In this document: positions 1 through 64,000 of the stretch, in pieces
Position numbering within the stretch: position 1 is the first letter of the stretch
How the letters are laid out: each line of letters starts with the position of its first letter
NCBI GenBank assembly: GCA_963768425.1
Contig: CAVYHV010000028.1
Location: 38,911-102,910, forward strand
Direction: 5' to 3'
DNA from: Candidatus Bathyarchaeota archaeon
GTDB taxonomy: Archaea > Thermoproteota > Bathyarchaeia > Bathyarchaeales > Bathycorpusculaceae
Length of the DNA stretch: 64,000 nucleotides
Notes under the pieces: generated by a model
Database searches by the model: none
What the model saw: only the letters and a program-made list of their open reading frames with translations
What the model was told of the DNA's origin: nothing
Made by a program: the position numbers and the translations under genes

Positions 1-389
1 CCGGAGCCTCTTCGCCGACAGCAACCAATCTTCCACCACACTCAATTTCAAATATTAGGCCCGGTTGCTTAATTGATTTTTGCTTGCTGGCGATCAGGCA
101 TGCTGTCCTTGCTGGCAAGGCACCTGACGGAACGGAATTGTGGTGGCCAGCGATATATTGACGGAGATGATTGCTGCCTACACCAAAGCCACTCTCGAAA
201 AAAGTTGACGGGGCGTCATTCCGTGAGCGTCGCGCTTTAATTCCCTGTCTTGTTATCGTGTTTATCTAGTTATAAAAGGTGTCACTCATTTTTCTAGTAA
301 GGCTCGCTTAAATATTTTGAAAAGGTTTCTGGAATCGAATCTAAAGAAAAAAATTGGCTTAATTTTGTCGATCCCTGCGCTTGGCGGGG

Positions 390-599
390 TTAGGCTTTCA
401 CATAATATCGTCCATCATCTGTCTTGGTTATCCCCTTTTTCTTGCCGATACGCGTTGTTATAAGACGCTCTTCCACATCTAACTCTTTAGCCGTCTTCGC
501 AGTTTCCGGTGAGATAGCTCCAGCCTCTAACATTTTCTTTTTTGCTTGTTCAATTCGTAAGGCCAATGCGGCCAGTAATGTTGACAATTTTGCTTTCAC
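390..599 (-). CDS. Small hypothetical protein (69 aa)
   Basis: ORF with a GAGGTGA SD overlapping the GTG start; no family recognised. Confidence 0.6.
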   Translation of the reverse strand: MKAKLSTLLAALALRIEQAKKKMLEAGAISPETAKTAKELDVEERLITTRIGKKKGITKTDDGRYYVKA

Positions 600-762
600 C
601 TCAGTTAATTGTCTCCATATGGACAGTTATCCAGATAAAGTTATTGCAATGTTGCGAAAGGTGCCCATTAGGAGGCGTACTCATTCTGAGATGTTTTTGC
701 GCGCGTATAACGAGGAACCATGCAAGACGCGAAAAACTTTAGCCGCCAACTCCGAGTGTCCG

Positions 763-1295
763 TCACCATTTTTCTCGGTGAATCATCTCTTCCAGCGGTT
801 TTCTTTTAGACGCCCTAACGAATTCTTGCACTTTTTTGCTTCTCTCACCAATCGGCGCAGGGTACCCCAGAGGAGTCAAAGCGACAACCCTAACATTGGT
901 AGGTATCTCCAAAACTTTCTTGACTTTTTCCTCGTCGAATCCGCTTATCCAGCAGGTTCCAAGCCCCAGATCCGTTGCCGCCAAAACAAGCTGCTGCATC
1001 GATATACCTACGTCAACTAAGTAGTAATCCATGTTGTTGTGTGAACCGGAGCCCTTAGGGTCTATGCATGCGGCTAGAGAACGGGTACCTCGCTTAGCCA
1101 ACTGGTGAACCCGAGGGCTATCTCGTTAATTGTAGCCTTGTTCTTTATAACAACGTATTTACAGCCCTGCTTGTTCCCCCACGAAGGCGCCAGCCTTGCA
1201 GCCTCCAAGATTTTCATCAACTTTTCTTCCTCAACCTCTTTGCCTAAAAAATCCCGTACGCTTTTTCGTGAAGTTATAACATCCATGAATTCCAT
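763..1295 (-). CDS. Nitroreductase family protein (split by a frameshift near 1090)
   Basis: RKSVRDF...AARLAPSWGNKQ in 1074..1295 and LAATDLGLGTCWI...LGYP in 763..1101. Confidence 0.9.
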
Positions 1296-1554
1296 GTAGT
1301 AGCACCCAAATCAATCTGGCAAACGCTTCCTAATATGACTATCCCAAAAGGACCCGCGAGAAAAAAGCGCGCGTGGTTTTTCCTAAATCACTTTGCGAAG
1401 CATCTGATGCTTTTTGATTTGGCGTTATTATGAGTGTTGACGGCTGCTTCGGCTATGTCTGCTTAGCATACCTCTTCTTAAATTCACGCTTAAATATTCG
1501 AATGCTCCTACCAAACGGTAATCAACATCCGCACAGCAATCTGGTAATGTTAAA

Positions 1555-2469
1555 TTGATCGACACAGAGAACCTGACTAAGAAATTCGGTAACCTTACAG
1601 CCGTTGAAAGCCTTACGCTACATGTTAACGATGGCGAAGTCTTCGGTTTTCTCGGACCCAACGGCGCTGGAAAAACTACAACTGTCAGAATGCTCTGTTG
1701 CCTTATATCAAAGACCAGCGGCACTGCGAGGATAGGAAATTACGAAATTGGAAACAGATCTGATCAACAAAAGATAAGACGGATGGTTGGTCTGCTGACT
1801 GAAAATGTCGGGCTCTACGAAGAACTGAGCGCCTATGACAATCTGGATTTTTACGGTCGATTCTACAAGCTGGACTTACAGAAAAGGAAAGAGCAAATAG
1901 AGTACCTTCTCAAGATGCTGGGCCTGTGGGAAAAGAGAAACGTAACAGCAGGAACATTTTCCAAGGGTATGAAGCAGAAACTCGCCATAGCCCGCGCCCT
2001 TATCCATGACCCACAAGTCCTGTTCTTGGATGAGCCAACCGCAAGCCTTGATCCGGAAGCCGCTAAGACGGTTAGAGAATTCATCCTCGAGTTGAAAAAG
2101 GAGAAAAGAACAATCTTCCTAAACACGCATCTTCTGGATGAGGCTGAAAAGATCTGTGACCGAGTTGCGATTCTAAACACTCGACTAATCGCAACAGGTA
2201 CCCCGCAAGAGCTGAGGCGTTCGATGTCTGGCAGAAAGATAAAAGTTCAACTTCAGCGCGTTGACGACATAATCGTAGAAGCGGTCAAGAAAATCGGCTT
2301 TCAAATATCAGAGGTAACTAACAATAGCCTTCTTATCGATGTCAATGACCCTGAGAAAGAAAATCCAGCAATTTTAAAGGCGATTGAAGCTGCGGGCGGG
2401 CACGTTCAATTCGTAACAGAGGTCGGGTCAACTCTAGAGGATGTATACCTGAAAATAGTGAAGGGATAA
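1555..2469 (+). CDS. ABC-2 type exporter ATP-binding subunit
   Basis: Walker A GPNGAGKTT, signature FSKGMKQK, Walker B LFLDEPT. Confidence 0.95.
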   Translation: MIDTENLTKKFGNLTAVESLTLHVNDGEVFGFLGPNGAGKTTTVRMLCCLISKTSGTARIGNYEIGNRSDQQKIRRMVGLLTENVGLYEELSAYDNLDFYGRFYKLDLQKRKEQIEYLLKMLGLWEKRNVTAGTFSKGMKQKLAIARALIHDPQVLFLDEPTASLDPEAAKTVREFILELKKEKRTIFLNTHLLDEAEKICDRVAILNTRLIATGTPQELRRSMSGRKIKVQLQRVDDIIVEAVKKIGFQISEVTNNSLLIDVNDPEKENPAILKAIEAAGGHVQFVTEVGSTLEDVYLKIVKG

Positions 2470-2473
2470 AAAA

Positions 2474-3214
2474 ATGGATCTGCAAAGCGCTTGGGCAGTT
2501 GCCGCAAAAGACTTCAAGATCTTCAAAAGGAAGAGTACAGTCATCTATGCATGTATTGCTATTCCTCTTGTAGTCGGAATTGCGTTCCCATTGATTGTTC
2601 AGTATGCACTGCACATTGGCAGCGGTCATGGAATAACCGCCTTAACTGTTCCCAGGTACATGGACGCGTTCTCGGTATGGTTTCTCATAGGAGCAGCCAT
2701 AATTCCCGCCACTATAGCCTCCTACAGTTTAGTAGGAGAGAAGATCCAAAAGAGCTTGGAACCGCTTCTGGCAACGCCAATGACTGACGGTGAAATCCTG
2801 TTGGGCAAAACTATTTCAGGGCTTGTCGTACCTTTAGCGGCGATCTATGCCGGTTCAGTGTTATACATGTTGCTCATGGATTTGGTGACCCAAAGCAAAC
2901 TGGGCTATCTTTACTATCCTAACTGGCATATGGGGGCGATTTTGCTTGTGGCGCCATTGATATGTCTTCTCAGCGTTGAACTAAATATCATTATCTCATC
3001 TAGAATAGACGATGTGCGAACAGCACAACAAATGGGAATGTTGGCCGCATTCCCCTTCATTGGATTATACGTGGCGTCTGAAGTTGGATTTTTTGCGTTC
3101 AGTGACACGAATCTGCTGATTTTGGCAGGTATTATCTTGGTAATAGATATAGTTGTCTTCTTTGTCAGCAGGGTCACATTCCAGAGGGAGGAAATACTGA
3201 CAAAATGGAAGTAA
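2474..3214 (+). CDS. ABC-2 type exporter permease
   Basis: About 6 hydrophobic segments, GEK..SLEPLLATP motif, directly after the ATPase. Confidence 0.9.
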   Translation: MDLQSAWAVAAKDFKIFKRKSTVIYACIAIPLVVGIAFPLIVQYALHIGSGHGITALTVPRYMDAFSVWFLIGAAIIPATIASYSLVGEKIQKSLEPLLATPMTDGEILLGKTISGLVVPLAAIYAGSVLYMLLMDLVTQSKLGYLYYPNWHMGAILLVAPLICLLSVELNIIISSRIDDVRTAQQMGMLAAFPFIGLYVASEVGFFAFSDTNLLILAGIILVIDIVVFFVSRVTFQREEILTKWK

Positions 3215-3270
3215 AGGCTCTTTATCTTTGCCTAGAAGTGAAAAGCACAATTAATGAGAGGTGGTAGTAA

Positions 3271-3522
3271 ATGACAAAAGCCAAGTTTGAAATAGGTGAG
3301 ACTGAAAAACATACCATTATTGTTAATGCGAGCGCGCTTCTAAAATACATCAAGATAGAAGTGGATGGCGAAAAAGTCGTTAATGTAGCAAACTTTCAGC
3401 CATTGTCAAAGAAGTTCCAGTTGGACGTGGGGAATTCCGAAAAGCATCATTTGGAAATCAGCGCTGGGCCGTTCTCGCCTATCAAACTACTCGTGGACGG
3501 AAAAGAAGTTCAAAAAACCTGA
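3271..3522 (+). CDS. Hypothetical beta-rich protein (83 aa)
   Basis: ORF with GAGGTGG SD; internal EKH...VDG duplication. Confidence 0.65.
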   Translation: MTKAKFEIGETEKHTIIVNASALLKYIKIEVDGEKVVNVANFQPLSKKFQLDVGNSEKHHLEISAGPFSPIKLLVDGKEVQKT

Positions 3523-3612
3523 AAGTGCATTGCTATCGCAAAAGGTTGAAATTTAGCAACTAACCCTAAAAGTATTAACGTCGTATAACCTGAGTCATAC
3601 AGACGAAAAGTT

Positions 3613-3726
3613 TCATCTTTTATTATCTGCACGTCGTCTTCCAAAATACCATTTCAATGGTGCTACGATAGCAATGACAACAATAGTTGCAACAACGACA
3701 ATAAGAATATGGGTATCTGTAATCAT
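3613..3726 (-). CDS. Small single-TM peptide, 37 aa (MITDTHILIVVVATIVVIAIVAPLKWYFGRRRADNKR)
   Basis: Read manually; GGCAGGTGA SD upstream; hydrophobic core followed by basic tail. Confidence 0.55.
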   Translation of the reverse strand: MITDTHILIVVVATIVVIAIVAPLKWYFGRRRADNKR

Positions 3727-3822
3727 TTTGTCACCTGCCAACAGCAACAAACATGTCTTTTAAGCCTTATGGAAAAAGGGAAATGCAGAAATAAAATTAA
3801 TGTAAAATTCAGAAGATATTAT

Positions 3823-3894
3823 TTGTCTTATCCAACTTTGACTTCGCTAAATGAAGTGATAACTCATCTAAATGCTACAGGACCGGATAGCAAT
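3823..3894 (+). pseudogene. Relic of the 5' end of the viral head-tail adaptor-like gene found at 52.4-52.9 kb
   Basis: YPTLTSLNEVITHLNATGPDSN here vs YPALTSLEEVIGFLNATGPDSN at about 52830-52900 (-). Confidence 0.75.
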
Positions 3895-4641
3895 ACTGCG
3901 CCGAAACTTGGCAGGGGAGCTCTAGCTCCAGGCATCGATAATCTTTTGGGGATTGAGTTTTAATAATTTTTGCCACATCAGTCATTCTAAATCTTCATAC
4001 CATTTCGAGAGTTCATCAGCAGTTTTTTTGGAAAACCCAGCATCAGTTACTAATTGCTTAAAACCAGGTTCTGTTTTTTCGAGCTGATGTTTCGGCGTAT
4101 TCTTTTTGCCTGAAGAATTGCTAACACCAATGCGTTTGTTTTTCATGTAGATTTCTTCTCTGTAGTTGTGTTCTACAAGAATTCAATATATCTTTTTGAG
4201 ACATATTTCCTTCGTTTTCAATGTGTGCAAACCGCCAGTTAAACCCTCGCACATAATCCAAGCATATCAAAATACACTCAGGAACCTTTCTTGTCGAACG
4301 CAAAAACAAATTGATACATAACACGTTGTTGAGGAACGCGATAATTCAAAGGTAAATGTTGCCCATTAGAAACTGTACAACAAATCCACAAAAAACGCTG
4401 AAAACGCCACTGCAATCCTACTATCGAATCAACCTTCGTGCAAATTCAAACATTATACCAGCGATCACGACAATGTGGCTTATGCTTTCGCGACCGATGT
4501 AAGGGGCCAATTTGGTCGTTAATAAATTGGCAGAGCAAATGTATGTGTGACGTTGCAGTAACAAATGTTTAAACATCAGCGTTTTACTATTAACTCAGTA
4601 TTTTTCTACATTGAATAGTTTTTGAAGGACTTGTTTAATTA

Positions 4642-5037
4642 ATGGCTGAGAATAAGCGTAGCATATTGATCATTGATGACAACCCTTCTATTCTGAGAAC
4701 CATGACTCTAGTCTTGCATAGAGAAGGTTACGATGTTTATTCTGCGCGAACGGGCAAAGAAGCTTCGGAAAAACTGTCGACCAAAACGTTTGATGTATCC
4801 TTGATTGACGTTGGTTTAGGTGAAACGCTAGGTACAGACCTGTTGCCTCTGATGAACAAAGTAGCCCCCAGCATGTTGAAGATTATATTCACGGGTACAC
4901 CCATGTCGGAGGCTACGCGCAACGAGGCGATGAGAGAGGCAGACGTTTTTCTGCTTAAGCCTGTCAAACCAGAAACCCTGATAGGAATCCTCGAAGAAAA
5001 ACTCAAAGGGAAAACAAGCAAAATTTCAACGCACTGA
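4642..5037 (+). CDS. Stand-alone response regulator receiver domain
   Basis: ILIIDD, phosphoacceptor D (SLID), FTG, LLKP motifs. Confidence 0.9.
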   Translation: MAENKRSILIIDDNPSILRTMTLVLHREGYDVYSARTGKEASEKLSTKTFDVSLIDVGLGETLGTDLLPLMNKVAPSMLKIIFTGTPMSEATRNEAMREADVFLLKPVKPETLIGILEEKLKGKTSKISTH

Positions 5038-5324
5038 GATTGCGCTCCACACACATTAGATAGCATGCGCTCATGTGCTTCTGTTAAGTTCTTAGGGCGA
5101 TAAATGGTTACGAAGTTAAACGTTTCTTTCATCGCTAATTTATATCTCTCAATAACAGCACCAAAGCAATTTCGTGAATAGTCGTCAAGTTTGCAGTTTA
5201 TTTTCAATTCAAAAGAAGAACCCTTTGTCTTGAGTTTGCGATTGAAAATATTATGATCAAGATTATGGAGATAAAGTAGAGTAGCCCAAAGACGGTTATT
5301 GGAATGCGATTAACAGCCTTTCCT

Positions 5325-5642
5325 TCAAGGTTCAAAATTGCCGCGAACAGCAGGTTCATTGCTTCTTGTTTGCCCTCCGCTCCTCTGCATTAGCAGTTCG
5401 TTTAATTTTTGTTCGAGCTGCTTGATCTTTTTCTGTTGAGCTATAAGTATACTAATCGCCATCGGCTCAAAGATTATAGGTTTGCATGCGCAGCTGCTCG
5501 CTGAAGCAAGATTTCTGCACATATCCATAAGTACATCAAAAGCCTGCATTTCTTCTTCGTTTGGCAGGCCGTTTCGAAAGTTTTTCCATCTGCCAATTTC
5601 GTCTTCCAGAGCCATTCGGTAAGAAGGAACAGTTTTTCCCAT
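5325..5642 (-). CDS. Conserved archaeal small helical protein (MGKTVPSYRMALE family, resembles the PolB2-operon accessory protein)
   Basis: MG.TVPSYR..LE.E...W..FR...F..L.D pattern; family assignment from memory only. Confidence 0.6.
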   Translation of the reverse strand: MGKTVPSYRMALEDEIGRWKNFRNGLPNEEEMQAFDVLMDMCRNLASASSCACKPIIFEPMAISILIAQQKKIKQLEQKLNELLMQRSGGQTRSNEPAVRGNFEP

Positions 5643-5790
5643 GCTTGCTAAGCCTCCAAGCAACACAATTTCTTTTCCATAGACTTTCACGCGAGCTATT
5701 GCCTAGAGTTAAACGCTTAAAAACAAAACGTTGAAACTTCATTTTGAAGCAGTGGAGAGGAAGCTGAAAGTGAATCTAAGTTTGCCAAGG

Positions 5791-6069
5791 CTAGGTGGGT
5801 TCAAGCGTTACTTCAACGATGCAGCCGGGCAGGCTTGCTCTTTCATCTTCCCAGAGGGATAATGTTGCCTTTTGGATGTATATGCGTCCGGCTTTTTCCA
5901 TTTTGGCGTAAAATGACTGCCAGCCTTTGAACCTGTTTGGGATACTGAAATTAACTTTTAGAAGCTGGGAAGGCTCCAACTTGAATTCCGTTATGATCAA
6001 TTTTGGAATTTGTACTCTTTCACTTTTCTGAAGTGTCCCTTTGAAGGTTACTTTTCGTGTTAACGTCAT
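5791..6069 (-). CDS. Tandem AbrB/MazE/SpoVT-like DNA-binding protein
   Basis: Two swapped-hairpin-like units (LQKSERVQIPK; MEKAGRIYIQK). Confidence 0.6.
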   Translation of the reverse strand: MTLTRKVTFKGTLQKSERVQIPKLIITEFKLEPSQLLKVNFSIPNRFKGWQSFYAKMEKAGRIYIQKATLSLWEDERASLPGCIVEVTLEPT

Positions 6070-6090
6070 GTATATTCTTCCTTTTAACTT

Positions 6091-6160
6091 TAAATTGTCT
6101 AATAGTGTCTGATAGTGTCTAATTTTGTCTTAAAGTGTCTAATATTGTCTAAGTATGACT
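6091..6160. repeat. Seven degenerate 10-bp tandem repeats with TGTCT core
   Basis: taaattgtct aatagtgtct gatagtgtct aattttgtct taaagtgtct aatattgtct aagtatgact. Confidence 0.9.
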
Positions 6161-6408
6161 CAACCTGCAGATGATTTAAGCTTTTCCACAGAAAAGCAAC
6201 CCAAAATACAAACAGAAAAATTTTGTGTCAAAAAATCTGCTGCGTGATTGTTGCTATACTACAACAAATTGTTTTAAGCGCTTGACTGCTTATGGATTTT
6301 ACTATCAGCCAATGAGAGACACGCTTGTAGGGAGAGGATGGTTAACACTTTATCTGCTGTCGGAGTCAAAAGAGGAAATTCTGTGTTTTCTTGCGGGTTT
6401 GAAGTTTT

Positions 6409-7347
6409 ATGAGTTCTGAACCTGAGTCACTTAAGGGTTGGGTCACGAGTTTCTGGGGGCACATCGATGAGCTAGTCAGCCGCTTAAAAATTGTTCTTGT
6501 TGCTCTAATCATCGGCATCGGGGTCGGATGGATTCCTACTACTTTGGCCGGGATCACAAACCCAGTTGGAACCTATCAACCCATGATTGCGCCTCTAATG
6601 GTGCAGTTAAGGAATGAGTTTCTTCCTAAGCAAGCAACTTTGATCGCAGGCGGAATGGCAGACACAGTGTTTGCAATGGCTTACCTATCTGTGATTGTTG
6701 GGATCTTGTTAGCTTCCCCAGTGATATTTTATGAAGTCGTAGCATTCATCAAACCCGCATTATACGACAACGAGAAGAGGGTTCTAGGGATTTACTTGGG
6801 CTCCTTCATTGGGCTGTTGGTTTTAGGTGTGGTTATGGCTTTCTTTGTTGTTATTCCAATTTCATTTCGAATCTTAATTTACTTCACTATCCAAGGAGGC
6901 GCCACACCGTCTATCTTCATCAAGGATTTCTACAACTGGATCTACACGATATTTGTTTTATGCGGTGTCTTCTACACCATCCCTATCTTCGTGGTTATGC
7001 TTATCCAGGTTGGAGTTCTCCCCGTTAAATACGTGAGCGGACGCAACAAAATCTTCGCTTACATCGCTCTACTGATGATATTTTGGATATTCGGCCCCGA
7101 CCCCACCCCTGTCACAGGCTTAATCATCATGGCGCCCTTCGTGGTGGTCTTCGAAGTCGCAATCTTTTTCGGCCGAAGAATCGACCGCACACGCAAAAAA
7201 AGAAAAGAGGCAGAAGCAACAGGTGGTAGTTATGGAGGGGTAAAAAAAGGTTTCATATCTTTCCCCAAGAACGCCTGCAAATTCTGTAGCACCCCCGTTT
7301 TAGACGAGGCAGCTTTTTGTCCTGGGTGTCAGCGGGCGATAAAATAA
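6409..7347 (+). CDS. tatC: Twin-arginine translocase subunit TatC with C-terminal zinc ribbon
   Basis: HIDEL..RL, FIKPALY.NE, PDP motifs, 6 TM; C-terminal CKFC...CPGC. Confidence 0.88.
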   Translation: MSSEPESLKGWVTSFWGHIDELVSRLKIVLVALIIGIGVGWIPTTLAGITNPVGTYQPMIAPLMVQLRNEFLPKQATLIAGGMADTVFAMAYLSVIVGILLASPVIFYEVVAFIKPALYDNEKRVLGIYLGSFIGLLVLGVVMAFFVVIPISFRILIYFTIQGGATPSIFIKDFYNWIYTIFVLCGVFYTIPIFVVMLIQVGVLPVKYVSGRNKIFAYIALLMIFWIFGPDPTPVTGLIIMAPFVVVFEVAIFFGRRIDRTRKKRKEAEATGGSYGGVKKGFISFPKNACKFCSTPVLDEAAFCPGCQRAIK

Positions 7348-7611
7348 GGCATATCTCTCAATTTCTTAACAGAAACCTAACAAGTCGAAGTTAACAACGC
7401 CCAATTTGCGTTTGCAGATTGGATGTTTCGGTTATCGCTGGCAAGGGCAACTATTTTCTGCTGGGGAAGCCTGAAAGTTCCTTAATCGAAGATCCTGCAA
7501 AAAAACCTTGAAACACTCAAGATGAATGATCATACTTGAAAAGTCAGTTAGCTTAAGAAAGTTAGATAATGATAAGGGTTGAAACCCAAGGTTGTTGAAA
7601 GTGGGGTATTC

Positions 7612-7716
7612 TTAATTGAGGGGTTGTGTCCTGAGTTCTAATCTGATGTTGTAAACTACTACAGCTATTGAAGCGAAGATTGCTGCTATTGAGGCTATAT
7701 CAATTATTCCAAACAT
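7612..7716 (-). CDS. Single-TM microprotein, 34 aa (MFGIIDIASIAAIFASIAVVVYNIRLELRTQPLN)
   Basis: GGTGA SD, own TATA promoter, paralog of 14236..14331. Confidence 0.7.
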   Translation of the reverse strand: MFGIIDIASIAAIFASIAVVVYNIRLELRTQPLN

Positions 7717-7758
7717 ATTTTCACCATTTTATTTTATAAGTACATACTTGCTCAGCTG

Positions 7759-7788
7759 AATATAAATATGGTTGTGATTTGTTCATAA
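7759..7788 (-). promoter_or_regulatory. TTATGAAC box + 14 bp + TATA, copy 1
   Basis: TTATGAAC AAATCACAACCATA TTTATATT on the - strand. Confidence 0.8.
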
Positions 7789-7885
7789 TATTTCATAAAC
7801 ACTAAACAACCGTCTAAATCCCAACAGAAAATTTATATGGAATAACAACCATTATAACATCAACTAAAACAGAAGGAAAAATAAA

Positions 7886-8122
7886 ATGAAAGCCTACATA
7901 CTCCTAAGCACAAAACCCGGCACTTCACTGGAAGTCGTCCAAAGATTAAAAGAAAAAGTCAAAGAAACAATCACCGCAGACGCCATATTCGGCCGATACG
8001 ACGCAATAGTAATATTGGAAGCACCAGCACTCGAAGAAATAAACCAAGTTGTTTACAAAATAATCGAAAAAGACCCCAACGTCATCCGAACAGAAACATC
8101 CATCGTGCTATCACCAATGTAG
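7886..8122 (+). CDS. Stand-alone Lrp/AsnC ligand-binding (RAM) domain protein
   Basis: KAYILL...FGRYDAIV...RTETSIV; no HTH. Confidence 0.85.
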   Translation: MKAYILLSTKPGTSLEVVQRLKEKVKETITADAIFGRYDAIVILEAPALEEINQVVYKIIEKDPNVIRTETSIVLSPM

Positions 8123-8216
8123 AAGCTAGAATAGAAGACAACCAAAACCCAATTTTTTCTTTTTTAATTTAAAAGACTATTTCTAGAAAAAATGTTGATA
8201 ACAAAATTTGAGGTTT

Positions 8217-8513
8217 TCAGCTCCAGTTGTCCTGGAGGAGCTTGGCCATTTCTTCTGGACATTTTGGTCCTTTGTGTGCTTTAAGAACGATGGAGCTAAC
8301 GGTGCTTTTTACGCCTTTTATTTTCATGATTTTGTTTTTGAGGATATCACGGAATTCTTCGATGTCTGCTGCTGATACCAGGGTTACGATGTCGAATTCG
8401 CCTGTGACTTCGTACAGTTCTTCAAGATGTTCTAGTTGGGCAAGCGAGATTAAGACATTGTCCATTTCTGGGGATTCTACAAATATGTCCACGAATGCTA
8501 ATAGTTTTGGCAT
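8217..8513 (-). CDS. Stand-alone Lrp/AsnC ligand-binding (RAM) domain protein, HKGPKC subtype
   Basis: LYEVTGEFDIV...IKGVKSTVSSIV; probable start MPKLLAFVDIF. Confidence 0.85.
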   Translation of the reverse strand: MPKLLAFVDIFVESPEMDNVLISLAQLEHLEELYEVTGEFDIVTLVSAADIEEFRDILKNKIMKIKGVKSTVSSIVLKAHKGPKCPEEMAKLLQDNWS

Positions 8514-8679
8514 ATTGGTCGTCTTGCTTATCTGAACATGAGTTCGGATATTTATACTTTTCTCGCCATGCAGCACAATTACTTTCATCATTGCCCTACA
8601 ATTGCACAGCAAATCAACTTAATAGTTGGACAATGTTAAAAAAGCTGCCGCTAACATTCTTAGCACCAGCGAGCTGAAC

Positions 8680-9170
8680 TCAAAATAGTGCATCTAACCA
8701 TTTACCGGTGAAATTACTGTAAACAGAAGGATAATCTTTTATCAGCTGCAAATTAAGTCTGCAAAACGTTAACGTATGGGCTGCCAAAAATCCAAAATGT
8801 TCCCTGTTGATTCTGATTAACAATGTTTGTTAAAGAAGTCAGCAGAAATACCTGTTGCGTTGCTTATTCCTGGAATCTGCGAATAGGCATCTTGAAGCGT
8901 GATGTCTGGGTCTACGCCTGATGCGGATGGGATCTGAGGTTTCGTTTCTTGTATGGAAGAAAATGGGCAGAGTGAAGTTTTGCGCTATAAGGTTTGACCC
9001 GACTGTTTGCCCGTTAAGTTTAGCAAGGTCGCCGTTTGCTTGGTTGGGAAAGAAAGCTTGGCCTATGCCTGTGATTAGAAACGGGTAAAGTAGTCCGCAG
9101 ATCAGCAGCGAAACCAATGCTAATCCGATGATCGGTTTGAAGTTCCATTTTTCTTTTTGTTTTCAGTCAT
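8680..9170 (-). CDS. kdpC: K+-transporting ATPase subunit C (frameshifted)
   Basis: GLLYP...[11 protein letters not shown]...[10 protein letters not shown]; last gene of the kdp operon. Confidence 0.85.
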
Positions 9171-9181
9171 GTCATTTTCTC

Positions 9182-11308
9182 CTAAACATGAAATACTCCA
9201 TGCGAGAAGCAGGTCGATTAGTTTGATTCCGATGAATGGCACGATAACTCCGCCTACACCGTAGATTAAAGTGTTCTTGAGGAACAGCGTCATGGTGCTG
9301 GTTGGTTTGAAGGCGATGCCGCGCATAGCAAGCGGAATCAGAAGCGGAATGATTATTGCGTTAAAGATGAGAGCTGACAACACAGCGCTTTGCATAAGAC
9401 CCAAATGCAAGATGTTAAGGCTGCTCAGTTGTGGAATGGCGACTGCGAAGATAACTGGCATGATTGCGAAGTATTTTGACAGTCGTTGGCGATGCTGAAA
9501 GCTGTAACTGCGCCTCTGGTCATCAGCAGTTGTTTTCCCAACATGACAACGTCGATTATTTTTGCTGGGTTAGATTCCAAGTCAACCATGTTTGCGGCTT
9601 CTTTTGCTGCTTCAGTGCCAGAGTTCATTGCTAACCCAACATCTGCAGCTGAAAGTGCTGGCGCGTCGTTGGTTCCGTCGCCAATCATGGCTACGATTCT
9701 GTTTTCAGCCTGCTCTCTTTTAGCTATTTTATATTTGTCTTCAGGTTTAGCTTGAGCAACGTACTCGTCGATTCCAACTTCTGCAGCGATGCTTTTTGCA
9801 GTAAGCGGCTGGTCGCCAGTAATCATGACGGGGCGAATTCCCATGATTTTGAGCGCTTGAATCTTTTCTTTGATGCCTTCTTTAAGCACATCTTTAAGCC
9901 TGATTATTCCGATAGCTACGCCGTTTCGCATGATGGCTATGGGGGTTTCTCCAGCTGCAGAAATGCCTTCCACAACTAAATCATAGTTTTTGGGAACAGT
10001 AGTTGACAGTTTTTTGATTGATTCAGGAGCGCCTTTCATAATGTCAATTTCGGGTTCAAGCATGTCAGCTTCAGTTTCTTCCAGCTGCAATAGAGGCTTT
10101 TCTTCGAATTCGCATTCGCTCTCTTCCTGACTTGTCGCCTTTTGGCAGGGTGAGACCAGATGTGAGTTATTTTTACTCCGCTTGTTCGGGTGACAGCTGA
10201 GAAGGGGTATACTTCTGAGGTTGCAAGTGAGTTTAGTTCTTTTGGCACGAAGCCTTTTTCGTAGGCAAGTTTCAGTATGCTTCGTCCTTCAGGGGTGTCA
10301 TCGTGCCAAGAGGACAGGAACGCTGCTTCGCCGACATCTTCTTCCGTGTAGCCTTCAAACGCGAACGAACTCTATGGCTTGTCGGTTGCCCACGGTGATT
10401 GTGCCTGTCTTATCTAAGAGGACAACATCTGCGTCTCCTGCGGTTTCTATGGCTTTGCCTGATTTTGCGATGATTTTGCTTTTGTAGAGTCGGGACATGC
10501 CTGAGAGACCGATGGCTGGCAGCAGGGCGCCTATGGTTGTGGGAAGAAGGCAAACGTAGAGTGCAATGAGCACTGACAAGTCGGCTCCAAGGCCAAGCGT
10601 TACTGATGTGCCAAGCAATGCAACTATGATTATGGTGAATATGGCGGTTAAGCCGATGAGAACCATGGTTATGGCAACTTCGTTTGGAGTCTTTGGTCGC
10701 TTGGAGGATTCCACCATCTTTATCATTTGGTCGATGAAGGTTTCTCCAGGGTTAGTTGTAACCTTCGCCGTCAAAGTGTCGCTGGCAAGACGTGAACCTC
10801 CGATAAGCGAATCTCCAGGCGCCTTCCTGACAGGGGCTGATTCGCCTGTGACAAGCGACTCATCAACCATCGCAATTCCCTCGATAACATCAGCGTCTAA
10901 GGGAACAATGTCGCCTGCTTCAATGTGGACCAGGTCGTCTTTTCTAAGCTCAGTTGATTTCACAGTCACTATTTTTCTAGTCCATTCTTCAGTGATTATT
11001 TTCTTGCTGGGCACTTCTGTTTCCAGTTTTCCGAGGCTTCCAGCGGTGCTTTTTGCTTGTTGCTCTGCAAGCGCATCAGAGAGCGTGCTGAACCAGACTG
11101 TGATTAGGAGGATGACGGCGACTTCAATGTAGAAGATTTGCAGGCTGGGGCTAGCTACTGGCACGAATGCTTGTGGGACTATAGCCATCGCTGCGACGAT
11201 GAAGAATGTGATTTCAACGATGAACATCACTGGGTTTTTGAGCAGAGATTTAGGATTGAGGCGAACGACAGAGTCAACTAGCACTTTTCTGGAGAAGGCT
11301 GACCGCAT
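9182..11308 (-). CDS. kdpB: K+-transporting P-type ATPase subunit B (frameshifted)
   Basis: KNPVMF, TGESAP, DKTGT phosphorylation motif, [19 protein letters not shown]. Confidence 0.95.
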
Positions 11309-11353
11309 TCCAGTGGGCGCCGATTCTTTGCTTTCTCTGAATTCAACGGGTTT

Positions 11354-13022
11354 TCATTGGCCAAAGCCGTTCACCAATCCTTTGAAGAATGATGCTATTG
11401 GTCCAATTGCCAGGAACGGGAAGAACGTCAACACCACCAGTATGATGATGCTGGCAACCAAGACTATAGTGAATATCAGCGTGTCAGTTTTTAGACCCGA
11501 AGTTGTTCCGCCGCGTTTTCTGCCAATCATTGAACCTGAAAGCGCCAACAATATGGCTATGGGAGCATAGCGTCCAATGAGCATCACGATGGCGGTTGCT
11601 ATGTTGAAGAACGGCGTGTTTGCTGAGGCACCTAAGAAGTCTGAGCCGTTGTTGGCGGCGGCGCTGGTGAATTCATAGAGAATCTGCGTGTACCCGACAG
11701 AGTTTCCACTCACTCCTATCGCAGATACTGCACCTGACGCGTAGGCTACCACGGTAGGTATAAGTATGATGATTGGATGAATAAGAAACGCAATCATTAC
11801 AAGTTTAACGTCGCGTCCTGTGATTTTCATGCCTAAGTATTCAGGGGTTCTTCCCGACATGAAACCGACGATGAAGACTGTTATTATAATGTACATGACC
11901 ATGTACATCATGCCTACGCCTTTTCCGCCTGGAATTGACTGAATAAACATGCCCAAGAAACCCAGAAAGTATCGTCAGAGGATGGTTTCCCAGTAAAGCT
12001 GAGTTCAGCGAGCCTGTTGTAGCGGCGGTTGTTGTGACAGTATAGAAACTGGACATGAAGCCGCCGAACCGGACTTCAATGCCTGGAGCCACCAAGGGAA
12101 GGGCTGGAATGAACGCTATGACTAAGATTTACTCCGAAGAGAATGTAAGCGCCCCACAGAAGCGGTCTGGATTCGGTTTTTTTGCCAATCATTTGTCCGA
12201 AAACAAAGATTAACGCTGTGGGAAGCAGAAGCATAAGAGAAATCATGAGGATGTTGGTAATCGGCGAGGGATTCATGAAGGGGTAGGCAGCGTTTGCCCC
12301 GTAGTATCCGCCGCCGTTGGTGCCTATTTGCATGATGGAGTCAAGAGAAGCCACTGGCCCAACAAAAATTGTTTGCGCGGCGCCTTCTATGGTTTTTACT
12401 GTGGTGTAGCCGTTGAGGGTTTGGGGTACGCCTAAGGCGAGAAAGATTATTGCAGCTATAATGGCAGAGTGGCAGGAAAATTCTTGTTATGGATCTGGTG
12501 AAGTCAACGTAGAAGTTGCCCATGTCTTTGGAGCCAACGACCAATCCGCGGATAAATGCGATGCCCATGCAAAGTCCCGTTATTGCGGAGGTAACATTGA
12601 AGCCATTGCAGAACGCCCATTTGGCTAAGATATGAAAAAGCGGCTTCGCCACTATAATGCTGCAGATCCGTGTTTGTTGCAAACGAGACTACTTGCATGA
12701 AGGCAAGGTCAGGATGTATGCCGGGGAAACCCATGGGATTAAGCGGCAAATTGCCTTGGAAGACAAGGATCAGAAAGCCAATAACCATCATAACAACGTT
12801 TAGCAGCAAGCCTGCAAGGAAGTACTGTTTCCAACCCATCGTCTGCTCTGTGTTTACGCCTGTGATTTTGTAGATGAAGTTCTCGATTGGATTGAATATT
12901 TTGTCTAGACGGCTTGGTTTTCGCTTAAAGACTCCGGTGATGTAGGGCGCTATAAGCCAAGCTAAGAGTATTGTTACTCCAAGTATAAGGATAACTGACA
13001 GCGCTTGAACTGCATCGATCAA
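11354..13022 (-). CDS. kdpA: K+-transporting ATPase subunit A (frameshifted)
   Basis: [44 protein letters not shown] filter motifs. Confidence 0.95.
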
Positions 13023-13074
13023 TTAATCCGAAACTCCAAATAACATTTGTGTTCACTATGGCTCCTATCCCCAA

Positions 13075-13362
13075 CTAAGTGGTTGATGTAATGTTGGTTT
13101 TTTCTTGGCACCTTGGTCCTTTATGAGGCTGCAATATTATAGTGCTTATGGTGCTTTTTACGCCTTTAATTTTCATGATTTGCTTCTGCAGAATATCTCG
13201 AAATTCTTCAAGCGTTGAAGTGCAAACTAGGGTGACGATGTCGTATTCGCCTGCGACTTCGTAGACTTCTTCAATGTTGTTAAGCTTTGACAGAGCAGCT
13301 AATACATTGTCTATTTGTGTTGACTCGGCGAAGATGTTGACTGAAGCTAAGAAACGGCTCAT
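13075..13362 (-). CDS. Stand-alone Lrp/AsnC ligand-binding (RAM) domain protein, HKGPRC subtype
   Basis: VYEVAGEYDIV...IKGVKSTISTII; GGAGG SD; directly upstream of kdpA. Confidence 0.85.
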   Translation of the reverse strand: MSRFLASVNIFAESTQIDNVLAALSKLNNIEEVYEVAGEYDIVTLVCTSTLEEFRDILQKQIMKIKGVKSTISTIILQPHKGPRCQEKTNITSTT

Positions 13363-13445
13363 TTTAAGCCGCCTCCATCAACACAACAGAACACATTGAA
13401 ACACAATTTAAGTTGTAACATAATCATCGATTCCGAGGAGAGTTC

Positions 13446-13547
13446 TCATGGAACCTCTTTGAGGTTCTTTCCTATTTTGATAAAGAAGGCTGAAAAATAG
13501 ACTGCTTCTTTTGCACTATCAGAGATTTCTGATTTAGAGTATTGCAT
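13446..13547 (-). CDS. Putative 33-aa leader ORF (MQYSKSEISDSAKEAVYFSAFFIKIGKNLKEVP)
   Basis: First ORF after the kdp promoter; AGGAG upstream. Confidence 0.35.
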   Translation of the reverse strand: MQYSKSEISDSAKEAVYFSAFFIKIGKNLKEVP

Positions 13548-13592
13548 TTAGAGCCTTCTTTTTCTCCTTTTAACATAGGGTATGGAATCCAT

Positions 13593-13622
13593 TATTTAAG
13601 GTTGATTGTGATTTGTTCATAC
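13593..13622 (-). promoter_or_regulatory. (G)TATGAAC box + 14 bp + TATA, copy 2 (RAM-kdpABC promoter)
   Basis: GTATGAAC AAATCACAATCAAC CTTAAATA on the - strand. Confidence 0.8.
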
Positions 13623-14144
13623 TTTCTTAATAATGTCATGAACATTTTGTGAAAATAATTGAAAAAGTTAGAAAAAAAGCATAGACAAAAGGAACAAACT
13701 TGAAAGTTTATTGGTTGAGCTACCTAAATCACTGAACGAAAAACCGTCTTCACAGCACTTTGTTGCGCCATTTTCCAGCATTCAAGTAGTTTTTGGCGCG
13801 TTTGTTTAATGCATGCTCGTGCTGTTCCACTGATATACCAGTGGGTCAGCCATTTTGGCAAAGCACTGTCCAATCTAAAAGGGTCAGGAGGAGCCAGGCG
13901 TTTGTCCGGGCCAATTGGAACTATTAAGGTGGAATTAGTACACGTAAAGATGTTTCAAAGATTTTCTTAGGATGGCACTTCTTTTAGACACCATATTTGG
14001 AAGAGGAAACTTTACCTCCAATTCGCAAAGGCGATGTGTTTAAATCCAAGAAAGATGTCGACTACAGCACATGTCCAAACAAATCGCAATTTCTCAGCCA
14101 AACGTCTAAGTTTCTAATTTATCTCTGTCACAGCTTTTTTGTTT

Positions 14145-14184
14145 TTCATAAAAGTTATGAACGATTCACAATTACATTTATATA
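14145..14184 (+). promoter_or_regulatory. TTCATAA-N3-TTATGAA palindrome + 14 bp + TATA, copy 3
   Basis: TTCATAA AAG TTATGAAC GATTCACAATTACA TTTATATA. Confidence 0.8.
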
Positions 14185-14235
14185 GGATGCTCTATCAATA
14201 GAGATTGTTCAATAAAATTTAAATCAGGTGGAAAA

Positions 14236-14331
14236 ATGTTTGGATTATTAGATTTAGTCTGGACATGCGTAATATTAGGGTCAATTGCGACGATTGGCTA
14301 CCAGATTCGTTTACAGCTAAGAATAAAGTAA
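14236..14331 (+). CDS. Single-TM microprotein, 31 aa (MFGLLDLVWTCVILGSIATIGYQIRLQLRIK)
   Basis: AGGTGG SD, own promoter, paralog of 7612..7716. Confidence 0.7.
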   Translation: MFGLLDLVWTCVILGSIATIGYQIRLQLRIK

Positions 14332-14634
14332 CGCCGTAAAATTCACGCCTTTGTTTACACCTCCAATATTACCATTTTTTATTGAAAAGAGCCAAAATAT
14401 GCAATGCGAAGCAGCATAAAATAGCCAATCTTTATGGCAGTTCGAAATGTTTGTGTAAGCGATGGCAAGGCAATAGACCTCAAGGTCATAGGCCGTTTTA
14501 GGTTTTGCTATAGGAAGCGCGTTGTTTTGTCCTCTTTTCTTGCACGTAACTAATTTTTTGTTTGTTCAACAAAAACATCCGTCAATGGTATTTTGTACAC
14601 TAATTTACTGATTTAACCAAAATACTTACAGTTA

Positions 14635-14674
14635 TTCATAATTATTATGAACAAATCTTAACCAAGTTTATATT
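14635..14674 (+). promoter_or_regulatory. TTCATAA-N3-TTATGAA palindrome + 14 bp + TATA, copy 4
   Basis: TTCATAA TTA TTATGAAC AAATCTTAACCAAG TTTATATT. Confidence 0.8.
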
Positions 14675-14716
14675 TCCTAGATTTGCTATGTTGTACTAAA
14701 AGTTCGGTGTTACTAG

Positions 14717-14854
14717 ATGAAAAAGGAAATGGAATCTCCAAATGTGAAAAAGACAAGCAGAAAGCACGTCGCATTACTCGTTAAAAAAGGGAAAAAAGTA
14801 TTTCCCGCTATTTCCAGCTTGCCATTTAGAGGAGGGAAAATAGATACCTACTGA
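14717..14854 (+). CDS. Putative Lys-rich 45-aa ORF upstream of the APC permease
   Basis: MKKEMESPNVKKTSRKHVALLVKKGKKVFPAISSLPFRGGKIDTY; GGTG SD. Confidence 0.4.
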   Translation: MKKEMESPNVKKTSRKHVALLVKKGKKVFPAISSLPFRGGKIDTY

Positions 14855-14888
14855 CTCTACAGGTGAACAAACGCAGAAGTCCCCGGCA

Positions 14889-16452
14889 TTGAAAAAAACT
14901 CTCGGCCTCGGAGGCGTTACGATAAACGCCATGGCCTTGATTGCTCCAGGAGCATTCTTATGGCTCACTTTCCAGATAAACGCAGCCCAGACCTCGCCGG
15001 CTGGCGCTTCAACAGCTAACGACATATTTTTTGGCCTTACAATAGCATTAATTTTGGCGTTCCTAACTGCCGCTTCTTATTCGTGGCTAGCACAACGTTA
15101 CCCCGATGCTGGTCCTGGCAGTTCGTATTATTTTGCTCAAAGAGCCTTGCTAGACAACGGAGCCAGCAACACTTCGAGCTAGAAACGCCAAGTTCGGTGT
15201 CGGATGGATTTCTCACCTCTACTACTGGGTTTATCCAGGGGTCATGGTTGCAGCAATGTCTATCCTGCTTACATGGATTTTATCTGTACTAGGTTTCGGC
15301 GTTTCTCCATTAGGCGAAATAGCTATTGCCTGTGTATTTGCAGTCGTTACAGGTGCTATAGCGTACCGCGGGATTCAAGGATCAACGAAAACGAACCTTC
15401 TTCTCAACGTAGTTCAAATCGGGATGCTTGTCGTCATCACTGGAATGGCATTGGCATTCCGTCTTACGAACCCTCAACATGTAAGCTTCACTTTCACTAG
15501 CCTTGGCGGAATAGTTACACCTCACGATATCAGCTTCGTGCTATTTCAAGCAACCATCGCTATCTTAGTACTAGTCGGATTCGAATCCGCAACTGCTTAC
15601 ACCGGAGAAGCCAAAGATCCCAAGGTCGTTCCAAAAGCAATCATCTTGTCATTGATTATTCAAGGAGCCTTCGCGTATCTGTTCGAGTACTTCGGAGCTG
15701 AGGCATGGATGAACTCCAGCTACACCATAACTTCTGGCGGCAAGATTTATTCAGGATTTGGCGCTGCTGCGGTCTCAAGCGCTCCCATTGGTGATATGGT
15801 TCGCAACCTTGGGAACGTATTCCTCGGAGGCAACGGCTTCACACTAGAGTTAATAATAGCTGCAATCGTGGCCGCTGCAATATTAGGTACTACCCTCGCA
15901 TGCATGAACACTGGTGTTAGAGTAACCTACGCTATTAGCCGAGACACCGAAGTACCTTATCACCTTAGCAAGCTAAACCCAAAATACTCTACTCCAGCGA
16001 TCGGGATCTGGGTAATGACCGCCGTTGCAGCCGCCATAGGATCTTTCGGAGTACTGACGATAACAAACCTAACATCTATTACGTTGCTATCTAACTTTGG
16101 CACCTTCCTGCTTTACGGACTAACAAACATTGTCGCACTGATCGCCTTCACTAAAGAGAGAGCTTCAATACTAAAACGCAGAGTAATTCCAATCGCAGGC
16201 TTCGCTGCTAACGCAGTCATGATGGCCACTATTGTGTACCTCAGCTTTGCAGGCGGAGGGGCTTCAGCATCAGAAGGAATCTTTGCTATAGCTGGCACGG
16301 CAATATGGTTGGGAATAGGGTTAATCTATTTCCGGTTTAACTCAAAATCAAAGCCTTCCGGTTTGTTTCCGTTCCCAGGCAAAGATGAGGACGAAAGCGA
16401 GCCAACGAAGGCTGTCAAATCCAGAACCCTAATGTTCTGGAAAAAAGATTAA
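14889..16452 (+). CDS. APC-superfamily (amino acid/cation) permease, split near 15180
   Basis: LGL.G...NAMALIAPG, YPDAGPGSSYYFA, GFESAT..GEAKDP; about 12 TM. Confidence 0.88.
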
Positions 16453-16740
16453 ACCCCATTTTTCCCTTTTTTGTTATATAAGAAGAATAACAATGCTCAG
16501 CATTTCCAGATTATTGTTGTTCTTCTAAAAAAAGCATTCTTGAATAGAGATAGTGGAGATGCAATCGTATAGGAAATCGGCTTTTCACTCCCAACTTTAT
16601 CATTACGGCTGTTACAAACCGCTATTGACTATTTTAGACTCAACCTACAATCAATCCAAAACCCATTTCAAAAGAGCAAACAAAAACACAAAAAAACTGC
16701 CAGCTTACAAATTAGGGGTGCCCTCTGTTTCACTGTTTAC

Positions 16741-16851
16741 TTATTTTTTCCTTAAAATTCTTTTTCGAAAGATGCTGTGCGGTTGTCCTCGAGAGTCCAG
16801 AATAACTTGTTCTTCAACATCTCGTTTTGTCTCTTTGGTAACTTTCTTCAA
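16741..16851 (-). CDS. Putative basic 36-aa ORF (MKKVTKETKRDVEEQVILDSRGQPHSIFRKRILRKK)
   Basis: TTG start with GGTG SD, directly downstream of motif copy 5. Confidence 0.5.
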   Translation of the reverse strand: MKKVTKETKRDVEEQVILDSRGQPHSIFRKRILRKK

Positions 16852-16893
16852 TTGTAACACCAATTCAAGTTTAGCAATCAAGACGTTAAAACA

Positions 16894-16923
16894 AATATAA
16901 ACATAGTTAATATTTGTTCATAA
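16894..16923 (-). promoter_or_regulatory. TTATGAAC box + 14 bp + TATA, copy 5
   Basis: TTATGAAC AAATATTAACTATG TTTATATT on the - strand, preceded by CTCTTAA-AAG half-site. Confidence 0.8.
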
Positions 16924-17009
16924 CTTTTAAGAGAAATAAAAATTATTTTCAATAAAAACACTAAACTCTAAACATATCATAATATTTTTCGAAAACTCAA
17001 ATCCAAAGG

Positions 17010-17933
17010 CTAAAAGCGACCGAGCAACAACCCGATCGAAAAGCTCAACAGCGGAGCCAGCACCCAGCTTAACACAATAATAAGAAACGGCTTAGCAGAA
17101 ACGAGCTTGGACTTGTAAGATATCCCTGCACCGAAAACCGACGCAGAAAGCGCCTGTGTGTTAGACAGAGGAATCTTCAGCAGGGTAGCCGCCTCTACAA
17201 GAACCGTGGAAGTCAAAAGAGACACCGTCGCATTCGGGTACCTCATTAGAAAAAGCTCCTCTGAAACCCTACGAATCTCACCGGCACTCAAAAAGAAAGC
17301 ACCGATGAAAATTGCAATCACAGCTACTAAAACTAAAGGTAATGAAAACCCGCCTGTGGCGACTATTAAGCCAAGGGTGTTTGCCCCCAACACATACGAA
17401 GTAGAAAGCGCCAGAGCTATAAGGATAATCTTGTAGATCTGCAGTCTCCGCCAAAAATTCTTCGGTTTACTTCTATTGATGATTCGCAGCAGGTAAAACG
17501 AGAAGGCAATGGCAATCAGAGGAGCAGCAACCCACATAAACGCAACTTCAGCCACATACATGCCGCTACTAAAAGCGCCCTGTGCAACAGACAAGCCTGC
17601 AAGCATCCCGACGAGCGACATGCTAACAGACATTGGCGCCCTAATCAAGTCGGCGATAATAAAAATCAATGTGGCGACAAGCAAAGCTTCAGCTCGAAAC
17701 TGAACAGCGCCGCTTGGCAACAGCAGATTGACTGTTTTTGTCATTCCTGCTCCTTGGGCAATAAGTCCTAGGGAAAAACCAGCGGCGCCAAGCAACATCC
17801 CGAACCGTTTACTTATTATTCTAGAGCCCACAGCGGGACCGACGCATGCAGACAGGTTGTTGCCTGCAACTAGCATAACTGCAACAAAAGTTAAGAGGAC
17901 AACTGCCGTGGAGAGCCAAATCATCAGGGTCAC
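17010..17933 (-). CDS. pit: PiT-family inorganic phosphate transporter
   Basis: AGNNLSAC.G..VGS and GANTLG repeats, P.S.TQ motif; follows a DUF47 gene. Confidence 0.8.
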   Translation of the reverse strand: MTLMIWLSTAVVLLTFVAVMLVAGNNLSACVGPAVGSRIISKRFGMLLGAAGFSLGLIAQGAGMTKTVNLLLPSGAVQFRAEALLVATLIFIIADLIRAPMSVSMSLVGMLAGLSVAQGAFSSGMYVAEVAFMWVAAPLIAIAFSFYLLRIINRSKPKNFWRRLQIYKIILIALALSTSYVLGANTLGLIVATGGFSLPLVLVAVIAIFIGAFFLSAGEIRRVSEELFLMRYPNATVSLLTSTVLVEAATLLKIPLSNTQALSASVFGAGISYKSKLVSAKPFLIIVLSWVLAPLLSFSIGLLLGRF

Positions 17934-18612
17934 TTAAGGATTGACGTAACCACAGACACAATCAGAGAGGAAAAGTCTGAGCAGTCGTTTAAGATGTCTT
18001 CGCAATTGTGTAGCATTTTTTCGTAGTGGTAAAATTCCAGGTAATTCAGCTGCGGTGTTATGGCATACAGCCTGTCGAACCCTTGGTCCTTGATGTCGTC
18101 TCCCTGCTCCTCTAAGGTTTGTATATCCTTATGTAGCGTGGAAATCTCTGCCATATCCGAAGAGAGGAGCGCCAGCTTGAGCTTTGCAAGCGATTTTTCT
18201 ACAAGTCCAAGCATGATATCATAAACAGAATTCCAGTCGGCATGGTGCATTTCAAGCCCAGCGGAATATGCTACTGCCATTCTATCAGCTCACGGCTAAT
18301 GTGAAGACATGTGTGAACAACATCGCCGATTAACGCGGCGCATTTAAGCAGGCTGTCGATGACGTTGGGGCTGACTGCGCCTCCTGTGATGTCTTCGCTG
18401 ACTTTGAAGCCAACTTCACTGGCTTTCTTCTGCAGCGTCTGGACTGCGCGCATGGATTCAGTCAGCTGGCTATTCGTAGGATCCATTTTGAACATTCTTC
18501 CCAGAAGCGCGTTAGCCTCAGTCGCTATGTCAACTATCTGAGATAGCTCGCCAAAAATATTTTTTTCGCCAACAACCAAGATACCCTTGAGACTCTTCAA
18601 CCGAAACGCCAC
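17930..18612 (-). CDS. DUF47/PhoU-like Pit accessory protein (frameshifted)
   Basis: IQTLEEQGDDIK...EDILN helical-bundle pattern; upstream of pit. Confidence 0.75.
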
Positions 18613-18724
18613 TCCCTTAAAACAATGAAAGCTTAAGCAATATTAAACTTTACAAATTTCGACAATCCCCAAAAACGCGACCTAAGGTAAAGGCAATAGG
18701 AGACGAGTAAAATCAGATTTAACG

Positions 18725-19165
18725 CTATATCACTTTACTATATTCCTTCACGGCGTTGAGTGCCACCAGCGTGGTGGTTCTCTTGATGAATTTTTCAGTT
18801 AAGAGTTTCTTTAAGAAGGCGTTTAGGGTGGGGTTGTCTTGGAACTTCGCGAAGACGACCGCGTCGTATTCCCCAGTTATGTCGTAAACGGAGAGTACGT
18901 TGCCTTCTTTGGCTATTTGGTCTTCAACTTCTCGAATATGTCCGCCTTCGATTTGGATCATGATTATGGCAGTTAGAGCGTACCCCATTTTTGCAGAGTC
19001 AACGATGGGAATGTACCCAAGTATCACTCCTTTCTGCTCAAGGGCTTGCAGGTGATTATGGAGAATGTTTGGGGTTACACCTACTTTTTGAGCTAACTTG
19101 CGTAGGCTTAGACGTGAATCGTCTTCCAATGTGCGTATTATTTGCATATCGAGAGTGTCTGACAT
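18725..19165 (-). CDS. Full-length Lrp/AsnC transcriptional regulator
   Basis: DTLDMQIIRTLEDDSRLSLRKLA HTH plus YDITGEYD ligand domain; probable start MSDTLD. Confidence 0.9.
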   Translation of the reverse strand: MSDTLDMQIIRTLEDDSRLSLRKLAQKVGVTPNILHNHLQALEQKGVILGYIPIVDSAKMGYALTAIIMIQIEGGHIREVEDQIAKEGNVLSVYDITGEYDAVVFAKFQDNPTLNAFLKKLLTEKFIKRTTTLVALNAVKEYSKVI

Positions 19166-19532
19166 GTTTGTTGGGCTTTTTTTGGGTTTTAAGCCCAAAT
19201 TTCTCACGCCCCGTTGGTTTGCTTGACGTTTGTTTAGTAAATCAAGGAATATATAAACATCACCGCACGGAAATTGAAACAATGTAAACATTGTTGGAGT
19301 TTCAAGAGTGTCAAGTAGACAATCGATGTATGGACGTTTAACGAATGTACAATACTCAGTATAAACCTCTGTGCCGGTTAGACGAAGAGGTAACTCATGA
19401 TGGCCCACAGAGGAGGGGCTGAACAGCAGCGTACTGTTAGGTTATTTGTCATAAGCGCCCAAATCTTGAAATAAGCATAAAGCTTCAGGCGAAAACGAAG
19501 GGGGATTAAATTTTGGGCAACGCTCTTCACGA

Positions 19533-19602
19533 GTGTATCAACAAAGTGTATTGACAAAGTGTATATACATTTGACCGACCGGTCGGCTTGTACACACAAG
19601 AA
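19533..19602 (+). repeat. Dispersed ~70-bp element, copy A (three 13-bp units plus CCGACCGGTCGG palindrome)
   Basis: Aligns by eye with 28367..28436. Confidence 0.8.
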
Positions 19603-19737
19603 GGAGGAGGCTTCCTTGTTGACAAATAACTTAAAATTACGGAACAGCTGCAAAGTTTATTTCCTTGCACAGTATAACTTAATAAATCCTGTCGTAAGTG
19701 GGATAATCTATTCAATCCCCAAAAACGGTTTAATCTG

Positions 19738-21240
19738 ATGAATCGCATGGCAAACAACAGCGTAGATATAATCTTAACCGCTGACAGAACCCTAATGAGC
19801 AATTATCACGGCAACCAGTTCTTGGGGTTTGGCACATGTGCGCCATCTAACTTCATCCCAGACGTGCTCTATAGCTACCTGTTTTTTCCGCCGGTAAAAA
19901 CAAACAAAGGGCTGCCGACTTCTGCGCCATACGGATTAAGAAAAATTGAAGCTCAACTGCTTAAAGAAGGCTTCAATGTTCTAACAGTCAGCCCGCAGCA
20001 TCTTCGAAAATACCTGAACGGGACGCAAAGTCATCGGTATCCACACTATGGACCCATTCGGGTTCGGTCCTGCTTCAACCACTCTCGCGTCACTTTTCCA
20101 AAAAGAACCCTTCCTATCAAGGCACTTCCACAGTTTAGTCACCAGTCCCATCATTAGAGAAGCAAAACAAAATGGAACAAAAGTAGTAGTAGGCGGTCCC
20201 GGCGCATGGCAATTCCGCTACAGACCTCAACTTGTAGAGAAGAAAATCGTCGACTGTGTCATGGAAGGGGAAGCTGAAAACGTAATCGGGAAACTCTTCA
20301 AATCTGCTCTGAACGGCGAGAGCCTTCCGAGCCACTTTGAAGTCCCTGCTAAAGACGTACCCAACATTGGAGGAAATCCCAGATATCGTGAATCCGTCTG
20401 TTAACGGCTTGGTTGAGCTTGGACGGGGATGCTGCAGAGGATGCGAATTCTGCAACGTCACGCTTAAGACCTCTGCGTTGGTACCCGCTTGAAAAGATCA
20501 TTCGGGAAATCGCGGTCAACGTGGAAGTGGGCAAACAGAGAGTTATATGCCTGCATTCCGAAGACGTCATGCTGTATGGTTCAAAAAACGCTGTGCCGGA
20601 CGATGAAAAACTGCTTAAACTCCACGAAACCGTAATGAGCAAAGTAAAGACGATAAGTTGGAGCCACTGTTCGCTTGCCGCCGTAGCTTCAAAACCCCAA
20701 CTTGTAGCTAAACTCTCGGAAATCATTCTTCAAAAGCAGGCGTGGTGGGGAGCCGAAATCGGGCTTGAAACAGGTTCAGCCCAGCTCGCTAAAAAAATTA
20801 TGCCTGCCAAAGCTTTCCCTTTCAAAGTTGAAGAGTGGCCTCAGGTTGCGCGCCAAGGTTTCGGGATAATGCATGACCACAAGCTGATTCCCGCAGCAAC
20901 ACTTATCGTTGGTCTCCCTGAAGAGACAGAGGACGACATCATAAAAACGATGGAATTTTGGACGATGTTAAAGACTGTAGAAGCCTAATCGTGCCCCTGT
21001 ACTTTGTTCCGTTGGGCAGATTGAAAAACAAGGAATGGTTCAGGGAAACACAAGTCAACAAGCTTCATGAGGAACTAATGTTTAAATGCGCAGAGCATTG
21101 CCTTCGCTGGGTAGACAACATTCTAGACTATGTCCTTTATGGATAAGGGATATAGGGTTCCGCTCAAGCAAGCTTACAAGGTTTTCGCCGGATTAATAAA
21201 ACGGCAAATAAGGCAAGTTGAAGTCACGGAACTCCCCTAA
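19738..21240 (+). CDS. B12-binding radical SAM protein of the Grs/Gms-like (GDGT lipid-modifying) family, frameshifted
   Basis: IILTADRTLMSNYH..FLGF...APYGLRKIEA N-terminus, VVVGGPGAWQ, RGCCRGCEFC (frame-corrected), EIGLETGS. Confidence 0.75.
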
Positions 21241-21328
21241 AAATAAATGTCTTCTCAAAATCTATTCTATTCCTTTTTCAAAACTTTAATACTTCATTCC
21301 AATTCAGTTTAGGCTGAGGCGCAATATT

Positions 21329-22040
21329 TTGCAAAGCAATTCTGGCGAAAAAGTTGAAGACAAACGCAGCGTTAAAGTAATAAAAAATGGATCATACCTA
21401 ATTGTAGGACCCATACCCCTATTCCCCATGACAATAGCGTGCGACGGAAAAGGAACCCCGATTAAAGTGGGCTATAGGGGACAAGTTCACCACGACCCAA
21501 AGCTACCTCTTGTGTCGATGCGGACAATCAAACAAAAAACCGTTCTGCGATAGCAGCCACGTAAAAGTCAAATTTGACGGAACGGAAACCAGCCAAAATG
21601 AGCCCTTCGAAAAAATGGCACAGGAAATCGACGGCCCCGAAATGAAGCTTTATGATGCCGTGCCGCTTTGTGCTTCAGCCCGTTTTTGCCACAGGGGAGG
21701 AGACATCTGGGATGTGATTCATCGCACAGACATGCCTGAGGCAAAGAAAAACGTTGTTGAAAACAGTTCCGACTGCCCTTCTGGCAGACTTGTGGCTTAC
21801 GACAAGAAAACCGGAGTGAGGATTGAGCCTGTGTTGGACAAATCGATCGGCGCCATCGAAGACCCGGCCATCGGAACAAGCGGACCGCTTTGGGTTCGGG
21901 GCGGAATTCCAGTTTACTCTGCTGATGGGAAACTCTATGAGATGCGAAACCGCGTGACTCTTTGCCGCTGTGGAAAATCGCAGAATAAACCGTTTTGTGA
22001 CAGCAGCCATTATCCAGAAGAGGATAGAGAGGTGAAATGA
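21329..22040 (+). CDS. CDGSH iron-sulfur domain protein (two CDGSH domains), frameshifted
   Basis: CRCGQSNKKPFCDSSH and CRCGKSQNKPFCDSSH. Confidence 0.9.
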
Positions 22041-22346
22041 ATGGCAGATGACAGTTTTGAGCGAAGTGTGAAGTCTAAGGAGAAGGCGTATGTGCTTTTT
22101 TATGCTTCATGGTGCCATTTTTCACAAGCGTTCTTGCCGATTTTCAAAGAGTATGCTAAACAACACCCGGATGAATGCATAAGCGTTTTAATTGATGATA
22201 AGCCAGACGTATGCGACAAATACCAAATTGACTATTACCCGACGGTGCTGCTTTTCAAAAAAGGCAAAGTAGACAAGCGTCTTGACGCTGAGCCAGGGGA
22301 AGGGTTAACAAAGAAGCAGCTAATGCAGCTCACGCAAAGCAAATAA
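22041..22346 (+). CDS. Thioredoxin-fold protein (WCHFS, monothiol)
   Basis: FYASWCHFS...YPTVLLFKKG. Confidence 0.85.
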   Translation: MADDSFERSVKSKEKAYVLFYASWCHFSQAFLPIFKEYAKQHPDECISVLIDDKPDVCDKYQIDYYPTVLLFKKGKVDKRLDAEPGEGLTKKQLMQLTQSK

Positions 22347-22392
22347 GCCGCCTCTTAGGCTGAAACACATCTCAAATATTTTTTCGCTCTTT

Positions 22393-23586
22393 TTGAAGGT
22401 CAATGGAAAAAACCATATATCCCATGGCAATCCATCAGAAGCAAGTGACTTGATGTATAGGACTGGCGTTGCGAATCTGCCGCTTCACGGCGGAAAAGCT
22501 CCTTCTTGGCTTACAGTGCGAATGCGAAAATTGGCCAAGGAAATTGCTAACATTATGATTGAAGAATATGGCACGGCAACTTTTATTGAACGCTTGTCTG
22601 ACCCTTACTGGTTTCAAGCGTTCGGCTGCGTCTTAGCCTACGACTGGCATAGCAGTGGAGTAACCACAGTCGTCACAGGCATCCTAAAAACGGCACTTAC
22701 GCCTGAAGAGCACGGAATCGCGGTTTGCGGCGGCAAGGGCAAAACATCCAGGAAAACGCCGGGCGACATCGCTTCAGCAGGGGCAAAGTTCGGTTTTTCT
22801 GAAGAAACCGTCGAAACCTTGACTTATAGTAGCAAAATGGCTGCGAAAATTGACAACACTGCCATCCAAGCAGGTTACCAGCTGTATCATCATGCTTTTC
22901 TTGTCACTCGGGATGAGAAGTGGGCGGTAATCCAGCAGGGCATGAGCGAGAAAGACCGTTCGGCAAGGCGTTTTCATTGGCTGTCCGACAAAGTAACCGA
23001 TTTTGTTGTTGAACCTGAAAACGCTATAGTTGGCGATATAAAACGGGAAAGGGCGCTGAATATGGTGGCGAAAGAAAGTGAAGGTTCTCGCAAAGCATCC
23101 GTCGATTTGGCCAAGGAGCCTACACGTAAACTTATGAATCTCATTCAATGCGCGGCAAAACCATTGAACCAATCGTCCCTGCAAAAGTGGATGCCACAGA
23201 CCGACGACCCATGGCTTCAAACCCTAAGTAGCCTCAGCATGCCTCGAAACATAAACTGGGACACACTGAACCGCGTCTACGAGTTCCAACCCAAAAACTA
23301 CGAGGAACTTTTAAGCTTGAAAGGGGTTGGACCAGCCACCGTTCGAGGCTTAGCCCTTGTATCCGAGCTGGTTTACGGCGAAAAGCCAAGTTGGGAAGAC
23401 CCAGTCAAATTCAGCTTCGCTTACGGAGGCAAAGACGGCGTCCCCTTCCCAGTAGACCGCAAGGCAATGGACGAATCGATTCAAATCCTTAGGCAATCCG
23501 TGCAGGAAGCAAAAATAGGCGAGAAGGAAAAACTGCAGTCACTTCAAAGGCTAAGACGGTTTGTTCCCGAAAACGCAAATTCATAA
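22393..23586 (+). CDS. DUF763 family protein
   Basis: LPLHGGKAP.WL, DWHSSGVTT, GVGPATVRGL, FSFAYGGKDGVPFPV. Confidence 0.9.
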   Translation: MKVNGKNHISHGNPSEASDLMYRTGVANLPLHGGKAPSWLTVRMRKLAKEIANIMIEEYGTATFIERLSDPYWFQAFGCVLAYDWHSSGVTTVVTGILKTALTPEEHGIAVCGGKGKTSRKTPGDIASAGAKFGFSEETVETLTYSSKMAAKIDNTAIQAGYQLYHHAFLVTRDEKWAVIQQGMSEKDRSARRFHWLSDKVTDFVVEPENAIVGDIKRERALNMVAKESEGSRKASVDLAKEPTRKLMNLIQCAAKPLNQSSLQKWMPQTDDPWLQTLSSLSMPRNINWDTLNRVYEFQPKNYEELLSLKGVGPATVRGLALVSELVYGEKPSWEDPVKFSFAYGGKDGVPFPVDRKAMDESIQILRQSVQEAKIGEKEKLQSLQRLRRFVPENANS

Positions 23587-23660
23587 GCTTGAACCTTTCT
23601 GCAAAAACGAATAACTTTTATTGTTGCGGGTTCACTTATTTGCTTCGACTAGACCACGGT

Positions 23661-23829
23661 GGGGTCGTAGTCCAGCCAGGCTAAGACGGCGGGCTCCAGA
23701 AAGCAAGCAAAGGGTTTGCTGACCGAAAGGGATGACGAATCTCTGGAGCGGTCTTAGAGAAACCCGCAAAGATGAACATAGCGTCGTCTTGGGTAAAGGT
23801 CGTCGGTTCAAATCCGGCCGGCCCCACCA
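23661..23829 (+). tRNA. trnW: tRNA-Trp(CCA) with two introns (23700-23761 at 37/38; 23768-23796 at 43/44), CCA end encoded
   Basis: Acceptor GGGGTCG/CGGCCCC, anticodon arm GCGGG-CTCCAGA-CCCGC after splicing, T-arm GTCGG-TTCAAAT-CCGGC, BHB-like pairings. Confidence 0.92.
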
Positions 23830-24257
23830 AATTATCATAAAACAGTCTAACTCAGAGCATGTCTGATCGGTATCACAGACAGAGACAGACGGAGGGGGGT
23901 CCCATAATACCCATTTTTCCTAAACAGCGTAGCTTTGCTTGAAAGATTGGCAGCATTTGGAATGTATGTTAAGATTCAAAACGAAATTACGGCGACTTTG
24001 CAACGTTTGATAAGGACATACCAAAAGAAGGCGACCCAACTGACTTTGCAGGTTATGCACATGTGCTGGCGTTTGTCCAGGTACTTGAAAAACCCACAAC
24101 ACAGACAAGCCTACAAGAAATGAAACAGATGCTTGCAGAATTCAGCGAAAAATAGTCCTCAAACGGGCATGATAAGATTTGATAAAATTCTTAGTCAAGT
24201 ATTCTTAAATTACCCAACTTATCAATATCAACATAGTGTCAAAATGGATGTGATCCT

Positions 24258-25898
24258 GTGAAGTCACTACTAAACACATTCTTAGTAGTGTCAATAATTA
24301 TCAGTTTAATGTTAACGGGTAGTTGGAGTTTTGTGGCGGCGCAAAATTCTGCAATTGCTACTCCAACTCCAACGCTGACACCCGTATCTCAATCTTCATC
24401 AACCCCCTTTCAAGATTCCACTCCCATACCTACACCAACTCCTGAATTTCCCATTCGAACCAACGTTAATGGAACAATTAATGCAGACACTACATGGACC
24501 AAAGCAAATAGTCCTTACAACTTAACTGGACCAGTCACAGTTGATCCTGGGGTAACACTATCAATAGAACCTGGAACCATTGTTGACACTAGTTATCTGA
24601 ACTATCTTCTGATAAATGGCACAATAAACGCTCGCGGTACAATCAACGAGCCGATAAACTTCAACGACGGCGCGCCCGTAGGTGTACCAAACGGACTCGA
24701 CCTCCTATTTGGAGATTTTAGTGGCGGGGACGTTATTTTCTCGCCATCAAGTAGTAGGTGGAACCAACAGACGCAGTCGGGCAGCATCATTGAAAATGCC
24801 GTAATAGAAGACTTGGTAATTAGCGGAGGCGCACCAAAAATAAGCAATGATGCTTTTTTGAACATCGACATTTATGGAGGATCACCCGAAATCTCTAACA
24901 ATAACATTAAGGGTGGAATCGGCGTCTATGCGGGTTCAGCAGCGATTTCTAACAACATGATTTCCCAACAAGCCCATTATCTATGGGGTGTCTATGCTCA
25001 ACGTTATGACAGAAATAACGCAGCGATCTTCGTCGGCAACAATGCTTCCGTTATCATATCAAACAACCTATTCAATGGATATGTAAGTCAAGTGCCCGAT
25101 GGTATCGGTTTTGGAACAGAAGGATACACAGGTACCATCACAGCCAACATTGCAAACAATACAATTACTGGTTTCGTTGGCGGTGCAGGAATCGCTGTCT
25201 CCGCAGGGTCTGGCACCGTTTCAATTTTAAGCAATAGTATTTCCAGTTGCTACAACGGAGTCGAAGTTAACGACGTCGACCCAATCGAAGACGGCACACT
25301 TACAATTGCGACGGTCATGCAGGAAAATCTATTCACCAACAACACTCGCGGCGTCTACATAGGTTATCCAGCGGAAATCAGCAACAACACCATAAGCTAC
25401 AATCTTGAAGGAATTAGCATTTCTGCGGAATCATCAATAACTTACAATAACATAGTAGGCAACAATCAAAGCGTTTATTTATCAACTTCAAACAACATCA
25501 ACGCAAGCTACAACTGGTGAGGAACAACAGAGACCCAGTCAATAAGCCAATCAATCCACGACTCAAAAGTCGACCCCAATCTGGGAACAGTAAGCTTTAT
25601 CCCCTTCTTAACCGCACCCAACCCGCAAACAACCCTGAACACAAACTGGATAGCACCCACACCAACTGCGCCGCCTCCAAATACGTCAACCCCGACCCCC
25701 GCTGAATACGCAAGCCCATCGAATTACGCTCTTCCAACTCAAACACCTACTTCTTCATCGACAAAGAATCCCGCTTCATCAAACACACCCTCCGAAATCT
25801 ACGTCGCTTTAGTTCTGCTCCTCGCCATCTTTTCAGCTGCATTTGTAGCTGTGATGGCAATCCTTATACACGAAAGAAGGCGGAGTAGCCACCTATGA
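24258..25898 (+). CDS. Secreted/membrane-anchored parallel beta-helix (NosD/CASH-like) surface protein, in-frame TGA at 25518
   Basis: Signal peptide, PT-rich linker, WTKANSPY, xNNxI repeats, YNW*GTT (normally NWWG), C-terminal TM. Confidence 0.8.
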
Positions 25899-26599
25899 CG
25901 GTCGAGTTTTCAAATCTTCACAAAATCCTCAAAGACCCAACACGTAGAGACATCATTAGATGCCTTGGTGAAGCGGGTTCTTTGTCTTATGTCGATTTGA
26001 TGGCGCAGGCTAAGGTTACGAACACGGGAAGGCTCAATTATCACCTAAAAATCCTCAACGGCTTGATAGAAAAACAAGTTGACGGCAAATATGGCTTGAC
26101 AGAGAAAGGTCGCTTAGCAGTCCAACTGCTTGATCAGTTCTTAGAAGAAAAACCACGCACAAAACAGCAGAAATCGCGTGTGAAAAAGCTGACGCTTGTG
26201 GCTACGGTGCTTTTTGTCGCAATAATGGTGGCGTCGTCCCTGCTGATAATAACTTTGCAGCCAAAACACGAAGGCTTCAACGTAACATACTGGAAGCAGC
26301 AGCCAGACCAACTTCTACCCCAATCCAACGACATCCAATACGTCTTCAACATTACAGGCGCAGACAACTCCATCCAGTTAGCATCCAGCGAAACACTTGA
26401 CAGTCTCCTTGCGCCCCTAGTAGAAAAATATCCTGTCGCCACAATGACCCTAGACAACCAAACCTTCCCCGCATGGGCCAGCGAAGCATTAGGCAATGGA
26501 AAATTTATTTTCGAATTAACACTAAAAAACAGCCTGTCAATCGCACAACTTCAATCTTTGACGCAGGACCTAAAGCTAGCCTTGAAGACCACTCAATAG
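25895..26599 (+). CDS. ArsR-like winged-HTH protein with TM anchor and extracellular domain
   Basis: LKDPTRRDII...NTGRLNYHLKIL...YGLTEKG followed by a hydrophobic helix. Confidence 0.8.
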   Translation: MTVEFSNLHKILKDPTRRDIIRCLGEAGSLSYVDLMAQAKVTNTGRLNYHLKILNGLIEKQVDGKYGLTEKGRLAVQLLDQFLEEKPRTKQQKSRVKKLTLVATVLFVAIMVASSLLIITLQPKHEGFNVTYWKQQPDQLLPQSNDIQYVFNITGADNSIQLASSETLDSLLAPLVEKYPVATMTLDNQTFPAWASEALGNGKFIFELTLKNSLSIAQLQSLTQDLKLALKTTQ

Positions 26600-26626
26600 T
26601 TAAGGTTCGACTGCCCCGTAGTGTTT

Positions 26627-27031
26627 TTAGCTGATGTACCTTATTGGGGTGTAGATTTGCCCGGGTTCTTTAGGTTCGTCCCCCCACGTTAAGAGCCACT
26701 TGTTTGTGTCATCGGACATGGGGTCTTTGAACATTGTTATTTGTGAGTAGGCTGCGTCTTTTGCGTTCTTGTAGTTAGTCATGAGGTTTTTTAGGAGTTC
26801 GTCTGTCCAGTTGCAAACTATTGAAGCTTCGTTTCCCTGTGGATTGGTGGCGAGCAGGTGAAGGAAATAGTCGCCGACTGTAATGTCTTTGACTGGGCAG
26901 GTTTCGTCGGTTTTTTGCATGATTTCTATAGTGTGTACTTTGAAGGTACCGTCTTTGTCTTTTATGATTAGGTGGAAGTTTTTTCCTACGAAGTTTTTCA
27001 TGAAGCGCTTCATTAGGGTTATCTTTTTCAT
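26627..27031 (-). CDS. Hypothetical protein, divergent from ftsZ
   Basis: 134-aa ORF with GAGGAG SD. Confidence 0.65.
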   Translation of the reverse strand: MKKITLMKRFMKNFVGKNFHLIIKDKDGTFKVHTIEIMQKTDETCPVKDITVGDYFLHLLATNPQGNEASIVCNWTDELLKNLMTNYKNAKDAAYSQITMFKDPMSDDTNKWLLTWGDEPKEPGQIYTPIRYIS

Positions 27032-27281
27032 TTGGTCTTCTCCTCATTTGGTTGTTGGAGCAGGCGCTATATAAGGTATATTGCGAAACAAGTTATGTGT
27101 GTGAATGTTCTACAAATATGCATTTTGAAACAGGATTCACAATCTTTATATTCGTATATAGTGAGAATTACGATATAGGAAATAAATTGGGGGTATAAAA
27201 ATAGAAGCTCAACAACCGTTTGAATACGCTGAAACACCATATATTGAAACACAGGATGAAAAAATAGAAAAATTCGCTAAA

Positions 27282-28277
27282 ATGGCAGCACCAACACTTG
27301 TCGCAGTCGGATTAGGCGGCGCAGGATGCAACGTCATAACCTGGATCAAAGAAAAAGGCATCACAGGCGGCAAACTTGTCGCAGTAAACACCGATGCCAC
27401 ACACTTGAGAACAATCAAAGCAGACAAAAGAATCCTGATCGGTGAAAAACTCACCCGAGGCCTAGGCAGCGGAGGCTACCCGGAAGTAGGCGAAAAAGCA
27501 CTCTACGAAACAGCAAACGAAGTCATCCATGAACTACAGAGAGCCAACATTATCTTCATGATAGCAGGCTTAGGCGGAGGAACAGGAACAGGCTCAATCG
27601 TAGGCTTAGCTGAAACATTACACAGAAAAACCGCAGGCTCACCGATGGCGCCGTTGCTTGTAGGTGTAGTGACTCTTCCATTTGAAGTTGAAACTGCAAG
27701 AATGAATGCGGCTAAAAAAGGCTTGAATCGGCTCAAAGACTCGTGCGATACCGTCGTAGTGATAGACAACAACAGGCTGGTAAAAGTTGCTGGCAACTTG
27801 CCGTTCAGAGAAGCGCTGGGTGTAGCAAACACGACCGTTGGCAAATTCGTAAAGGGAGTAACTGAAACCATAACCACTGCAAGCCTCATCAACATGGACT
27901 ACGCGGACCTAAAAGCAATCATGACTGGGTCAGGCTTAGCGTCGATAGGCATCGGCGAAGGCACTGGCGAAACAAGAGTTGAACAGGCAGTCGAAAAAGC
28001 TTTGAACGGACGACTACTCGATATAGAAGACGTAACCAAGGCCAAAGGCTTACTGATCCATGTCTCAGGCGGAGAAGACCTAACACTCACCGAAGTCAAC
28101 CGAGCAGCTGAAATAATGAAACGTTCGTTGCCGCCGAAAACAAAGATCATCTGGGGTGCAAGAGTCGACAAGGAACTGCAAGGCGCCGTTTCAGTTATGG
28201 CTGTAATCACAGGCGTTGAAAGCGCGTTCTTACGGAGAACTGAAAAACACATAGGGCCATTAAGATTCAATAGATAA
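27282..28277 (+). CDS. ftsZ: Cell division protein FtsZ
   Basis: GLGGAGCN, AVNTD, GLGGGTGTG tubulin signature, INMDYAD T7 loop. Confidence 0.92.
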   Translation: MAAPTLVAVGLGGAGCNVITWIKEKGITGGKLVAVNTDATHLRTIKADKRILIGEKLTRGLGSGGYPEVGEKALYETANEVIHELQRANIIFMIAGLGGGTGTGSIVGLAETLHRKTAGSPMAPLLVGVVTLPFEVETARMNAAKKGLNRLKDSCDTVVVIDNNRLVKVAGNLPFREALGVANTTVGKFVKGVTETITTASLINMDYADLKAIMTGSGLASIGIGEGTGETRVEQAVEKALNGRLLDIEDVTKAKGLLIHVSGGEDLTLTEVNRAAEIMKRSLPPKTKIIWGARVDKELQGAVSVMAVITGVESAFLRRTEKHIGPLRFNR

Positions 28278-28366
28278 ATGAATCTTTTTCTTCCTTATTT
28301 TTATTTTTTTTCCTTTAGTGAATACTCAACTTTTGAGAGCCCTATTTAGAGTCAACGATCTTTTGC

Positions 28367-28436
28367 CTGTATATGCAAAGTGTATAAGCAAAATGTATAT
28401 GCATTGACCCGACCGGTAGGCTTGTGCACACAAGAA
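28367..28436 (+). repeat. Dispersed ~70-bp element, copy B
   Basis: Aligns by eye with 19533..19602. Confidence 0.8.
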
Positions 28437-28549
28437 CGCCGGACAAGAGCAGAAACAAGCCAGTCGAACATCATACAAACAGCTAAACAATATTCTTTGT
28501 AGCTAGAATTTATAAGATACGCGGATTCTTTTGCTCGGGAGATGACTTT

Positions 28550-29509
28550 ATGCCATTTACAGATGTTCCAACAATTGAAGCCGTAAAGCTCACAAAACGG
28601 TACGGTTCATTTGCAGCCGTTTCAGACTTGAACATAAAAATAGAAGGCTCAAAATGCGTTGGTTTCCTACGGCCGAACGGCGCGGGAAAAACAACAACGC
28701 TTAAGATGCTCACGGATTTGATTCGTCCATCTTCTGGAGAAGCTCTGATAAACGGTTTAAATGTTCACACTAACAAGAAGGCAGCTTTGGCATCAGTAGC
28801 TGCGCTTATTGAGACCCCTGAAATCTACCCTTCACTGACACCCCGTGAAGGATTGTCAATGATCGCAGAAATCAGAGGAGTTCCGGCTGCAGAAATCAAA
28901 AAGAGAATTGAAGAAGCCGTCTCCGAAGTCCATATGTCTGAGTGGATGGACAAGAGAGTCGGCAGATTCTCCAAAGGAATGAAACAAAGAATTTGCATTG
29001 CATCTGCACTTCTCAGCGACCCACGGATTCTTCTTTTAGACGAACCTACGAACGGACTGGATCCCAGAGGAATGAGCGAAGTCAGAGACATAGTCAAGAC
29101 TCTCAAGAGCAAGAAGAGACTGATCTTCATGAGCTCTCATCTTCTATCTGAAGTTTCGGAGGTATGCGACGAGGTCGCAATGATTGACCACGGTAAACTT
29201 CTTGTATACGACACAATTTCAAATGTAACAGCAAAGTTTTCTGGAGGGGCAAATGTGGTTGAAGTTTCCCTTAATCGCCCAATTGATTCCCAACTTGTCA
29301 CTGGGAATATCTCCAAGTTTGCAGGCGTAGTGTCAGCGGAGAAATTAGATGAAAAGGACATTAGGATCAGGTTTAGTGGGAAGGCATAGATGTGCAAGAA
29401 CGGCTTCTCTCTCAATTAGTAAACTTGAACATCGGAGTAATAAGTTACAAAGTGGCGTCTTCAGAACTTGAGGATGTCTATCTAAATCTGATTAAGGAAA
29501 CGGTGTGAT
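28550..29509 (+). CDS. ABC-2 exporter ATP-binding subunit (frameshift near 29385)
   Basis: PNGAGKTT, FSKGMKQR, LLLDEPT. Confidence 0.9.
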
Positions 29510-30374
29510 AAACATGCTTGAAACGCAAACAAACTCTGCAAATAAAGTGCCTGACAGCATGGCGCAAGTCCGAATTACAATGAAATATACGTTTCTCGAA
29601 TACATCAGGTCACGTAGGTTCTATATCCTGCTGGCATTAACTGTTATCATAGGATTGCTGCTTACAATTGTAGCGTTGTATCGACCTCAATTCTTCCCCG
29701 CAACGCAACTCGGATTCTTTTCAACTTGGTGGGGAATCTCCGCACCATTTGTAGTCGTGCTATCAGCGATTTTCGTGGGAGGCGACGCAATCTCAGGCGA
29801 ATTCCAAAATAAAACAGGCTATTTCGGTGTACCCAACCCGATTAGACGGTCATCAATATACATTGGAAAATATTTTGCCGCACTTCGTAGCATCTGCAAT
29901 AATGCTTGCGGTATTCACAGTGATTGCGGTCGCTAACGGTGTCCATTTTGCTCTCGGGTGTACCGTACCAATTCGGTGAATCGTTGCTTTTCACATGGTT
30001 CTACCTTGTTGCAGCTCTTGGTTTCACTTTCTTCTTTAGTTCATTATTCAAAAGCAGTTCAGTATCTATACTTGTAAGTGCCATTTTGTTGCTTGTTTGT
30101 CTTTTCACTTATCGACACGATAATCGTAAGGTTTGTTCAAATCGAACCATGGTTCCTCATCAACTATGGGTCCCAAATAATAGGAAACGTCCTAACATCA
30201 CCGTACCCAACGCATCAAGCAATGGTAACTACTACTGGCTTCAGAGCCAGCCAGACAGTCACCTACAACACGTTCAACGCGACCATACCCGAAGGGCTCG
30301 CCATCATGGGCATATACTTCATCGTCAGCTCTGTCTTAGGCTTGGTACTGTTCGAAAGAAAAGAATTCAACTAA
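29505..30374 (+). CDS. ABC-2 exporter permease (frameshifted)
   Basis: GGDAISGEFQNKTGY...PIRRSSIYIGKY; multiple TM; ends FERKEF. Confidence 0.85.
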
Positions 30375-30465
30375 ATGGAGCAATTAATGCATTTTAGTTG
30401 GAACCCAGCGAACGTCATGGATGATAGTAAAATTTAACTACTAAAACATACTAAGGCACGTTCTA

Positions 30466-31635
30466 ATGAGAAGACTTCCATTACAATTCGTTGGTTCAGT
30501 ATGCACAAATCCTAGTTTGGTTATGAGCTTCGGTAGGGGTGCTTATCGAGAGTTTGTTAAATCTAAGCTCGATTACCGAAATGAGGATGGATCCAGTTCT
30601 GCACTTTGGCTTCTGAGCCTAAGAATTACACATCGTTGCAATCACAGGTGCGCAATCTGTGCGCAGTGGGGTCAAAGCGGATACAACGCAAGGGACGATA
30701 CCCCCAAAGTTACTGGAGAAGTCCCGGTTGAAGTTTACAAGAAAGTAATTGATGAAGTCGCACCCAAGAAAGTTCATGTCTACATAACGGGTGGAGAACC
30801 ATTCCTTTACGAGTCGCTGGTTCCTTTTGTTAACTATATAAAAAAGAAAGGCTTAACAGTTCAGATAGTTACCAACGGAGTCGGGTTAGAACGCAACGCT
30901 GAAACAATCGTTGACAACGGATGGGATATGATATGCGTCTCTTTTGATGGACCAAGAGAAGTTCATGACAAATGCCGAGGAGTCCCAGGCGCCATGGACA
31001 CAGCAATAAAGGGGTTATCGGCAATTCAAAAGCTCAAGAAAGAGAAAAAGAAGAGAAAACCCGCAATCTTCACCCTAACAACAATTTCCAGCAACAACCA
31101 ATACACGTTGGTCGACACAGTGAGGGAAGCGGAAAAACTGAATCCCACTGGCATAATAATCTATTACTCGTGGTTTACCCGAGAGTGGATAGGCCAAAAA
31201 CACACAAAAATAGCCAATGAAAAGCTGGGCATAACGCCCTTCGCTTGGAAAGGCTATGTCCGCGACACCTCAACGTTGGACATAGACTCGATTGTTGAGC
31301 AGGTAAAGACAATAAAAAGTGACAAACATTTTGGGAACGTCCTTTTCGTACCCGACCTTAAATTAGAAGACATCAGAACCTACTACACCGAACCAGAAAA
31401 CTTCTTCGGGTACAAAAAATGTGTTTCACCTTGGTTCCAACTGGACGTAATGCCTAACGGAGACGTAGTGACCTGCAGGGATTTCCCAGACTTTGTGACC
31501 GGAAACATTACGGAGTCGCCGATCCTCGACATATACAACAGCGAAAAACACCGCAAGTTCAGGCGCGCTCTTCGAAGCTGCGACAACGGCGTTTTTCCAA
31601 TTTGCTCCCGATGCTGTGGCTTAATGGGGTATTGA
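30466..31635 (+). CDS. Radical SAM protein with SPASM/twitch domain
   Basis: CNHRCAIC, TGGEP, C..PW...G.V..C, C..CC. Confidence 0.9.
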   Translation: MRRLPLQFVGSVCTNPSLVMSFGRGAYREFVKSKLDYRNEDGSSSALWLLSLRITHRCNHRCAICAQWGQSGYNARDDTPKVTGEVPVEVYKKVIDEVAPKKVHVYITGGEPFLYESLVPFVNYIKKKGLTVQIVTNGVGLERNAETIVDNGWDMICVSFDGPREVHDKCRGVPGAMDTAIKGLSAIQKLKKEKKKRKPAIFTLTTISSNNQYTLVDTVREAEKLNPTGIIIYYSWFTREWIGQKHTKIANEKLGITPFAWKGYVRDTSTLDIDSIVEQVKTIKSDKHFGNVLFVPDLKLEDIRTYYTEPENFFGYKKCVSPWFQLDVMPNGDVVTCRDFPDFVTGNITESPILDIYNSEKHRKFRRALRSCDNGVFPICSRCCGLMGY

Positions 31636-31665
31636 GAATGCCTCTGGAAATGGGTTGATCCTGCA

Positions 31666-32400
31666 ATGGAGCCCATTGACGTCGCAATACTCACCTTTAA
31701 CAGCGCCGCGAAGCTGCGGGAATGCATCAATTCTGTTTACATTAACGTTCCTGTAAAAAGACTGATTGTAGTGGACGGATTCTCGACTGACGCTACGCCA
31801 GATATTGTGAAAGAGGTCCAAAAACGTTTCAGCAACGTGGTGTTTGTCCGGGAAAAGGGAACAAGAGCCACTGCGAGGCAGACAGCAATTTCTTTAGTGA
31901 GAGGCGACTGGTTCATGTTTGTAGACAGTGACGTTGTTCTTTCAAGGAATTGGTTTGCCTCAGCCGAAAAACAAGTTGATGAGAACGTCGGCGCAATCTG
32001 GGGAATTGAAATCTGGTCAGTGCTTAAAGGAAAAAAGATATTGGCACTATTCGAGAGGGTTACGATGAAGATTTTCGAGCGGCGAGGCGGAACCCACGAC
32101 ATGTTGATTAGACGAAAAGCGGTTGAAGACATCAAGATTCCATATAAGCTGCACACTTACGAGGACGCCTTCATTAAATCGTGGATTGAGAAAAAGGGCT
32201 ACAATGTACTAGGCGTGTACGAACCCTATTGCATCCACTTTCGGGCAGATTCCGTTTGGACGGCTAAAAAACACGTGGAACTATTGGTCAGCGACCTCAA
32301 ATTCGCTCTTCGCCGTCCCCTTCTGCTGCTGCCATACGGCTTCTACTCCGCAGTCGTCACCTACCAAATCGTCATTAACAAATTCAAACGTGCAAATTGA
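31666..32400 (+). CDS. Family 2 glycosyltransferase
   Basis: IVVDGFSTDAT, FVDSD (DxD), ED motif. Confidence 0.9.
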   Translation: MEPIDVAILTFNSAAKLRECINSVYINVPVKRLIVVDGFSTDATPDIVKEVQKRFSNVVFVREKGTRATARQTAISLVRGDWFMFVDSDVVLSRNWFASAEKQVDENVGAIWGIEIWSVLKGKKILALFERVTMKIFERRGGTHDMLIRRKAVEDIKIPYKLHTYEDAFIKSWIEKKGYNVLGVYEPYCIHFRADSVWTAKKHVELLVSDLKFALRRPLLLLPYGFYSAVVTYQIVINKFKRAN

Positions 32401-32681
32401 AAAATGAAAAAAGATGGTCGACTTTCTTGCGAACTGGTCAGAGCGAAAAATTAGCGCAATCCCGAGAGAGATTACCAAACAAATTGCGACGTATCTATAC
32501 AAAAAATGAGGCAACTCGGCAGGGCCAAAACGACAAACCCGCCTGCTTAAAACTGTTTTTCACAATTTCTATTCTTAAAGACAACTCACCCTGAGTTTTA
32601 TTCCAATAATTCCGTAGAAAAATAAAGGGAATATGCTAAAATAGCCTAAAATATATTCAAGTTAGAAATTAAGTTAAGCGG

Positions 32682-33467
32682 ATGGTCTTGGGGTCTTTAC
32701 AAAAGTTTGGGCAGTTACGTAAGAAAGCCCCGCAACTAATAGTCATAGCCATTGCTATCGCCGTTATTCTTTACTTTGTACTTGACATTTTGGATGACAT
32801 CGTTATCGAAGGCAATCCCGCCACAAGTGAACCCCTCATCGGACTTGTCGTTTCCATAGTGCGAGGGGTCACCTCTACGGTTCGGGCATTCGGGTACCCG
32901 GGCATATTTATTTTGATGCTACTTGAAACAAGCTCTCTGCCTATTCCAAGTGAAGTTATTCTTCCTTTTGCTGGTTACCTGAGTTTCACGGGGCAATTTG
33001 ACATCTATTTCGTTGTGGCGGTTGCAACGGTAGCAGGAATATTTGGTGCGTTAATTGATTACTACATTGGGTTAAAAGGCGTCCAATCCCTAGTTAAACA
33101 CAAAATCTTGGGAAAAGTCATCTTATCAACAGGTCAGCTTCAGCTCGCTGAAAAATGGTTTGAAAAACACGGCAGCGTAGTTGTTTTTGTAAGCAGACTA
33201 ATCCCTGGTTTTCGAACAACCTTTTCTTTTCCCGCTGGTGCCGCAAAAATGCCGTTGAAGAAATTCCTTGTTTACACCACCGCTGGATCGTTCCTTTGGA
33301 ATGCAATCTTAGTTTACTTAGGCTGGTATTTGGGCAAGAATTGGACGGAGGTTGCTGGAATATCCCGTTATCTAATTGTAGCTTCTGTGGCGGCTTTGGT
33401 GATCTTGGTCGTGGGTTACCTACTTGTTAGACGCAGAAAAATGCGGAAGCAACAGCACTTGCCGTAA
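32682..33467 (+). CDS. DedA family membrane protein
   Basis: LE...PIPSE..LPFAG, RLIPGFRT. Confidence 0.92.
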   Translation: MVLGSLQKFGQLRKKAPQLIVIAIAIAVILYFVLDILDDIVIEGNPATSEPLIGLVVSIVRGVTSTVRAFGYPGIFILMLLETSSLPIPSEVILPFAGYLSFTGQFDIYFVVAVATVAGIFGALIDYYIGLKGVQSLVKHKILGKVILSTGQLQLAEKWFEKHGSVVVFVSRLIPGFRTTFSFPAGAAKMPLKKFLVYTTAGSFLWNAILVYLGWYLGKNWTEVAGISRYLIVASVAALVILVVGYLLVRRRKMRKQQHLP

Positions 33468-33479
33468 GAAGCTGGGTTT

Positions 33480-34538
33480 TCAGATTAGTTTTGTTATTTT
33501 GGGTTTAACGTCGCCTTTTATTCCGAGGGATTTTGCTTCCTGAACTTGGAGCATGCAGTCGACATGTGAGGTTTCGTTGAATGTTTTGTAATCAATCATC
33601 TCAAGGAATGCGGCGTCGATTGAGACTGGCGAGTCGGATGCAAAAATTCCTACGTCTTTCATGACGGGTTCGCCTGGCATCGGTAAGCAGTCACAGTATG
33701 GGGTAATGTCTTTAGCGAAACTGACGAATGACACTTTGCCGGGTTTGAAAGTCGATAGTACGCCGTAAGCGGCTGATGCAAGCGCCCTGAGGAAATCATC
33801 TTGATGAGTGAAACTTATGGCGTCCATTGGGCAGCCGTGCATGCACATTGGACAACGCATACAAAGGGCCGAATTATTGTGGGCTTTCCCCTCGACGATG
33901 TCAGGCAGATGCAACTCGCAAATTTCTTTACATTTGCCGCAGCCGACACATTTAGACTGATCAATTTCGATGCCCACGGTCCTGTGCTGCCGAAGTTTGC
34001 CTGCGCCGGGGCAACATCCCATGCCGAGGTTCTTTATGGCTCCTCCGAAACCGCTGAGTTCATGACCCTTATCATGTGAAACAACAATCATGGCGTCGGC
34101 TTCAGCAATCATTCCTGACACCTCGACTTCGTTGAGTATCCCTTTTGTTGACACAGTTCGGTAGTTTTCGCCTTTAAGCCCGTCTGCTGGAAAAAACGGC
34201 GCCATACCAAAACCATTGGTTAAAGCTGTAATTGTGTGGTCGTAGCCGTTGTAGCGTAGTGCGTGGTAGAGCGTGTTTGAGTCGGTGAGGAAGGGTTTTC
34301 CGCCTGCCTCTTTAACCCTGCGCACTATCTCGTGGACAAAAAAAGGCTGCACATAATATGGGTTCCCAAGCTCGCCTACATGTAACTTGACCGCTACAAG
34401 GTCGCCTTTCTGCACACAATCAAAGGTTCCTGCTTCGTCATAGAGACGGTTAGCCTCCTCCAAAAGGTTGCGCGAAGGATCCCACGGGACTAAATTAACT
34501 GTCATACACATTTCACCTGCATCCAATGACTTTCCCAA
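33480..34538 (-). CDS. DUF362 family Fe-S protein with 4Fe-4S dicluster
   Basis: VKLHVGE, SH.KGHELSGFGGAIKNLGMGC, CxxCxxCxxxC twice. Confidence 0.88.
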   Translation of the reverse strand: MGKSLDAGEMCMTVNLVPWDPSRNLLEEANRLYDEAGTFDCVQKGDLVAVKLHVGELGNPYYVQPFFVHEIVRRVKEAGGKPFLTDSNTLYHALRYNGYDHTITALTNGFGMAPFFPADGLKGENYRTVSTKGILNEVEVSGMIAEADAMIVVSHDKGHELSGFGGAIKNLGMGCCPGAGKLRQHRTVGIEIDQSKCVGCGKCKEICELHLPDIVEGKAHNNSALCMRCPMCMHGCPMDAISFTHQDDFLRALASAAYGVLSTFKPGKVSFVSFAKDITPYCDCLPMPGEPVMKDVGIFASDSPVSIDAAFLEMIDYKTFNETSHVDCMLQVQEAKSLGIKGDVKPKITKLI

Positions 34539-34872
34539 CTCAATATAAATATAACTCTTAGCTTCTATTTTGTCTCTAATTATTTCCCAAGTTTAGTTCT
34601 TTGTGTAACCTTTCAAACCGCCATTCAAGAAAACGCCGACAGTGCGCTCAAGTTATTTAAGGCACAAACCAAGGGCGTTCGCTTCAGCTCATCAGAATCC
34701 ACGACATTTTCACACTTTCCACGCAAAAAGGAGACTCGCCACGAACCAAATGTTTAAGCTATACTAAGTATCTTTTTGCATCATTTTACTATCTTAATTC
34801 ATTTGTTACGCTACATGATAATGGTTATAAGTGGAAGTCGGCGTTTGATTATTTTATCCAACATAATAACAG

Positions 34873-36948
34873 TTGGAATTAGGAGAGAAAAATATTTTGA
34901 ACCGATTACAAAAAGGCATTATAATCGCATCTGTCCTAACAACGATGCTTCTCTTAGCCAGTTACCCAGTCTTTGCAAGTGTTGAACCAACAGCTCCATC
35001 ATCGTTGCAAGCAAATCCCTTGTACGTTATCAAAACCGCAGGAATTGATCCCAACGCAATAGGTCCAGACAATCCATATTACACACCCGCCGACATCAAA
35101 AACGCATACAATCTTCCAGCCACAGGCGGATCAGGCACTATAGCCATTGTAGATGCATACAGCGACCCTAACATAGCTTCAAACCTAGCAACATTCAGCA
35201 GCCAATGGGGACTAGCAGCTCCAAACCTGGAGATTCACCAGATGTCATCATTGATAACGTCTAATTCTGGATGGGGAATGGAAGAATCCTTAGACGTAGA
35301 ATGGGCACATGCAATAGCTCCAAACGCCAAGATTCTCTTAGTTGAAGCTAATTCTGCTTCAACAACTGACCTTCTCTCAGCGGTTAGTTACGCAGCCAGT
35401 CGATCAGACGTTGTTGCAATCTCAATGAGTTGGGGAACAAACGAATTCTCAGGCGAACAATCATATGACAGCTACTTCACAAGCAATTACGGCGCAACCT
35501 TCTTTGCCTCAGCGGGAGACACCGGCGGAGCCGTAATTTGGCCATCAAGCTCAACAAACGTGATTTCCGTTGGAGGCACAACCCTCACGCAAACACAAAC
35601 AGGTTACACAGAAAAAGCTTGGAGCAGCGGCGGCGGAGGAGTAAGTGCATATGAACCAGTACCCGCTAGCCAATCTTCGTTAGGATACCACAACCGAGCA
35701 ACACCAGATGTTGCTTACAACGCTGACCCAAATACAGGTTTCTTAGTCTTAGACACCTACGGATACAGCGGTTGGTATGCTGTCGGCGGCACAAGCGCAG
35801 GATCACCACAATGGGCAGCTATCCAATCAATAGGACACTCAGTAACAAGCAATAACCTGTACAATGACTACTCTCAACCATCAACCTATGCAGCAGACTT
35901 CAAAGACATAAAATCTGGATCAAACACTGTCTATTCCGCAACGACAGGCTATGACTTAGCAACAGGCTTAGGCAGCCCACTGACCACAAACTTCGCAGCT
36001 TCAGCCACACCTGATTTCTCACTATCGGCTTCTCCATCCACATTGATGATTCAAGCTGGTGGCTCGCCTGGGACCTCAACCATAACTGCAACCTCAATTG
36101 ACGCGTATACTGGCACAATAAACCTAAACGTTCAAACGCCCCCTGTAGGTTGGACCACTTCACTTAGCTCAAATCAATTTTTGGGAGGAGCTGGTACAGC
36201 GCAACTTTCAATAACAGTTCCGGCCTCAACCAAAGCTGGAACCTACTCTATCATCATCCAAGGCGCTGACACAAGCGGCACGCCAAGTCACACAACAACG
36301 GTTACCGTAACGGTAACGACACCTGACTTCTCGCTGACATCTTCTCCATCCACCGTGAATATTCAAGCTGCTGGCTCACCTGGTACCTCAACCATAACCG
36401 CAACATCGCTCAATGGCTATAGCGGCACATTGAACTTGGGTCTTTCAGGAAATGCAGCCACATGGACATCAATAGCCACGTCCGTTAGTGTCACATCAAC
36501 CACCGCTGGCACTCTAACACTCACCGTTTCGGCACCATCGGGAGCGGCAAGTGGAACATACACCGTTACAGTAACGGCAACAGACGCAAGCAACTCCCTA
36601 CTAAGCCATAGCACAACAATCACAGTCATTGTCGCAAATTCTGACTTCTCCCTCTCCGCCTCACCAAGCAGCATGAGCATTAGAAGCGGATCGCAGAGCA
36701 CCTCGAGAGTAACAATTGCAAGTATAGGCGGATTCGCAGGTAAAGTTTCTCTTACTGCTAGCGCGTCAGGAGGCGGATTAACAGCGACGTTCAGCCCGTC
36801 ATCGATTACTGGTTCAGGCTCCTCGACACTGACGATTACGGTACCTTCCTCAACGAGAAGCGGAACATTCACGGTTACAGTCACTGGCACAAGCGGCGCA
36901 TTGATACACAGCACCACAGTCAAGGTTACAGTCAGTCGATTCTTCTAA
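34873..36948 (+). CDS. Secreted S53 (sedolisin/kumamolisin-like) peptidase with three C-terminal Thr-rich beta-sandwich repeats
   Basis: EESLDVE, SAGD, GGTSAGSP, GYDLATGLGSP; three DFSL.ASPS-type repeats. Confidence 0.9.
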   Translation: MELGEKNILNRLQKGIIIASVLTTMLLLASYPVFASVEPTAPSSLQANPLYVIKTAGIDPNAIGPDNPYYTPADIKNAYNLPATGGSGTIAIVDAYSDPNIASNLATFSSQWGLAAPNLEIHQMSSLITSNSGWGMEESLDVEWAHAIAPNAKILLVEANSASTTDLLSAVSYAASRSDVVAISMSWGTNEFSGEQSYDSYFTSNYGATFFASAGDTGGAVIWPSSSTNVISVGGTTLTQTQTGYTEKAWSSGGGGVSAYEPVPASQSSLGYHNRATPDVAYNADPNTGFLVLDTYGYSGWYAVGGTSAGSPQWAAIQSIGHSVTSNNLYNDYSQPSTYAADFKDIKSGSNTVYSATTGYDLATGLGSPLTTNFAASATPDFSLSASPSTLMIQAGGSPGTSTITATSIDAYTGTINLNVQTPPVGWTTSLSSNQFLGGAGTAQLSITVPASTKAGTYSIIIQGADTSGTPSHTTTVTVTVTTPDFSLTSSPSTVNIQAAGSPGTSTITATSLNGYSGTLNLGLSGNAATWTSIATSVSVTSTTAGTLTLTVSAPSGAASGTYTVTVTATDASNSLLSHSTTITVIVANSDFSLSASPSSMSIRSGSQSTSRVTIASIGGFAGKVSLTASASGGGLTATFSPSSITGSGSSTLTITVPSSTRSGTFTVTVTGTSGALIHSTTVKVTVSRFF

Positions 36949-37133
36949 TCTATCAACACCTTCTTTTTTTATTTTAGAACATTAAGCTTCAAAACATTTT
37001 CAAATGCATGACCACCATAGAAAAGGGTAATGCGACGTAGCCCTTCAGTCTACATATTTATTTTGAAAAATAAAAAAGCTAAATAACTCAAACAACTGCG
37101 GTTGACAAGCAAATTAAAATACACATCTGCTGT

Positions 37134-38068
37134 ATGTCATTTTTTCAAGTGACAGTGTTCATGGGCGAACTCGAATGCAATGGATTAACGAAGGTTTACG
37201 AAGATCACCGCAAAGCATTGGAAAACGTAACTTTTTCAGTGGAAACCAACGGCATTTTCGGGTTAATCGGCAGAAATGGAGCGGGAAAAACAACTCTTAT
37301 CCGAATTTTCGCCACTGAACTTCAGCCAACCGCCGGAACTGCAAGCATCAACGGGTTTGACATTCTAAAGCAGGAGAGGGAAGTTGAGGGAGAAAATCGC
37401 GATTGTCCCGCAGGAAGCCCGAACTATAAGATGGATGACGGCTAAACAGACTGTTATGTCGTATCTTCTTTGGCGAGGCTACAGCTACGGTGACGCAAAA
37501 AGGCTTGCGGATGAGTCGCTTGCAAAACTTGACCTGCAAGAGTACGCAAACGTTTTAACCAGTCGCCTTTCAGGTGGCACAAAAAGAAAAGTTCTTATCG
37601 CGACGGTGATGGCGTCTGAGGCAGAAGTTATTTTTCTTGATGAACCCACAACAGGTTTAGACCCGATTTCACGAAGGGAACTGTGGGAAATTCTAAGGAA
37701 ACTTGGCAAAGAACGATTCATTTTTCTAACAACACATTATCTTGGAAGAGGCGGAGGAACTGGCGGACAAAATCGGCATTCTAAAAGATGGACAATTGGT
37801 TTCAGTCGGCACCCTTTCAGAGATTAGAAAAGCCTCAAAGTACCAGTACAGCATTAAATTGCCTCTCAACGCGCCGATTCCACGACTTAACAGACGGTGA
37901 AGTAACCACAGAAACACATGGGTACACTCAGATAATGACGAACGAAAACGAAGCGTTCCGTCTTAGCCAAGCTGCTTTCTGAGCAAGGGACTAAGGTTTT
38001 CAATCAACCCGGTGACTTTAGACGACATATTTTTCCTTCTTGTCGGTCAAAAAGCGAGGGATGAATAA
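37134..38068 (+). CDS. ABC-2 exporter ATP-binding subunit (frameshifted)
   Basis: GRNGAGKTT, LSGGTKRK, FLDEPTTGLDP, TTHY. Confidence 0.9.
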
Positions 38069-38815
38069 ATGAAACGCAGCAAACTCAGCCAAATCCTAGC
38101 GGGCGTGCTCGTAAATGCCGTGTACGAAATGAAAAATTACCCTATCGTTTTAATCAGCACCGTTATCTCGCCCCTTTCCCTTCTTGCCGTCGTCACATTT
38201 GTAAGCAAAGGCAGCCCTTTTTGGAACAGCCATCGAAGGCGGCTTAATTATGACTTTTTTCTCAAGCGGCATCGCACTGCAATCTGATCTTTCCCACCTA
38301 AAAAATGACTTCAAACTTCAGGACATGATTGTTAGCTCCCCGACGACTTCACGAGTTTACATGGGTGGGATGGCGCTTGCAGAAATCGTCTACTCTCTCC
38401 CAAGCATAGCAATTCTCATCGCGCTAACTGGCATCTACCTGCATCCGTCGCTTCTCCAAATAGCAATCTTATCCGTTGTGCTGCTAGTGATGTTTGCAAT
38501 TTCAGTGGCTTTAGGCTTCATGTTATCAACTTTCTCAGCTGATGTAGTTCAAAGCTACGCGTTTTCCAGGCTGCTTTCACTTCTATTTGCCACGTTGCCG
38601 CCAGTTTATTACCCGATAACCTACATTCCATCGCCATTCAGTTACTTCGCTTATCTGTCGCCGACAACGTACGCGGCGGAAATCATGCATTCAGCAACGG
38701 GTTACCTGAGAATTTCTTTCAACTTGGTAGTTTTCGATTGGGTCGTAATCTTGGTGGAGTGTGCGCGATTATCCTGTTTATCGCAGTAAAGAAGACACGT
38801 TGGAAAGACGTCTAA
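38069..38815 (+). CDS. ABC-2 exporter permease (frameshifted)
   Basis: Multi-TM, PVYYP...P.TYA motif. Confidence 0.8.
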
Positions 38816-39072
38816 GCAGTCAATATTTTTTTCCGACTGCTCAACTTTTGTCCAATCTCGACGGCGTCTGCTTCGCTGTCAGCTAAAATGTTGATCCAGA
38901 GCTCGAACTCGGTTTTTGAAATTTCTTTCTGGATGATGCCTTTTTGGTCTCCTGAAAAAAACCGTGACTTTGAAGCGGAGAAAAGTTTGACGTAGAAGAT
39001 TCTGTCGGCGATTGTGATTTTTGAGGAGCATCCTGCTTTTTCGCCTGCAGCATAGTCAACGTCGTAAGCCAT
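38812..39072 (-). CDS. Hypothetical protein (86 aa)
   Basis: ORF only. Confidence 0.55.
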   Translation of the reverse strand: MAYDVDYAAGEKAGCSSKITIADRIFYVKLFSASKSRFFSGDQKGIIQKEISKTEFELWINILADSEADAVEIGQKLSSRKKILTA

Positions 39073-39253
39073 GGTTGAACCCTTCTTTGAGAAGCGCTGG
39101 TTTGTTACTTAAATTTTCTCTTTTGCGAGCGCCTGTGTTTTTCAATGCGGCAATTCAATTCACGTTATATATTATATATAGTTTATTAAGTGAATCTCTA
39201 TAGGCGCGTTCATGCATTTACATCGTTGAACATGTGGAAGAGGTGAAAAAAGA

Positions 39254-39415
39254 ATGCTCTCACGAGACTGCGACGGCTGCATCATGCTTAAGGAATGCAG
39301 CGTCCGCTACAAGAAAGCTATCAAAGGCGACAAAGTTTACTGCCCAGACGGAACGGCGCACCTGATTGATAACGTCCAGCATAAAGCAAAGCCAAGACGT
39401 AATCTGCTTCTTTGA
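39254..39415 (+). CDS. Small Cys/His protein, 53 aa (MLSRDCDGCIMLKEC...YCPDGTAH)
   Basis: Read manually; GAGGTGA SD; CxxC-x5-C...C...H. Confidence 0.6.
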   Translation: MLSRDCDGCIMLKECSVRYKKAIKGDKVYCPDGTAHLIDNVQHKAKPRRNLLL

Positions 39416-39551
39416 AGCGTTTCAATATGTGAAACCAAAAAAGCTTCAAGGACGCTATCATGATTGGCAGGTATTTATTTTTGTTATTTCGATTCTTTTT
39501 CTTGTTTTGCCTTGGTAAACCACGTTTTTTATATAGTGCAACTCAATAAAA

Positions 39552-39569
39552 TATATAGTCTATATAGAC
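39552..39569. promoter_or_regulatory. Palindrome TATATAG-W-CTATATA(GAC), candidate phosphate box, copy 1
   Basis: tatatagtctatatagac upstream of the AbrB-PhoU regulator. Confidence 0.65.
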
Positions 39570-39609
39570 ATACCTAATATAATTAGGCGATCATAGAAAG
39601 CGTATTGAC

Positions 39610-40666
39610 GTGTGCACATTGACTACGGAAGTCGAAAAACAAAACGAAGAACAACGCAAACTCCAAGTAACCGGTGGATCAACATTCATTCTCTCCCTAC
39701 CCAAAGAATGGGCAATCCGAAACGAGCTTAAAAGAGGAAGCTCAATGGTGGTCCGTGAAGAAGACGACGGATCACTTTGCGTTGCGCCTTCAAAATTTGT
39801 AAAAAAAGAAAAACAAGACGAAGCCTTCATCAAAGCCTCAGGCAGCGACAACCCAGACGCCATCATGAGAACAGCCATTTCAGCCTACTTGAGCGGCTAC
39901 AACATATTGCATATCAGAGCGCCAAACCAAAAAGTGATCTCATCCAAAGTCCGAAACCACCTCAAAAATTTTGCAAGACACTATCTAGTCGGAACAGAAA
40001 TCGTAATCGACACGCCCGACGGAATTGACTCTTCAGGTGCTCCTTAATTATCCTGAGCTTACGGTTCAGAACGCCTTGAGTCGAATGTCAATAATTGCTT
40101 CATCAATGCATAAAGAAGCTTTGGCGGCACTGAAAAAACTGGATTATTCAGCGGCAAAATCCGTCATTGAAACCGACCGTGAAGTAAACCGTTTCGGGCT
40201 GTACATAGTCAGGCTTTTGAAGTTGGCGGTTTCAAACCCACGGGTCGTAAAAGAAATCGGCTTAAACTCACAGAGAGACTGCTTGGCTACAGGCTCATAG
40301 CTAAAGCAGTAGAGAGAACTGCGGATCACGCGACTAAAATCGCTGAAAACACATGGCTTTAAAGGAGCAGATAACGGGGAGTTTTCGGAAAAGCTAAGCG
40401 ATCTCAGCGGCTTGGCGATATCGATGTTTGAAAACTCCATGGATGCGTTATTCAGACGGGACTTTAATCTGGCTGAAACAGTAATTGAGAAATTAGGCCA
40501 AGTGCATAAGCTGGAGAAGGAAACTGTTCTTTCAATGCAAAACATCAAAACTGAAGATGCTGTGAACCTAAGATTGGCAATTGAAAGCGTGCGAAGAACC
40601 GCCGAATACGCCAGCGACATTTCAGAGGTTGTTCTGAACTTAAACGTTGAATCGGTACTGGGATAG
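39610..40666 (+). CDS. Archaeal phosphate uptake regulator (AbrB N-terminus + PhoU domains), frameshifted
   Basis: RKLQVTGGSTFILSLPKEW; ETDREVNRF; IESVRRTAEYASDISE. Confidence 0.9.
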
Positions 40667-40780
40667 TCTTTTCAGCTATTTCTCCGATATTTTTCCAACA
40701 GCCTCATAGTACTCATAAATTTTCTGAGGAAAGAAAAATCTGGTGCAGCTTTGCGCTGCCATGCGGATTTCTTTTTTCGC

Positions 40781-41447
40781 TTACCTTAATGTTACTTTTT
40801 CACCTGTTGCGATGTAAACCACAGCTTCCATAATGTGCATAGCATGATCAGCGATACGTTCAAGATACCTTACAACGAGGACGCTGGAGACGGTGCATTC
40901 GTTTGTGATGCCTGCCTGCTCGACAAGTTTATCCAAAAAATCAAAGTAGGCTTTGTCAACTCTGGTTCTCTTGTTCAGTCATGCTTTTGACAAGTTCCGG
41001 GTCTAAGCGTCTGAGCGTGTTAATACTTACGCCGACCATTCGGAGGACTTTTTCAGCCATTTTTCCAATGTACTCAAATATCCATTGGTCGCATTTGGCA
41101 GTTTTTGCGTTAAAACGTGTTGAGACGTAAGATATGTCCCAGGCGTATCTTCCGAAACGTTCAAAGTCGTAGGCTACTTTCACGTAAGAGTTTATTATTC
41201 TTAAGTCAGAGGCGACTGGCTGATACTTTGCTATTAGACTGAAGGATTTCTCTTCAACTTCCACGGCTCTGTTTACGAGTATTTCCGCGAGTTCATGGAC
41301 ATCTTTTGAGATGTCTTTGCCTTCGACAAAGCCGTTTATTGATGCAGAAAGGGCTTTCTCAGCGACCCCTCCCATCTTAAAAACCATCACGGTCAATTCT
41401 TCTAATCCAGCATCTATGAGTCTTTCCATACTGTTCACCTTAACCAA
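40781..41447 (-). CDS. phoU: PhoU (frameshifted near 40960)
   Basis: [12 protein letters not shown]...DFERFGRYA; [10 protein letters not shown] in the second frame. Confidence 0.9.
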
Positions 41448-42222
41448 ATTTCCCTGTAATGTATTTTTCGGTTAACTCATTTTTCGGATTCTCAAACACA
41501 TCTGTTGTTTCCCCGAATTCCTCCAGTTTCCCAAGATACATGAACGCCGTGTAGTCTGATATGCGCGCAGCCTGCTGCAGGTTATGCGTGACTATGATTA
41601 CTGTGAACTCTTTTTTGAGCTGAACAATTGATTCCTCAACTTTGGCGGTGGCTATTGGGTCAAGAGCTGAACAAGGCTCATCCATCAAGATGACTTCAGG
41701 TTGAACAGCAAGAGCACGCGCGATGCACAGCCTTTGCTGTTGCCCCCCTGACAAAGCTGTGCCAGGTTTTTTTAAGTCGTCTTTGACTTCATCCCAAAGA
41801 AACGCCATTCGAAGGCTCTTTTCCGCCAACTCGTCAAGTTTCTTTTTATCTCGAACACCGTTGAGTTTCAGGCCGGCTACCGCATTATCGTAGATGGACA
41901 TGGTGGGAAACGGATTTGGCTTCTGGAAAACCATGCCGATTCTTCTTCGAATCGCAACTGGATCGACATTTGGAGAGTAGATGTTTACTCCATCTAAGAT
42001 AACTTCTCCTTCGACTTTTGCGCCTGGAGTTAACTCATGAATTCTGTTTAAACATCTAATCAATGTGGTTTTTCCGCATCCTGAAGGACCCATAATGGCG
42101 GTTACGCGGTTTTCAGGGAATCTTAAGTTGATCCCTTTCAGCGCTTGTACTTTGCCATACTTGGCTTTCAAATCTTTCGTTTCCATCTTTGAGGTTGATA
42201 ATTCTCGATTTTGCTTACTCAA
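41440..42222 (-). CDS. pstB: Phosphate ABC transporter ATPase
   Basis: [39 protein letters not shown]. Confidence 0.97.
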
Positions 42223-42269
42223 TTGTATTGCTCCTCCAAAACGTTATATTTTGAGTTAATTCTGACATA

Positions 42270-43167
42270 TTTGTCATCATTCAACTTCTCTACTCCATCC
42301 TTGCTGCTATTGAGTTTCTTCCTAAGACAAACTTAACGAAAAGATTCAGTCCAAGCATTATAAGTACAAGAACCAAAGCTGCTCCCCAAGCCTGCAGTGA
42401 TCCAGATTTGTAGGGAGATAGAGCGTAATTGTAAATGAGAACCGTCAGTGAACCTGTTGGCTGCGTAAGAGGCTTGTTGCAAAATAGTGCTGGTCGCTGC
42501 AGTAAATAATAATGGAGCCGTTTCTCCTGTTGCGCGTGAAATAGCTAATACAATGCCAGTTAAAAGCCCGTTTTTCCCTGTGCTTATAACGATTCTAAAC
42601 ATGGTTTTCCATCTTGGAACGCCAAGAGCCATTGAGGCTTCTCTTAAGGTTGTTGGGACAAGTTTAAGAGATTCATCTGTTGTCCTCGCGATTATGGGTA
42701 ATCATTATAAAACTTAAAGCAACTCCGCCGGCAAAAGCAGAAAAATGCTTCGTGGTTAAGACAAGTATAATGAAAACGAAGAGCCCCATAACCATTGTCG
42801 GAAACCCAGTTAATACATCATTCATAAAACCTGAAACTGTTGATAAGCTTCGATGTGGACCATTCTGAAAAGAAGATGCCTGCCCCAACACCGATTGGTA
42901 CAGAGATAAGGGCGGCTATACCCACCATCGTAACAGATCCTACTATTGCGTTGGCAATTCCTCCGCCTGGAAATGTCTGGTGCGGTAGGTAAGTGAGTCA
43001 GGAAGGCGATGTTGATGGCTGGTGCTCCTCGAACTGATACGTCTCCTAATATGAGAATCAAGAGGCACGACTGCGAGAACTACTGCGACGAGGATTAAAA
43101 TTGTCATAGACTTGTTAACGATTTTTCGCCGAAGCGAAATACTCGAGGGCAATCAGATTTTGTCCAT
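42270..43167 (-). CDS. pstA: Phosphate ABC transporter permease PstA (several frameshifts; ends approximate)
   Basis: ALGVPRWKT...LAISRATGETAPLLFT. Confidence 0.88.
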
Positions 43168-43179
43168 GACTGTTTCATC

Positions 43180-44119
43180 TCCTCAAGCTTTAACCTGCTG
43201 ATCCGCGACTCATCCTCCAAAGCAGAAAGTCGGGCAAAAACATTAATTATTAAAGCGACAACAAACAGAATCAATGCAATCTCAATTATTGACGATCGAA
43301 AAAGCCCTTGGGCTTCGCCAAATTCATTCGCTATCAGGGAAGCTAAAGTGTATCCCGCCTGAAAACAGATTTGCAGAAATCTTAGGGGTGTTTCCGATTA
43401 CCATGGTCACAGCCATTGTTTCGCCAACGGCGCGTCCTAAGCCCAGAACGAAGGCACCAAATATTCCTGACCTGGCATATGGCAGGACACTTTTCTGTGT
43501 AACTTCCCAGTCTGTTGCGCCAAGCGAGTACATAGCTTCTCGCTGACTATTTGGAACAGCATTTAAGACATCCCTTGAAACTGCAGACATCGTCGGAATA
43601 ATCATTATCGCTAACATGATTCCAGCGGTAAAAAAACTCGTTTGCGAGAGGATGTACCCGCGAATAAGGGAAAGACTCCAAGTGAGTATGTCAAAGGCAT
43701 CTCAACATATTTCTGTAAAAGGGGATTAGAACAACTAACCCCCAAAGACCATAAACGACACTGGGCACAGCTGCCAGAAGATCAACCAATATTCCCAAGC
43801 GCGTAACCAGTTTTCGATGAGCTTTTAGCTTTTCCGTGATAAAGATAGCTACTCCCAGACTAATTGGAAGCCCAATCAGGATAGCAATAGCAGACGTCAA
43901 CAAAGTTCCATAAATAAAAGGCAAAGCACCAAATAGTTCATGATCTGGGTCCCATTTTGTCCCAACCAAGAAACTTGGCCCGAATTGGATATTGAAGCAG
44001 CTGACCCGATAAAGAGTCCTAAAGCAAGAGCAACAAGAAGACCAATAATAAAAAAGGCTGCTGCTGCAAGACCTATTTTTACAATTGTATCTCCTCTTAC
44101 CAGTGTGATTTCACTTCAT
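43180..44119 (-). CDS. pstC: Phosphate ABC transporter permease PstC (several frameshifts; ends approximate)
   Basis: WDP...FGALPFIYGT, LAAVPSVVYGLWG, LGLGRAVGETMAV. Confidence 0.9.
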
Positions 44120-44175
44120 CGCTTCTTTTTCTTGATTAGTATAAAAAAAAGAGATAGATTGCTTTTAAGTTTAGC

Positions 44176-45456
44176 TTAGAGCGGTATTTGGGTTCCGTTG
44201 TAAGTAATCAGCGCAATTGTTGCGGTGTCGATGGTGACTATGTTAGCTGGCAATGGAGCGTAGCCTAAGGTTGTGCTGTATGATTGTCCTTGGTTAATGA
44301 CCCATGTGAAGAAGCTGACGACAGCGGCGCCTTGTTGTAATTGGATTGTGCTTCATAGACTAAACCGTAAGTTAGGGTAACAATTGGGTAGATACCTGTG
44401 TCGGTTTTATCGTTGTAGGTGTTGTCAATGATAGAGACACTTGACCAAAATGCGTTTCCTGCTGGAAGCATACCTGCTCCGGCTGCCAAGGTTGCTCCTA
44501 TATTTGACACGTTGGCTGAGGATGAAGTTGCCTGCAGCGTTTTCAACGGTTCCGTAGGAGATTTGGCCAGGATTTTCAATTCATAAGCGATTTCAAGCGG
44601 ACCAGCGCGCCAGTGTTTTCACCAATGTCCTGCGCAACACCGCCGTTTCCCTTATAGCCTGTACCAACTGGCCAGATGGAAGCTTGTACTTTCCAAGCGG
44701 TGTTCCAAGCTGTACTTGCGTCAGACAAGAAATCGGTGAAGGCAAACATTGTTCCGCTTGAGTCAGATCTGTGGATACGGTTATTGCGGTAGATTGGTAA
44801 TAGCAGCTACATCTGGGCTTTGCAACGCTATTATAGCGGGTCGTTCCAATTGGTTATGGTTCCTAAAAAGATGTTTGCTAGGACTGTCCGGTGAAGTTGA
44901 GACTTTGCATGTTGGACCGTTGAGAAGTTTTAGATTGTAAGCTGGCACAACTGCGCTGGCGGATAATGGTATTGTTAAGGCAGTTGGGCCAGCAGGAAGT
45001 CTGCGATGTCTGCTGTTTGAAGTGGCGCGTCCGATTCGCCGAAATTGTTGACTCCGCCTTGAAAATCAGTGATTCCTGCACCGCTTCCAACGGCATTGTA
45101 GTTTACTTCGACTTTTGGTTGATACTGATTGTAAGCTACTTGCCAATCTGCCATTAGAGGGGCGACAAGTGTACCTCCAGACCCCAGTAATCTGGGTCGA
45201 TGGCGCTGTTGTTGGACGGGAGTTGGAGAAGGAGTTGGAGTGGGAGAAGCGGTTGGCGTTGCGGTTGGTTTAGCTGTTGGGTTGGCTGTCGGGGATGCGG
45301 TGGGAGATGCAGTTGGGTAAGTGTTGCGGTTGGCGTTGGACTTGGAGTTGGGCTCGTCTTAGATGAATTTGAAGATAGATATGTGTAAGCGAATACGCTG
45401 CCTATAATGATAACGATAACTACTACTGCAATGGCTATCATGTATGTAGTTTTCAT
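44176..45456 (-). CDS. pstS: Phosphate-binding protein PstS (heavily frameshifted)
   Basis: N-terminal TM plus PT linker; HRSDSSGT and YPIVTLTY fragments; heads pstCAB. Confidence 0.8.
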
Positions 45457-45520
45457 TTTTTTACCTCTATTTTACAATCGACAATGTAGATTCTGTTGTT
45501 ATATCGATTCCCAACATAAT

Positions 45521-45538
45521 TATATAGACTATATAGAC
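45521..45538. promoter_or_regulatory. Palindrome TATATAG-W-CTATATA(GAC), copy 2
   Basis: tatatagactatatagac upstream of pstS. Confidence 0.65.
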
Positions 45539-45704
45539 GGAAAAACAGGCGAAAACACTAAAACCAACTGAAAAATCGTGGATCCAACTGCTAATCCACG
45601 CAGTGAAAAAAGGAAGTTGCGACCAATTTACCATGCCCATCATGGCGTTTTCCATAGAATTGGGATAATATTCAAAAGAGACATTTGGGCAATTCAATAG
45701 AACA

Positions 45705-46332
45705 ATGGTACCGATTCTGAACGTTAATTGGGAGAGCCTTCCATCAGAATATGACTTTAGCGGACGCGACGCAGACGTTATAGCGCTGATAGAAACGGAA
45801 GACTTAACCATATTCACGTTTGACGGGTTAAAACGAAGAACCGGATTGCATCCTGAAACGTTATCCCGTATCCTTGCACGACTTGAGCAAGAGGGCATAG
45901 TCAAGAAAGAGCATGAAGGCTACAGGGTTAGCCCAAAAATAACCAAGCTGAAACTTAACCAAACACGCAATGAAGAGACTGTCAACAACGCTGATCCAAA
46001 CTTTCCTTCCCTCAGACCTAATGACACAGCACCTTATACTTTCCCTCAGAGGCAAATGGTTCGGCATGCTGCGTTGGCTAGGCATCTCAGAAAACAATCG
46101 CGGCGTCACGTTAAAGTGGATCACTGAAGACGGCGGAATCCAAATAGCCGCGAACATTCAAGGAACAACGCTTAACATAGAAGCGAAGTTCTTAACAAAC
46201 AACGACTTGAACCTGGCGTTAAAAGCGTCTTACCAACTTATGGCGAACATAGGCAAGCTTTGTCAAGGCTCACATGCAATGGCGAGAAACGTGGCTTACT
46301 TCGGCGGCTCAAACTTCTACATGCCCGCTTAA
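45705..46332 (+). CDS. Winged-HTH domain protein (frameshifted)
   Basis: FTFDGLKRRTGLHPETLSRILARLEQEGIV. Confidence 0.7.
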
Positions 46333-46503
46333 ACAGCACCTAGATTATTGATTGATTTTCTTTTGGCAGATATGAAAGTGAAAACAACCGTGAATTGTGT
46401 TCTTATCCTGTGATGATCTAGGGGTAAATTGGGGAAAAGCATTTAAAAAGCAAACGTAAGCATGAACTAAAAAGAAGGCAGTTAGTACGGGTCATGGTTA
46501 TTA

Positions 46504-47481
46504 ATGGCGGAGAAAGAAACAAAAGAAGCGGAAGTGAAGAACGCAAAGCTTGACAAACTTAAAGTTGACGTCAGCTTTGATTATCATTCTTCGCGTTTCT
46601 TTTCGCTGATTTTTTTAATTGTCTACATAGTTGCCATAACGATATTCTGTTTAGAATACAAGATCATTCCAGGACCTGAATTTCTGGTTTTAGGCATTCT
46701 CTTTATCGCCGCTTACAATAAACAGACTTACCGCGCCCTGAAAGATTGGCTTCCGTTCATCACGGTTTTTCTTTCTTACGAAGTAATGTACAGTTTTGTT
46801 GGTACGGTTTCGTCAGGTAATCTTCATTCTGGACCAAAATTTGTGGACACGTACCTGTTTGGTCAAGTCCCCAGTCTCATCCTTCAGCAAAGCTTTAGGC
46901 TGCCAATTTTAGATTACATGGGCGCTTTCTTCTATTCAATATACTTTTTTGTACCAACAATATTCGCCTACGTGGTCTGGAGGAAAAGCCCAAAAAACTA
47001 CTGGAAATACACCGTTGCGTTCGGCGTACTCACATACTCTGCGCTGATAACATTTCTGTTTTATCCTGTCGCTCCCCCCTGGATTCAGTTCAACTCCGTC
47101 CTCAACCCATCCTACACTGGACCCCAAGTGATACGGGTCTTAACTGGTTCGGTTGACCCCAGCCTAGGCTTTCCAGTTTACAAAACACTGTTTGACTTCT
47201 TAAGTCCAAACAACTATGCTGCCTTCCCAAGCATGCACTCAGCCATACCTTGGCTAGTGTTCCTGTTTGCTTTCAGGATTTGGAAATGGAAATCGCTTCC
47301 GGTACTAGCAATCCCCGTTGGCACCTGGTTCAGCGCAGTATACCTCGGCGAACACTACTTCACGGACGTCGTTGCAGGGATAATCTATGCAACAGCAGCC
47401 TACTTCGTGGTCACCAAACTCCTGCCTTACATCTCGACGAAAGTGGGTTTCCTACAGAAGCATGTACCGATTGAAAAATAG
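46504..47481 (+). CDS. PAP2-superfamily (Aur1/IPC-synthase-like) membrane phosphoesterase
   Basis: YPVAPPW, AAFPSMHS, YLGEHYFTDV. Confidence 0.88.
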   Translation: MAEKETKEAEVKNAKLDKLKVDVSFDYHSSRFFSLIFLIVYIVAITIFCLEYKIIPGPEFLVLGILFIAAYNKQTYRALKDWLPFITVFLSYEVMYSFVGTVSSGNLHSGPKFVDTYLFGQVPSLILQQSFRLPILDYMGAFFYSIYFFVPTIFAYVVWRKSPKNYWKYTVAFGVLTYSALITFLFYPVAPPWIQFNSVLNPSYTGPQVIRVLTGSVDPSLGFPVYKTLFDFLSPNNYAAFPSMHSAIPWLVFLFAFRIWKWKSLPVLAIPVGTWFSAVYLGEHYFTDVVAGIIYATAAYFVVTKLLPYISTKVGFLQKHVPIEK

Positions 47482-47584
47482 TCGGTGTGGTCCAGTACCG
47501 ATGTCATGAACTTAAAACATATATTCTTCGAATAAGCAATGGAACAGTAGATAAAAAATGGATCATGCAATAGTGGTGAGATAG

Positions 47585-47848
47585 TTGACGCATCTTCACG
47601 CGTTCGTTGATGTTTTTGTTGAAGCCCAACTGATGGATGAAGTAGTTGAAGCGCTCTCCAAGATGGATAACGTTGAAGAGCTTCATGAGGTAACAGGAGA
47701 ATTTGACATAGTAGCCCTTGTATCAGCCGCCGATATTGAACAATTCCGGGACATTCTAAAAAACAAGATCATGAAAATTAACGGAGTAAAAGGCACAGTC
47801 ACATCAATGGTTTTGCAAGCTCATAAAGGACTCAAATGCAGGGATTAG
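47585..47848 (+). CDS. Stand-alone Lrp/AsnC ligand-binding (RAM) domain protein, HKGLKC subtype
   Basis: Close paralog of 8217..8513 (EVTGEFDIV.LVSAADIE.FRDILKNKIMKI.GVK). Confidence 0.88.
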   Translation: MTHLHAFVDVFVEAQLMDEVVEALSKMDNVEELHEVTGEFDIVALVSAADIEQFRDILKNKIMKINGVKGTVTSMVLQAHKGLKCRD

Positions 47849-47937
47849 CTTTTTTGAAATTTTGCAAGAACAGAAATCATGAACTTGATTTTGAGAGAAC
47901 AAAAAAGGATTGCTAATTGATGACATTCTTTTTTATT

Positions 47938-48405
47938 CTATTTTCCAGATTGCATGTTATCTTCCTGGAGGATTTGTTGGGTTCTGGTTTCGATGAATGA
48001 TACTATTTTGGTTTCGGCGAACTCTTTGTTTTCTTCTTGCAGGATAAGCAGCTCACGGATTTTTTTCAATAGTTCTTCAACGGCAACTGGTTTTACCAAA
48101 AAGGCGTCGGCGTGCTGATTGACTGCTTCTATAGCGTTGTTCATTGAAGGGTAGCCTGTGAGCATTATTTTGGCCATTTTCGGTGTCGTTTCTTTAAGTT
48201 GAGTAATCAGTATTGTTCCATCTACATCTGGTAAACGCCAATCTACGATCGCAAGGTTGTAGAAGTTGGCATAGCTCTTTTCAACGGCTTCTTTTCCATT
48301 CTCAGCGGTGTCAACAATGTAGCCTTCTTCTTGAAGTACAATTGACAATGTTTGACGAATGTTTTTGTCGTCATCTATTAGGAGGATTCTGGCGGTATCT
48401 GTCAT
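47938..48405 (-). CDS. Stand-alone response regulator receiver protein
   Basis: ILLIDDD, IVDWRLPD, LTGY, LVKP. Confidence 0.9.
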   Translation of the reverse strand: MTDTARILLIDDDKNIRQTLSIVLQEEGYIVDTAENGKEAVEKSYANFYNLAIVDWRLPDVDGTILITQLKETTPKMAKIMLTGYPSMNNAIEAVNQHADAFLVKPVAVEELLKKIRELLILQEENKEFAETKIVSFIETRTQQILQEDNMQSGK

Positions 48406-48664
48406 GATTAAACCTTCAAATGAAAATGGCGTGATCAATATATATTCTGTATGAAGCCAAACTACAGACTTAAAATACACAATTCACCGGAACGTCCTTG
48501 GAAAAAGGATTAAACCTAATGTGATCTCCTCTTGTCCAGATTGGGCCTGATCATGTAAACTTGAAAATCATCAATTAGAACCAAGTTGTACGCTTAAGCA
48601 ACAACAAAACTATTTTAGTGAAAAATCAGTCTTGCATCTTAGCTTATTGTGGAGGTGAAATTTT

Positions 48665-48976
48665 TTGATGAAAAAGGATACTAACATGGATCCAATGAAG
48701 GTCGCTTCTAACGTTTACAAGTTTATTAATGAAAACGACCGGGTTAGAGTTCTCGAAGTAATTTTTAAACCAGGGGATACTGCGAAGATGCACCATCACC
48801 CTGAACACGTAGTTTATGTTTTAAAAGGAGGACGCCTAAAACTCACTTCTGAAGGAAAAACTCAGGAATTAGACTTAAAGCAGGGATCAGTTGTTTTTCT
48901 CAAAGAGCAAGACCACGAAGCAACTAACAATAGCAAATCAGATATTGACCTTCTAGTTGTAGAGCTAAAGAAGTAG
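48665..48976 (+). CDS. Cupin domain protein
   Basis: ENDRVRVLE...PG...MHHHP...H. Confidence 0.85.
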   Translation: MMKKDTNMDPMKVASNVYKFINENDRVRVLEVIFKPGDTAKMHHHPEHVVYVLKGGRLKLTSEGKTQELDLKQGSVVFLKEQDHEATNNSKSDIDLLVVELKK

Positions 48977-49225
48977 TTTGTGACAGAGACAAATCATTCC
49001 TAACAGTACTCGACAGTTTCTACTACAGTTCCTTCTCAGAGTTTGTTCTTCCACAATTTTTTGTTGCATAGCGATGAAAAAGCCCTACGGCTGAGAAAAA
49101 AGAAAACAATATTCATACAATATGGCGAACGGGAAAATAAGAGAAAAACATTAGTTTTTCTCGTTAGAGTTAGCGCGTTGGCGTTGTTAAACGTGTTTTT
49201 ATCTGAAAAAGATAAGACAGAAATT

Positions 49226-49540
49226 TTATGTTTTGAGTCCATCGAGTCTTTTGCTAAGTTCTTCGAATACGAGACGCTTTTTTTCTTTGCTCAAATGAAG
49301 AATGATTTTAGATACCATTTCGTTGGAGATTGTGAAGATGTAGTTCAGTTTTATTACACTATCTTTTATGGCTCCCTCACTCTTTGTTAATGGTATTCCT
49401 TTCATCTTGAGGTTGCTAGTTACGCCTGCTATCACAACGTTTCCAAATTCTTCAAACAGGACTACCGCTGGTCTGGTCTTTACATCGGCGGTGTCCGTAA
49501 ACTGCACAGTTGCAACGATTAGGTCTCCGGCTTTAGGCAT
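49226..49540 (-). CDS. PemK/MazF-like toxin
   Basis: GDLIV..VQFTD....KTRPAVV...ITS-type pattern. Confidence 0.85.
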   Translation of the reverse strand: MPKAGDLIVATVQFTDTADVKTRPAVVLFEEFGNVVIAGVTSNLKMKGIPLTKSEGAIKDSVIKLNYIFTISNEMVSKIILHLSKEKKRLVFEELSKRLDGLKT

Positions 49541-49766
49541 TTTCCCAAGCCTCGTCTTCGGTGTTGTCCCATAGTTCCTTCATTTTTGCTTGTTGAATCT
49601 GGTGGATAAATTCATCGTATTGTCTTCTGTTTTTGGATTCTTTTGCCATTTTTATGAGGTTAGAGATAGTCTCATTGTAGGTTTCTCGGGGGTATTTTCT
49701 GATGCTTCTTAGCTCCTTGACTATAGACTTTTTGAGTTGTATGGTGGTGGCTTTTTCTTCACTCAT
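49533..49766 (-). CDS. Putative cognate antitoxin
   Basis: TTIQL...RETYNETI..L N-terminus, acidic WDNTEDEAW tail, overlaps the toxin start. Confidence 0.75.
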   Translation of the reverse strand: MSEEKATTIQLKKSIVKELRSIRKYPRETYNETISNLIKMAKESKNRRQYDEFIHQIQQAKMKELWDNTEDEAWENA

Positions 49767-50031
49767 TATACATCGCCTATAATTACCACATAACTCCCCA
49801 TAATAAACTTTATACTAAAAAGAACCATTAAACCATCAACGAAATTAACGTAGAAAGTTAGCTGATCCCGGGTCTAACTGGTGGTACCCAACCTAATCCG
49901 GTCTCTTTGAAGGGCATCCCGATGGCAAGTAGTAGAAGCTAACTCTCCTACGCACGATTTGACATCTTAATAGACGCAGAAGCAAGCTAGCTGCTCAAAA
50001 TGTACATCGCTGACAGGAGCCGCCGATTAAA

Positions 50032-50169
50032 TCAGACAAAGGCTCCACGGACTTTTTTTGAGCAGGCTACGCTAAAGTTTTTGAAAAGCTCCTTTTGCTC
50101 TGCCTCGTACTCATCAAATGCAGCTTTAAACTTCTCGAAACCTTCAACATCAAATTTTTCTTCACTCAT
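50032..50169 (-). CDS. 45-aa ORF, possibly a truncated viral gene
   Basis: MSEEKFDVEGFEKFKAAFDEYEAEQKELF...; GAGGTGA SD; same strand as the viral genes. Confidence 0.45.
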   Translation of the reverse strand: MSEEKFDVEGFEKFKAAFDEYEAEQKELFKNFSVACSKKVRGAFV

Positions 50170-50302
50170 CAAATCACCTCATTATCTTAAAACGATTCAG
50201 CAGCAGGAATATTGAACCCCAAATTGGCTGTTGAAACTAAATTTAGCTCCAACCCCAAATCTCCCAAACCTCAAATTTAAGTTGCCAAATTTTAAATAGT
50301 AA

Positions 50303-50806
50303 TTGGGACCACACCGTCCTATGCAAATTAAGGATTTAATCCGCTACAACCTCTTCGTTCGCGAGCTTTATTTTGACGCTATAGCTAAGTTGCCTTGGGC
50401 AGCGGTTGTTGAGCCTCGGGGTTTGAGTTTTGATTCCATGCGTGACGTTTTTTTGCATTTAACTGTGGTTGAGGACAGATGGATTGGCTTCGTTATTCTT
50501 GGAAGCAAAAAAGAGTGGGTTGGTTTAGATTTTGACGCTTTCAATGATTTTGATGCGTTGAAAAAATGCATGCAGCAGACAACGGAAAACACGGAAAGTT
50601 ATTTGGCCAAGCTTTCTGACGAGGAATTAAAAAGGGAAGTGGTTGTTCCGTTTGGCGATAAGCAAAAAATCAGCGTTGAAACAGTTTTGACCCACATAGT
50701 TATCGAGGACATGATTCACTACGGCGAGTTATCGGCTGCTTTCTGGCAGATGGGTTTGCAAGCACCTTACATGGCCTTTTGGCAATATAAACATCAGCAC
50801 CCTTAG
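50303..50806 (+). CDS. DinB/YfiT-like protein
   Basis: H....EDRW...LTHI..E..IHYGELSA. Confidence 0.85.
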   Translation: MGPHRPMQIKDLIRYNLFVRELYFDAIAKLPWAAVVEPRGLSFDSMRDVFLHLTVVEDRWIGFVILGSKKEWVGLDFDAFNDFDALKKCMQQTTENTESYLAKLSDEELKREVVVPFGDKQKISVETVLTHIVIEDMIHYGELSAAFWQMGLQAPYMAFWQYKHQHP

Positions 50807-50880
50807 GCTAACCCGAAAGGATAGAAGATAGCGAATCGCGAACTATACTTTTAATTAAGCAGACGAAAGATAGAAAAGCA

Positions 50881-51111
50881 CTAGAATGTGCTTGTGGCCA
50901 CAGTTTGTGCTTCACCGCTTATGTCGTTTGCGATGGTGCTTTTCAAGTAGCCCGTTCTGACTGGAACTAACGTGTTTGCAGTCGCTAAAATATTCTGGGC
51001 AATATTCATCATAGCTTGCCCAACCGCCTCCGGATACTGCTCACAAAGACAGCTCAGGCAATTCTTTTTTGCATCAAAATTCGACAAATTAACCTGGAGA
51101 GAAATACCCAT
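50881..51111 (-). pseudogene. HK97 gp10-like tail-completion protein, C-terminally truncated
   Basis: A..LVPVRTGYLKSTI motif; only 76 aa, ends next to dinB. Confidence 0.65.
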
Positions 51112-51228
51112 ATTGATTCACCCTAACCATCGGAATAGAATGAAGCGAATCTTCAGTTACACGCAAATAACTTAGCTAGAAAATTAATACTAGTTGCAGA
51201 TAATGAAGCTGGATAGGTCGATTACACT

Positions 51229-51708
51229 ATGAAGTCTCTGATAGTCTGTTACTCTTTCCATCACAATAACACTCAGAAGGTAGCTGAAGCTATGGCAAAG
51301 GTTCTCGATGCACAAATAAAGACTCCACTTCAAACAAACCCCGAAGAGCTTCAACAGTTTGACTTAGTAGGGTTCGGCTCAGGAATATTTGGAGAAAAAC
51401 ACCACGAAAGTCTGCTTGAACTGGCTGATAAACTCCCTCAAGTCACAGATAAAAATGCATTCATTTTCTCAACAAGTTTTGTGGGTGTTGATTCGCTGTT
51501 ATTTGGGAAAACTTCAGGTAAATTTCACACAGCACTTAGGGAGAAACTGCAATCTAAAGGCTACACTATTGTTGATGAGTTTAATTGCAAAGGCTTTAAC
51601 ACTAATCGCATCTATGGTCGGTTTGGTGGAATGAATAAAGGCAGACCTAACGCTGAAGACCTCAAACACGCTGAAGAGTTTGCTTCAAAGCTCAAAAATT
51701 CAATATAA
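51229..51708 (+). CDS. Flavodoxin family protein
   Basis: YSFHHNNTQKVAE, VGFGSGI, F.CKG, GRPNAEDL. Confidence 0.9.
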   Translation: MKSLIVCYSFHHNNTQKVAEAMAKVLDAQIKTPLQTNPEELQQFDLVGFGSGIFGEKHHESLLELADKLPQVTDKNAFIFSTSFVGVDSLLFGKTSGKFHTALREKLQSKGYTIVDEFNCKGFNTNRIYGRFGGMNKGRPNAEDLKHAEEFASKLKNSI

Positions 51709-51896
51709 AGGTCCCCTTTTTAGTAGCTTGAAAAAAACGATGCAGTCCCGCTGCATTCTCCTAAGCTATTTTCGTTACTCTGTGCTCTACAAGAACCTGA
51801 GAACCGTTTTTGTAAGTCACAATCCAAGAGCTAAATTTTGTCTTAAATTTCTGGTTTGCCGCCCTTTTTAGTTCTGCCATTCACTTCACCTGCCTA

Positions 51897-52334
51897 TTAA
51901 CTTGAGATGCTGAAGTAAACGGCGTCAATGTTGATCATAACGCGGGTTACTTCAGTTGCGTTACTGTGAATCGGCTCTCCGGTTACTGCATAGTTTGGGT
52001 CTTGTAAGTGTATGATGCGGGTAACTTCAGCCTGCAATGCTTCCAAAGTGGATTCTGCAGTGGCTAAATCGGCTGTGCTTTGGCTAGCGTTAACAACAAT
52101 TATGTCGACCACAAGTTTTTCGGTAACCAGGTAGCATTCGCGGCTAAGGGCGTCAACCTGCTTGCTAGGGCTCGCGTTATAGACAGCTACTTGCAAGGGT
52201 CCTTTTCCCTGAGTAATTCCAATTGCATCCATGCGAGTTGTAGGCCACAAAATATTCGCGGTAGCCACTGGACTTGATAGCTCCCAATTTTCCTGTAGCA
52301 ACTCCGAAACCGTTAAGGCTTGATTTACAGCCAC
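51897..52334 (-). CDS. Putative tail terminator/head-completion protein
   Basis: Size and position after the adaptor; no motif recognised. Confidence 0.45.
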   Translation of the reverse strand: MAVNQALTVSELLQENWELSSPVATANILWPTTRMDAIGITQGKGPLQVAVYNASPSKQVDALSRECYLVTEKLVVDIIVVNASQSTADLATAESTLEALQAEVTRIIHLQDPNYAVTGEPIHSNATEVTRVMINIDAVYFSISS

Positions 52335-52439
52335 CTAGGCTTTCCTCCGCCTTCTGCCGAAATAATAAAGAAGCCAACCTATCACGAAAAGCGCTATAGC
52401 AACAGGAATAAGCAGAAGCCCAAGTTTTCGTTTTACCAT
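52335..52439 (-). CDS. 34-aa single-TM peptide (MVKRKLGLLLIPVAIALFVIGWLLYYFGRRRRKA)
   Basis: Exactly fills the gap between two viral genes. Confidence 0.6.
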   Translation of the reverse strand: MVKRKLGLLLIPVAIALFVIGWLLYYFGRRRRKA

Positions 52440-52441
52440 TC

Positions 52442-52975
52442 CTAAAGCCCCATTCCCTTGCACCGAGGAATATCATGCCCTAACTTTGCTTCAGCGCCTA
52501 TGGCAACCGTTGAAAGATTCACCATATTTCGGGTAAAACTGTCCTGGAAGCTTTGCACTGCGCTTTGAAATGAGAATTTTCCAATGGTGCCTTTGGTTAC
52601 GAATAGGTCGCCAAGCTTGTAATCTGCCGCGCCCAAAAGCATGCCGCCGCTTGCAGCAACTAAAACGCTCATGCATGCAAGGTCTAAGGCGGCTAACTGC
52701 GCAAACGAGTAACGCGGATCCGTTGATGTTACGGTGGGCACCAAGCTGCCTATGTAGGTGTTCGCGTGATCAACGAATGCTTGGACGCTGTTGCTTGAAA
52801 CAGAAAGCCCATAAACCAGATAATTGCTGTTGCTATCTGGTCCGGTAGCATTTAGAAAGCCGATAACTTCTTCTAGCGAAGTTAACGCTGGGTAAGTTGA
52901 CGTGAAAAGTCTCCGTAAATTGGTTAATTTGAAGCCGGCTTTACGGTCCATAGTTAAAAGATATGGGCAAAACAA
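52442..52975 (-). CDS. Putative head-tail adaptor protein (true start probably near 52903)
   Basis: Directly after the MCP; F..HAN.YI...A.LAA..LAC...YKLGDL.V pattern. Confidence 0.55.
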   Translation of the reverse strand: MFCPYLLTMDRKAGFKLTNLRRLFTSTYPALTSLEEVIGFLNATGPDSNSNYLVYGLSVSSNSVQAFVDHANTYIGSLVPTVTSTDPRYSFAQLAALDLACMSVLVAASGGMLLGAADYKLGDLFVTKGTIGKFSFQSAVQSFQDSFTRNMVNLSTVAIGAEAKLGHDIPRCKGMGL

Positions 52976-52982
52976 ACTAAGC

Positions 52983-53881
52983 TTAACTAGTTGCTAACCC
53001 TGTGATCGCGGCTTGGCATTGACCGTTGAGTATGATCGGAGCATATCGGGTGCTGAGAATCGGCTTCACCAGTTCCTTGGATTTGAGCAGCTCAACATCG
53101 GTTGTGAGCGGTCTCTTCACGAGGAACATCCCTAGAGGGGCATAGGAAGCAGAAAGGTTCTTGCCTGTTGACAAGCAAATGATGGTCCCTGCGGGAACAA
53201 CGTTTGACCAGCAAAGTTCCCATTCGCCCAGCATCTGGATCGGCTTCTGAGTAATCGGCGAGATCTCGTTGCGGTATAGGCTGTAGTTAGGTAGGTTCTT
53301 GATGTCGCGTTTCTGGATCGGGTTGCAGACAATGGTGTCCATCAAAAAGTCTCCGGCGTTGATCAAAGCTTCAGCATTGTTGAAGTCTTCCATGCCTGCA
53401 GTGTTTGCCTTGGTGAATTCGGTGCCTGTTACAGTGATTGTTTTGCCGGTGCATCCAATGCTATTTGCGCTTGGAACTGCAGCAAGCATCACGGTCCAGC
53501 AGTCAAGTTCAATCTGATACGCCAAGACGTCTGGCTAAACTTTTCAGCTGTTGATTAACCACTGGCAAGTCAACGTCTTCAACGACTTCTTTAGGAATCT
53601 CCACGGCTTCCATACGTTTGTATGGGCTAATGGTAGCGTATTTCATAGGTGTGTAATCCACGGGTGCAGCGGTGCCTGGCGCAACTTCGCTTATGCCTAC
53701 ACTGTGAGAGCCGTTTTCAATCGCGTAAGTCTTAGTTCGGCCATGCTTCAAAACGTCATCTGTGAGTAGTCTTTTCAAGAATCAGGTTTGGCATAGTCAT
53801 TTCTATGATAACCTGGTTCAGTTCTGGATACTGAATCGCAGCACTATCAACAAAGGTTAGAGCGTCTTCTACAAAACTCAT
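52983..53881 (-). CDS. Major capsid protein, HK97 fold (frameshifted)
   Basis: About 300 aa combined; EVAPGT..P....K....IPKEVVED...IVCNP...RY pattern; synteny. Confidence 0.75.
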
Positions 53882-53957
53882 TTTTCTTTTTTCCTCCAAA
53901 AATAATTATTTTGATTTTTCTTCTCGCTTTCAAAAAAACTGAAAGGGTGATCCTCGG

Positions 53958-54431
53958 TTACCCGAAGATTATTTGAACTTGCGCGTTATTTGCGCCACCA
54001 ACAACTACGACTCCGCGTCGATTCGACAAGGCATTGATGATTGCTGCGAGACCTGAAGCTGTGATTACTCCTGTGGTTGTGTTCGCTGTGATTGTTGCGC
54101 CAAGAGCTGCATCAGTAGTAGCTGCCAAAGCGGCTATGCCGCCGTTAGCTGAAACGACTACTGCGCCTGCTGATAATGTGCCGCCTGAAGTGTTCTTGCA
54201 GCGTATCCTGTGACCGAAGACATAGACGTTAAGCAGTTGATTGCCAAAAGTGTCTACGGGAGGCACTGACTGGACAAAGCCGACGAACGCTGCGTTAGCG
54301 CCTGCGCATAAGCTGACTGCGTTATTGCTTGAGACGTAGACTGGGTCGCCTACTGCGGGAGATGTGTAGCCTGAATCTGCTAGGAAAGTCTGCTCTAAAT
54401 CTGGAATTACTTTAGGTCCTGACACCGTCAA
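53958..54431 (-). CDS. Capsid decoration/cement-like protein
   Basis: Ala/Gly-rich, VGDPVYVS...FVG; between scaffold and MCP. Confidence 0.55.
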   Translation of the reverse strand: MTVSGPKVIPDLEQTFLADSGYTSPAVGDPVYVSSNNAVSLCAGANAAFVGFVQSVPPVDTFGNQLLNVYVFGHRIRCKNTSGGTLSAGAVVVSANGGIAALAATTDAALGATITANTTTGVITASGLAAIINALSNRRGVVVVGGANNAQVQIIFG

Positions 54432-55521
54432 AACTCAACTTTATTCTGCCCTCCTCAGGGTCTGTATGCGTTATATCCGCGGTTAAGCTGCCCATGCGTT
54501 TCGCAGCAGCAGCTAATTCGAGCCCAGCTTTCTTCAAACTGCCCTTCGATGCAAACATGTTGTTTAGTCGTTGAGCGTCATCGATTCCTGGCGCCCTACG
54601 CCTGCACCAGCCGGGTCCCGACATGCCTTTCCCGTTTGGTCGAGGCTTAGGAACTGCGGCTTCAACTGCTGCTTTGACAGTTGTTTCTATCTTAGCCTCT
54701 AGTTTTTTTTCATTTTCCGCAATGGCTGCTTTGCAGGCATCCATGATCTGCGTTGTATTCTTTGTTAATTCGTCTTCTAGCTGTTGATAGGTCAATTCCG
54801 TGCCAGCTTTCGGTTTTTCACCTGGAGCTGTCGGAGCGATTGGTGGCTGATTTTCACTTGAACTCATTTTATTTTTTTCTCCTTTTATTTTGTTAAGCCC
54901 GTGTAAGTCAGGCTGTAACTTTGCTTTCAGATCTTTTAGGCCACAAGGGCACCGCGACTTATCCGCACACTCACAGACAGAGGCAACAAGCCCTTGGCGC
55001 TGCGATTCATCCATAGCAGCCGCAAAACCCTTCAAATGAAAATTGTTATTTTCGTAAGCCCCCTCAGCAACAATACTGAGTTCTACGCAGCGCGGTTGAT
55101 GCACGATCTCCCAGGCGCCGGCGCAGAGGTGAATCATCACCATGTTGGCGTCTCGGGTTTTACCCTGGCATAAGCTGCAGACAATGTTATCTGAGACGAC
55201 TTTGGGGCTAACCATATGGAGATATTTCTTTTCAATCTGGGTCAATAAGTACGGGATCGCCAGAGACTTCAGCCTCAAAAAAAACTTGTTCCCTACACGC
55301 TTAGTTTTCGAAACTACGCCCTTTGACGTCTTCCACGTGATCCCCGTGATTAATCCTGAGCTGAGCTTTTGCGAGTGAAGAACAAAAATAGTCTAAATCT
55401 TGCTCTGGGACCTGCCAACGGTTTTTGTTAACTGAAGAATCAATTGCTTGCCCCTCGATAATGCCAGTTTTCCTTAGATCATCTAGGCTGGCTTTTACAT
55501 CAACATCATAGAGCAATTCCA
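54412..55521 (-). CDS. Prohead maturation protease fused to scaffold (frameshifted)
   Basis: IEGQAID...NKN, RINH, VSP, ELSIV.EGAY; coiled-coil C-terminus. Confidence 0.75.
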
Positions 55522-55671
55522 AGCTTATTCTACACCCGTTTTTCTCTAACTTTTTTGATAATTTGATCTTGACAAAATATGGAAACAAAATGTTTTTACT
55601 GAACAGCAGCTTTTGAGTTAGTGGTAATATTTTTGGACCGTAAAGAAGCAGTTTTAGTTGAAGGTTAAACC

Positions 55672-56106
55672 ATGATCTCAAAGATTTCCAAAGGAACAGG
55701 AACAAAATTCTCCAGAGTTGCCCTCATACTTGCTATAGTGATGATTGTGAACGTCGTGATAATCATCCTTTTGACTCCAATCGGCTTTGAGACCCGCCCG
55801 ACATCCGCCTTGAAGACGCTCGGCTACATTGCGATTACTACTATTTTTGTCGGTCTCGCACTGGACTTGACGTCAATTGTCCTTCTGTTCAAGAGAATCA
55901 GAGTTAGATTAGCTTCAAGTCTTGTGATCATTAGCTCGGTCGCCTTCCTCTTGGTCGTTTTGGTAGATCGAACCGGGTCCTTCTTCTCGGTACCAACCCC
56001 TCCTGCAATTAACCACCTCGAATACATCTTCGCTCCCGTATTGATCGTGACTCTCATTATAGCGTCATTGGTCTACAGAGAGAGTAAGCCAACTTCAAGC
56101 AATTGA
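55672..56106 (+). CDS. Four-TM membrane protein inserted antisense within the viral module
   Basis: Hydrophobic ORF with GFETRP motif. Confidence 0.7.
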   Translation: MISKISKGTGTKFSRVALILAIVMIVNVVIIILLTPIGFETRPTSALKTLGYIAITTIFVGLALDLTSIVLLFKRIRVRLASSLVIISSVAFLLVVLVDRTGSFFSVPTPPAINHLEYIFAPVLIVTLIIASLVYRESKPTSSN

Positions 56107-56189
56107 CTTTGGTCGAACTCCAGACACAGAATCCGCAACAAGCTTTCGACAATTGCTGCATTATTTCCAGCTTTCACACTCATACAACT

Positions 56190-56487
56190 TCAAGCATTTT
56201 GAAAATCTGACTGCTTAACACAGTAACATGCGCAGTTCGGGTGTACATTGCAGGCGAAGGTATCATCCGCGACAAATTCACCGTAGGGGAAAGATATCCC
56301 GTAAATCATCAGGGTCTTCCAGCTCATATTCGTCGCCGTCGTAATCTTCGCATTTTTGGCAGGTGTTAGGGTTCTTGGAGTTGTAGAAGCGCCAGGTAGA
56401 GAATTTCATGTTAGGGTTAACAACTGCAGCTTCCAAAGCTCTTACAGCACGAACCGCGTTAACGGCTTCAAGGCAGAGCTCGCACAA
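56190..56487 (-). CDS. SPP1 gp7/MuF-like minor head protein, C-terminal domain only (frameshifted)
   Basis: TCQKC..YDG...HPNCAC motif after frame correction. Confidence 0.7.
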
Positions 56488-57912
56488 GATATGACGCCCC
56501 GTTTCCGTCTTTGACTAATTTCGTGGGAAACCCACCAGGCGCTTTCTTGGGAGCTCCAGGTGTCTCAAACTGCCGCCCTTCAGGCATCATTGGCGCCGGA
56601 GCGGGCACAGACTTCAAAACTCCATCGATCTTTTCGGGTAAGCCTAATTCGCCACGAGCCTCTTTATCGCCCATCAACATGTTATTGTATAGGTCAATTA
56701 CGCGGCTCATCTTGACGTCTGTGGGCGGCTCCCAAATCGGCTTCCATTTTATCTTCGGGATCTTATCCGGTATGATCAAGGCTTCAGGGAATTCGCCGCG
56801 TAAGATTAATGGGAAAAGCTGCATTTCATAGACGCCGCTGCGGTGTTTCTGACGCATACGAAGCCTTGTTATGAACTCCTGCATTACGATGTCTGCCGTG
56901 GCACGATTTGCGCCTTCAACATCCCCGAGAAAAATCTTAGGTATGCCAAGTTGGCTGTCACGTTGCCTCTCAAGGTATTCGATCCACCATTCTGCCTTCA
57001 GGTCCTTGGTTAAGGAAGACATTGGCGTGACCTCGACGTCGCCTCTTACTGTCAGATCCGTGCCTTGATCACGCGAAGCCAATGTATTAGACATAACATC
57101 TAGTTGTGGGTCGCTCCATGGCTCAGGCATCCCGGGTGCACCGTTCCCACCGCATTTAGCGATGAGCATTGGTTTGGTGTAAACTTTCATGATTTTAGCC
57201 ATGTCAACTTGGAAGTCATCAATTAACGCTTGAATATGCAATATGCTACGCAGGGAAGAGGTCCCGTAGGCATTCTCAAAGAACCAGCTGGAAACGTTAT
57301 TGAGTGTTCGATAGATTTCTTCAGGGTCAAAAACTACAGGCGGGTAGACTCTGCAGCTGAGCATAGCCGAAAATGTTTTTGTAGCAGTCTTGGCGAATCC
57401 GCATATATTCAGGGTCAAGGGTTTTTAGCCACAGTACCTTGGCTCCATATTCATCCATCACTGGCTCAGTATAACTGGTGCCGAAAACCTGCGCGTCTTT
57501 CTCTTCGCTTCGCATTGTATCCAAGCATATCATGGGATTCAAGCCATTCTTCTAAGAAATCGCGGAAGGTGTTTGTGCCGCCTTCCAAAGTGAACCCGTT
57601 TGAAATCTCCAAGTTAACTTTGACGTCAACTGAAGCCTGGATACGCGGGACAAAAGAGTATAATGCCTTGAACTTCGGCAGGTCTTCAACGGGTGTGACT
57701 CCCCAGATGCGATCCCAAAGTGACGTGTATGGGCTGCTGACAAAGCCGATCCCTGAAGCTGCCAAGTTGTAATTGTTGACGTACTGCATTAAGTTCCAGT
57801 CGCCACGCCAAGCAACAGGGACCTCTGTTTCACGCTGCGAAACTGCTACTGCATTTGGCACGTTGCGTAGCGGGTTAGGCATCGTCAATGAGAGATCTTT
57901 TCTAAGAGGCAT
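56468..57912 (-). CDS. Portal protein (frameshifted near 57420-57500)
   Basis: YGTSSL, LGIPKIFLG..EGANRATA, EARGELGLP; follows TerL. Confidence 0.85.
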
Positions 57913-57920
57913 TTAGGCAC

Positions 57921-58112
57921 CTATTTCTTTTCTTCAACTTTAGGCGTCTCAACTTCAGCGGATATCTCAACTTCATCAACTACGATATCTCGCATCAAGT
58001 CCACGCCGTTAATTTTAAAACGTAATTTACCCATGCGAACGTTCGCAACTTCCAAGCCGAGAACCTTAATGACTTCATCTTTAGCATTGGCAGAAAGCAA
58101 AACTTTATCCAA
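57921..58112 (-). CDS. Hypothetical viral protein (63 aa)
   Basis: Fills the gap between TerL and portal. Confidence 0.55.
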   Translation of the reverse strand: MDKVLLSANAKDEVIKVLGLEVANVRMGKLRFKINGVDLMRDIVVDEVEISAEVETPKVEEKK

Positions 58113-58114
58113 AC

Positions 58115-59611
58115 TTAATCATCCTCGTTTAACGTTGGTTTTTTCTTAACTACGGCTACGCCTTTTCCTTCAGGCATTGACGTTACTCCAAGTAGATTTC
58201 GAGCCATGACTTCAACGCAGTCTAAAGCGTCGTCATGTGCACTTCTTGGGAACTGGACCCATTGCTGAAAGAATTCGCTTTGGCTATACATCCAGGCGGG
58301 ATTGATGGTCATGCGTTTAGATTCAAAATGGCTGCTGAGTGGGATTAATCGTTCTTCTTTGCCTTTTGAGGTTACTGTGGGAACAATCGGCAGGCCTTGC
58401 AGCTGGGGCATGTACATGATGACTTTTTGGAAAGCGTTTGATTCAACGTAAATTTTGCTGTAGTTGTGGATCCCGTGAAGTTGCAGAATTAACTGCATAG
58501 CTGCAGGATACGGCAAGAGCTTAGCATAAACGTCATAAAGATATGCTCGATTTAGGACCCGATCATAACTTGCGGTGCTGATGGCAAATAAGTCGCCTTC
58601 GCCGAGAGCTGGATCAATCCCCGCGTATTTTGGCAGGTTAGGTGAAGGCACAAAGTTATTCTCTGTTTCATTCCAGGGATGCAGCCATTCAGCCTTAAGC
58701 AAATCGCCAGTCATGCTTGTTGGGTCATTTTGGTATTGGCTGTTAAAGTAAACTGTGCCGATATCGGCTTTTTTCTGCATTAACCGTTCATAAGGCCACA
58801 CTTCAGGCCAAAGAACCTGAGGCGCCTCGCCCTTCTCAACGTTCTCATAATTCTGGATCGCACGGTAAATCCTATAAGGCCAGCCTTTGCCGCCTTTCTC
58901 CGGAGGCGAAATCAAATCATTATAAAGATCGGCATAATGCCACCGGGTCCCAATCACCAAAGTTGCGCCATGGGAAAACAGGGTTGTCAACAGGAGTTTA
59001 AAGAACCATCGACTAGCCTTCTCAAGCTGATTAGGAGTGTTAACGTTCTCCTCATCAATTATGTCGTCAGCGATTATCACATCGAAGCCGCGGCCAGTTA
59101 ACGAACCGCCCAAACCGCAACCATACAAGGTAGCAAACTTACTGATGACCTTGCGATTAACAAAAAATTCGCTGTCAGTCCATTTTTGAGGGTTCTTAGG
59201 TTTTAAATCGCCAAAAACACTGATAAATCGCGGATCATTTTCGATTCGATTTCTTATCGCAGCGACAGTTTGCTCAGCCAAAGGAGCGGTTTTGCTGACA
59301 ATCCCAATTCTTATTTCAGGATAATTCCCAATTAACCAACTGGGATAATTAATAGAAACGCACTCACTTTTCGCGTGCTTTCGTGGAGCCTCAAGATGAA
59401 ACTGTTTTAGCGCCTTCGTATGCCAAGGCAAAGGGCTAAAATGGGCGGGATCATTGGCCGGCTGAAGCAGATTATACCATTCATCTTGAAACCAAGCAGT
59501 GTCGACGTAACCCATATACCGCGCAAAATACTGCAGACTACTTCGGGCCAGCTGCTGTCTCTTCTCTTGTGAGAGCCTCTTCAGCTCGTAAAAGGGCATT
59601 TCTCTCATCAT
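58115..59611 (-). CDS. terL: Terminase large subunit
   Basis: APRKHAKS Walker A, LTGRGFDVIIADD Walker B, GTRWH, GIDPA and HDDALD nuclease motifs; intact ORF. Confidence 0.95.
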   Translation of the reverse strand: MMREMPFYELKRLSQEKRQQLARSSLQYFARYMGYVDTAWFQDEWYNLLQPANDPAHFSPLPWHTKALKQFHLEAPRKHAKSECVSINYPSWLIGNYPEIRIGIVSKTAPLAEQTVAAIRNRIENDPRFISVFGDLKPKNPQKWTDSEFFVNRKVISKFATLYGCGLGGSLTGRGFDVIIADDIIDEENVNTPNQLEKASRWFFKLLLTTLFSHGATLVIGTRWHYADLYNDLISPPEKGGKGWPYRIYRAIQNYENVEKGEAPQVLWPEVWPYERLMQKKADIGTVYFNSQYQNDPTSMTGDLLKAEWLHPWNETENNFVPSPNLPKYAGIDPALGEGDLFAISTASYDRVLNRAYLYDVYAKLLPYPAAMQLILQLHGIHNYSKIYVESNAFQKVIMYMPQLQGLPIVPTVTSKGKEERLIPLSSHFESKRMTINPAWMYSQSEFFQQWVQFPRSAHDDALDCVEVMARNLLGVTSMPEGKGVAVVKKKPTLNEDD

Positions 59612-60000
59612 CCGAAAACTTACTCAAATCAACCATTACTTCAGTTCCTTCAACCTTCACTTGTTGAGCAATATTCACATGTACCTCAGGATTTTTCCTT
59701 GGAGTAAGTTGCTCAATCTGACGGTAACGATACTCAAGCCTGACTTTGCGGTCCTCTTCCAATGCGATATCAGCGTCCTGCTGACGCTTAAGCTCCTCAA
59801 GCTCTTCCTCAGCAGTAATGCTCTGCAGGTCACGTTTGATAGTGGCTTCACTCCAGGTTACGCCTGTTTCGTCAGCAATCCTTCGCTGAATATCCAAAAT
59901 CTTGTAACCAAGCTTTCTCAACTCGATAACTCGGCGCCGACGAGCAGCTACCTTAAGCTCAAAAGTTGATCCGTGACCAGGTTTTGTCTTCTTTTTCAGC
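59538..60000 (-). CDS. Terminase small subunit-like HTH protein
   Basis: RRRRVIELRKLGY....IQRRI......SEATIKRDL; overlaps the TerL start. Confidence 0.7.
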
Positions 60001-60178
60001 GCATTTCAGCTCATTTTCCAACTTCACAATGATAGCAAGCGACCTTTCCCTACGCAGTCGCTGAGCTTCAAGATCTAGAAAAGGCAAAGCTGGAAGAGAC
60101 GTCATTTCTCAGGTTCCTTCACTTGTTTATCTTTGCTCTTATCGCAAGGCTCTTCACAATCACTGCAACGCTTAGGCA

Positions 60179-60526
60179 TTAAAACCCCTTCAGAAGCCAA
60201 TACTCTAAAAGCCCAGTTAATGCGACGCCAACGACCAGGGCGCCAAATGCTTTAAGGTTGCTAACCCAACTCTTTTGGATAGCCTCATCAGTCCGTTCTT
60301 GCTGTTGACATTTGTAGAGCTCACTAATTTTATCAAAAAGAGTCCGGATAACGCCGCTGTTCAATCCTGTTAGATCCTCGCCAAGCAGCGATTCCAACGC
60401 CTTGTTAATTTGAACAATTACCTGGCGGCTTTCAGCATTCGCCTGAGTGTTTAGGTTAATCTGCGTGATGTAGGGACAATGAGGATTCTTGCAGGCATCA
60501 CCGCACAATTCCTTGTCATAAGCCAT
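60179..60526 (-). CDS. Hypothetical coiled-coil protein with C-terminal TM (holin-like architecture)
   Basis: Single C-terminal TM; function inferred from architecture only. Confidence 0.5.
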   Translation of the reverse strand: MAYDKELCGDACKNPHCPYITQINLNTQANAESRQVIVQINKALESLLGEDLTGLNSGVIRTLFDKISELYKCQQQERTDEAIQKSWVSNLKAFGALVVGVALTGLLEYWLLKGF

Positions 60527-60786
60527 TAAGAAGCATCCTCAATAAGCAGCTTAATCGTAGTGGGTGACTCACCAAGCGGGGAAGTCAAAACCTCACCGTA
60601 CTCAGCTAAATGCTGCGTAAAACCCAGCCTATCCTTCAACTGAGCCATAACTTCCTCCTCGTTTTCTGGCGTGTAAACCGTCTCTGACAAGAGCCGATCT
60701 TTGAAACTGTACGTTAACAGAATGTTCCTGATCTGTCGTCTCTCTTGCTTGCGAAGTTTAGACTCAAGACTACTGCGTTTACCCAT
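60526..60786 (-). CDS. Hypothetical viral protein (86 aa)
   Basis: GAGGTG SD; coupled to the next ORF. Confidence 0.55.
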   Translation of the reverse strand: MGKRSSLESKLRKQERRQIRNILLTYSFKDRLLSETVYTPENEEEVMAQLKDRLGFTQHLAEYGEVLTSPLGESPTTIKLLIEDAS

Positions 60787-60916
60787 CCAAGAAACACCTC
60801 TCCATTATTGGTTACAGCTGTACACTCCACTTTCCTTTTGGGCCCTGTGAAGCTGGATAAGGGGGGCTGCAACCATTAACTTAGCGAGTTAGCCTGCAAA
60901 ATACCTCACGAACAAG

Positions 60917-61051
60917 CTATTTAAGCTCTAACGGTTGCTTCGTTGTCTTCTTAAGTGTGTGCACAAGTTTTCCCCAGCATTTACGGCAATATCCACTCTT
61001 ATTTGAATGAGAAAGTTTGTTATTGCAGCCCTTGCCCTTGCATCTAGGCAT
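60917..61051 (-). CDS. 44-aa zinc-finger-like protein (MPRCKGKGCNN...GYCRKC)
   Basis: Read manually; GGAGG SD; Cx4C...CxxC. Confidence 0.55.
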   Translation of the reverse strand: MPRCKGKGCNNKLSHSNKSGYCRKCWGKLVHTLKKTTKQPLELK

Positions 61052-61540
61052 TGACTGCGCCTCCAAATTTACTCTTGGGAATGTACTGCAGAGTGACGGT
61101 TAATCGGTTTTTGCTGTTTGATGATCGAATTTCCCGATTTATTCGGCTGTCGGTTCTTCCGCCGCTAATATGACCGACACGCTTAACCTTCCAATTGGAA
61201 AGATTGCCGTGAACAAGCTGCGGGTTAGTTGTCAAAAGGTAGAATGGCAAGTTAATTTGGCTCGTGTAAAGTTCAGCTATGAAGTTAAGAAGGCGCTTCC
61301 CAATCCCCACACCCTGATAATCAGGCAGGACCACTAAACGCGAAACACGATAATAATTGCTTTTCATGCGTATATGAGCAACTGCGATAAAGGCAACAGG
61401 CTTCTCGCCGTACTTTGCAACATAACAGCGCACTCCAGCACCAAGCCGCTTAGTGTTCAGATAGTGATGCTCCCTAAACACCTGCCACATGGATAAACCG
61501 CATTTATGCACTGATAAATTGATTGTTGGGTGACATCGTT
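61044..61540 (-). CDS. GNAT acetyltransferase domain (-1 frame continuation of the ATPase)
   Basis: W..F..HHYL, RVSRLVVLPDYQGVGIG. Confidence 0.85.
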
Positions 61541-62163
61541 TTTTTTTACCGTTGTGTAATCGGTGAATTCTCCGGTATCCGTGTTGTAGATCCAGTCAGG
61601 TTCCAGCCAGTCTAAAACGTCAAAGTGGCATGTTACAGCGATAAACTGTTTTTCAGGTTGATGCCTAACCGCACGACTAATCGCGTAAGACCCGACCTGG
61701 GCAACTGTTCGGTCAACGACACTTGTGAACTCATCAAATACCACGAGCTGTTGAGGCAGACAGAGTGCATGTGCAATGTCAACTCGCATTTTTTGCCCTT
61801 GGCTAAGGTAACTATAAGCTTTCAGCCAGCTGGGCGGTTCACTGAAACCACTGCTACATAATGCGGCGCCGATAGCGCTAGGTGTGAGGGCAGCTGGAAA
61901 ATCGTTAAGGAAACAGGGTTCTTTGTAGCGTTCTTTGAGGTCTGCATAATAAGCCTCTGGCCAGCAGTGTTTTGCGATGCTTGTTTTGCCGCTGCCGCTG
62001 CTGCCGACAAGAACCCCGATTTGCCACTTTAAACCTTCAATCGGAATGTTACCTTTAATGCGCTTTTCCAATTTGACTTCTTTTAAATCGTAGGTGCCGA
62101 TACTGCTTGTTCGCGGTAAGTGTTGCCTGCGTGCCAAGTGTAAGTAAAATCCCAACTAGGCAA
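61457..62163 (-). CDS. Soluble ABC-type ATPase of the viral ABC-GNAT type
   Basis: GSSGSGKT, LSQGQKMR, VFDEFTSVVDR, VTCH.D...WL.PDW. Confidence 0.88.
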
Positions 62164-62193
62164 AAGTTAGCATCTCCAAGTTTTTGTCTTCAA

Positions 62194-62760
62194 TCATAAG
62201 TTAAGCACCCTTACTTTCCAGCCTTTAGCGGCAAGTTCCTCAAACTTTGCCTTCTGCTCAGCCTCATCTTTACAATCGATAACGAGCTCATAGTTTTCTG
62301 GGATCATGTTTGAACCCTCACGCGGACCGCCTAGTTCCTCTGGGAGCTTCTCGCCAACGGCAGCCAGCAAGGCTTTCAAATCATCCTTCTCGCCAGCCTC
62401 GATAATTCGTATGTACTCGGCGCTGTCGAGCTCCCTGCTATGCTTGCCTTTGAGTTTGTTTAGAATTTGCCGAAGCATTCTTCGGTCAACATCAGAGACT
62501 GGCAGCCGCAACACTGGAGCAAAAAACTCATTGTGGGCCTTGCATACCTGTGCTCGCTGCTCGCCATCAGCAAAAACGCCATCCTTATTCGTTATGATCG
62601 GGTACGTCCAACCGTATTTCTGAAGACTTTGCCAAATTTGCTCTTGCTGCTTCAATGTCATCTTGTTCGGATTCTGCTCATCCGACTTCAATAGGCGAAT
62701 ATCTGCAACCAGAGGCAAATAAGCCTCCGGAACCTGAATTGTTGTCTTTTTCTCAGTCAA
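62194..62760 (-). CDS. ParB/Srx N-terminal-domain protein
   Basis: NPNKM......SL.KYGW..PII......DGEQR. Confidence 0.8.
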   Translation of the reverse strand: MTEKKTTIQVPEAYLPLVADIRLLKSDEQNPNKMTLKQQEQIWQSLQKYGWTYPIITNKDGVFADGEQRAQVCKAHNEFFAPVLRLPVSDVDRRMLRQILNKLKGKHSRELDSAEYIRIIEAGEKDDLKALLAAVGEKLPEELGGPREGSNMIPENYELVIDCKDEAEQKAKFEELAAKGWKVRVLNL

Positions 62761-62802
62761 GCTGGCATCAAATTTAAAATTTGACTTTGGAGAGAAAAAG
62801 GC

Positions 62803-62841
62803 TGTTGTTAGGTCTTAACAACAATTGTTAAATATTAACAA
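62803..62841. promoter_or_regulatory. Two tandem TTGTTA-N5-TAACAA inverted repeats (candidate operator)
   Basis: tgttgtta-ggtct-taacaaca and ttgtta-aatat-taacaa between the divergent parB and RHH genes. Confidence 0.75.
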
Positions 62842-62868
62842 CCTGAGAAATATTGAGAGAACCAGTAA

Positions 62869-63003
62869 ATGCACAAACACCCCGTTAGCATAGCCCTCTC
62901 AAACCGCATACTGCAAAAAATAGATCAAGAAGCCACACGTCAGAAAAGGTCAAGAAGTGAATACGTTGAGCTTCACTTCGAAGATGTTTTCGCTAATCAA
63001 TGA
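62869..63003 (+). CDS. CopG/ribbon-helix-helix regulator, 44 aa
   Basis: Read manually: MHKHPVSIALSNRILQKIDQEATRQKRSRSEYVE. Confidence 0.8.
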   Translation: MHKHPVSIALSNRILQKIDQEATRQKRSRSEYVELHFEDVFANQ

Positions 63004-63009
63004 ACTGGC

Positions 63010-63612
63010 TTACGTCAAAACGCTTTTCTTTTTCAATCTAAGATAAGCTGTTCCCGTCGCCGACGTCGCCACTATTGCAATGATCGCTATTATAACATAT
63101 TCAGTGGGCAAACCGTTGCCTAAGAAACCCGAATGAAGCGTTGGAATTAGAGGCGGATTATCCGTTGCAAGATAGGTGCTCGGCACTTGAATCCAAGTGC
63201 CGTTATAGTTTAGCCAAATATGGTACAAAATTGGAATTCCCGTTGGGGTATATTCCAAATTCGGCACATTGCCGCCATCAAAGCCGCCGTCGATGAAGCC
63301 GATTTGAGTGGAATTATTGACTGGAAAAGCTGGTCCTCCAACGGGTACTGTTCCTGAGCTTATTATTTGGTTTGCCGTTGGAAGATTTGGCCAGGAAGCT
63401 GCTATTTGACTGTTGCTCAAAGGAATAGTTTCCCATTGATAGGTGACGTGTGGTGGAAACAATGCGAAATACGCGATTGGTGCTATAAGCAGAGCCACAA
63501 TTTCTATAAACAAAACACCCGCTACCACTGGAGAAGATAGCCTTGTCGAGTTGTTTAGAATAGGTTTGGTGGGTTGTGGACACCATCTTCGAAGTTTTCT
63601 TAGAATGTTCAT
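63010..63612 (-). CDS. Two-TM membrane protein with N-terminal RRWCP motif
   Basis: TM, extracellular region, C-terminal TM plus KKK. Confidence 0.7.
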   Translation of the reverse strand: MNILRKLRRWCPQPTKPILNNSTRLSSPVVAGVLFIEIVALLIAPIAYFALFPPHVTYQWETIPLSNSQIAASWPNLPTANQIISSGTVPVGGPAFPVNNSTQIGFIDGGFDGGNVPNLEYTPTGIPILYHIWLNYNGTWIQVPSTYLATDNPPLIPTLHSGFLGNGLPTEYVIIAIIAIVATSATGTAYLRLKKKSVLT

Positions 63613-63618
63613 TCTTTT

Positions 63619-64000
63619 TCACCTGTTATTTATAGCGGCGGTTTTTTTCAATCTCTTTTGAAACATTAAAACAACCAGCAAGGCAATAATAACTGCTGCG
63701 ACTACTCCAAGGGCAATAGTGGCTATCGGCAGTATAGTAGAAATCAGCGTCGGATGAGTGAGCGGATGATAGTCAATGTTATTCTGATCTATGACGTATG
63801 TTCCCTGCCCACGATAATTGCTCCAGTAATTACCTACCGTACCGTTATCCCAAAAGTTGCTTACTCCAGATTCCTGTAAGAGGTTTACCTGACCCAAGCT
63901 GTTGTTTTCAAAATTGTTATCATATATTGTATTGTTTGAAGAGCTAAACCACACATTAGCCATAACCGTTGTTGGTGAGTTCGTTTTCATATACCTGATT
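63619..64000 (-). CDS. C-terminus of a NosD/beta-helix surface protein (runs off the window)
   Basis: N.IY.NNF.NN...WDNG..GNYWS.Y...D.HPL plus TM anchor. Confidence 0.8.
   Translation of the reverse strand, partial: IRYMKTNSPTTVMANVWFSSSNNTIYDNNFENNSLGQVNLLQESGVSNFWDNGTVGNYWSNYRGQGTYVIDQNNIDYHPLTHPTLISTILPIATIALGVVAAVIIALLVVLMFQKRLKKTAAINNR

Follow-up and report, generated by a model that had tools for sequence, protein, structure and literature searches.

The window analyzed here, a 64,000-nt stretch of DNA from Candidatus Bathyarchaeota archaeon, contains a kdp operon flanked by two very short open reading frames (ORFs), for which the initial annotation proposed a new family of free-standing KdpF-like or transporter-modulating peptides. 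In the available sections of two reports, KdpF is described as stabilizing the Kdp complex (PMC12648545, PMC6255902). The locus therefore raises two questions: whether these ORFs are genes and, if so, whether their products stand in for KdpF or serve some other role.

Both ORFs were found exactly where they had been placed. The first (7612..7716, minus strand, stop codon included), termed subtype A, encodes the 34-aa peptide MFGIIDIASIAAIFASIAVVVYNIRLELRTQPLN, with a predicted single helix and a basic C-terminal tail, and matches the family HMM with an E value of 1.7e-22. The second (14236..14331, plus strand), termed subtype B and recovered from the ORF list and by the family HMM, encodes the 31-aa peptide MFGLLDLVWTCVILGSIATIGYQIRLQLRIK, which carries a 'WTC' motif. 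The two align without gaps at 45% identity and detect each other by tblastn within the 2.96-Mb genome (E ~2e-4), in agreement with their description as a paralogous pair. Two further paralogs were located on another contig (C4) of the source genome, giving four intact peptides in all. A candidate fifth paralog (C6:157356; 44 aa, beginning MRGMLDLAILG) was judged unconvincing.

A total of 54 distinct loci encoding 51 distinct peptides (30-38 aa) were assigned to the family, and start and stop codons are intact in all of them. Across the family, dN/dS is 0.27 in frame but 1.47 and 1.15 when the frame is shifted; the summed entropies of the three codon positions are 20.3, 12.4, and 32.2. Judging from this codon-level pattern, the ORFs are real genes whose amino-acid sequence is under purifying selection. 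Peptides of the family were detected in 47 of 120 genomes of the genus, with one to five copies per genome, and are confined to a single family of Bathyarchaeia. Among 1.84 billion representatives, a protein cluster search returned 37 clusters with lengths of 30-69 aa. A Pfam scan of both window peptides gave no family at E≤0.01, the family has no name in Pfam or NCBIfam, and the ESM Atlas (best score 0.82) provided no lead, every cluster being a 'hypothetical protein'. The accessible parts of the literature on KdpF in archaea and on small proteins, kdp, and potassium in Bathyarchaeia describe neither the family nor its regulon. Thus, the proposal of a new family of conserved single-helix microprotein paralogs, with a reading frame kept in relatives, is borne out. 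The label 'unannotated' holds only in part: the family is unnamed, but gene finders do call its relatives, which are deposited in public collections as 'hypothetical protein'.

Structure prediction for the peptide yielded one helix spanning residues 2-30 (mean pLDDT 89), with a hydrophobic core at positions 7-22. Position 6 is a conserved acidic residue in the family, and the C-terminal tail, which is basic and amphipathic, contains the conserved, putatively cytoplasmic motif IRxELK; by the positive-inside rule, the N-terminus would lie outside and the basic tail in the cytoplasm. Clustering of conserved residues on one face of the helix was not significant (647 of 5,000 shuffles reached the observed moment). 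A single transmembrane helix of about 25-30 aa is a KdpF-like trait, and the 31-34 aa peptides are predicted to possess it.

The kdp operon between the two peptides is real; it is encoded on the minus strand and contains frameshifts. Its genes were mapped by tblastn as kdpA (11357-13022; Pfam KdpA), kdpB (9204-11308; Pfam E1-E2_ATPase and Hydrolase), and kdpC (about 8704-9162). Relative to an intact ortholog, kdpABC (8704..13022) carries about 18 one- or two-base indels in 4.4 kb, reflecting either pseudogene decay or assembly error. Both kdp copies of the source genome are frameshifted and all four peptides are intact, a pattern that is not significant at the observed indel rate. The TatC and PHO4 ORFs flanking the kdp region are uninterrupted. 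Sequencing runs listed for positions 7400-14500 comprise two DNA runs from peat metagenomes (shares of 0.06-0.07) and no RNA run. A riboswitch in the long kdp leader was considered and is not supported: positions 7000-17500 of the window match no Rfam family at E≤0.1, and two loci (L001 and L057) match none at the gathering score.

As the initial annotation had observed, no canonical kdpF is detectable. Only about 52 nt separate the stop codon of the preceding RAM-domain gene from the start of kdpA, which leaves no room for one, and PF09604 scored over its cut-off in none of five whole genomes of the genus (0/5), with no match near kdp; as a control, it did so in five named genomes. The further suggestion that the peptides themselves are KdpF-like fails at the level of sequence. 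KdpF (PF09604; 29 aa, bacterial KdpFABC) and the archaeal peptides have in common a length of about 30 aa, one transmembrane helix, a tie to kdpABC and, for the peptides, a putative co-induction with it, but they share no detectable sequence similarity: no KdpF match was obtained for 20 family members in NCBIfam, and a PDB profile search with the family gave no KdpF chain at E≤10. KdpF is the first cistron of its operon, upstream of kdpA, whereas the peptide genes are free-standing, use their own promoters, and lie outside the kdp operon, downstream of it or divergent from it. Moreover, unlike KdpF, the peptides are multi-paralogous, with some paralogs beside non-Kdp transporters, and have the acidic position 6 and the basic amphipathic tail.

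Linkage to kdp is strong all the same. In raw counts over the 120 genomes of the genus, which share ancestry, 45 contain both the peptide and KdpA, 2 the peptide only, 6 KdpA only, and 67 neither, so that KdpA occurs in 45 of the 47 peptide-positive genomes. The two peptide-only genomes are 85% and 69% complete. More than half of the peptide copies (56/85) lie within 12 kb of KdpA: 32 share its strand and lie about 3.7 kb downstream, 19 are divergent at 0.85-4.7 kb upstream (13 of these under 1.3 kb), and 5 are upstream on the same strand. The other 29 are on another contig (22), distant on the same contig (4), or in KdpA-less genomes (3). Some kdp-unlinked copies adjoin ribosomal-protein operons, a histidine kinase, or TFB. 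The initial annotation had named two outcomes that would speak against it, a reading frame not conserved in relatives or homologs without linkage to K+ transport genes, and neither occurred. Its tie to K+ transport nevertheless needs qualification: kdp linkage is strong, but about one-third of the copies are unlinked to kdp and the regulon described below is wider.

In its strictest form, the KdpF proposal would make subtype A, and perhaps subtype B, a non-homologous, obligate fourth Kdp subunit in the KdpF position. The absence of kdpF, the similar size and predicted single-helix shape, the commonest position directly past the kdp operon (32/85 copies), the presence of the family in 45 of 51 KdpA-positive genomes, and an operator common to the peptide and kdp promoters (see below) are all in keeping with such a role. 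We nonetheless consider it distinctly unlikely, since the peptides are unrelated to KdpF in sequence, have their own promoter and never occur within the kdp operon, include subtypes (B and P) that go with other transporters, and, in the case of subtype A, keep their pairing with a RAM-domain gene at loci without kdp. In addition, a second type of kdp locus (KdpA ~57% identical), present in six KdpA-positive genomes, has neither a family peptide nor the operator. Because this second type lacks the peptide family, Kdp does not generally need the peptide.

Examination of the upstream regions offers a different basis for the linkage. Each ORF had been credited with its own Shine-Dalgarno (SD) sequence and its own TTATGAAC promoter, and both elements are present at each. 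What was called a promoter is a rare putative operator, TATGAAC-N3-TCAYAA, ahead of a TATA box; it is semi-palindromic, with the core ATGAA-N3-ATCAY, i.e., ATGAA-CAA-ATCA(C/T). At both window peptides, TATGAAC-N3-TCACAA is followed after 5 nt by TTTATAT, about 70-80 nt upstream of the gene, and a ribosome site (GGTGA for A; GGTGA or GGTGG for B) precedes the ATG by 4-5 nt. The promoter and 5' leader of subtype A (7717..7800, minus strand) comprise the operator TATGAACAAATCACAA (7772-7787), the TATA box TTTATAT (7760-7766), and the SD sequence GGTGA (7721-7725); those of subtype B (14156..14235, plus strand) comprise the operator TATGAACGATTCACAA (14156-14171) and a TATA box (14177-14183). The operator match between the two peptide promoters is far beyond chance, and the operator is present in 20 of 20 aligned peptide copies.

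The element does not, however, belong to the peptides alone. An exact copy of TATGAACAAATCACAA, followed by CTTAAATA, is located at 13606..13621 (minus strand), 259 nt upstream of the first ATG of the kdp operon, and a copy with one mismatch, plus a TATA box, stands ahead of an APC permease gene (14646..14661, plus strand). Among related kdp loci, all ten have a kdp promoter with the operator at two or fewer mismatches; a TATA-like box follows 4-5 nt past it in eight and about 15 nt past it in two. The exact 16-mer pattern occurs at nine sites in the source genome (both strands), four of them peptide promoters, and a search for operator plus TATA box gave 13 matches, including the kdp and APC promoters, versus 0-3 in five shuffles. 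In five genomes the exact operator was found at 2, 3, 6, 6, and 1 sites and the reversed pattern at none; a complete genome (G003) has only two exact sites, one at the peptide promoter and the other at the kdp promoter. In other species the operator also precedes the transporter genes amt and CitMHS, and a perfect palindrome, TTATGAACAGTTCATAA, stands before another RAM gene. As the operator is common to the peptides and kdp, co-regulation rather than a KdpF role is indicated, and this shared element links them functionally more strongly than their flanking position does. From the shared operator and TATA box, the peptides would be co-regulated with kdp and with the APC permease.

In 18 peptide-negative genomes, several of which lack KdpA, a different hydrophobic peptide of 41-43 aa is encoded behind the same promoter cassette. 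Homology of this peptide to the family was considered and is not supported (hhalign probability 0.85%). Because an unrelated peptide fills the same cassette, the microprotein slot appears to be tied to the regulon rather than to Kdp.

Such a slot would also suit a stress-induced, membrane-active peptide of the type I-toxin kind, which would depolarize or permeabilize the membrane under famine, the transporter linkage being a by-product of regulon clustering. TisB and DinQ are operator-controlled type I toxins. The family resembles them in its small hydrophobic peptides with a charged tail, its stress-type operator, and its one to five copies per genome, many of them in unrelated contexts, and the non-homologous peptide in the same promoter slot of other genomes agrees with this reading. 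However, across 44 subtype A loci conservation does not extend past the stop codon, so that no conserved antisense or flanking RNA gene of the TisB/DinQ kind is visible, although an unconserved or overlapping RNA would escape such a comparison; there is no Rfam match and no long structured 5' leader, and the synteny of individual subtypes with particular transporters is stable across species. On balance, a toxin-like function is unlikely.

This synteny differs among subtypes. At the 3' end of kdp, subtype A has a stand-alone RAM-domain gene opposite it, and the gene downstream of the peptide is convergent or absent. Subtype B precedes an APC permease gene, which is the next gene on the same strand in all seven loci, by 807-1162 nt; the APC-family amino-acid permease of the window (14889..16452, plus strand; Pfam AA_permease_2) is split into two ORFs, with the N-terminal ORF downstream of the operator copy. 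In five of five loci, a third subtype, P, forms the first cistron ahead of a P2-type ATPase gene, 507-554 nt away, and neither an operator nor a TATA box was found in the spacer of any of the five. The layouts of P and B invite the reading that the ORFs are cis-acting leader peptides or uORFs, in which translation itself and not the peptide would control the downstream transporter genes. Purifying selection on the amino acids, the convergent or missing gene downstream of subtype A, and the separate operator and TATA box of the APC permease all run counter to this idea, which we regard as highly improbable.

The tightest linkage of subtype A is to a stand-alone RAM-domain gene of 78 aa that has just the ligand-binding domain of Lrp/AsnC (7886..8122, plus strand; Pfam PF01037), and which is divergent from the peptide in 28 of 54 distinct loci at 163-200 nt (310 nt in one locus). 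The pair also occurs at kdp-less loci, and in a sister genus without adjacent kdp. Two more stand-alone RAM-domain genes were identified on the minus strand: one closing the kdp operon at its 3' end (8217..8612; Pfam PF01037), syntenic in relatives, and one of 95 aa (13075..13362; Pfam), which is the first cistron of the operon and occupies the corresponding place in all 10 related kdp loci. Some peptide copies also have a response regulator or histidine kinase gene nearby. MgrB exerts feedback on a membrane sensor, and the peptides might similarly act as signaling adaptors, either on such a sensor or as a tether of the 78-aa RAM protein to the membrane or a transporter. The recurrent divergent pair, the tail motif IRxELK as a potential docking site, and the nearby signaling genes are compatible with this role. 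Yet a shared control region explains the divergent layout equally well, and subtypes B, P, and C have no RAM partner; we therefore rate a signaling adaptor as improbable. A more specific version would have the peptides serve as membrane adaptors that dock stand-alone RAM amino-acid sensors onto Kdp, the APC permease, and the P2-type ATPase. The sensors in question would be the divergent 78-aa protein and the two RAM proteins whose genes bracket kdpABC. If true, ligands would gate cation and amino-acid transport directly, at the post-translational level and atop Lrp-type transcriptional control through the shared operator. Such a mechanism would be an archaeal counterpart of GlnK plugging AmtB, but we consider it very unlikely.

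A candidate binder of the operator is encoded nearby, namely a full-length Lrp/AsnC regulator with HTH and RAM domains (18725..19408, minus strand; Pfam). Its orthologs, 66-82% identical, are syntenic in seven related peptide/kdp/APC loci, and a paralog lies directly upstream of the operator-driven amt gene in a peptide-less genome (G014). The putative regulatory sites show the features of Lrp/FFRP promoters, i.e., an imperfect inverted repeat of 13-17 bp close to the core promoter and an Lrp gene in the vicinity. According to the accessible portion of a 2010 review, archaeal Lrp dimers bind imperfect inverted repeats of 13-17 bp, hetero-octamers of a full-length Lrp with a stand-alone RAM protein assemble in vitro, and the significance of stand-alone RAM proteins is unclear (PMC2995911). 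Another report, as far as its text was available, gives archaeal FFRP sites as an imperfect inverted repeat of about 13 bp with a 3-bp centre (PMC2715240). The arrangement resembles Pyrococcus FL11/DM1 in such a repeat and in the combination of a full-length Lrp with several RAM-only genes, although the putative operator departs in sequence from the published optima. A regulon of K+, amino-acid, and ammonium transporters together with microproteins is not described in the accessible parts of the FFRP literature.

Taken together, the explanation we favor, tentatively and at somewhat less than an even chance, is that these are regulon-embedded, lineage-specific, single-pass membrane microproteins with a putative transporter-accessory function. 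Each peptide would be transcribed from its own archaeal promoter, in which the operator precedes the TATA box by 5 nt. The same operator would also govern the RAM-kdpABC-RAM operon, the APC permease and, elsewhere, amt and CitMHS, and peptides and transporters would therefore be made together. We infer the inducing signal and the identity of the regulator, which is probably of the Lrp/feast-famine type, with stand-alone RAM proteins as its ligand-sensing partners. In the membrane, the peptides would most likely bind the co-induced transporters and stabilize or tune them, with paralogs specialized by neighbor: A for Kdp, B for the APC permease, and P for the P2-type ATPase.

The proposed mode of action is that of KdpF, MgtS/MgtR, and AcrZ. 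In the available sections of one report, MgtS, MgtR, and AcrZ are single-helix proteins of 30-49 aa that are induced within stress regulons and bind and modulate transporters of the same response, the targets of MgtS being the P-type ATPase MgtA and the phosphate symporter PitA (PMC12648545). Similar to these targets, a PHO4-family phosphate transporter and a P2-type ATPase neighbor the peptides. Unlike MgtS, MgtR, and AcrZ, the family is archaeal, unrelated to them in sequence, and syntenic by subtype with three transporter classes.

A few bacteria provide well-documented cases of small membrane proteins tuning transporters; in archaea, such proteins are almost unexplored. The microproteins described here constitute a conserved archaeal family that is clearly under selection, and its paralogs go with transporters of three classes (the Kdp pump, the P2-type ATPase, and the APC permease). 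Together, the operator, the full-length Lrp gene, and the RAM-only genes delineate a compact regulon specified by sequence, which suggests a concrete physiological role for stand-alone RAM proteins. Uncultured peat Bathyarchaeia may thus organize K+ and nitrogen homeostasis without KdpF.

Both short ORFs flanking the kdp operon, at 7612-7716 (-) and 14236-14331 (+), are present as placed in the initial annotation, and their paralogy is borne out by a gapless alignment of the 34-aa and 31-aa products (45% identity). Each ORF has, as claimed, its own SD (GGTGA or GGTGG preceding the ATG) and its own promoter ~70-80 nt upstream, consisting of TATGAAC-N3-TCACAA, a 5-nt spacer and TTTATAT. The latter is an archaeal TATA box, and the motif directly upstream of it at both ORFs is hereafter called the operator. 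Two further paralogs were found on contig C4 of this genome (G000; 33 contigs, 2.96 Mb; the window lies on C28). An HMM built from these four peptides and then from 20 was used for six-frame searches of relatives, in which the family was detected. Matches were retained if they started at HMM position 1, reached position 29 or beyond and had a start codon; after removal of duplicate contexts, 54 distinct loci encoding 51 distinct peptides of 30-38 aa remained.

Nei-Gojobori dN/dS over codons 1-29 was 0.27 in frame versus 1.47 and 1.15 in the shifted frames, where stops occurred in 54/54 and 32/54 sequences, and variability was greatest at third codon positions. Such amino-acid-level selection contradicts the idea that the ORFs are translated leaders; subtype A (see below) also has no downstream gene to lead, making this reading highly improbable. 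Two frameshift-broken copies were observed (L034 7940-8040 (-) and G100 C5:44196-44292; a P2-type ATPase lies downstream of one of the two), indicating occasional decay or sequencing error within the family. Searching 1.84 billion representative proteins with a profile gave 37 clusters of 30-69 aa at E<=1e-3, all visibly of this family; those public sources that name them use 'hypothetical protein'. AlphaFold2 predicts one helix (residues 2-30, mean pLDDT 89). Near-invariant positions are M1, D6, I13, S16, R25, E27, L28 and K/R29. A hydrophobic core (positions 7-22) with a basic tail behind it suggests a single pass through the membrane, N-out/C-in.

Of 120 genus genomes surveyed, 47 carry the family and 51 carry KdpA (PF03814). 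Both were present in 45 genomes, the peptide only in two (85% and 69% complete), KdpA only in six and neither in 67; this cross-tabulation is descriptive only, as the counted genomes are related and not independent. Physical linkage to kdp is more telling than this co-occurrence. Among 85 peptide matches analyzed (from 86 rows, one of the two fragments of a broken copy being dropped), 56 are no more than 12 kb from KdpA: 32 on the same strand downstream, mostly 3.6-3.8 kb from kdpA; 19 divergent upstream at 0.85-4.7 kb (13 under 1.3 kb); and five on the same strand upstream. The other copies are on other contigs (22), far away on the same contig (four) or in KdpA-less genomes (three). In an order-level sample, 17 of 147 genomes of the same taxonomic family carry the peptide (15/56 in the genus and 2/16 in one sister genus), and in eleven other taxonomic families 1/153 genomes had a match, a weak one (E 3.5e-4) containing an internal TGA. 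Related public records are Candidatus Bathyarchaeia or Bathyarchaeota archaeon MAGs, except for one contig filed under Acidobacteriota (L077). The latter carries a 78-aa RAM gene (RAM, stand-alone Lrp/AsnC ligand-binding domain), a subtype P peptide, a P2-type ATPase, a subtype B peptide and an APC permease; its proteins are 88-94% identical to Bathyarchaeia counterparts, and the contig is probably mis-binned.

Read on the minus strand, the kdp operon between the two ORFs has the order RAM (95 aa)-kdpA-kdpB-kdpC-RAM; a third RAM gene (78 aa, plus strand) and the left peptide gene are transcribed divergently. On C4 (L001 1-16161), the TatC/peptide/RAM/kdpABC neighborhood is present again, 88.5% identical to window 5308-13364 over 8.1 kb; this may result from genuine duplication, from a second strain in the bin or from mis-polishing. 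Frameshifts interrupt kdp in both copies, with ~18 indels of one or two bases in the window copy when compared with an intact ortholog, reflecting either real decay or assembly error; KdpA is uninterrupted in most related genomes. The C4 copy has an additional unit upstream of kdp, comprising a peptide, a 62-aa ORF and a P2-type ATPase. The operon has a 5' leader of ~230 nt (window 13363-13605, -) from operator/TATA box to first ATG, which contains a 33-aa hydrophilic ORF (13446-13547) and has no Rfam match; in relatives the operator lies 128-331 nt from the first ATG.

The initial annotation had proposed a new family of KdpF-like peptides, having seen no canonical kdpF. That absence was confirmed: there is no space before kdpA, and PF09604 exceeded its cut-off in 0/5 genomes, with named controls positive. 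The family is indeed new and kdp-linked. Descent from KdpF did not hold up, as no similarity to KdpF or any named family was found in Pfam, NCBIfam, PDB profile or ESM Atlas searches; judged by sequence, the peptides are not KdpF-like by descent. A strict KdpF substitute is quite unlikely as well, since the peptides are never inside the kdp operon and also accompany other transporters. Moreover, the six KdpA-positive, peptide-negative genomes have another locus type, RAM-RAM-kdpABC (KdpA ~57% identical), with no 78-aa RAM gene, peptide or operator at the locus.

Four subtypes differ in their neighbors, although many of the surveyed loci cover no more than ±1.5 kb. In subtype A (…DIASIA.I..S…Y.IR.ELK), the 78-aa RAM gene lies divergently 163-310 nt upstream at 28/54 loci, a pairing also seen at kdp-less loci and one sister-genus locus. 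In subtype B, which has a 'WTC' motif and includes the right-hand peptide, an APC permease gene lies 807-1162 nt downstream in the same orientation (7/7 loci). Subtype P precedes a 930-aa P2-type cation ATPase by 507-554 nt (5/5 loci); because no operator-like or TATA-like sequence was found in this spacer (0/5), it is probably the first cistron of the ATPase transcription unit. A 62-aa ORF (MEFKNIHEALKY...) lies between the two genes at L001 460-648 (+), with equivalents in L057, L071, L077 and L082; its 5' part is DNA-conserved in all five loci. Subtype C and an APC gene of a second type are transcribed convergently (3/3 loci). About ten copies lack any RAM, APC or P2-type ATPase neighbor, the annotated ones lying beside an S13 ribosomal-protein operon, a CHASE4 histidine kinase, or TFB and thioredoxin genes.

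The promoter pattern TTATGAAC-N3-TCA(C/T)AA-N5-TTTATAT was present in 20/20 aligned peptide copies. The exact operator occurs nine times in this genome: four times at peptide promoters, once at that of the kdp operon (window 13606-13621, -), twice as a palindrome before another RAM gene (both strands counted), once before a short hydrophilic ORF and once inside a coding sequence, the last a probable chance match. With <=2 mismatches plus a TATA box, 13 sites were obtained versus 0, 1, 3, 3 and 3 in five shuffles, adding the APC permease promoter (window 14646). Exact sites number 2, 3, 6, 6 and 1 in five other genomes, against 0 with the pattern reversed; G003, a complete genome, has just two, one at the peptide promoter and one at the kdp promoter. 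The operator (<=2 mismatches) precedes the first RAM gene in 10/10 related kdp loci examined, followed by a TATA-like box after 4-5 nt in eight and ~15 nt in two. The peptide promoter motif is thus a putative operator shared with kdp.

Several further sites were observed. The palindrome, a perfect 17-bp TTATGAACAGTTCATAA (G000 C6:249437-249453; L056 ~5438-5452), has a 99-aa stand-alone RAM gene on one side and a pyridine-nucleotide-disulphide oxidoreductase gene on the other, likewise in G122 (L106). Small hydrophilic proteins (58-67 aa, ending ...YFTHI) follow the exact operator in L105 (G016 C6:558355) and L102 (G122 C4:133620); the equivalent G000 site, C8:194767-194782 (L055 ~5714), precedes a 21-aa ORF ending YFPHV, which may be truncated. 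An operator-like site (two mismatches) with a TATA box at window 16907-16922 (-), between the APC permease and PHO4 genes, points at a 46-aa hydrophilic ORF (16741-16881) and may be a chance match.

The operator pattern was found in 83/120 genus genomes. In genomes without the peptide, it is found ahead of an ammonium transporter gene and a CitMHS transporter gene, immediately after a full-length Lrp/AsnC gene. The order in G014 (L116 1616-7284: full-length Lrp, operator-amt, operator-CitMHS transporter, second amt) suggests that the regulon covers ammonium transport in peptide-less genomes. This operator pair, ~1.75 kb apart, recurs in many genus genomes. The window itself encodes a full-length Lrp (18725-19408, -), 39% identical to the Lrp/AsnC upstream of these transporters and syntenic in seven related loci (66-82% identity). 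As described in passages of PMC2715240 and PMC2995911, archaeal Lrp sites are 13-17 bp imperfect inverted repeats with an odd center, a form which the core ATGAA-N3-ATCA(C/T) fits; a passage of the latter also reports a hetero-octamer of full-length Lrp and a stand-alone RAM protein in vitro. We infer that an Lrp-type regulator, modulated by RAM proteins, would control a K+/amino-acid/ammonium transport regulon including the microproteins.

A different hydrophobic peptide of 41-43 aa (MLSxIIVGLSxIASAIGxLAxEIYVAKKVS..NLNHRNY; loci L120-L131, e.g., L120:1501-1626 from G010) was found in 18/120 genomes, none among the 47 with the first family. The exact operator was present at 9/12 loci fetched, with a TATA box and SD visible upstream, and homology between the two families was not supported by hhalign profile comparison. 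Four of the six genomes with KdpA only encode this second peptide, each time on a different contig from kdp. Given this second peptide behind the operator, the peptide-less kdp type and the association with other transporters, the microprotein slot would be a feature of the regulon and not of Kdp in particular.

A role as a membrane-active or toxin-like peptide induced by famine appears improbable, no conserved flanking RNA being seen at 44 subtype A loci; a signaling adaptor, or a tether for the RAM proteins, is about equally unlikely. Our tentative reading, the likeliest of those considered but somewhat short of an even chance, is that the peptides are single-pass accessories or regulators of co-induced transporters, embedded in the same regulon, with paralogs specialized by neighbor. 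The proposed mode of action resembles that of KdpF, MgtS/MgtR and AcrZ, as outlined in part of PMC12648545, although the peptides are not members of those families. The peptide family and its proposed regulon are relevant to research on small proteins and on archaeal regulation.

Follow-up and report, generated by a model that had tools for sequence, protein, structure and literature searches.

The stretch of DNA analysed here (the window, 64,000 nucleotides) carries kdpABC bracketed by two genes for stand-alone RAM proteins, together with small hydrophobic peptides, an APC-superfamily permease and, at the cluster edge, an Lrp-DUF47-PitA unit (Table 1). The initial annotation had placed RAM-kdpABC-RAM, an APC permease and small ORFs downstream of five similar promoters, and these identities stand, although kdpA, kdpB, kdpC and the permease are split by frameshifts in the window. 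About 21 one-base indels separate the window kdpABC from that of related locus L008, which may reflect gene decay or assembly error; in most relatives kdpA, kdpB and kdpC are intact and encode proteins of 552–554, 724–726 and 155–161 amino acids, respectively. The two hairpins of the kdp leader show weak covariation, with compensatory changes in 2 of 16 pairs.

Table 1. Genes and promoter elements of the cluster, in window coordinates.
Feature	Position	Strand	Description
pepA	7612..7716	-	34-aa single-helix hydrophobic peptide, MFGIIDIAS...
Site 1	7759..7800	-	Box TTATGAAC, 14-bp spacer, TATA TTTATATT; divergent region between pepA and RAM3; pattern match 7760-7787
RAM3	7886..8122	+	78-aa stand-alone RAM (Lrp/AsnC ligand-binding), PF01037 38.2 bits vs cutoff 25
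RAM2	8217..8513	-	98-aa stand-alone RAM, intact; 3' end of kdp operon
kdpC, kdpB, kdpA	8680..13022	-	At least 10 ORF fragments; KdpA, E1-E2_ATPase, Hydrolase and KdpC Pfam pieces
RAM1	13075..13362	-	95-aa stand-alone RAM, intact; first gene of kdp operon
kdp leader	13363..13592	-	230 nt; conserved 33-codon uORF 13449-13547 (MQYSKSEISD...) and two hairpins
Site 2	13593..13622	-	Box GTATGAAC, 14-bp spacer, TATA CTTAAATA; RAM1-kdpABC-RAM2 promoter; pattern match 13594-13621
Site 3	14145..14184	+	Perfect palindrome TTCATAA-AAG-TTATGAA(C), 14-bp spacer, TATA; pepB promoter; pattern match 14156-14183
pepB	14236..14331	+	31-aa hydrophobic peptide, MFGLLDLVW...; pepA paralogue
Site 4	14635..14674	+	Perfect palindrome TTCATAA-TTA-TTATGAA(C), 14-bp spacer, TATA; promoter of 45-codon ORF and APC2; pattern match 14646-14673
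45-codon upstream ORF	14717..14854	+	MKKEMESPNVKK...; precedes APC2
APC2	14889..16452	+	APC-superfamily permease PF13520; two ORFs, one frameshift near 15182-15244
Small ORF of site 5	16741..16881	-	Conserved, 36-46 codons, ...EEQVILDSRGQPHSIFRKRI...
Site 5	16894..16933	-	Near-palindrome, distal arm CTCTTAA, box TTATGAAC, 14-bp spacer, TATA; small ORF alone downstream; pattern match 16895-16922
PitA	17010-17933	-	Lrp-DUF47-PitA unit, cluster edge
DUF47	within 17010..19291	-	Split at about 18275
Lrp	18725-19291 (or 19165 from inner Met)	-	HTH_24 and AsnC_trans_reg domains

A scan of reference genomes yielded 52 related loci, mostly from Bathyarchaeia MAGs, and sites were surveyed in about 20 kb around kdp, with one complete chromosome (3.05 Mb) contributing four loci that total 81 kb. 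Each locus has three to five RAM-only genes in and around a transporter operon. RAM1 has 599 relatives, of which the best 120 are 73–100% identical, and its nearest solved structures are the stand-alone RAM proteins 2djw, 2zbc (STS042) and 2cvi/2e1a (DM1) and the RAM domain of FL11. The Lrp gene cited in the initial annotation is real and encodes an HTH_24 and an AsnC_trans_reg domain. Its best NCBIfam match is haloarchaeal Lrp at 126 bits, below the model cutoff of 190, so that it is not an equivalog; its nearest structures are 8q90 and then FL11. Of the 42 kdpA sequences, 23 (22 loci and the window) have the Lrp-DUF47-PitA unit next to the cluster, and a further 9 have a lone Lrp-like match, several of these being 39–50% identical or on the other side.

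PepA has a mean column identity of 69% over 18 aligned orthologues and no Pfam match at E values up to 10, and no small peptide of the cluster matched any KdpF model. The ORF ahead of APC2 belongs to no Pfam family and is conserved at the protein level in L007, L023, L024, L027 and L032. The small ORF of site 5 shows third-position wobble, gaps in multiples of three and a Shine-Dalgarno sequence (GGTG), and its stop codon runs straight into the APC1 start codon in relatives (TAAATG), where site 5 orthologues form the promoter of the small ORF and APC1. APC1 itself is missing from the window and from L007, L021, L023, L024 and L032. Each permease gene stands behind an ORF of about 40 codons that is evidently translated. 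Sources name the APC family as amino-acid or polyamine transporters, but these names are automatic; APC2 has no solved relative found by sequence, and no solved or curated close relative of the APC permeases was found.

All five promoter sites are present on the strands and at the coordinates proposed in the initial annotation. The pattern TATGAAC-N14-YTTAWAT has five exact matches in the window against 0.01 expected, and none of 100 dinucleotide shuffles reached five. On its own, the 7-mer TATGAAC is no commoner in the window than chance predicts (8 copies against 7.5 expected). What sets the sites apart is that 5 of the 8 copies fall within 9.3 kb, in intergenic positions and at a fixed spacing. 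The claimed palindrome TTCATAA-N3-TTATGAA is likewise perfect at 14145–14161 and 14635–14651, with two mismatches at 16917–16933 (site 5) and three at 7782–7798 (site 1); the latter has as its distal arm TTATGAA (7792–7798), in direct orientation. Scored with a position weight matrix (PWM), site 2 at kdp is the weakest (30.6), and the other four window sites range from 52.6 to 58.5, the score of site 1.

Across the 52 loci and the window, 134 sites were found, comprising 103 exact matches and 31 PWM variants. Real sites score at least 14, and in mononucleotide shuffles of 30 of the 53 sequences (537 kb) every score stayed below 5. TATGAAC occurs 204 times; 107 copies have a TATA-like box no more than 60 nt away, at a spacing of exactly 14 bp in 103 of these. 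Over all sites, column identity is 0.96 for the box and 0.95 for the TATA box, against 0.50–0.59 for the flanks, figures that are partly circular because the motif itself was used to select the sites. The consensus is a near-invariant T(T)ATGAAC ending exactly 14 bp before the TATA box; usually it forms the right-hand half of an inverted repeat that is imperfect and has an AT centre, (G)TTCATAA-W3-TTATGAAC. Of the 134 sites, 66 have an inverted distal arm (TTCATAA with no more than one mismatch), and 29 fit neither orientation. In the pepA class this arm is a direct repeat in 27 of 30 sites; this class and the 29 unfitting sites are unlike the textbook Lrp palindrome and count against assigning the element to an Lrp protein. 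Site 1 has orthologues in 30 relatives, where the peptide ATG lies 43 nt past the TATA end (44 in L010 only), and the order of a divergent RAM3, the site and pepA is kept in most loci. Orthologues of site 3 number eight or nine by different counts.

Nowhere is the box weaker or more variable than at the kdp promoters (TGTGAAC or TATGTAC variants). Among orthologous kdp promoters of 41 loci, the box stands 14 bp from the TATA box in 27 by pattern and 3 more by PWM, and 24 bp from it in 6, where a 10-bp spacer duplication has added about one helical turn. Further half-site-like elements recur at other conserved offsets: of 28 kdp promoters, 19 have GTYCA at -20, and of 33 APC1 promoters, 27 have TGRAC at +33, past the TATA box but ahead of the expected start. 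The TGRAC element is degenerate in window site 5. Its position would be as compatible with a repressing or dual function as with activation. Regulon promoters also share AA at -7/-6 from the TATA box and an invariant A at -3, whereas in a loosely defined control set of 41 other promoters from these sequences G occupies the -7 and -6 positions in 46% and 61%.

The distribution of the element follows particular genes. A site lies 30–420 nt upstream of APC1 in 27 of 27 cases, APC2 in 8 of 8, glnA in 8 of 9 and RAM1-type genes in 33 of 51, and none was found upstream of Lrp (0/13), PitA (0/21), DUF47 (0/20), same-strand RAM3 (0/34), TatC (0/4) or receiver genes (0/5). At least one site is present in 39 of the 42 kdpA sequences (41 loci and the window), compared with one site in total in 11 loci without kdp (179 kb). 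The operator is likewise missing from all 41 control promoters, which are unrelated promoters in these sequences. In relatives, the box-bearing glutamine synthetase gene glnA is often followed by the asparagine synthase gene asnB, and further RAM-only genes and several families of 31–45-aa membrane peptides also carry the box. Position and conservation show as predicted targets RAM1-kdpABC-RAM2, glnA (often with asnB), two APC permeases, extra RAM proteins and membrane peptides.

A box fixed 14 bases before the TATA box and common to a group of genes in the window and in about 40 related species is very probably the docking site of one regulator. The five promoters share one real operator, and since it is kept at orthologous kdp loci, the objection that the initial annotation had raised against itself, absence of the motif there, falls away. 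That one shared transcription factor of the Lrp/AsnC type governs this compact gene cluster in a lineage of Bathyarchaeia is a prediction from sequence to which we give slightly better than even chances. We hypothesize that a dimeric or higher-order helix-turn-helix regulator, most likely an Lrp/AsnC-family member, with the full-length Lrp from the edge of the cluster as a candidate, would bind one helix face about 7 bp upstream of the BRE position and aid TBP/TFB loading at promoters whose BRE is unlike the local norm, as Ptr2, LysM and Ss-LrpB do. Neighbourhood and operator type are what tie this candidate Lrp to the box. Stand-alone RAM proteins, themselves targets, could serve as ligand-sensing partners in mixed oligomers, an arrangement that would imply feedback. 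The status of amino acids or nitrogen, perhaps along with that of cations, would be a likelier signal than K+ alone.

The same operator might instead be read by a non-Lrp regulator encoded elsewhere (e.g., an RHH, ArsR/TrmB-like or HTH_10 protein), with Lrp serving DUF47-PitA only. Lrp is indeed co-directional with DUF47-PitA and lacks a box of its own, the direct repeat of the pepA class is unusual for Lrp, and some box loci have RHH or HTH_10 genes close by but no syntenic Lrp. Among the loci without it, L010 has an RHH protein in its place, and L029, L033, L036 and L041 have only a 39–43% identical Lrp on the other side. However, RHH and HTH_10 genes occur in just two loci each, RAM-only Lrp relatives are the commonest regulatory genes in the regulon, and the 17-bp AT-centred inverted repeat in its constrained place before the BRE matches Lrp-type activators in the available text of PMC2995911, so that we consider a non-Lrp binder possible but doubtful. 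Somewhat less probable is a regulator acting mainly as a repressor or in a dual role, which would wrap promoter DNA by contacting phased sites that flank the TATA box. The GTYCA and TGRAC elements would suit it, and Lrp-type proteins are described as DNA-wrapping and dual (PMC2995911); yet the downstream element is confined to one class and is degenerate in site 5, while the invariant element lies upstream of the BRE, where published archaeal activators bind (PMC2995911), at promoters with atypical BRE positions.

The initial annotation had inferred a low-K+ regulon independent of KdpDE. On such a reading, a dedicated factor sensing K+ limitation would switch on Kdp together with KdpF-like peptides and an APC permease that imports K+ as KimA does. 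Part of this holds: kdp anchors the cluster and bears the box, same-box hydrophobic peptides flank it on both sides, the APC permeases, with no solved or curated close relative, may yet carry K+, and KdpDE are absent nearby, since Pfam analysis of 92 window ORFs found no KdpD/KdpE-type gene but only stand-alone receiver domains, and no KdpD or KdpE gene was found in the five relatives' loci annotated in full. A purely K+-responsive regulon is nonetheless improbable, because the box also stands at glnA, in places at asnB, and at APC permeases whose automatic names indicate amino acids or polyamines, the kdp copy is the weakest, the peptides match no KdpF model, and sensing of amino acids or metabolites is the known role of RAM domains (PMC2995911). 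The boxes at glnA, asnB and APC genes and the weak box at kdp point instead to a candidate mixed module for nitrogen, amino acids and cations. If an alternative TFB/TBP paralogue read the block as an extended core promoter, with no regulator site, this would account for the rigid spacing and for the invariant AA and A within BRE territory, but it is very unlikely: the box lies past the usual BRE position, ending 14 bp ahead of the TATA box, 66 of the 134 sites have an inverted distal arm, and a displacement of exactly 10 bp is tolerated, in keeping with a separate protein bound to one helix face. Least credible of all is likeness through shared ancestry of duplicated promoters without selection; pepA/pepB and APC1/APC2 are paralogues whose promoters were probably duplicated along with them, but box and spacing persist across about 40 species-level genomes while the flanks do not, and across the non-paralogous glnA, kdp, permease and peptide genes, with spacers that differ by class.

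Bacterial kdpFABC is under dedicated transcriptional control by KdpD/KdpE, which act from a site upstream of the promoter. The predicted Lrp/AsnC-type system resembles it in placing kdp under control from an upstream site, but differs in its archaeal TATA/BRE promoter, in lacking detectable KdpD/KdpE genes, and in having RAM genes at either end of the kdp operon and a box that this operon shares with glnA and permeases. Also comparable are archaeal Lrp-glnA circuits, in which an Lrp-family gene lies near nitrogen-assimilation genes with glnA as a target, and phosphate and peptide transport genes take part (PMC2894021; PMC3584215). In H. salinarum, lrp adjoins glnA and induces it (PMC2894021), and Sa-Lrp binds the control regions of glnA-1, -2, -3, gltB and gdhA with glutamine as cofactor (PMC3584215). 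The Sa-Lrp sites are AT-rich, bipartite and of low specificity whereas the box here is sharp (PMC3584215), and kdp is not among the targets named in the available text of either report. Full-length Lrp accompanied by RAM-only paralogues of 75–100 aa recalls Pyrococcus FL11 and its stand-alone RAM protein DM1 (PMC2995911), although hetero-oligomers would here be a prediction, and the RAM-only genes number three to five per locus and are box targets themselves. The searched sequence TTATGAAC returned no relevant literature among the matches listed, and relative to published Lrp-type activator sites the element is new in sequence, with a direct-repeat arm in one target class and kdp among its targets. 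In geometry, as the initial annotation had supposed, it agrees with the sites of Ptr2 (M. jannaschii), LysM and Ss-LrpB (Sulfolobus) as given in the available text of PMC2995911: archaeal Lrp dimers recognize imperfect inverted repeats of 13–17 bp with an AT-rich centre, held in a highly constrained place a few bp upstream of the BRE/TATA box and joined by extra sites phased by helical turns.

All five boxed promoters proposed in the initial annotation were found in the window, where they form 5 exact matches to the composite pattern TATGAAC-N14-YTTAWAT in 64 kb versus 0.01 expected, a count reached by 0 of 100 shuffles of the 64-kb window. The remaining ~54.7 kb contains no composite-pattern site. 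Because the bare 7-mer TATGAAC is not enriched in the window (8 found versus 7.5 expected), the signal lies in the clustering of its copies (five of the eight within 9.3 kb), their intergenic position, and their fixed distance from a TATA-like box. The TTCATAA-N3-TTATGAA palindromes described for these promoters were also recovered, two of them perfect and a third with 2 mismatches. Likeness among the five aligned regions is restricted to ~45 bp, running from the distal arm through the TATA box, and at 41 other promoters in the same DNA the box is absent from the 36 nt next to the TATA box.

Coordinates of the boxed promoters, the genes around them, and other features (window positions unless a related locus, L, is named)
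Feature	Position	Strand	Description
Site 1	7760-7787	-	exact composite-pattern match
Site 2	13594-13621	-	exact composite-pattern match
Site 3	14156-14183	+	exact composite-pattern match
Site 4	14646-14673	+	exact composite-pattern match
Site 5	16895-16922	-	exact composite-pattern match
Distal arm, site 1 region	7782-7798		direct repeat TTATGAA
Palindrome	14145-14161		perfect
Palindrome	14635-14651		perfect
Palindrome	16917-16933		2 mismatches
pepA	7612-7716	-	34-aa hydrophobic peptide behind site 1
RAM3			78-aa RAM-only gene, divergent, opposite site 1
kdp leader	13363-13592	-	230 nt; with RAM1, kdpA, kdpB, kdpC, RAM2 after it, the site 2 target
kdp genes	8680-13022		read in at least 10 pieces
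pepB	14236-14331	+	31-aa pepA paralogue behind site 3
APC2-preceding ORF	14717-14854	+	45-codon ORF; with APC2 after it, the site 4 target
APC2	14889-16452		APC-family permease; one frameshift
APC1-preceding ORF	16741-16881	-	36-46-codon ORF, the only site 5 target
PitA			past site 5
DUF47	17930-18612		past site 5; one frameshift
Lrp	18725-19291 (or 19165, from the inner Met)	-	past site 5; full-length
tRNA	23661-23826	+	Rfam match over 166 nt
ABC ATPase	37134-37827		fragmented
pstA/pstC	about 42300-45470		fragmented
Second RAM-only gene and receiver-domain gene	47585-48480		adjoining pair, RAM protein of 87 aa; without box
APC1-preceding ORF	L002:3100-3234		relative of the window ORF
glnA	L002:5403-6869		type I glutamine synthetase
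pepC	L029:4503-4637	-	membrane peptide family behind the box
Membrane peptide	L027:15926-16051		example
kdp promoter	L028:5401		10-bp spacer duplication, box at 24 bp

RAM1, the stand-alone RAM (Lrp/AsnC ligand-binding) protein ahead of kdpA, has 599 relatives, the best 120 of which are 73-100% identical. A scan of reference genomes with RAM1 as query gave 52 loci with 10-kb flanks, so that ~20 kb around kdp was surveyed. Nearly all are titled Bathyarchaeota or Bathyarchaeia MAGs, at up to 87% identity, and none is identical to the window. Forty of the 52 loci contain the composite motif, with one to five copies each at positions that recur among loci. A weight matrix (PWM) built from 103 exact sites, with a score of at least 14 counted as a site, yielded 134 sites in the 52 loci and the window, and shuffles of 30 of the 53 sequences (537 kb) gave no score of 5 or more. 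Across 974 kb of loci and window, TATGAAC occurs 204 times and has a TATA-like box within 60 nt in 107 cases; the distance is exactly 14 bp in 103 of these, with single cases at 4, 24, 36, and 42 bp. At least one site is present in 39 of 42 kdpA-bearing sequences (41 loci and the window), and the 11 loci without kdp (179 kb) together hold one. A mobile repeat or MITE was ruled out as the source of these copies, since they occupy orthologous promoter positions and have in common only the ~45-bp control region. Three loci are titled as other taxa, L001 as a Limnocylindrales bacterium, L014 as Methanomassiliicoccales, and L040 as Nanoarchaeia; all three have the gene order of the other loci and the archaeal-type box, with RAM1 identity of 63-83%, and are probably mis-binned contigs.

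The consensus of the site is (G)TTCATAA-W3-TTATGAAC-AAATCAYAACYA-NN-TTTATAT. Across all sites, column identity reaches 0.96 in the box and 0.95 in the TATA box versus 0.50-0.59 in the flanks, in part a consequence of selecting sites by the motif. Of the 134 sites, 66 have an inverted distal arm with at most one mismatch, 39 a direct one, and 29 an arm that fits neither orientation; the direct arms fall largely among the pepA sites (27 of the 39, from 30 pepA sites), and the sites with neither orientation are mostly those of kdp. Additional elements are class-specific, namely GTYCA at -20 in 19/28 kdp promoters and TGRAC at +33, between the TATA box and the expected start, in 27/33 APC1 promoters; they may partly match the helically phased sites described for Lrp targets. 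At -7/-6 from the TATA box the spacer invariably reads AA, versus G in 46% and 61% of control promoters (n=41), and these atypical positions of the BRE, the element beside the archaeal TATA box, fit dependence on an activator. An A at -3 is general, being found in 68% of controls. The start codon of pepA is 43 or 44 nt past the TATA end (43 except in L010), and each listed orthologue has a GGTG Shine-Dalgarno sequence ahead of it, an arrangement that fits a working promoter.

The kdp promoter itself was surveyed in 41 sequences (40 loci and the window) that include the kdpA 5' end, and, as the initial annotation would predict, the box is present upstream of kdp in most relatives. It lies at 14 bp in 27 of the 41 by pattern and in a further three by PWM (L022, L024, and L032, with TATGAAG or TATGTGC). 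In six others (L006, L011, L015, L016, L017, and L047; roughly 285-330 nt ahead of RAM1) a 10-bp spacer duplication of ATCACAAYYA, about one helical turn, has moved it to 24 bp, and the same duplication was also noted in L028. This 14-or-24-bp rule argues for a protein bound on one helix face. Two promoters have the box at 13 or 17 bp (L025 and L019). The kdp copy is the weakest, reading TGTGAAC or TATGTAC in many species, and in the window its PWM score is 30.6 versus 52.6-58.5 at the other four sites. The box is missing from three sequences: L013, with only ~224 nt of upstream sequence, and two MAGs that carry RAM gene(s) with kdpABC, L030 (a Nitrososphaerales record) and L037 (titled "uncultured archaeon"). 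The RAM-kdp pairing is thus more widespread than the operator, and a RAM control of Kdp, if it exists, could be older as well.

The leader ahead of RAM1 measures 76-335 nt in the relatives. An upstream ORF of 31-33 codons (MQYPESEISD...) is conserved within it, and it has both a hairpin (GAACC...GGTTC) and a long-range pairing of GAAGGC with GCCTTC. A structured RNA or riboswitch was considered and rejected, as the consensus fold is weak (-4.71 kcal/mol) and compensatory changes occur in 2 of 16 pairs. At the gathering threshold, Rfam matched only a tRNA in the whole window; this match (32.8 bits, gathering score 29) was missed by ARAGORN and is probably an intron-containing archaeal tRNA.

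The gene order around these promoters is conserved among the relatives as Lrp > DUF47 > PitA; [site] small ORF - APC1; [site] glnA > asnB; [site] upstream ORF - RAM1 > kdpA > kdpB > kdpC > RAM2; and < RAM3 [site] pepA. The window's sub-lineage has an alternative order of [site] small ORF, then < APC2 [site], then pepB [site], and the window's cluster has no glnA. When same-strand sites 30-420 nt ahead of a gene are counted, the box precedes the permease genes APC1 and APC2 in 27/27 and 8/8 cases, RAM1-type genes in 33/51, asnB in 1/10, and p108 in 1/1. It precedes none of the Lrp (0/13), PitA (0/21), DUF47 (0/20), RAM3 (0/34), TatC (0/4), or receiver (0/5) genes, and the other genes at the loci have no site upstream either. 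Further targets are RAM-only paralogues (L032, L035, and L038), the peptide family pepC, and membrane proteins of 41-46 and 169 aa. Autoregulation of Lrp was rejected: scanning with the palindrome alone gave no site ahead of an Lrp gene, and the extra matches were mostly the same palindromes read on the opposite strand.

RAM1, RAM2, and RAM3 match PF01037 only (55.2, 58.6, and 38.2 bits, cutoff 25) and are stand-alone RAM proteins of ~75-100 aa without an HTH; solved relatives of RAM1 include the stand-alone RAM proteins 2djw, 2zbc, 2cvi, and 2e1a. The absence of KdpDE from the window was borne out: among 92 ORFs scanned, no KdpD, histidine-kinase, or OmpR-type DNA-binding domain was found, only receiver-only proteins, and none of these KdpDE-type domains occurs in 104 ORFs of L002, L007, L010, L032, L035, and L018. 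In L002, a RAM4 and response regulator pair matching the second RAM-only and receiver genes of the window adjoins TatC next to the kdp cluster.

Many of the box's targets are small proteins. The unannotated membrane peptides behind the box, each a single helix of 31-46 aa, flank kdp and fall into at least four families. The ~40-codon ORF ahead of APC1 (...NIEELIxLDARGQPHSIFQKRI...) shows codon-wise conservation, has a stop that abuts the APC1 start (TAAATG), and is retained in the window and in five loci without APC1; its counterpart ahead of APC2 reads MKKEMESPNVKK.... Searches of seven small ORFs against Pfam (E up to 10), including pepA, pepB, pepC, and both permease-preceding ORFs, returned no family. 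In most loci there is no space between RAM1 and kdpA for a small ORF as a KdpF candidate, and a co-fold of KdpA with pepA in a KdpF-like role scored 0.00, a result obtained without controls that counts neither for nor against binding. In L035, one of these peptides is followed immediately, on the same strand, by a type II P-type ATPase. The APC permeases have no solved relatives by sequence or profile, their NCBIfam matches are far under cutoffs, and an AlphaFold model from 30 close sequences reached a pLDDT of only 50.5; their source names, "amino acid transporter" or "APA family", are automatic annotation.

The downstream genes named in the initial annotation (RAM-kdpABC-RAM, an APC permease, and small ORFs) are present, but kdpABC and APC2 are not intact, being split by frameshifts. 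Aligned with the intact kdp operon of L008, the window has 22 gaps in 4.4 kb: 19 indels of a single base, a deletion of 9 bases, and a +2/-1 pair that offset each other; the majority lie outside homopolymers. Intact kdpA, kdpB, and kdpC genes are lacking in the window (about 21 indels), and relatives have intact ones, with the L002 KdpB scoring 771.6 bits against a TIGR01497 cutoff of 527.9. Recent decay of transporter genes and patchy assembly indel errors could each produce this pattern. The fragmentation in the window extends to ABC ATPase and pstA/pstC, and the RAM genes near kdp, PitA, TatC, Lrp, and ORFs of 691, 498, 420, and 397 aa are unbroken. In-frame KdpA pieces are 70-96% similar to relatives, equal to intact orthologues among themselves, with no excess divergence, and like fragmentation runs across many genes in the related assemblies L004, L014, L017, L027, L028, L035, and L047.

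The proposal of a low-K+ regulon is partly supported: kdp lies under the box, but a K+-only scope seems less likely, as the box also stands before glnA in eight of nine cases. The glutamine synthetase encoded by L002 glnA is of type I (575.4 bits; TIGR00653 cutoff, 429.15), and asnB reaches 857.6 bits (cutoff, 499). The one glnA without a site is in L042, which belongs to the same MAG as L011; it is a second copy (81% identical) and follows two RAM-only genes. These targets suggest that amino-acid or nitrogen status is a more likely signal than K+ alone. A more specific model, in which one Lrp/RAM amino-acid/nitrogen sensor co-induces glnA-asnB, two permeases, the peptides, and Kdp, so that Kdp would be part of nitrogen assimilation instead of a circuit for K+ only, seems to us improbable. 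Were it correct, Kdp would serve as an ATP-driven NH4+ scavenger or as a supply of K+ counter-ions for glutamate/glutamine pools, and the operon-embedded stand-alone RAM proteins would be ligand sensors in place of KdpDE.

No description of the box (TTATGAAC), of gene regulation in Bathyarchaeia, or of archaeal kdpFABC with Lrp was found in the literature searched; the passages on kdp in two papers mention only that it is present or absent (PMC5767755; PMC7603488). It is unusual for such an element that kdp is co-marked with glnA, that a pump operon is bracketed by RAM-only genes, and that so many unannotated small proteins are included. Bathyarchaeia are abundant and uncultured, and this operator is sharply defined, with rigid geometry, a clear target set, and retention across about 40 species, making it amenable to direct, culture-free work with recombinant proteins and synthetic promoters. 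From sequence, kdp appears here to be under non-KdpDE control alongside glutamine synthetase, in a module whose parts include operon-embedded RAM-only proteins, unannotated 31-45-aa membrane peptides, and ~40-codon ORFs.

The operators recognized by archaeal Lrp dimers are imperfect inverted repeats of 13-17 bp whose centre is AT-rich, and target regions contain several sites in phase with the helical turns; the activators Ptr2, LysM, and Ss-LrpB occupy a tightly constrained position immediately upstream of the BRE, from which they act on TBP (PMC2995911). By analogy, and given synteny, we hypothesize that the box is bound by an Lrp-type activator or dual regulator, for which the cluster Lrp is the candidate, and that the bound protein could stimulate TBP/TFB recruitment. 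The best model for this Lrp is a haloarchaeal Lrp, under cutoff, and its second-best solved relative is FL11, a protein that assembles with stand-alone RAM protein DM1 into a hetero-octamer (PMC2995911); the RAM-only proteins may be both ligand-sensing partners and feedback targets. In H. salinarum, glnA adjoins lrp and is induced by it, as are phosphate and peptide transport genes (PMC2894021), and Sa-Lrp, with glutamine as cofactor, binds the control regions of glnA, gltB, and gdhA (PMC3584215). Unlike a KdpD/KdpE-controlled kdp operon, the operon described here has no adjacent kdpD and kdpE. With Lrp/AsnC-type activator sites, the box shares both the inverted repeat, as TTCATAA-W3-TTATGAA, perfect at two of the five window sites, and the constrained place upstream of the BRE.

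Follow-up and report, generated by a model that had tools for sequence, protein, structure and literature searches.

The module in the window (the whole 64,000-nucleotide stretch analysed, on contig C28 of genome G000 from a soil archaeon) is most likely the packaging and head half of an integrated head-tailed virus whose tail half has been deleted, that is, a decaying provirus. The viral DNA spans window positions 50018–63003, the module lies on the minus strand at 50.0–63.0 kb, and window base 64000 is the end of the contig, 1 kb past the module. Its genes run from an RHH regulator, two operators, ParB-like and ATPase/GNAT genes through the terminase, portal and MuF-like genes to the protease/scaffold, structural protein, HK97-fold capsid protein and two neck genes. 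A 144-aa membrane ORF, a flavodoxin and a DinB gene are inserted antisense between the structural genes as cargo. From the right flank inwards, the features are as follows.

63010–63612, minus strand: right flank, gene for a 200-aa membrane protein, cellular and non-viral
62869–63003, plus strand: RHH-type regulator, 44 aa, divergent from the module and leftmost gene of the viral genome
62803–62841, no strand: two palindromic operator-like sites, 20–22 bp apart, between RHH and ParB
62194–62760, minus strand: ParB-like protein (phrog_620, E 2.5e-11; phrog_498, E 1.4e-13; 85% aa identity to L026)
61044–62155, minus strand: overlapping ORFs for an ABC-type ATPase (61457–62155) and a GNAT acetyltransferase (61044–61511), by profile matches
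60179–60786, minus strand: two small ORFs, 86 and 115 aa (84.5% nucleotide identity to the copy on G016:C8)
59538–59921, minus strand: putative small terminase (TerS), 127 aa, named by its place before TerL
58115–59611, minus strand: large terminase TerL, intact, 498 aa (phrog_38, E 2.4e-95)
57921–58112, minus strand: conserved 63-aa ORF between TerL and portal (62–75% aa identity to L026 and L027)
56468–57912, minus strand: portal in three frames, two +1 shifts near 57522 and 57346–57354 (phrog_9232)
56193–56514, minus strand: small MuF-like minor head gene in two frames (-2, -3), PF04233 below cut-off
55672–56106, plus strand: antisense cargo, 144-aa membrane protein, in an insert of about 640 bp
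54412–55528, minus strand: prohead protease/scaffold fusion in at least two frames (-1, -2), intact in relatives (353–364 aa)
53958–54431, minus strand: virion structural protein, intact, possible decoration protein (phrog_4588, E 1.1e-4)
52983–53899, minus strand: HK97-fold major capsid protein in three frames, +1 shifts near 53781 and 53527, by the fold of a relative
52442–52975, minus strand: head-tail adaptor-like gene, intact (87% aa identity to L027), named by position and conservation
51897–52334, minus strand: head completion-like gene, intact, 145 aa (90% aa identity to L027)

The original prediction had read TerS, an intact TerL, portal, gp7-like, protease/scaffold, decoration, capsid, adaptor and completion genes in canonical order from the letters alone, and profile searches and relatives indicate that this order is real. 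TerL is 81–88% identical at the protein level to five IMG/VR contigs. The portal matched phrog_9232 both in the window piece (E 2e-9) and in an intact relative (E 5.7e-16), and its frames are -2, -3 and -1 when aligned to the intact 480-aa relative. The gp7-like gene corresponds to the MuF-like gene, whose PF04233 matches (E 0.0029 and 2.4e-4) are both under Pfam's cut-off. Although the protease/scaffold gene matched no Pfam or PHROG profile, a low-confidence model of a relative (pLDDT 50.2) resembles the T4 gp21 prohead protease over its N-terminal 160 aa or so (E 9e-4) and continues as a long C-terminal helix. For the capsid protein, an AlphaFold model of a 98%-identical relative (pLDDT 64.6) had phage capsids, HK97 heads and encapsulins as its top Foldseek matches (E 1e-11 to 1e-9); PF25209 is present in 26 of 27 capsid-protein homologues, one of which is labelled Candidatus Bathyarchaeia by its source. 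The putative TerS sits in the right place, and its C-terminal 67–72 aa alone are 43–45% identical to the 221–225-aa gene before TerL in relatives, but it matched no Pfam or PHROG family. The "decoration" gene is a structural protein (98.7% aa identity to L027) for which decoration is a possible role, and the adaptor- and completion-like genes are conserved neck genes at the expected positions that matched no profile. The insert with the 144-aa membrane ORF is absent from L023, L024, L026, L027 and G016; a paralogue lies at C6:196538–196989 (78% nucleotide identity), and contigs of runs X2–X4 cover the region at 97–99%.

The RHH/ParB end appears, from sequence comparison, to be the true end of the viral genome, which would start there. 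Homology to viral contig L026, which has a 63-aa RHH homologue at the equivalent place, stops at window 62990, and homology of the flanking membrane-protein gene to that of G004 (90% aa and 93.6% nucleotide identity), a genome with no TerL match, stops at window 63020. On G144:C9, host histidine-kinase genes adjoin the ParB side. The predicted RHH gene with a double operator was found: the gene has weak matches (PF15919, E 0.0011; Arc-like repressor phrog_3431, E 0.0059) besides the L026 homologue, and both palindromes have fully (100%) complementary arms, TGTTGTTA-N5-TAACAACA at 62803–62823 (8-nt arms, repeat I6) and TTGTTAA-N3-TTAACAA at 62825–62841 (7-nt arms, repeat I10). A further repeat, D1, was also found in this operator-like stretch. 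The ATPase and GNAT ORFs matched phrog_11143 (E 1.4e-50 and 1.8e-28), PF00005 and PF00583, and because L024, L026 and L027 carry the identical split, the two-ORF arrangement is no error here. The 86- and 115-aa ORFs matched no family in Pfam and PHROG profile searches. Of the host-type surface-protein genes predicted to the right, the adjoining gene is indeed cellular, encoding a membrane protein.

As predicted, no integrase, replication module or att repeat was found in the element. The integrase family PF00589 had no match in the module and six elsewhere in the genome, the nearest at C28:18180–18707, about 70 kb away, and the longest exact direct match joining the ends was 8 nt, compared with 8–13 nt in 200 shuffles. 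The missing integrase says little: the RHH/ParB end is apparently where the viral genome begins, and only one of five longer relatives had a PF00589 match above the cut-off.

In close relatives (the five IMG/VR contigs and two proviruses of the sister genome G016), the module continues into gp10-like, tube-like, chaperone-like, tape-measure and baseplate-like genes, the tape measure being named through eight PHROG tape-measure families. In the IMG/VR contig G061, the order after the completion gene is gp10-like (PF04883), tube-like (147 aa), chaperone-like, tape measure (462 aa) and a baseplate gene resembling YqbQ; the intact gp10 of a relative matched PF04883 (E 3.4e-7) and phrog_5 (E 5e-15). 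The G016 proviruses on C4 and C5 have the same neck and tail order in open frames, from the adaptor to the gene after the tape measure, and C4 additionally carries portal to capsid. At the corresponding place in the window, the following features remain.

51229–51708, plus strand: antisense cargo flavodoxin (PF12724, PF12641), in the slot between the completion gene and gp10
50881–51111, minus strand: deletion scar 1, gp10-like (Neck1) codons 2–70 fused in frame to the last 20 tube-like codons, by homology to relatives
50303–50806, plus strand: antisense cargo DinB-family protein (PF05163, E 3e-14), in the slot between tube and chaperone
50056–50190, minus strand: deletion scar 2, a stub of the first 45 or so codons of the chaperone-like tail gene
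50018–50048, minus strand: deletion scar 3, a 31-nt tape-measure fragment where viral homology ends (blastn)
49226–49766, minus strand: left flank, PemK/MazF toxin and antitoxin (PF02452, E 4.3e-7; DUF7557 and VapB-like, weak), the toxin–antitoxin pair predicted on this side

At scar 1 the gp10 and tube homologies overlap at 50924–50944, a short microhomology, and 0.57–0.64 kb is missing at the DNA level. Scar 2 is 78% identical in protein sequence over codons 10–45 and 77–88% in nucleotides to L088 and the G016 C4 and C5 copies, and scar 3, collinear with it, is 87% identical to L088 5788–5818 and 96% to G016:C4. The remnants at 50056–50190 and 50018–50048 indicate that viral DNA reaches 50018 and that DinB lies inside the provirus; in G061, a NosD-like gene occupies the DinB slot, and X1 contigs join 50184 to 50874 across it. 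The flavodoxin region is covered at about 99% by contigs of X1–X4, and one X1 contig skips 51107–51748. In G000, tblastn (E ≤ 1e-3) matched neither the tape measure nor the two genes that follow it, the 31-nt fragment being detected with blastn only, and the G061 proteins as queries revealed no homologue of a tape measure, distal tail or baseplate there. The original prediction of a truncated gp10-like gene with no recognisable tube, tape measure or baseplate was therefore correct as to functional genes, but the truncated gp10 is a fusion, and a tube end, a chaperone stub and a tape-measure fragment are still present.

The three scars imply at least three deletions in the loss of the tail arm. 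What survives would be the left arm of a temperate HK97-class virus, with regulator, ParB/ATPase/GNAT, terminase, head and neck genes, integrated so that its RHH/ParB end adjoins the cellular membrane-protein gene. One deletion may have removed about 0.6 kb at the short microhomology, fusing gp10 to the 3ʹ end of the tube gene; another, of about 1.5 kb, would have joined chaperone codon 45 or so to the distal part of the tape measure; and a third would have taken everything beyond tape-measure codon 356 or so, including the distal host junction.

Among 119 other genomes of the genus, 5 have a TerL of this type, at loci different from that in the window; G016 has its related module on C8, while the window's host neighborhood maps to C5. 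The fusion-junction pattern was found in no stretch of metagenome_contigs or genome_contigs, compared with one in the window. This patchy distribution and the unique junction argue against a conserved GTA-like module. The original prediction had left open whether the module was a provirus eroding from the tail side or a GTA-like domestication, and had named a strain-specific locus and complete tailed relatives showing simple deletion among the outcomes that would refute its proposal. Both were found, and the eroding provirus is supported by relatives with the full arm and collinear scars of the same genes.

Net +1 frame changes, six in all, interrupt each of four essential head genes (portal, MuF-like, protease and capsid), and the other provirus copies in the assembly have open frames. 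If the frameshifts were real, the head genes would be pseudogenes and the whole element old and fully dead, which we consider unlikely. Neighboring host genes are broken at least as densely, with at least ten frame changes in conserved genes at 37.1–46.3 kb (two each in PstS, PstC and PstA, one in PhoU, one in each of two other genes and one in an ABC ATPase) and KdpA in at least three pieces. Long-ORF cover of this part of C28 is in the lowest 1–5% of 689 8-kb windows. All six changes in the module are insertions, with no nonsense substitution. Substitutions usually exceed indels, and dN relative to the nearest relative (0.010–0.015 for the portal, structural protein and largest capsid segment) is lower than we would expect had six neutral indels accumulated. 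The extra bases at 53522/53527, 54421, 54449, 57346–57354 and 57521 are absent from public soil-run contigs of two studies, those of the portal from contigs of X1, X2 and X4, although at 57521 in X1, 11.3 of a depth of 26 does not show the base left out. We infer that this region of C28 is error-rich; the intact frames of the C14 provirus indicate that the error rate is uneven across the assembly. The frameshifts, which the original prediction had asked about, are thus probably consensus errors, which would make the head genes recently orphaned, not long dead.

An assembly artefact, in which a complete provirus is present and its tail arm was dropped or mis-joined because three related proviruses share sequence, is very unlikely. 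G000 has two further proviruses, one opening C14 and one opening C16, whose adaptor and completion genes are 87–88% identical in nucleotides to those of the window. The start of C14 coincides exactly with the onset of homology at window 51761, and that of C16 falls inside the tube gene; contigs of G144 and G016 likewise end in or near such proviruses. This part of C28 appears error-rich, and because the public runs gave no depth on the host flank at 46.6–49.0 kb, independent data do not back the junction at 50018. The shared stretch is, however, too diverged to collapse, the three scars lie in continuous sequence collinear with relatives, one as an in-frame fusion, and contigs of X2–X4 carry the gp10–flavodoxin–completion stretch at about 99% identity.

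A head/packaging module kept by selection, whether it serves as a GTA-like device or forms capsids as a satellite that borrows the tails of related proviruses in the same genome, is highly improbable. The gene set from regulator to completion gene is complete, with all frames open if the frameshifts are errors. Purifying selection relative to the relatives is strong: dN/dS is 0.04–0.13 for TerL (0.056 against L027), two larger portal segments (421 of 487 aligned codons), the structural protein (0.05), the adaptor, the completion gene (0.089) and 265 of 308 capsid codons, and higher in a 66-codon portal segment (0.26), a 43-codon capsid segment (0.22) and most of the protease (0.245). None of the three large deletions touches these genes, as selective retention would also lead one to expect, but by a rough estimate three randomly placed deletions would spare them with a chance of about 0.3, so the pattern carries little weight either way. 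The neck genes shared with the C14 and C16 proviruses, despite capsid proteins only about 41% identical, make compatibility with tails supplied in trans conceivable. The low dN/dS is, however, probably inherited from the time of the active virus; selection since the loss would have to be measured on a second truncated copy, and neither public collection had another example of this architecture. The TerL type is sparse and at varying loci, no integrase, replication module or att repeat was found in the element and none of those tail homologues in G000, and the scars are untidy leftovers rather than a clean module boundary.

Among known systems, cf-PICIs are satellites that make their own capsids and take only helper tails, having, like the module, terminase, portal, protease, capsid and connector genes without a tail, as described in 10.1101/2022.09.08.507074. 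cf-PICIs are bacterial, recur as a family, and possess an integrase, att sites and modules for regulation and replication. None of these elements was found here, and the architecture of the module is so far unique in the two public collections. RcGTA-type GTAs resemble the module as chromosomal head and packaging clusters without integrase or replication genes. GTAs keep their tail genes, package host DNA and pass vertically through a clade in which their locus is conserved; this module has lost its tails, and the loci vary among the few genomes with this TerL type. The 'Fuxiviridae', the 'Kunpengviridae' and eight Bathyarchaeia proviruses are described in PMC10848311 and PMC11705971 as being of the Caudoviricetes type and encoding tail proteins, TerL, a portal and an HK97-fold capsid protein; the module resembles them in these described features. 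The closest parallel is with defective (cryptic) prophages, which also are strain-specific, contiguous subsets of a tailed virus in the chromosome, with scars, one end lost and no means of excision; here the host is archaeal, and the loss is confined to the tail arm, with the head module kept whole. A paper on 38 archaeal head-tailed proviruses states that the documentation of defective proviruses is poorer for archaea (PMC11705971). The element has lost virion production, no means of excision is visible, and it would have no present function. It is most likely an ordinary defective provirus rather than a domesticated gene-transfer device.

The stretch at 50018-63003 of the window, which runs from an RHH gene to tail remnants, is a provirus of a head-tailed (HK97-class, Caudoviricetes-type) virus. 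This copy is defective, since the relatives carry tail genes but the window retains only three remnants of them, and the element behaves as a defective prophage. The gene run descends from 63.0 kb to 51.9 kb.

Genes of the module, from its upstream end
Upstream end, divergent from the other genes: RHH gene, with two palindromes in a 108-bp spacer
After the RHH gene, minus strand: ParB-like gene
61044-62155, minus strand: ABC-type ATPase and GNAT, two overlapping ORFs that both match phrog_11143, with the same split in relatives
Between GNAT and the putative TerS, minus strand: two small ORFs
59538-59921, minus strand: putative TerS, 127 aa, no family match
After the putative TerS, minus strand: TerL, intact, 498 aa, phrog_38 (E 2.4e-95)
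Between TerL and portal, minus strand: 63-aa ORF
After the 63-aa ORF, minus strand: portal, phrog_9232 (E 2e-9 for the window piece, 5.7e-16 for the intact relative), in three frames in the window copy
After the portal, minus strand: small MuF-like gene
After the MuF-like gene, minus strand: protease/scaffold gene
After the protease/scaffold gene, minus strand: structural protein, phrog_4588
After the structural protein, minus strand: capsid protein, HK97-fold in the model of a relative
After the capsid gene, minus strand: two neck genes (adaptor and completion)

A TerL scan of IMG/VR yielded 62 loci, five of which (viral contigs L023-L027) encode a TerL 81-88% identical to that of the window and are syntenic with it at 73-91% nucleotide identity. 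In the two longest, L026 and L027, all head genes from portal to completion each occupy a single open frame (portal 480-483 aa, protease/scaffold 353-364 aa, structural protein 159 aa, capsid 298-304 aa, adaptor 153-156 aa, completion 145 aa), and L024 agrees as far as its contig reaches. The longest close relative, the IMG/VR contig G061 (23,173 bp, 63% complete by CheckV estimate), continues after the completion gene as follows.

Genes of G061 after the completion gene
HTH-membrane gene
gp10-like gene, 121 aa (PF04883, E 3.4e-7; phrog_5 Neck1, E 5e-15)
Tube-like gene, 147 aa
NosD-like gene, antisense
Chaperone-like gene, 157 aa
Tape measure, 462 aa (8 PHROG tape-measure families)
131-aa gene after the tape measure
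YqbQ-like gene, interrupted by the contig end

Contigs C4 and C5 of another genome of the genus, G016, show this arrangement in open frames from the adaptor through the gene past the tape measure, with portal to capsid present on C4 as well. The tape measure of G016 is 94% identical to that of G061, and the tail on C5 terminates in a 674-aa YqbQ/laminin-G protein, followed by host-like genes. A provirus in a further genome, G079, was dropped as a comparator: its TerL is 72% identical but its tail set is different.

The original prediction described a head and packaging module without recognisable tail-tube, tape-measure or baseplate genes and offered two origins, a provirus eroding from the tail side or a GTA-like domesticated system. 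The description largely stood, except that tail genes in fact survive as three remnants at 50018-51111.

Remnants of the tail arm in the window
50881-51111, minus strand: scar 1, codons 2-70 of gp10 fused in frame with codons 128-147 of the tube gene
50056-50190, minus strand: scar 2, the chaperone gene's ribosome-binding region together with its first ~45 codons
50018-50048, minus strand: scar 3, matching the tape-measure gene at 5788-5818 of the related locus L088

The three scars are collinear with the tail arm of complete relatives. In scar 1, the gp10 and tube homologies overlap at 50924-50944 and 0.57-0.64 kb has been lost; ~1.46 kb is absent between scars 2 and 3, the latter detected only using blastn with a word size of 7, and viral homology ends at 50018. 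For the tape-measure gene and the next two genes, there was no tblastn match (E <= 1e-3) anywhere in the source genome. A degenerate pattern for the gp10::tube junction, searched for exact matches only, occurred once in the window and gave no match in JGI metagenome contigs or in species-representative genomes, collections from which records of the source genome itself may be absent. The tail-gene scars show descent of the module genes from a complete virus by deletion. With complete tailed relatives and collinear deletion scars in hand, the eroding-provirus origin proved right.

Frame breaks in the head genes are another matter. Compared with intact relatives, the portal lies in frames -2, -3 and -1, the MuF-like gene in -2 and -3, the protease in -1 and -2, and the capsid gene in -1, -2 and -3. 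There are six net frame changes in the module, every one +1, as counted by manual reading (automatic chaining drops overlapping pieces and undercounts), and base-level alignment to L027 showed them to be insertions of single bases, away from homopolymers. Insertions lie near 53527, 53781, 54421, 54451, 55246, 55332, 57346-57354 and 57522 of the window. Homopolymer errors, suggested by an A9 run near the ATPase/GNAT junction, were rejected as the explanation: the ATPase/GNAT split is conserved in short-read viral contigs, and the real indels lie outside homopolymers. Measured against four sister genomes, the neighbouring host DNA has two frame changes in each of PstS, PstC and PstA and one in each of PhoU and two genes of 207 and 356 aa; there is also a split ABC ATPase at 37134-37827, and KdpA lies in at least three pieces. 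The density is at least 10 frame changes in 9.2 kb of host DNA versus 6 in the ~12-kb module. Among 689 8-kb windows across the genome, the region at 37-53 kb is in the bottom 1-5% for long-ORF cover; other contigs do better, and the provirus copy on contig C14 is in open frames. The broken host genes lie at 8839-13022 and 37134-46329 (lowest 1-10% of the genome for long-ORF cover), where kdpB and kdpC are also fragmentary. Consensus errors probably account for the frame breaks. Conserved pst and kdp genes are broken too, so a single-base frame break in this assembly does not count as evidence of pseudogenisation, and pseudogene calls need read support.

Contigs from public soil sequencing runs, of two studies, carry relatives of the virus at 93-99% identity. 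They do not have the extra bases at 53522/53527, 54421, 54449, 57346-57354 and 57521, although at 57521 part of the depth of run X1 does not show the omitted base. None of the four runs (X1-X4) gave depth on 46.6-49.0 kb, DinB or most of 62.8-64.0 kb. As the host flank is uncovered, the viruses in these runs are not from this strain, and the runs are silent on the junctions and frameshifts of this genome.

Both ends of the element join cellular DNA. On the left, viral homology gives way at 50018 to the PemK pair and conserved host genes. On the right, L026 is homologous as far as 62990, inside the 3ʹ end of the RHH gene, and the flanking gene at 63010-63612 shares 93.6% of its nucleotides with an orthologue in G004, which lacks any TerL match; this homology runs out at 63020. 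In G144 (contig C9), host histidine-kinase genes adjoin the ParB side of a related provirus. Taken together, these three boundaries place the natural left terminus of the viral genome at the RHH/ParB end. The window covers bases 38911-102910 of contig C28, which is 102,910 bases long, and base 64000 of the window is therefore the contig end, which probably hides no viral genes.

The original prediction also stressed the missing integrase. We found no PF00589 integrase in the module or within 70 kb, no direct repeat shared by the two element ends beyond chance, and no tRNA gene within the window. A PF00589 match above the cut-off was present in only one of five longer IMG/VR relatives, so its absence here is weak evidence for anything. 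In G016, integrase matches lie outside the C4 provirus, as a broken copy inside C5, or 12 kb past its tail genes. Beyond PAP2, at 47.5 kb, the host gene order is no longer shared with G074 and G016; the sequence that follows PAP2 in those genomes maps to other contigs of the source genome at paralogue-like identity, and no clean unoccupied integration site could be defined from G074, G016 or G004. The right-flank orthologue in G004 sits in a rearranged island beside a region like contig C8 of the source genome. This 8-kb island (G004:C49:50245-58231; loci L128, L129) also holds a NosD-like paralogue and separates two stretches that adjoin each other, with part inverted, in that contig. The surface-protein locus itself is a rearrangement hotspot.

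We modelled the capsid protein from an intact relative 92-98% identical to the window pieces. The model matched phage capsids, HK97 heads and encapsulins at E 1e-11 to 1e-9 with moderate confidence (pLDDT 64.6), and the major capsid protein is predicted to have the HK97 fold; PF25209 scored below its cut-off on this protein. For the protease/scaffold gene, the N-terminal ~160 aa of a 364-aa relative weakly matched the T4 gp21 prohead protease (E 9e-4, from a poor model with pLDDT 50.2), herpesvirus proteases came next in the list of structure matches, and a sequence search of the protease profile against the PDB gave no meaningful match. In the putative TerS, only the C-terminal 67-72 aa resemble the 221-225-aa gene of relatives (L027 6279-6944, L026 6485-7162), and its N-terminal HTH-like part differs from theirs. 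This is the pattern expected if a DNA-recognition domain had been swapped and the TerL-binding end retained. The ATPase and GNAT ORFs overlap in two frames in the window and in L027 (34 nt in L027) and are separate in L026; the phrog_11143 profile (357 positions) spans both, and the arrangement is either a split gene or a programmed frameshift. The trio of ParB, ABC-ATPase and GNAT occurs at about six places in the source genome (window 61044-62155, C14:276166-279450, C6:222028-223572, C9:906-1597, C14:7100-8670 and C16:8400-10030).

Two more related proviruses lie at the starts of contigs C14 and C16 of the source genome (C14:1-9300 and C16:1-10000; loci L096 and L095). They have a different, T4-type (Terminase_6) TerL, and their capsid proteins are ~41% identical to that of the window; in the adaptor and completion genes, nucleotide identity to window 51761-52993 is 87-88%. 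The C16 provirus is cut inside the tube gene. Head modules are exchanged on a shared neck and tail in this virus family. Host-like cargo genes fill six or more distinct gaps among the structural genes; all but one are antisense, and the cargo varies between relatives.

Cargo genes
Window 51229-51708: flavodoxin
Window 50303-50806: DinB
Window 55672-56106: membrane protein
Relatives (NosD-like, DUF7347 HTH-membrane, BsuPI-like and NHL genes): L088 861-1766 (sense strand) and 2691-4076; L027 8411-9127, 10854-11384 and 14626-15459

Upon calculating dN/dS gene by gene against L027, we obtained 0.056 for TerL, 0.037-0.038 for the two larger portal segments, 0.26 for the 66-codon portal segment between two frame breaks, 0.05 for the structural protein, 0.07-0.09 for the capsid gene (0.22 on 43 codons), 0.089 for the completion gene, 0.127 for the adaptor, and 0.08 and 0.245 for the protease. 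These values stem from the element's earlier life as a functional virus and give no date for the truncation. Total dN is only 0.010-0.015 in the portal, the structural protein and the largest capsid segment, so any loss of constraint is recent. The gp10 stub (0.278, 58 codons) and the chaperone stub (0.125, 36 codons) are too short, and their relationships too mosaic, to date the loss.

If the head genes were in truth in open frames, the tail-less module might build DNA-filled heads under the RHH switch, with tails supplied by the C14 and C16 proviruses, a reading that we consider very improbable. Like capsid-forming satellites (cf-PICI), the module has its own capsid and packaging genes and no tail. 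A cf-PICI has an integrase, a replication module and att sites, whereas here the module has no PF00589 match, no ORF matching a primase or replicase, and no direct repeat beyond chance; cf-PICIs also form a family recurring with the same architecture, whereas the gp10::tube junction pattern has no exact match in the metagenome contigs and representative genomes searched. On the very improbable open-frame reading, the element would be the archaeal equivalent of satellites that form their own capsids and steal tails, observed soon after a deletion in a complete virus gave rise to it, and no tail-stealing element would have preceded it in archaea. The GTA-like reading is unsupported: a GTA occupies a conserved single locus across its host clade and keeps complete particle genes including the tail, whereas here the TerL type occurs in 5 of 119 other genomes of the genus (G016, G020, G079, G097 and G144), at other loci, and the tail arm is deleted. 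In G016, the syntenic module is on contig C8, away from the contig (C5) to which the host neighbourhood of the window, from pst to PAP2, maps. The TerL of that module (G016:C8:254446-257319; loci L003, L006, L007, L009, L010) is in five pieces with residues ~286-498 doubled, owing either to partial duplication of ~0.75 kb or to misassembly near a contig end.

The source assembly (2.96 Mb, 33 contigs, 91% complete) contains an archaeal 16S gene, and one capsid-protein homologue is labelled Candidatus Bathyarchaeia by its source. A family of soil archaeal head-tailed viruses is documented here, and its host is probably Bathyarchaeia. Head-tailed viruses and proviruses of Bathyarchaeia, 'Fuxiviridae' and 'Kunpengviridae' among them, have already been described, and a defective archaeal provirus has also been inferred previously, in two reports (PMC10848311, PMC11705971). 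The main value of our finding is as a correction: a tail-less, integrase-less archaeal capsid module resembles a candidate GTA, and the complete relatives and three mappable scars reveal plain deletional decay.
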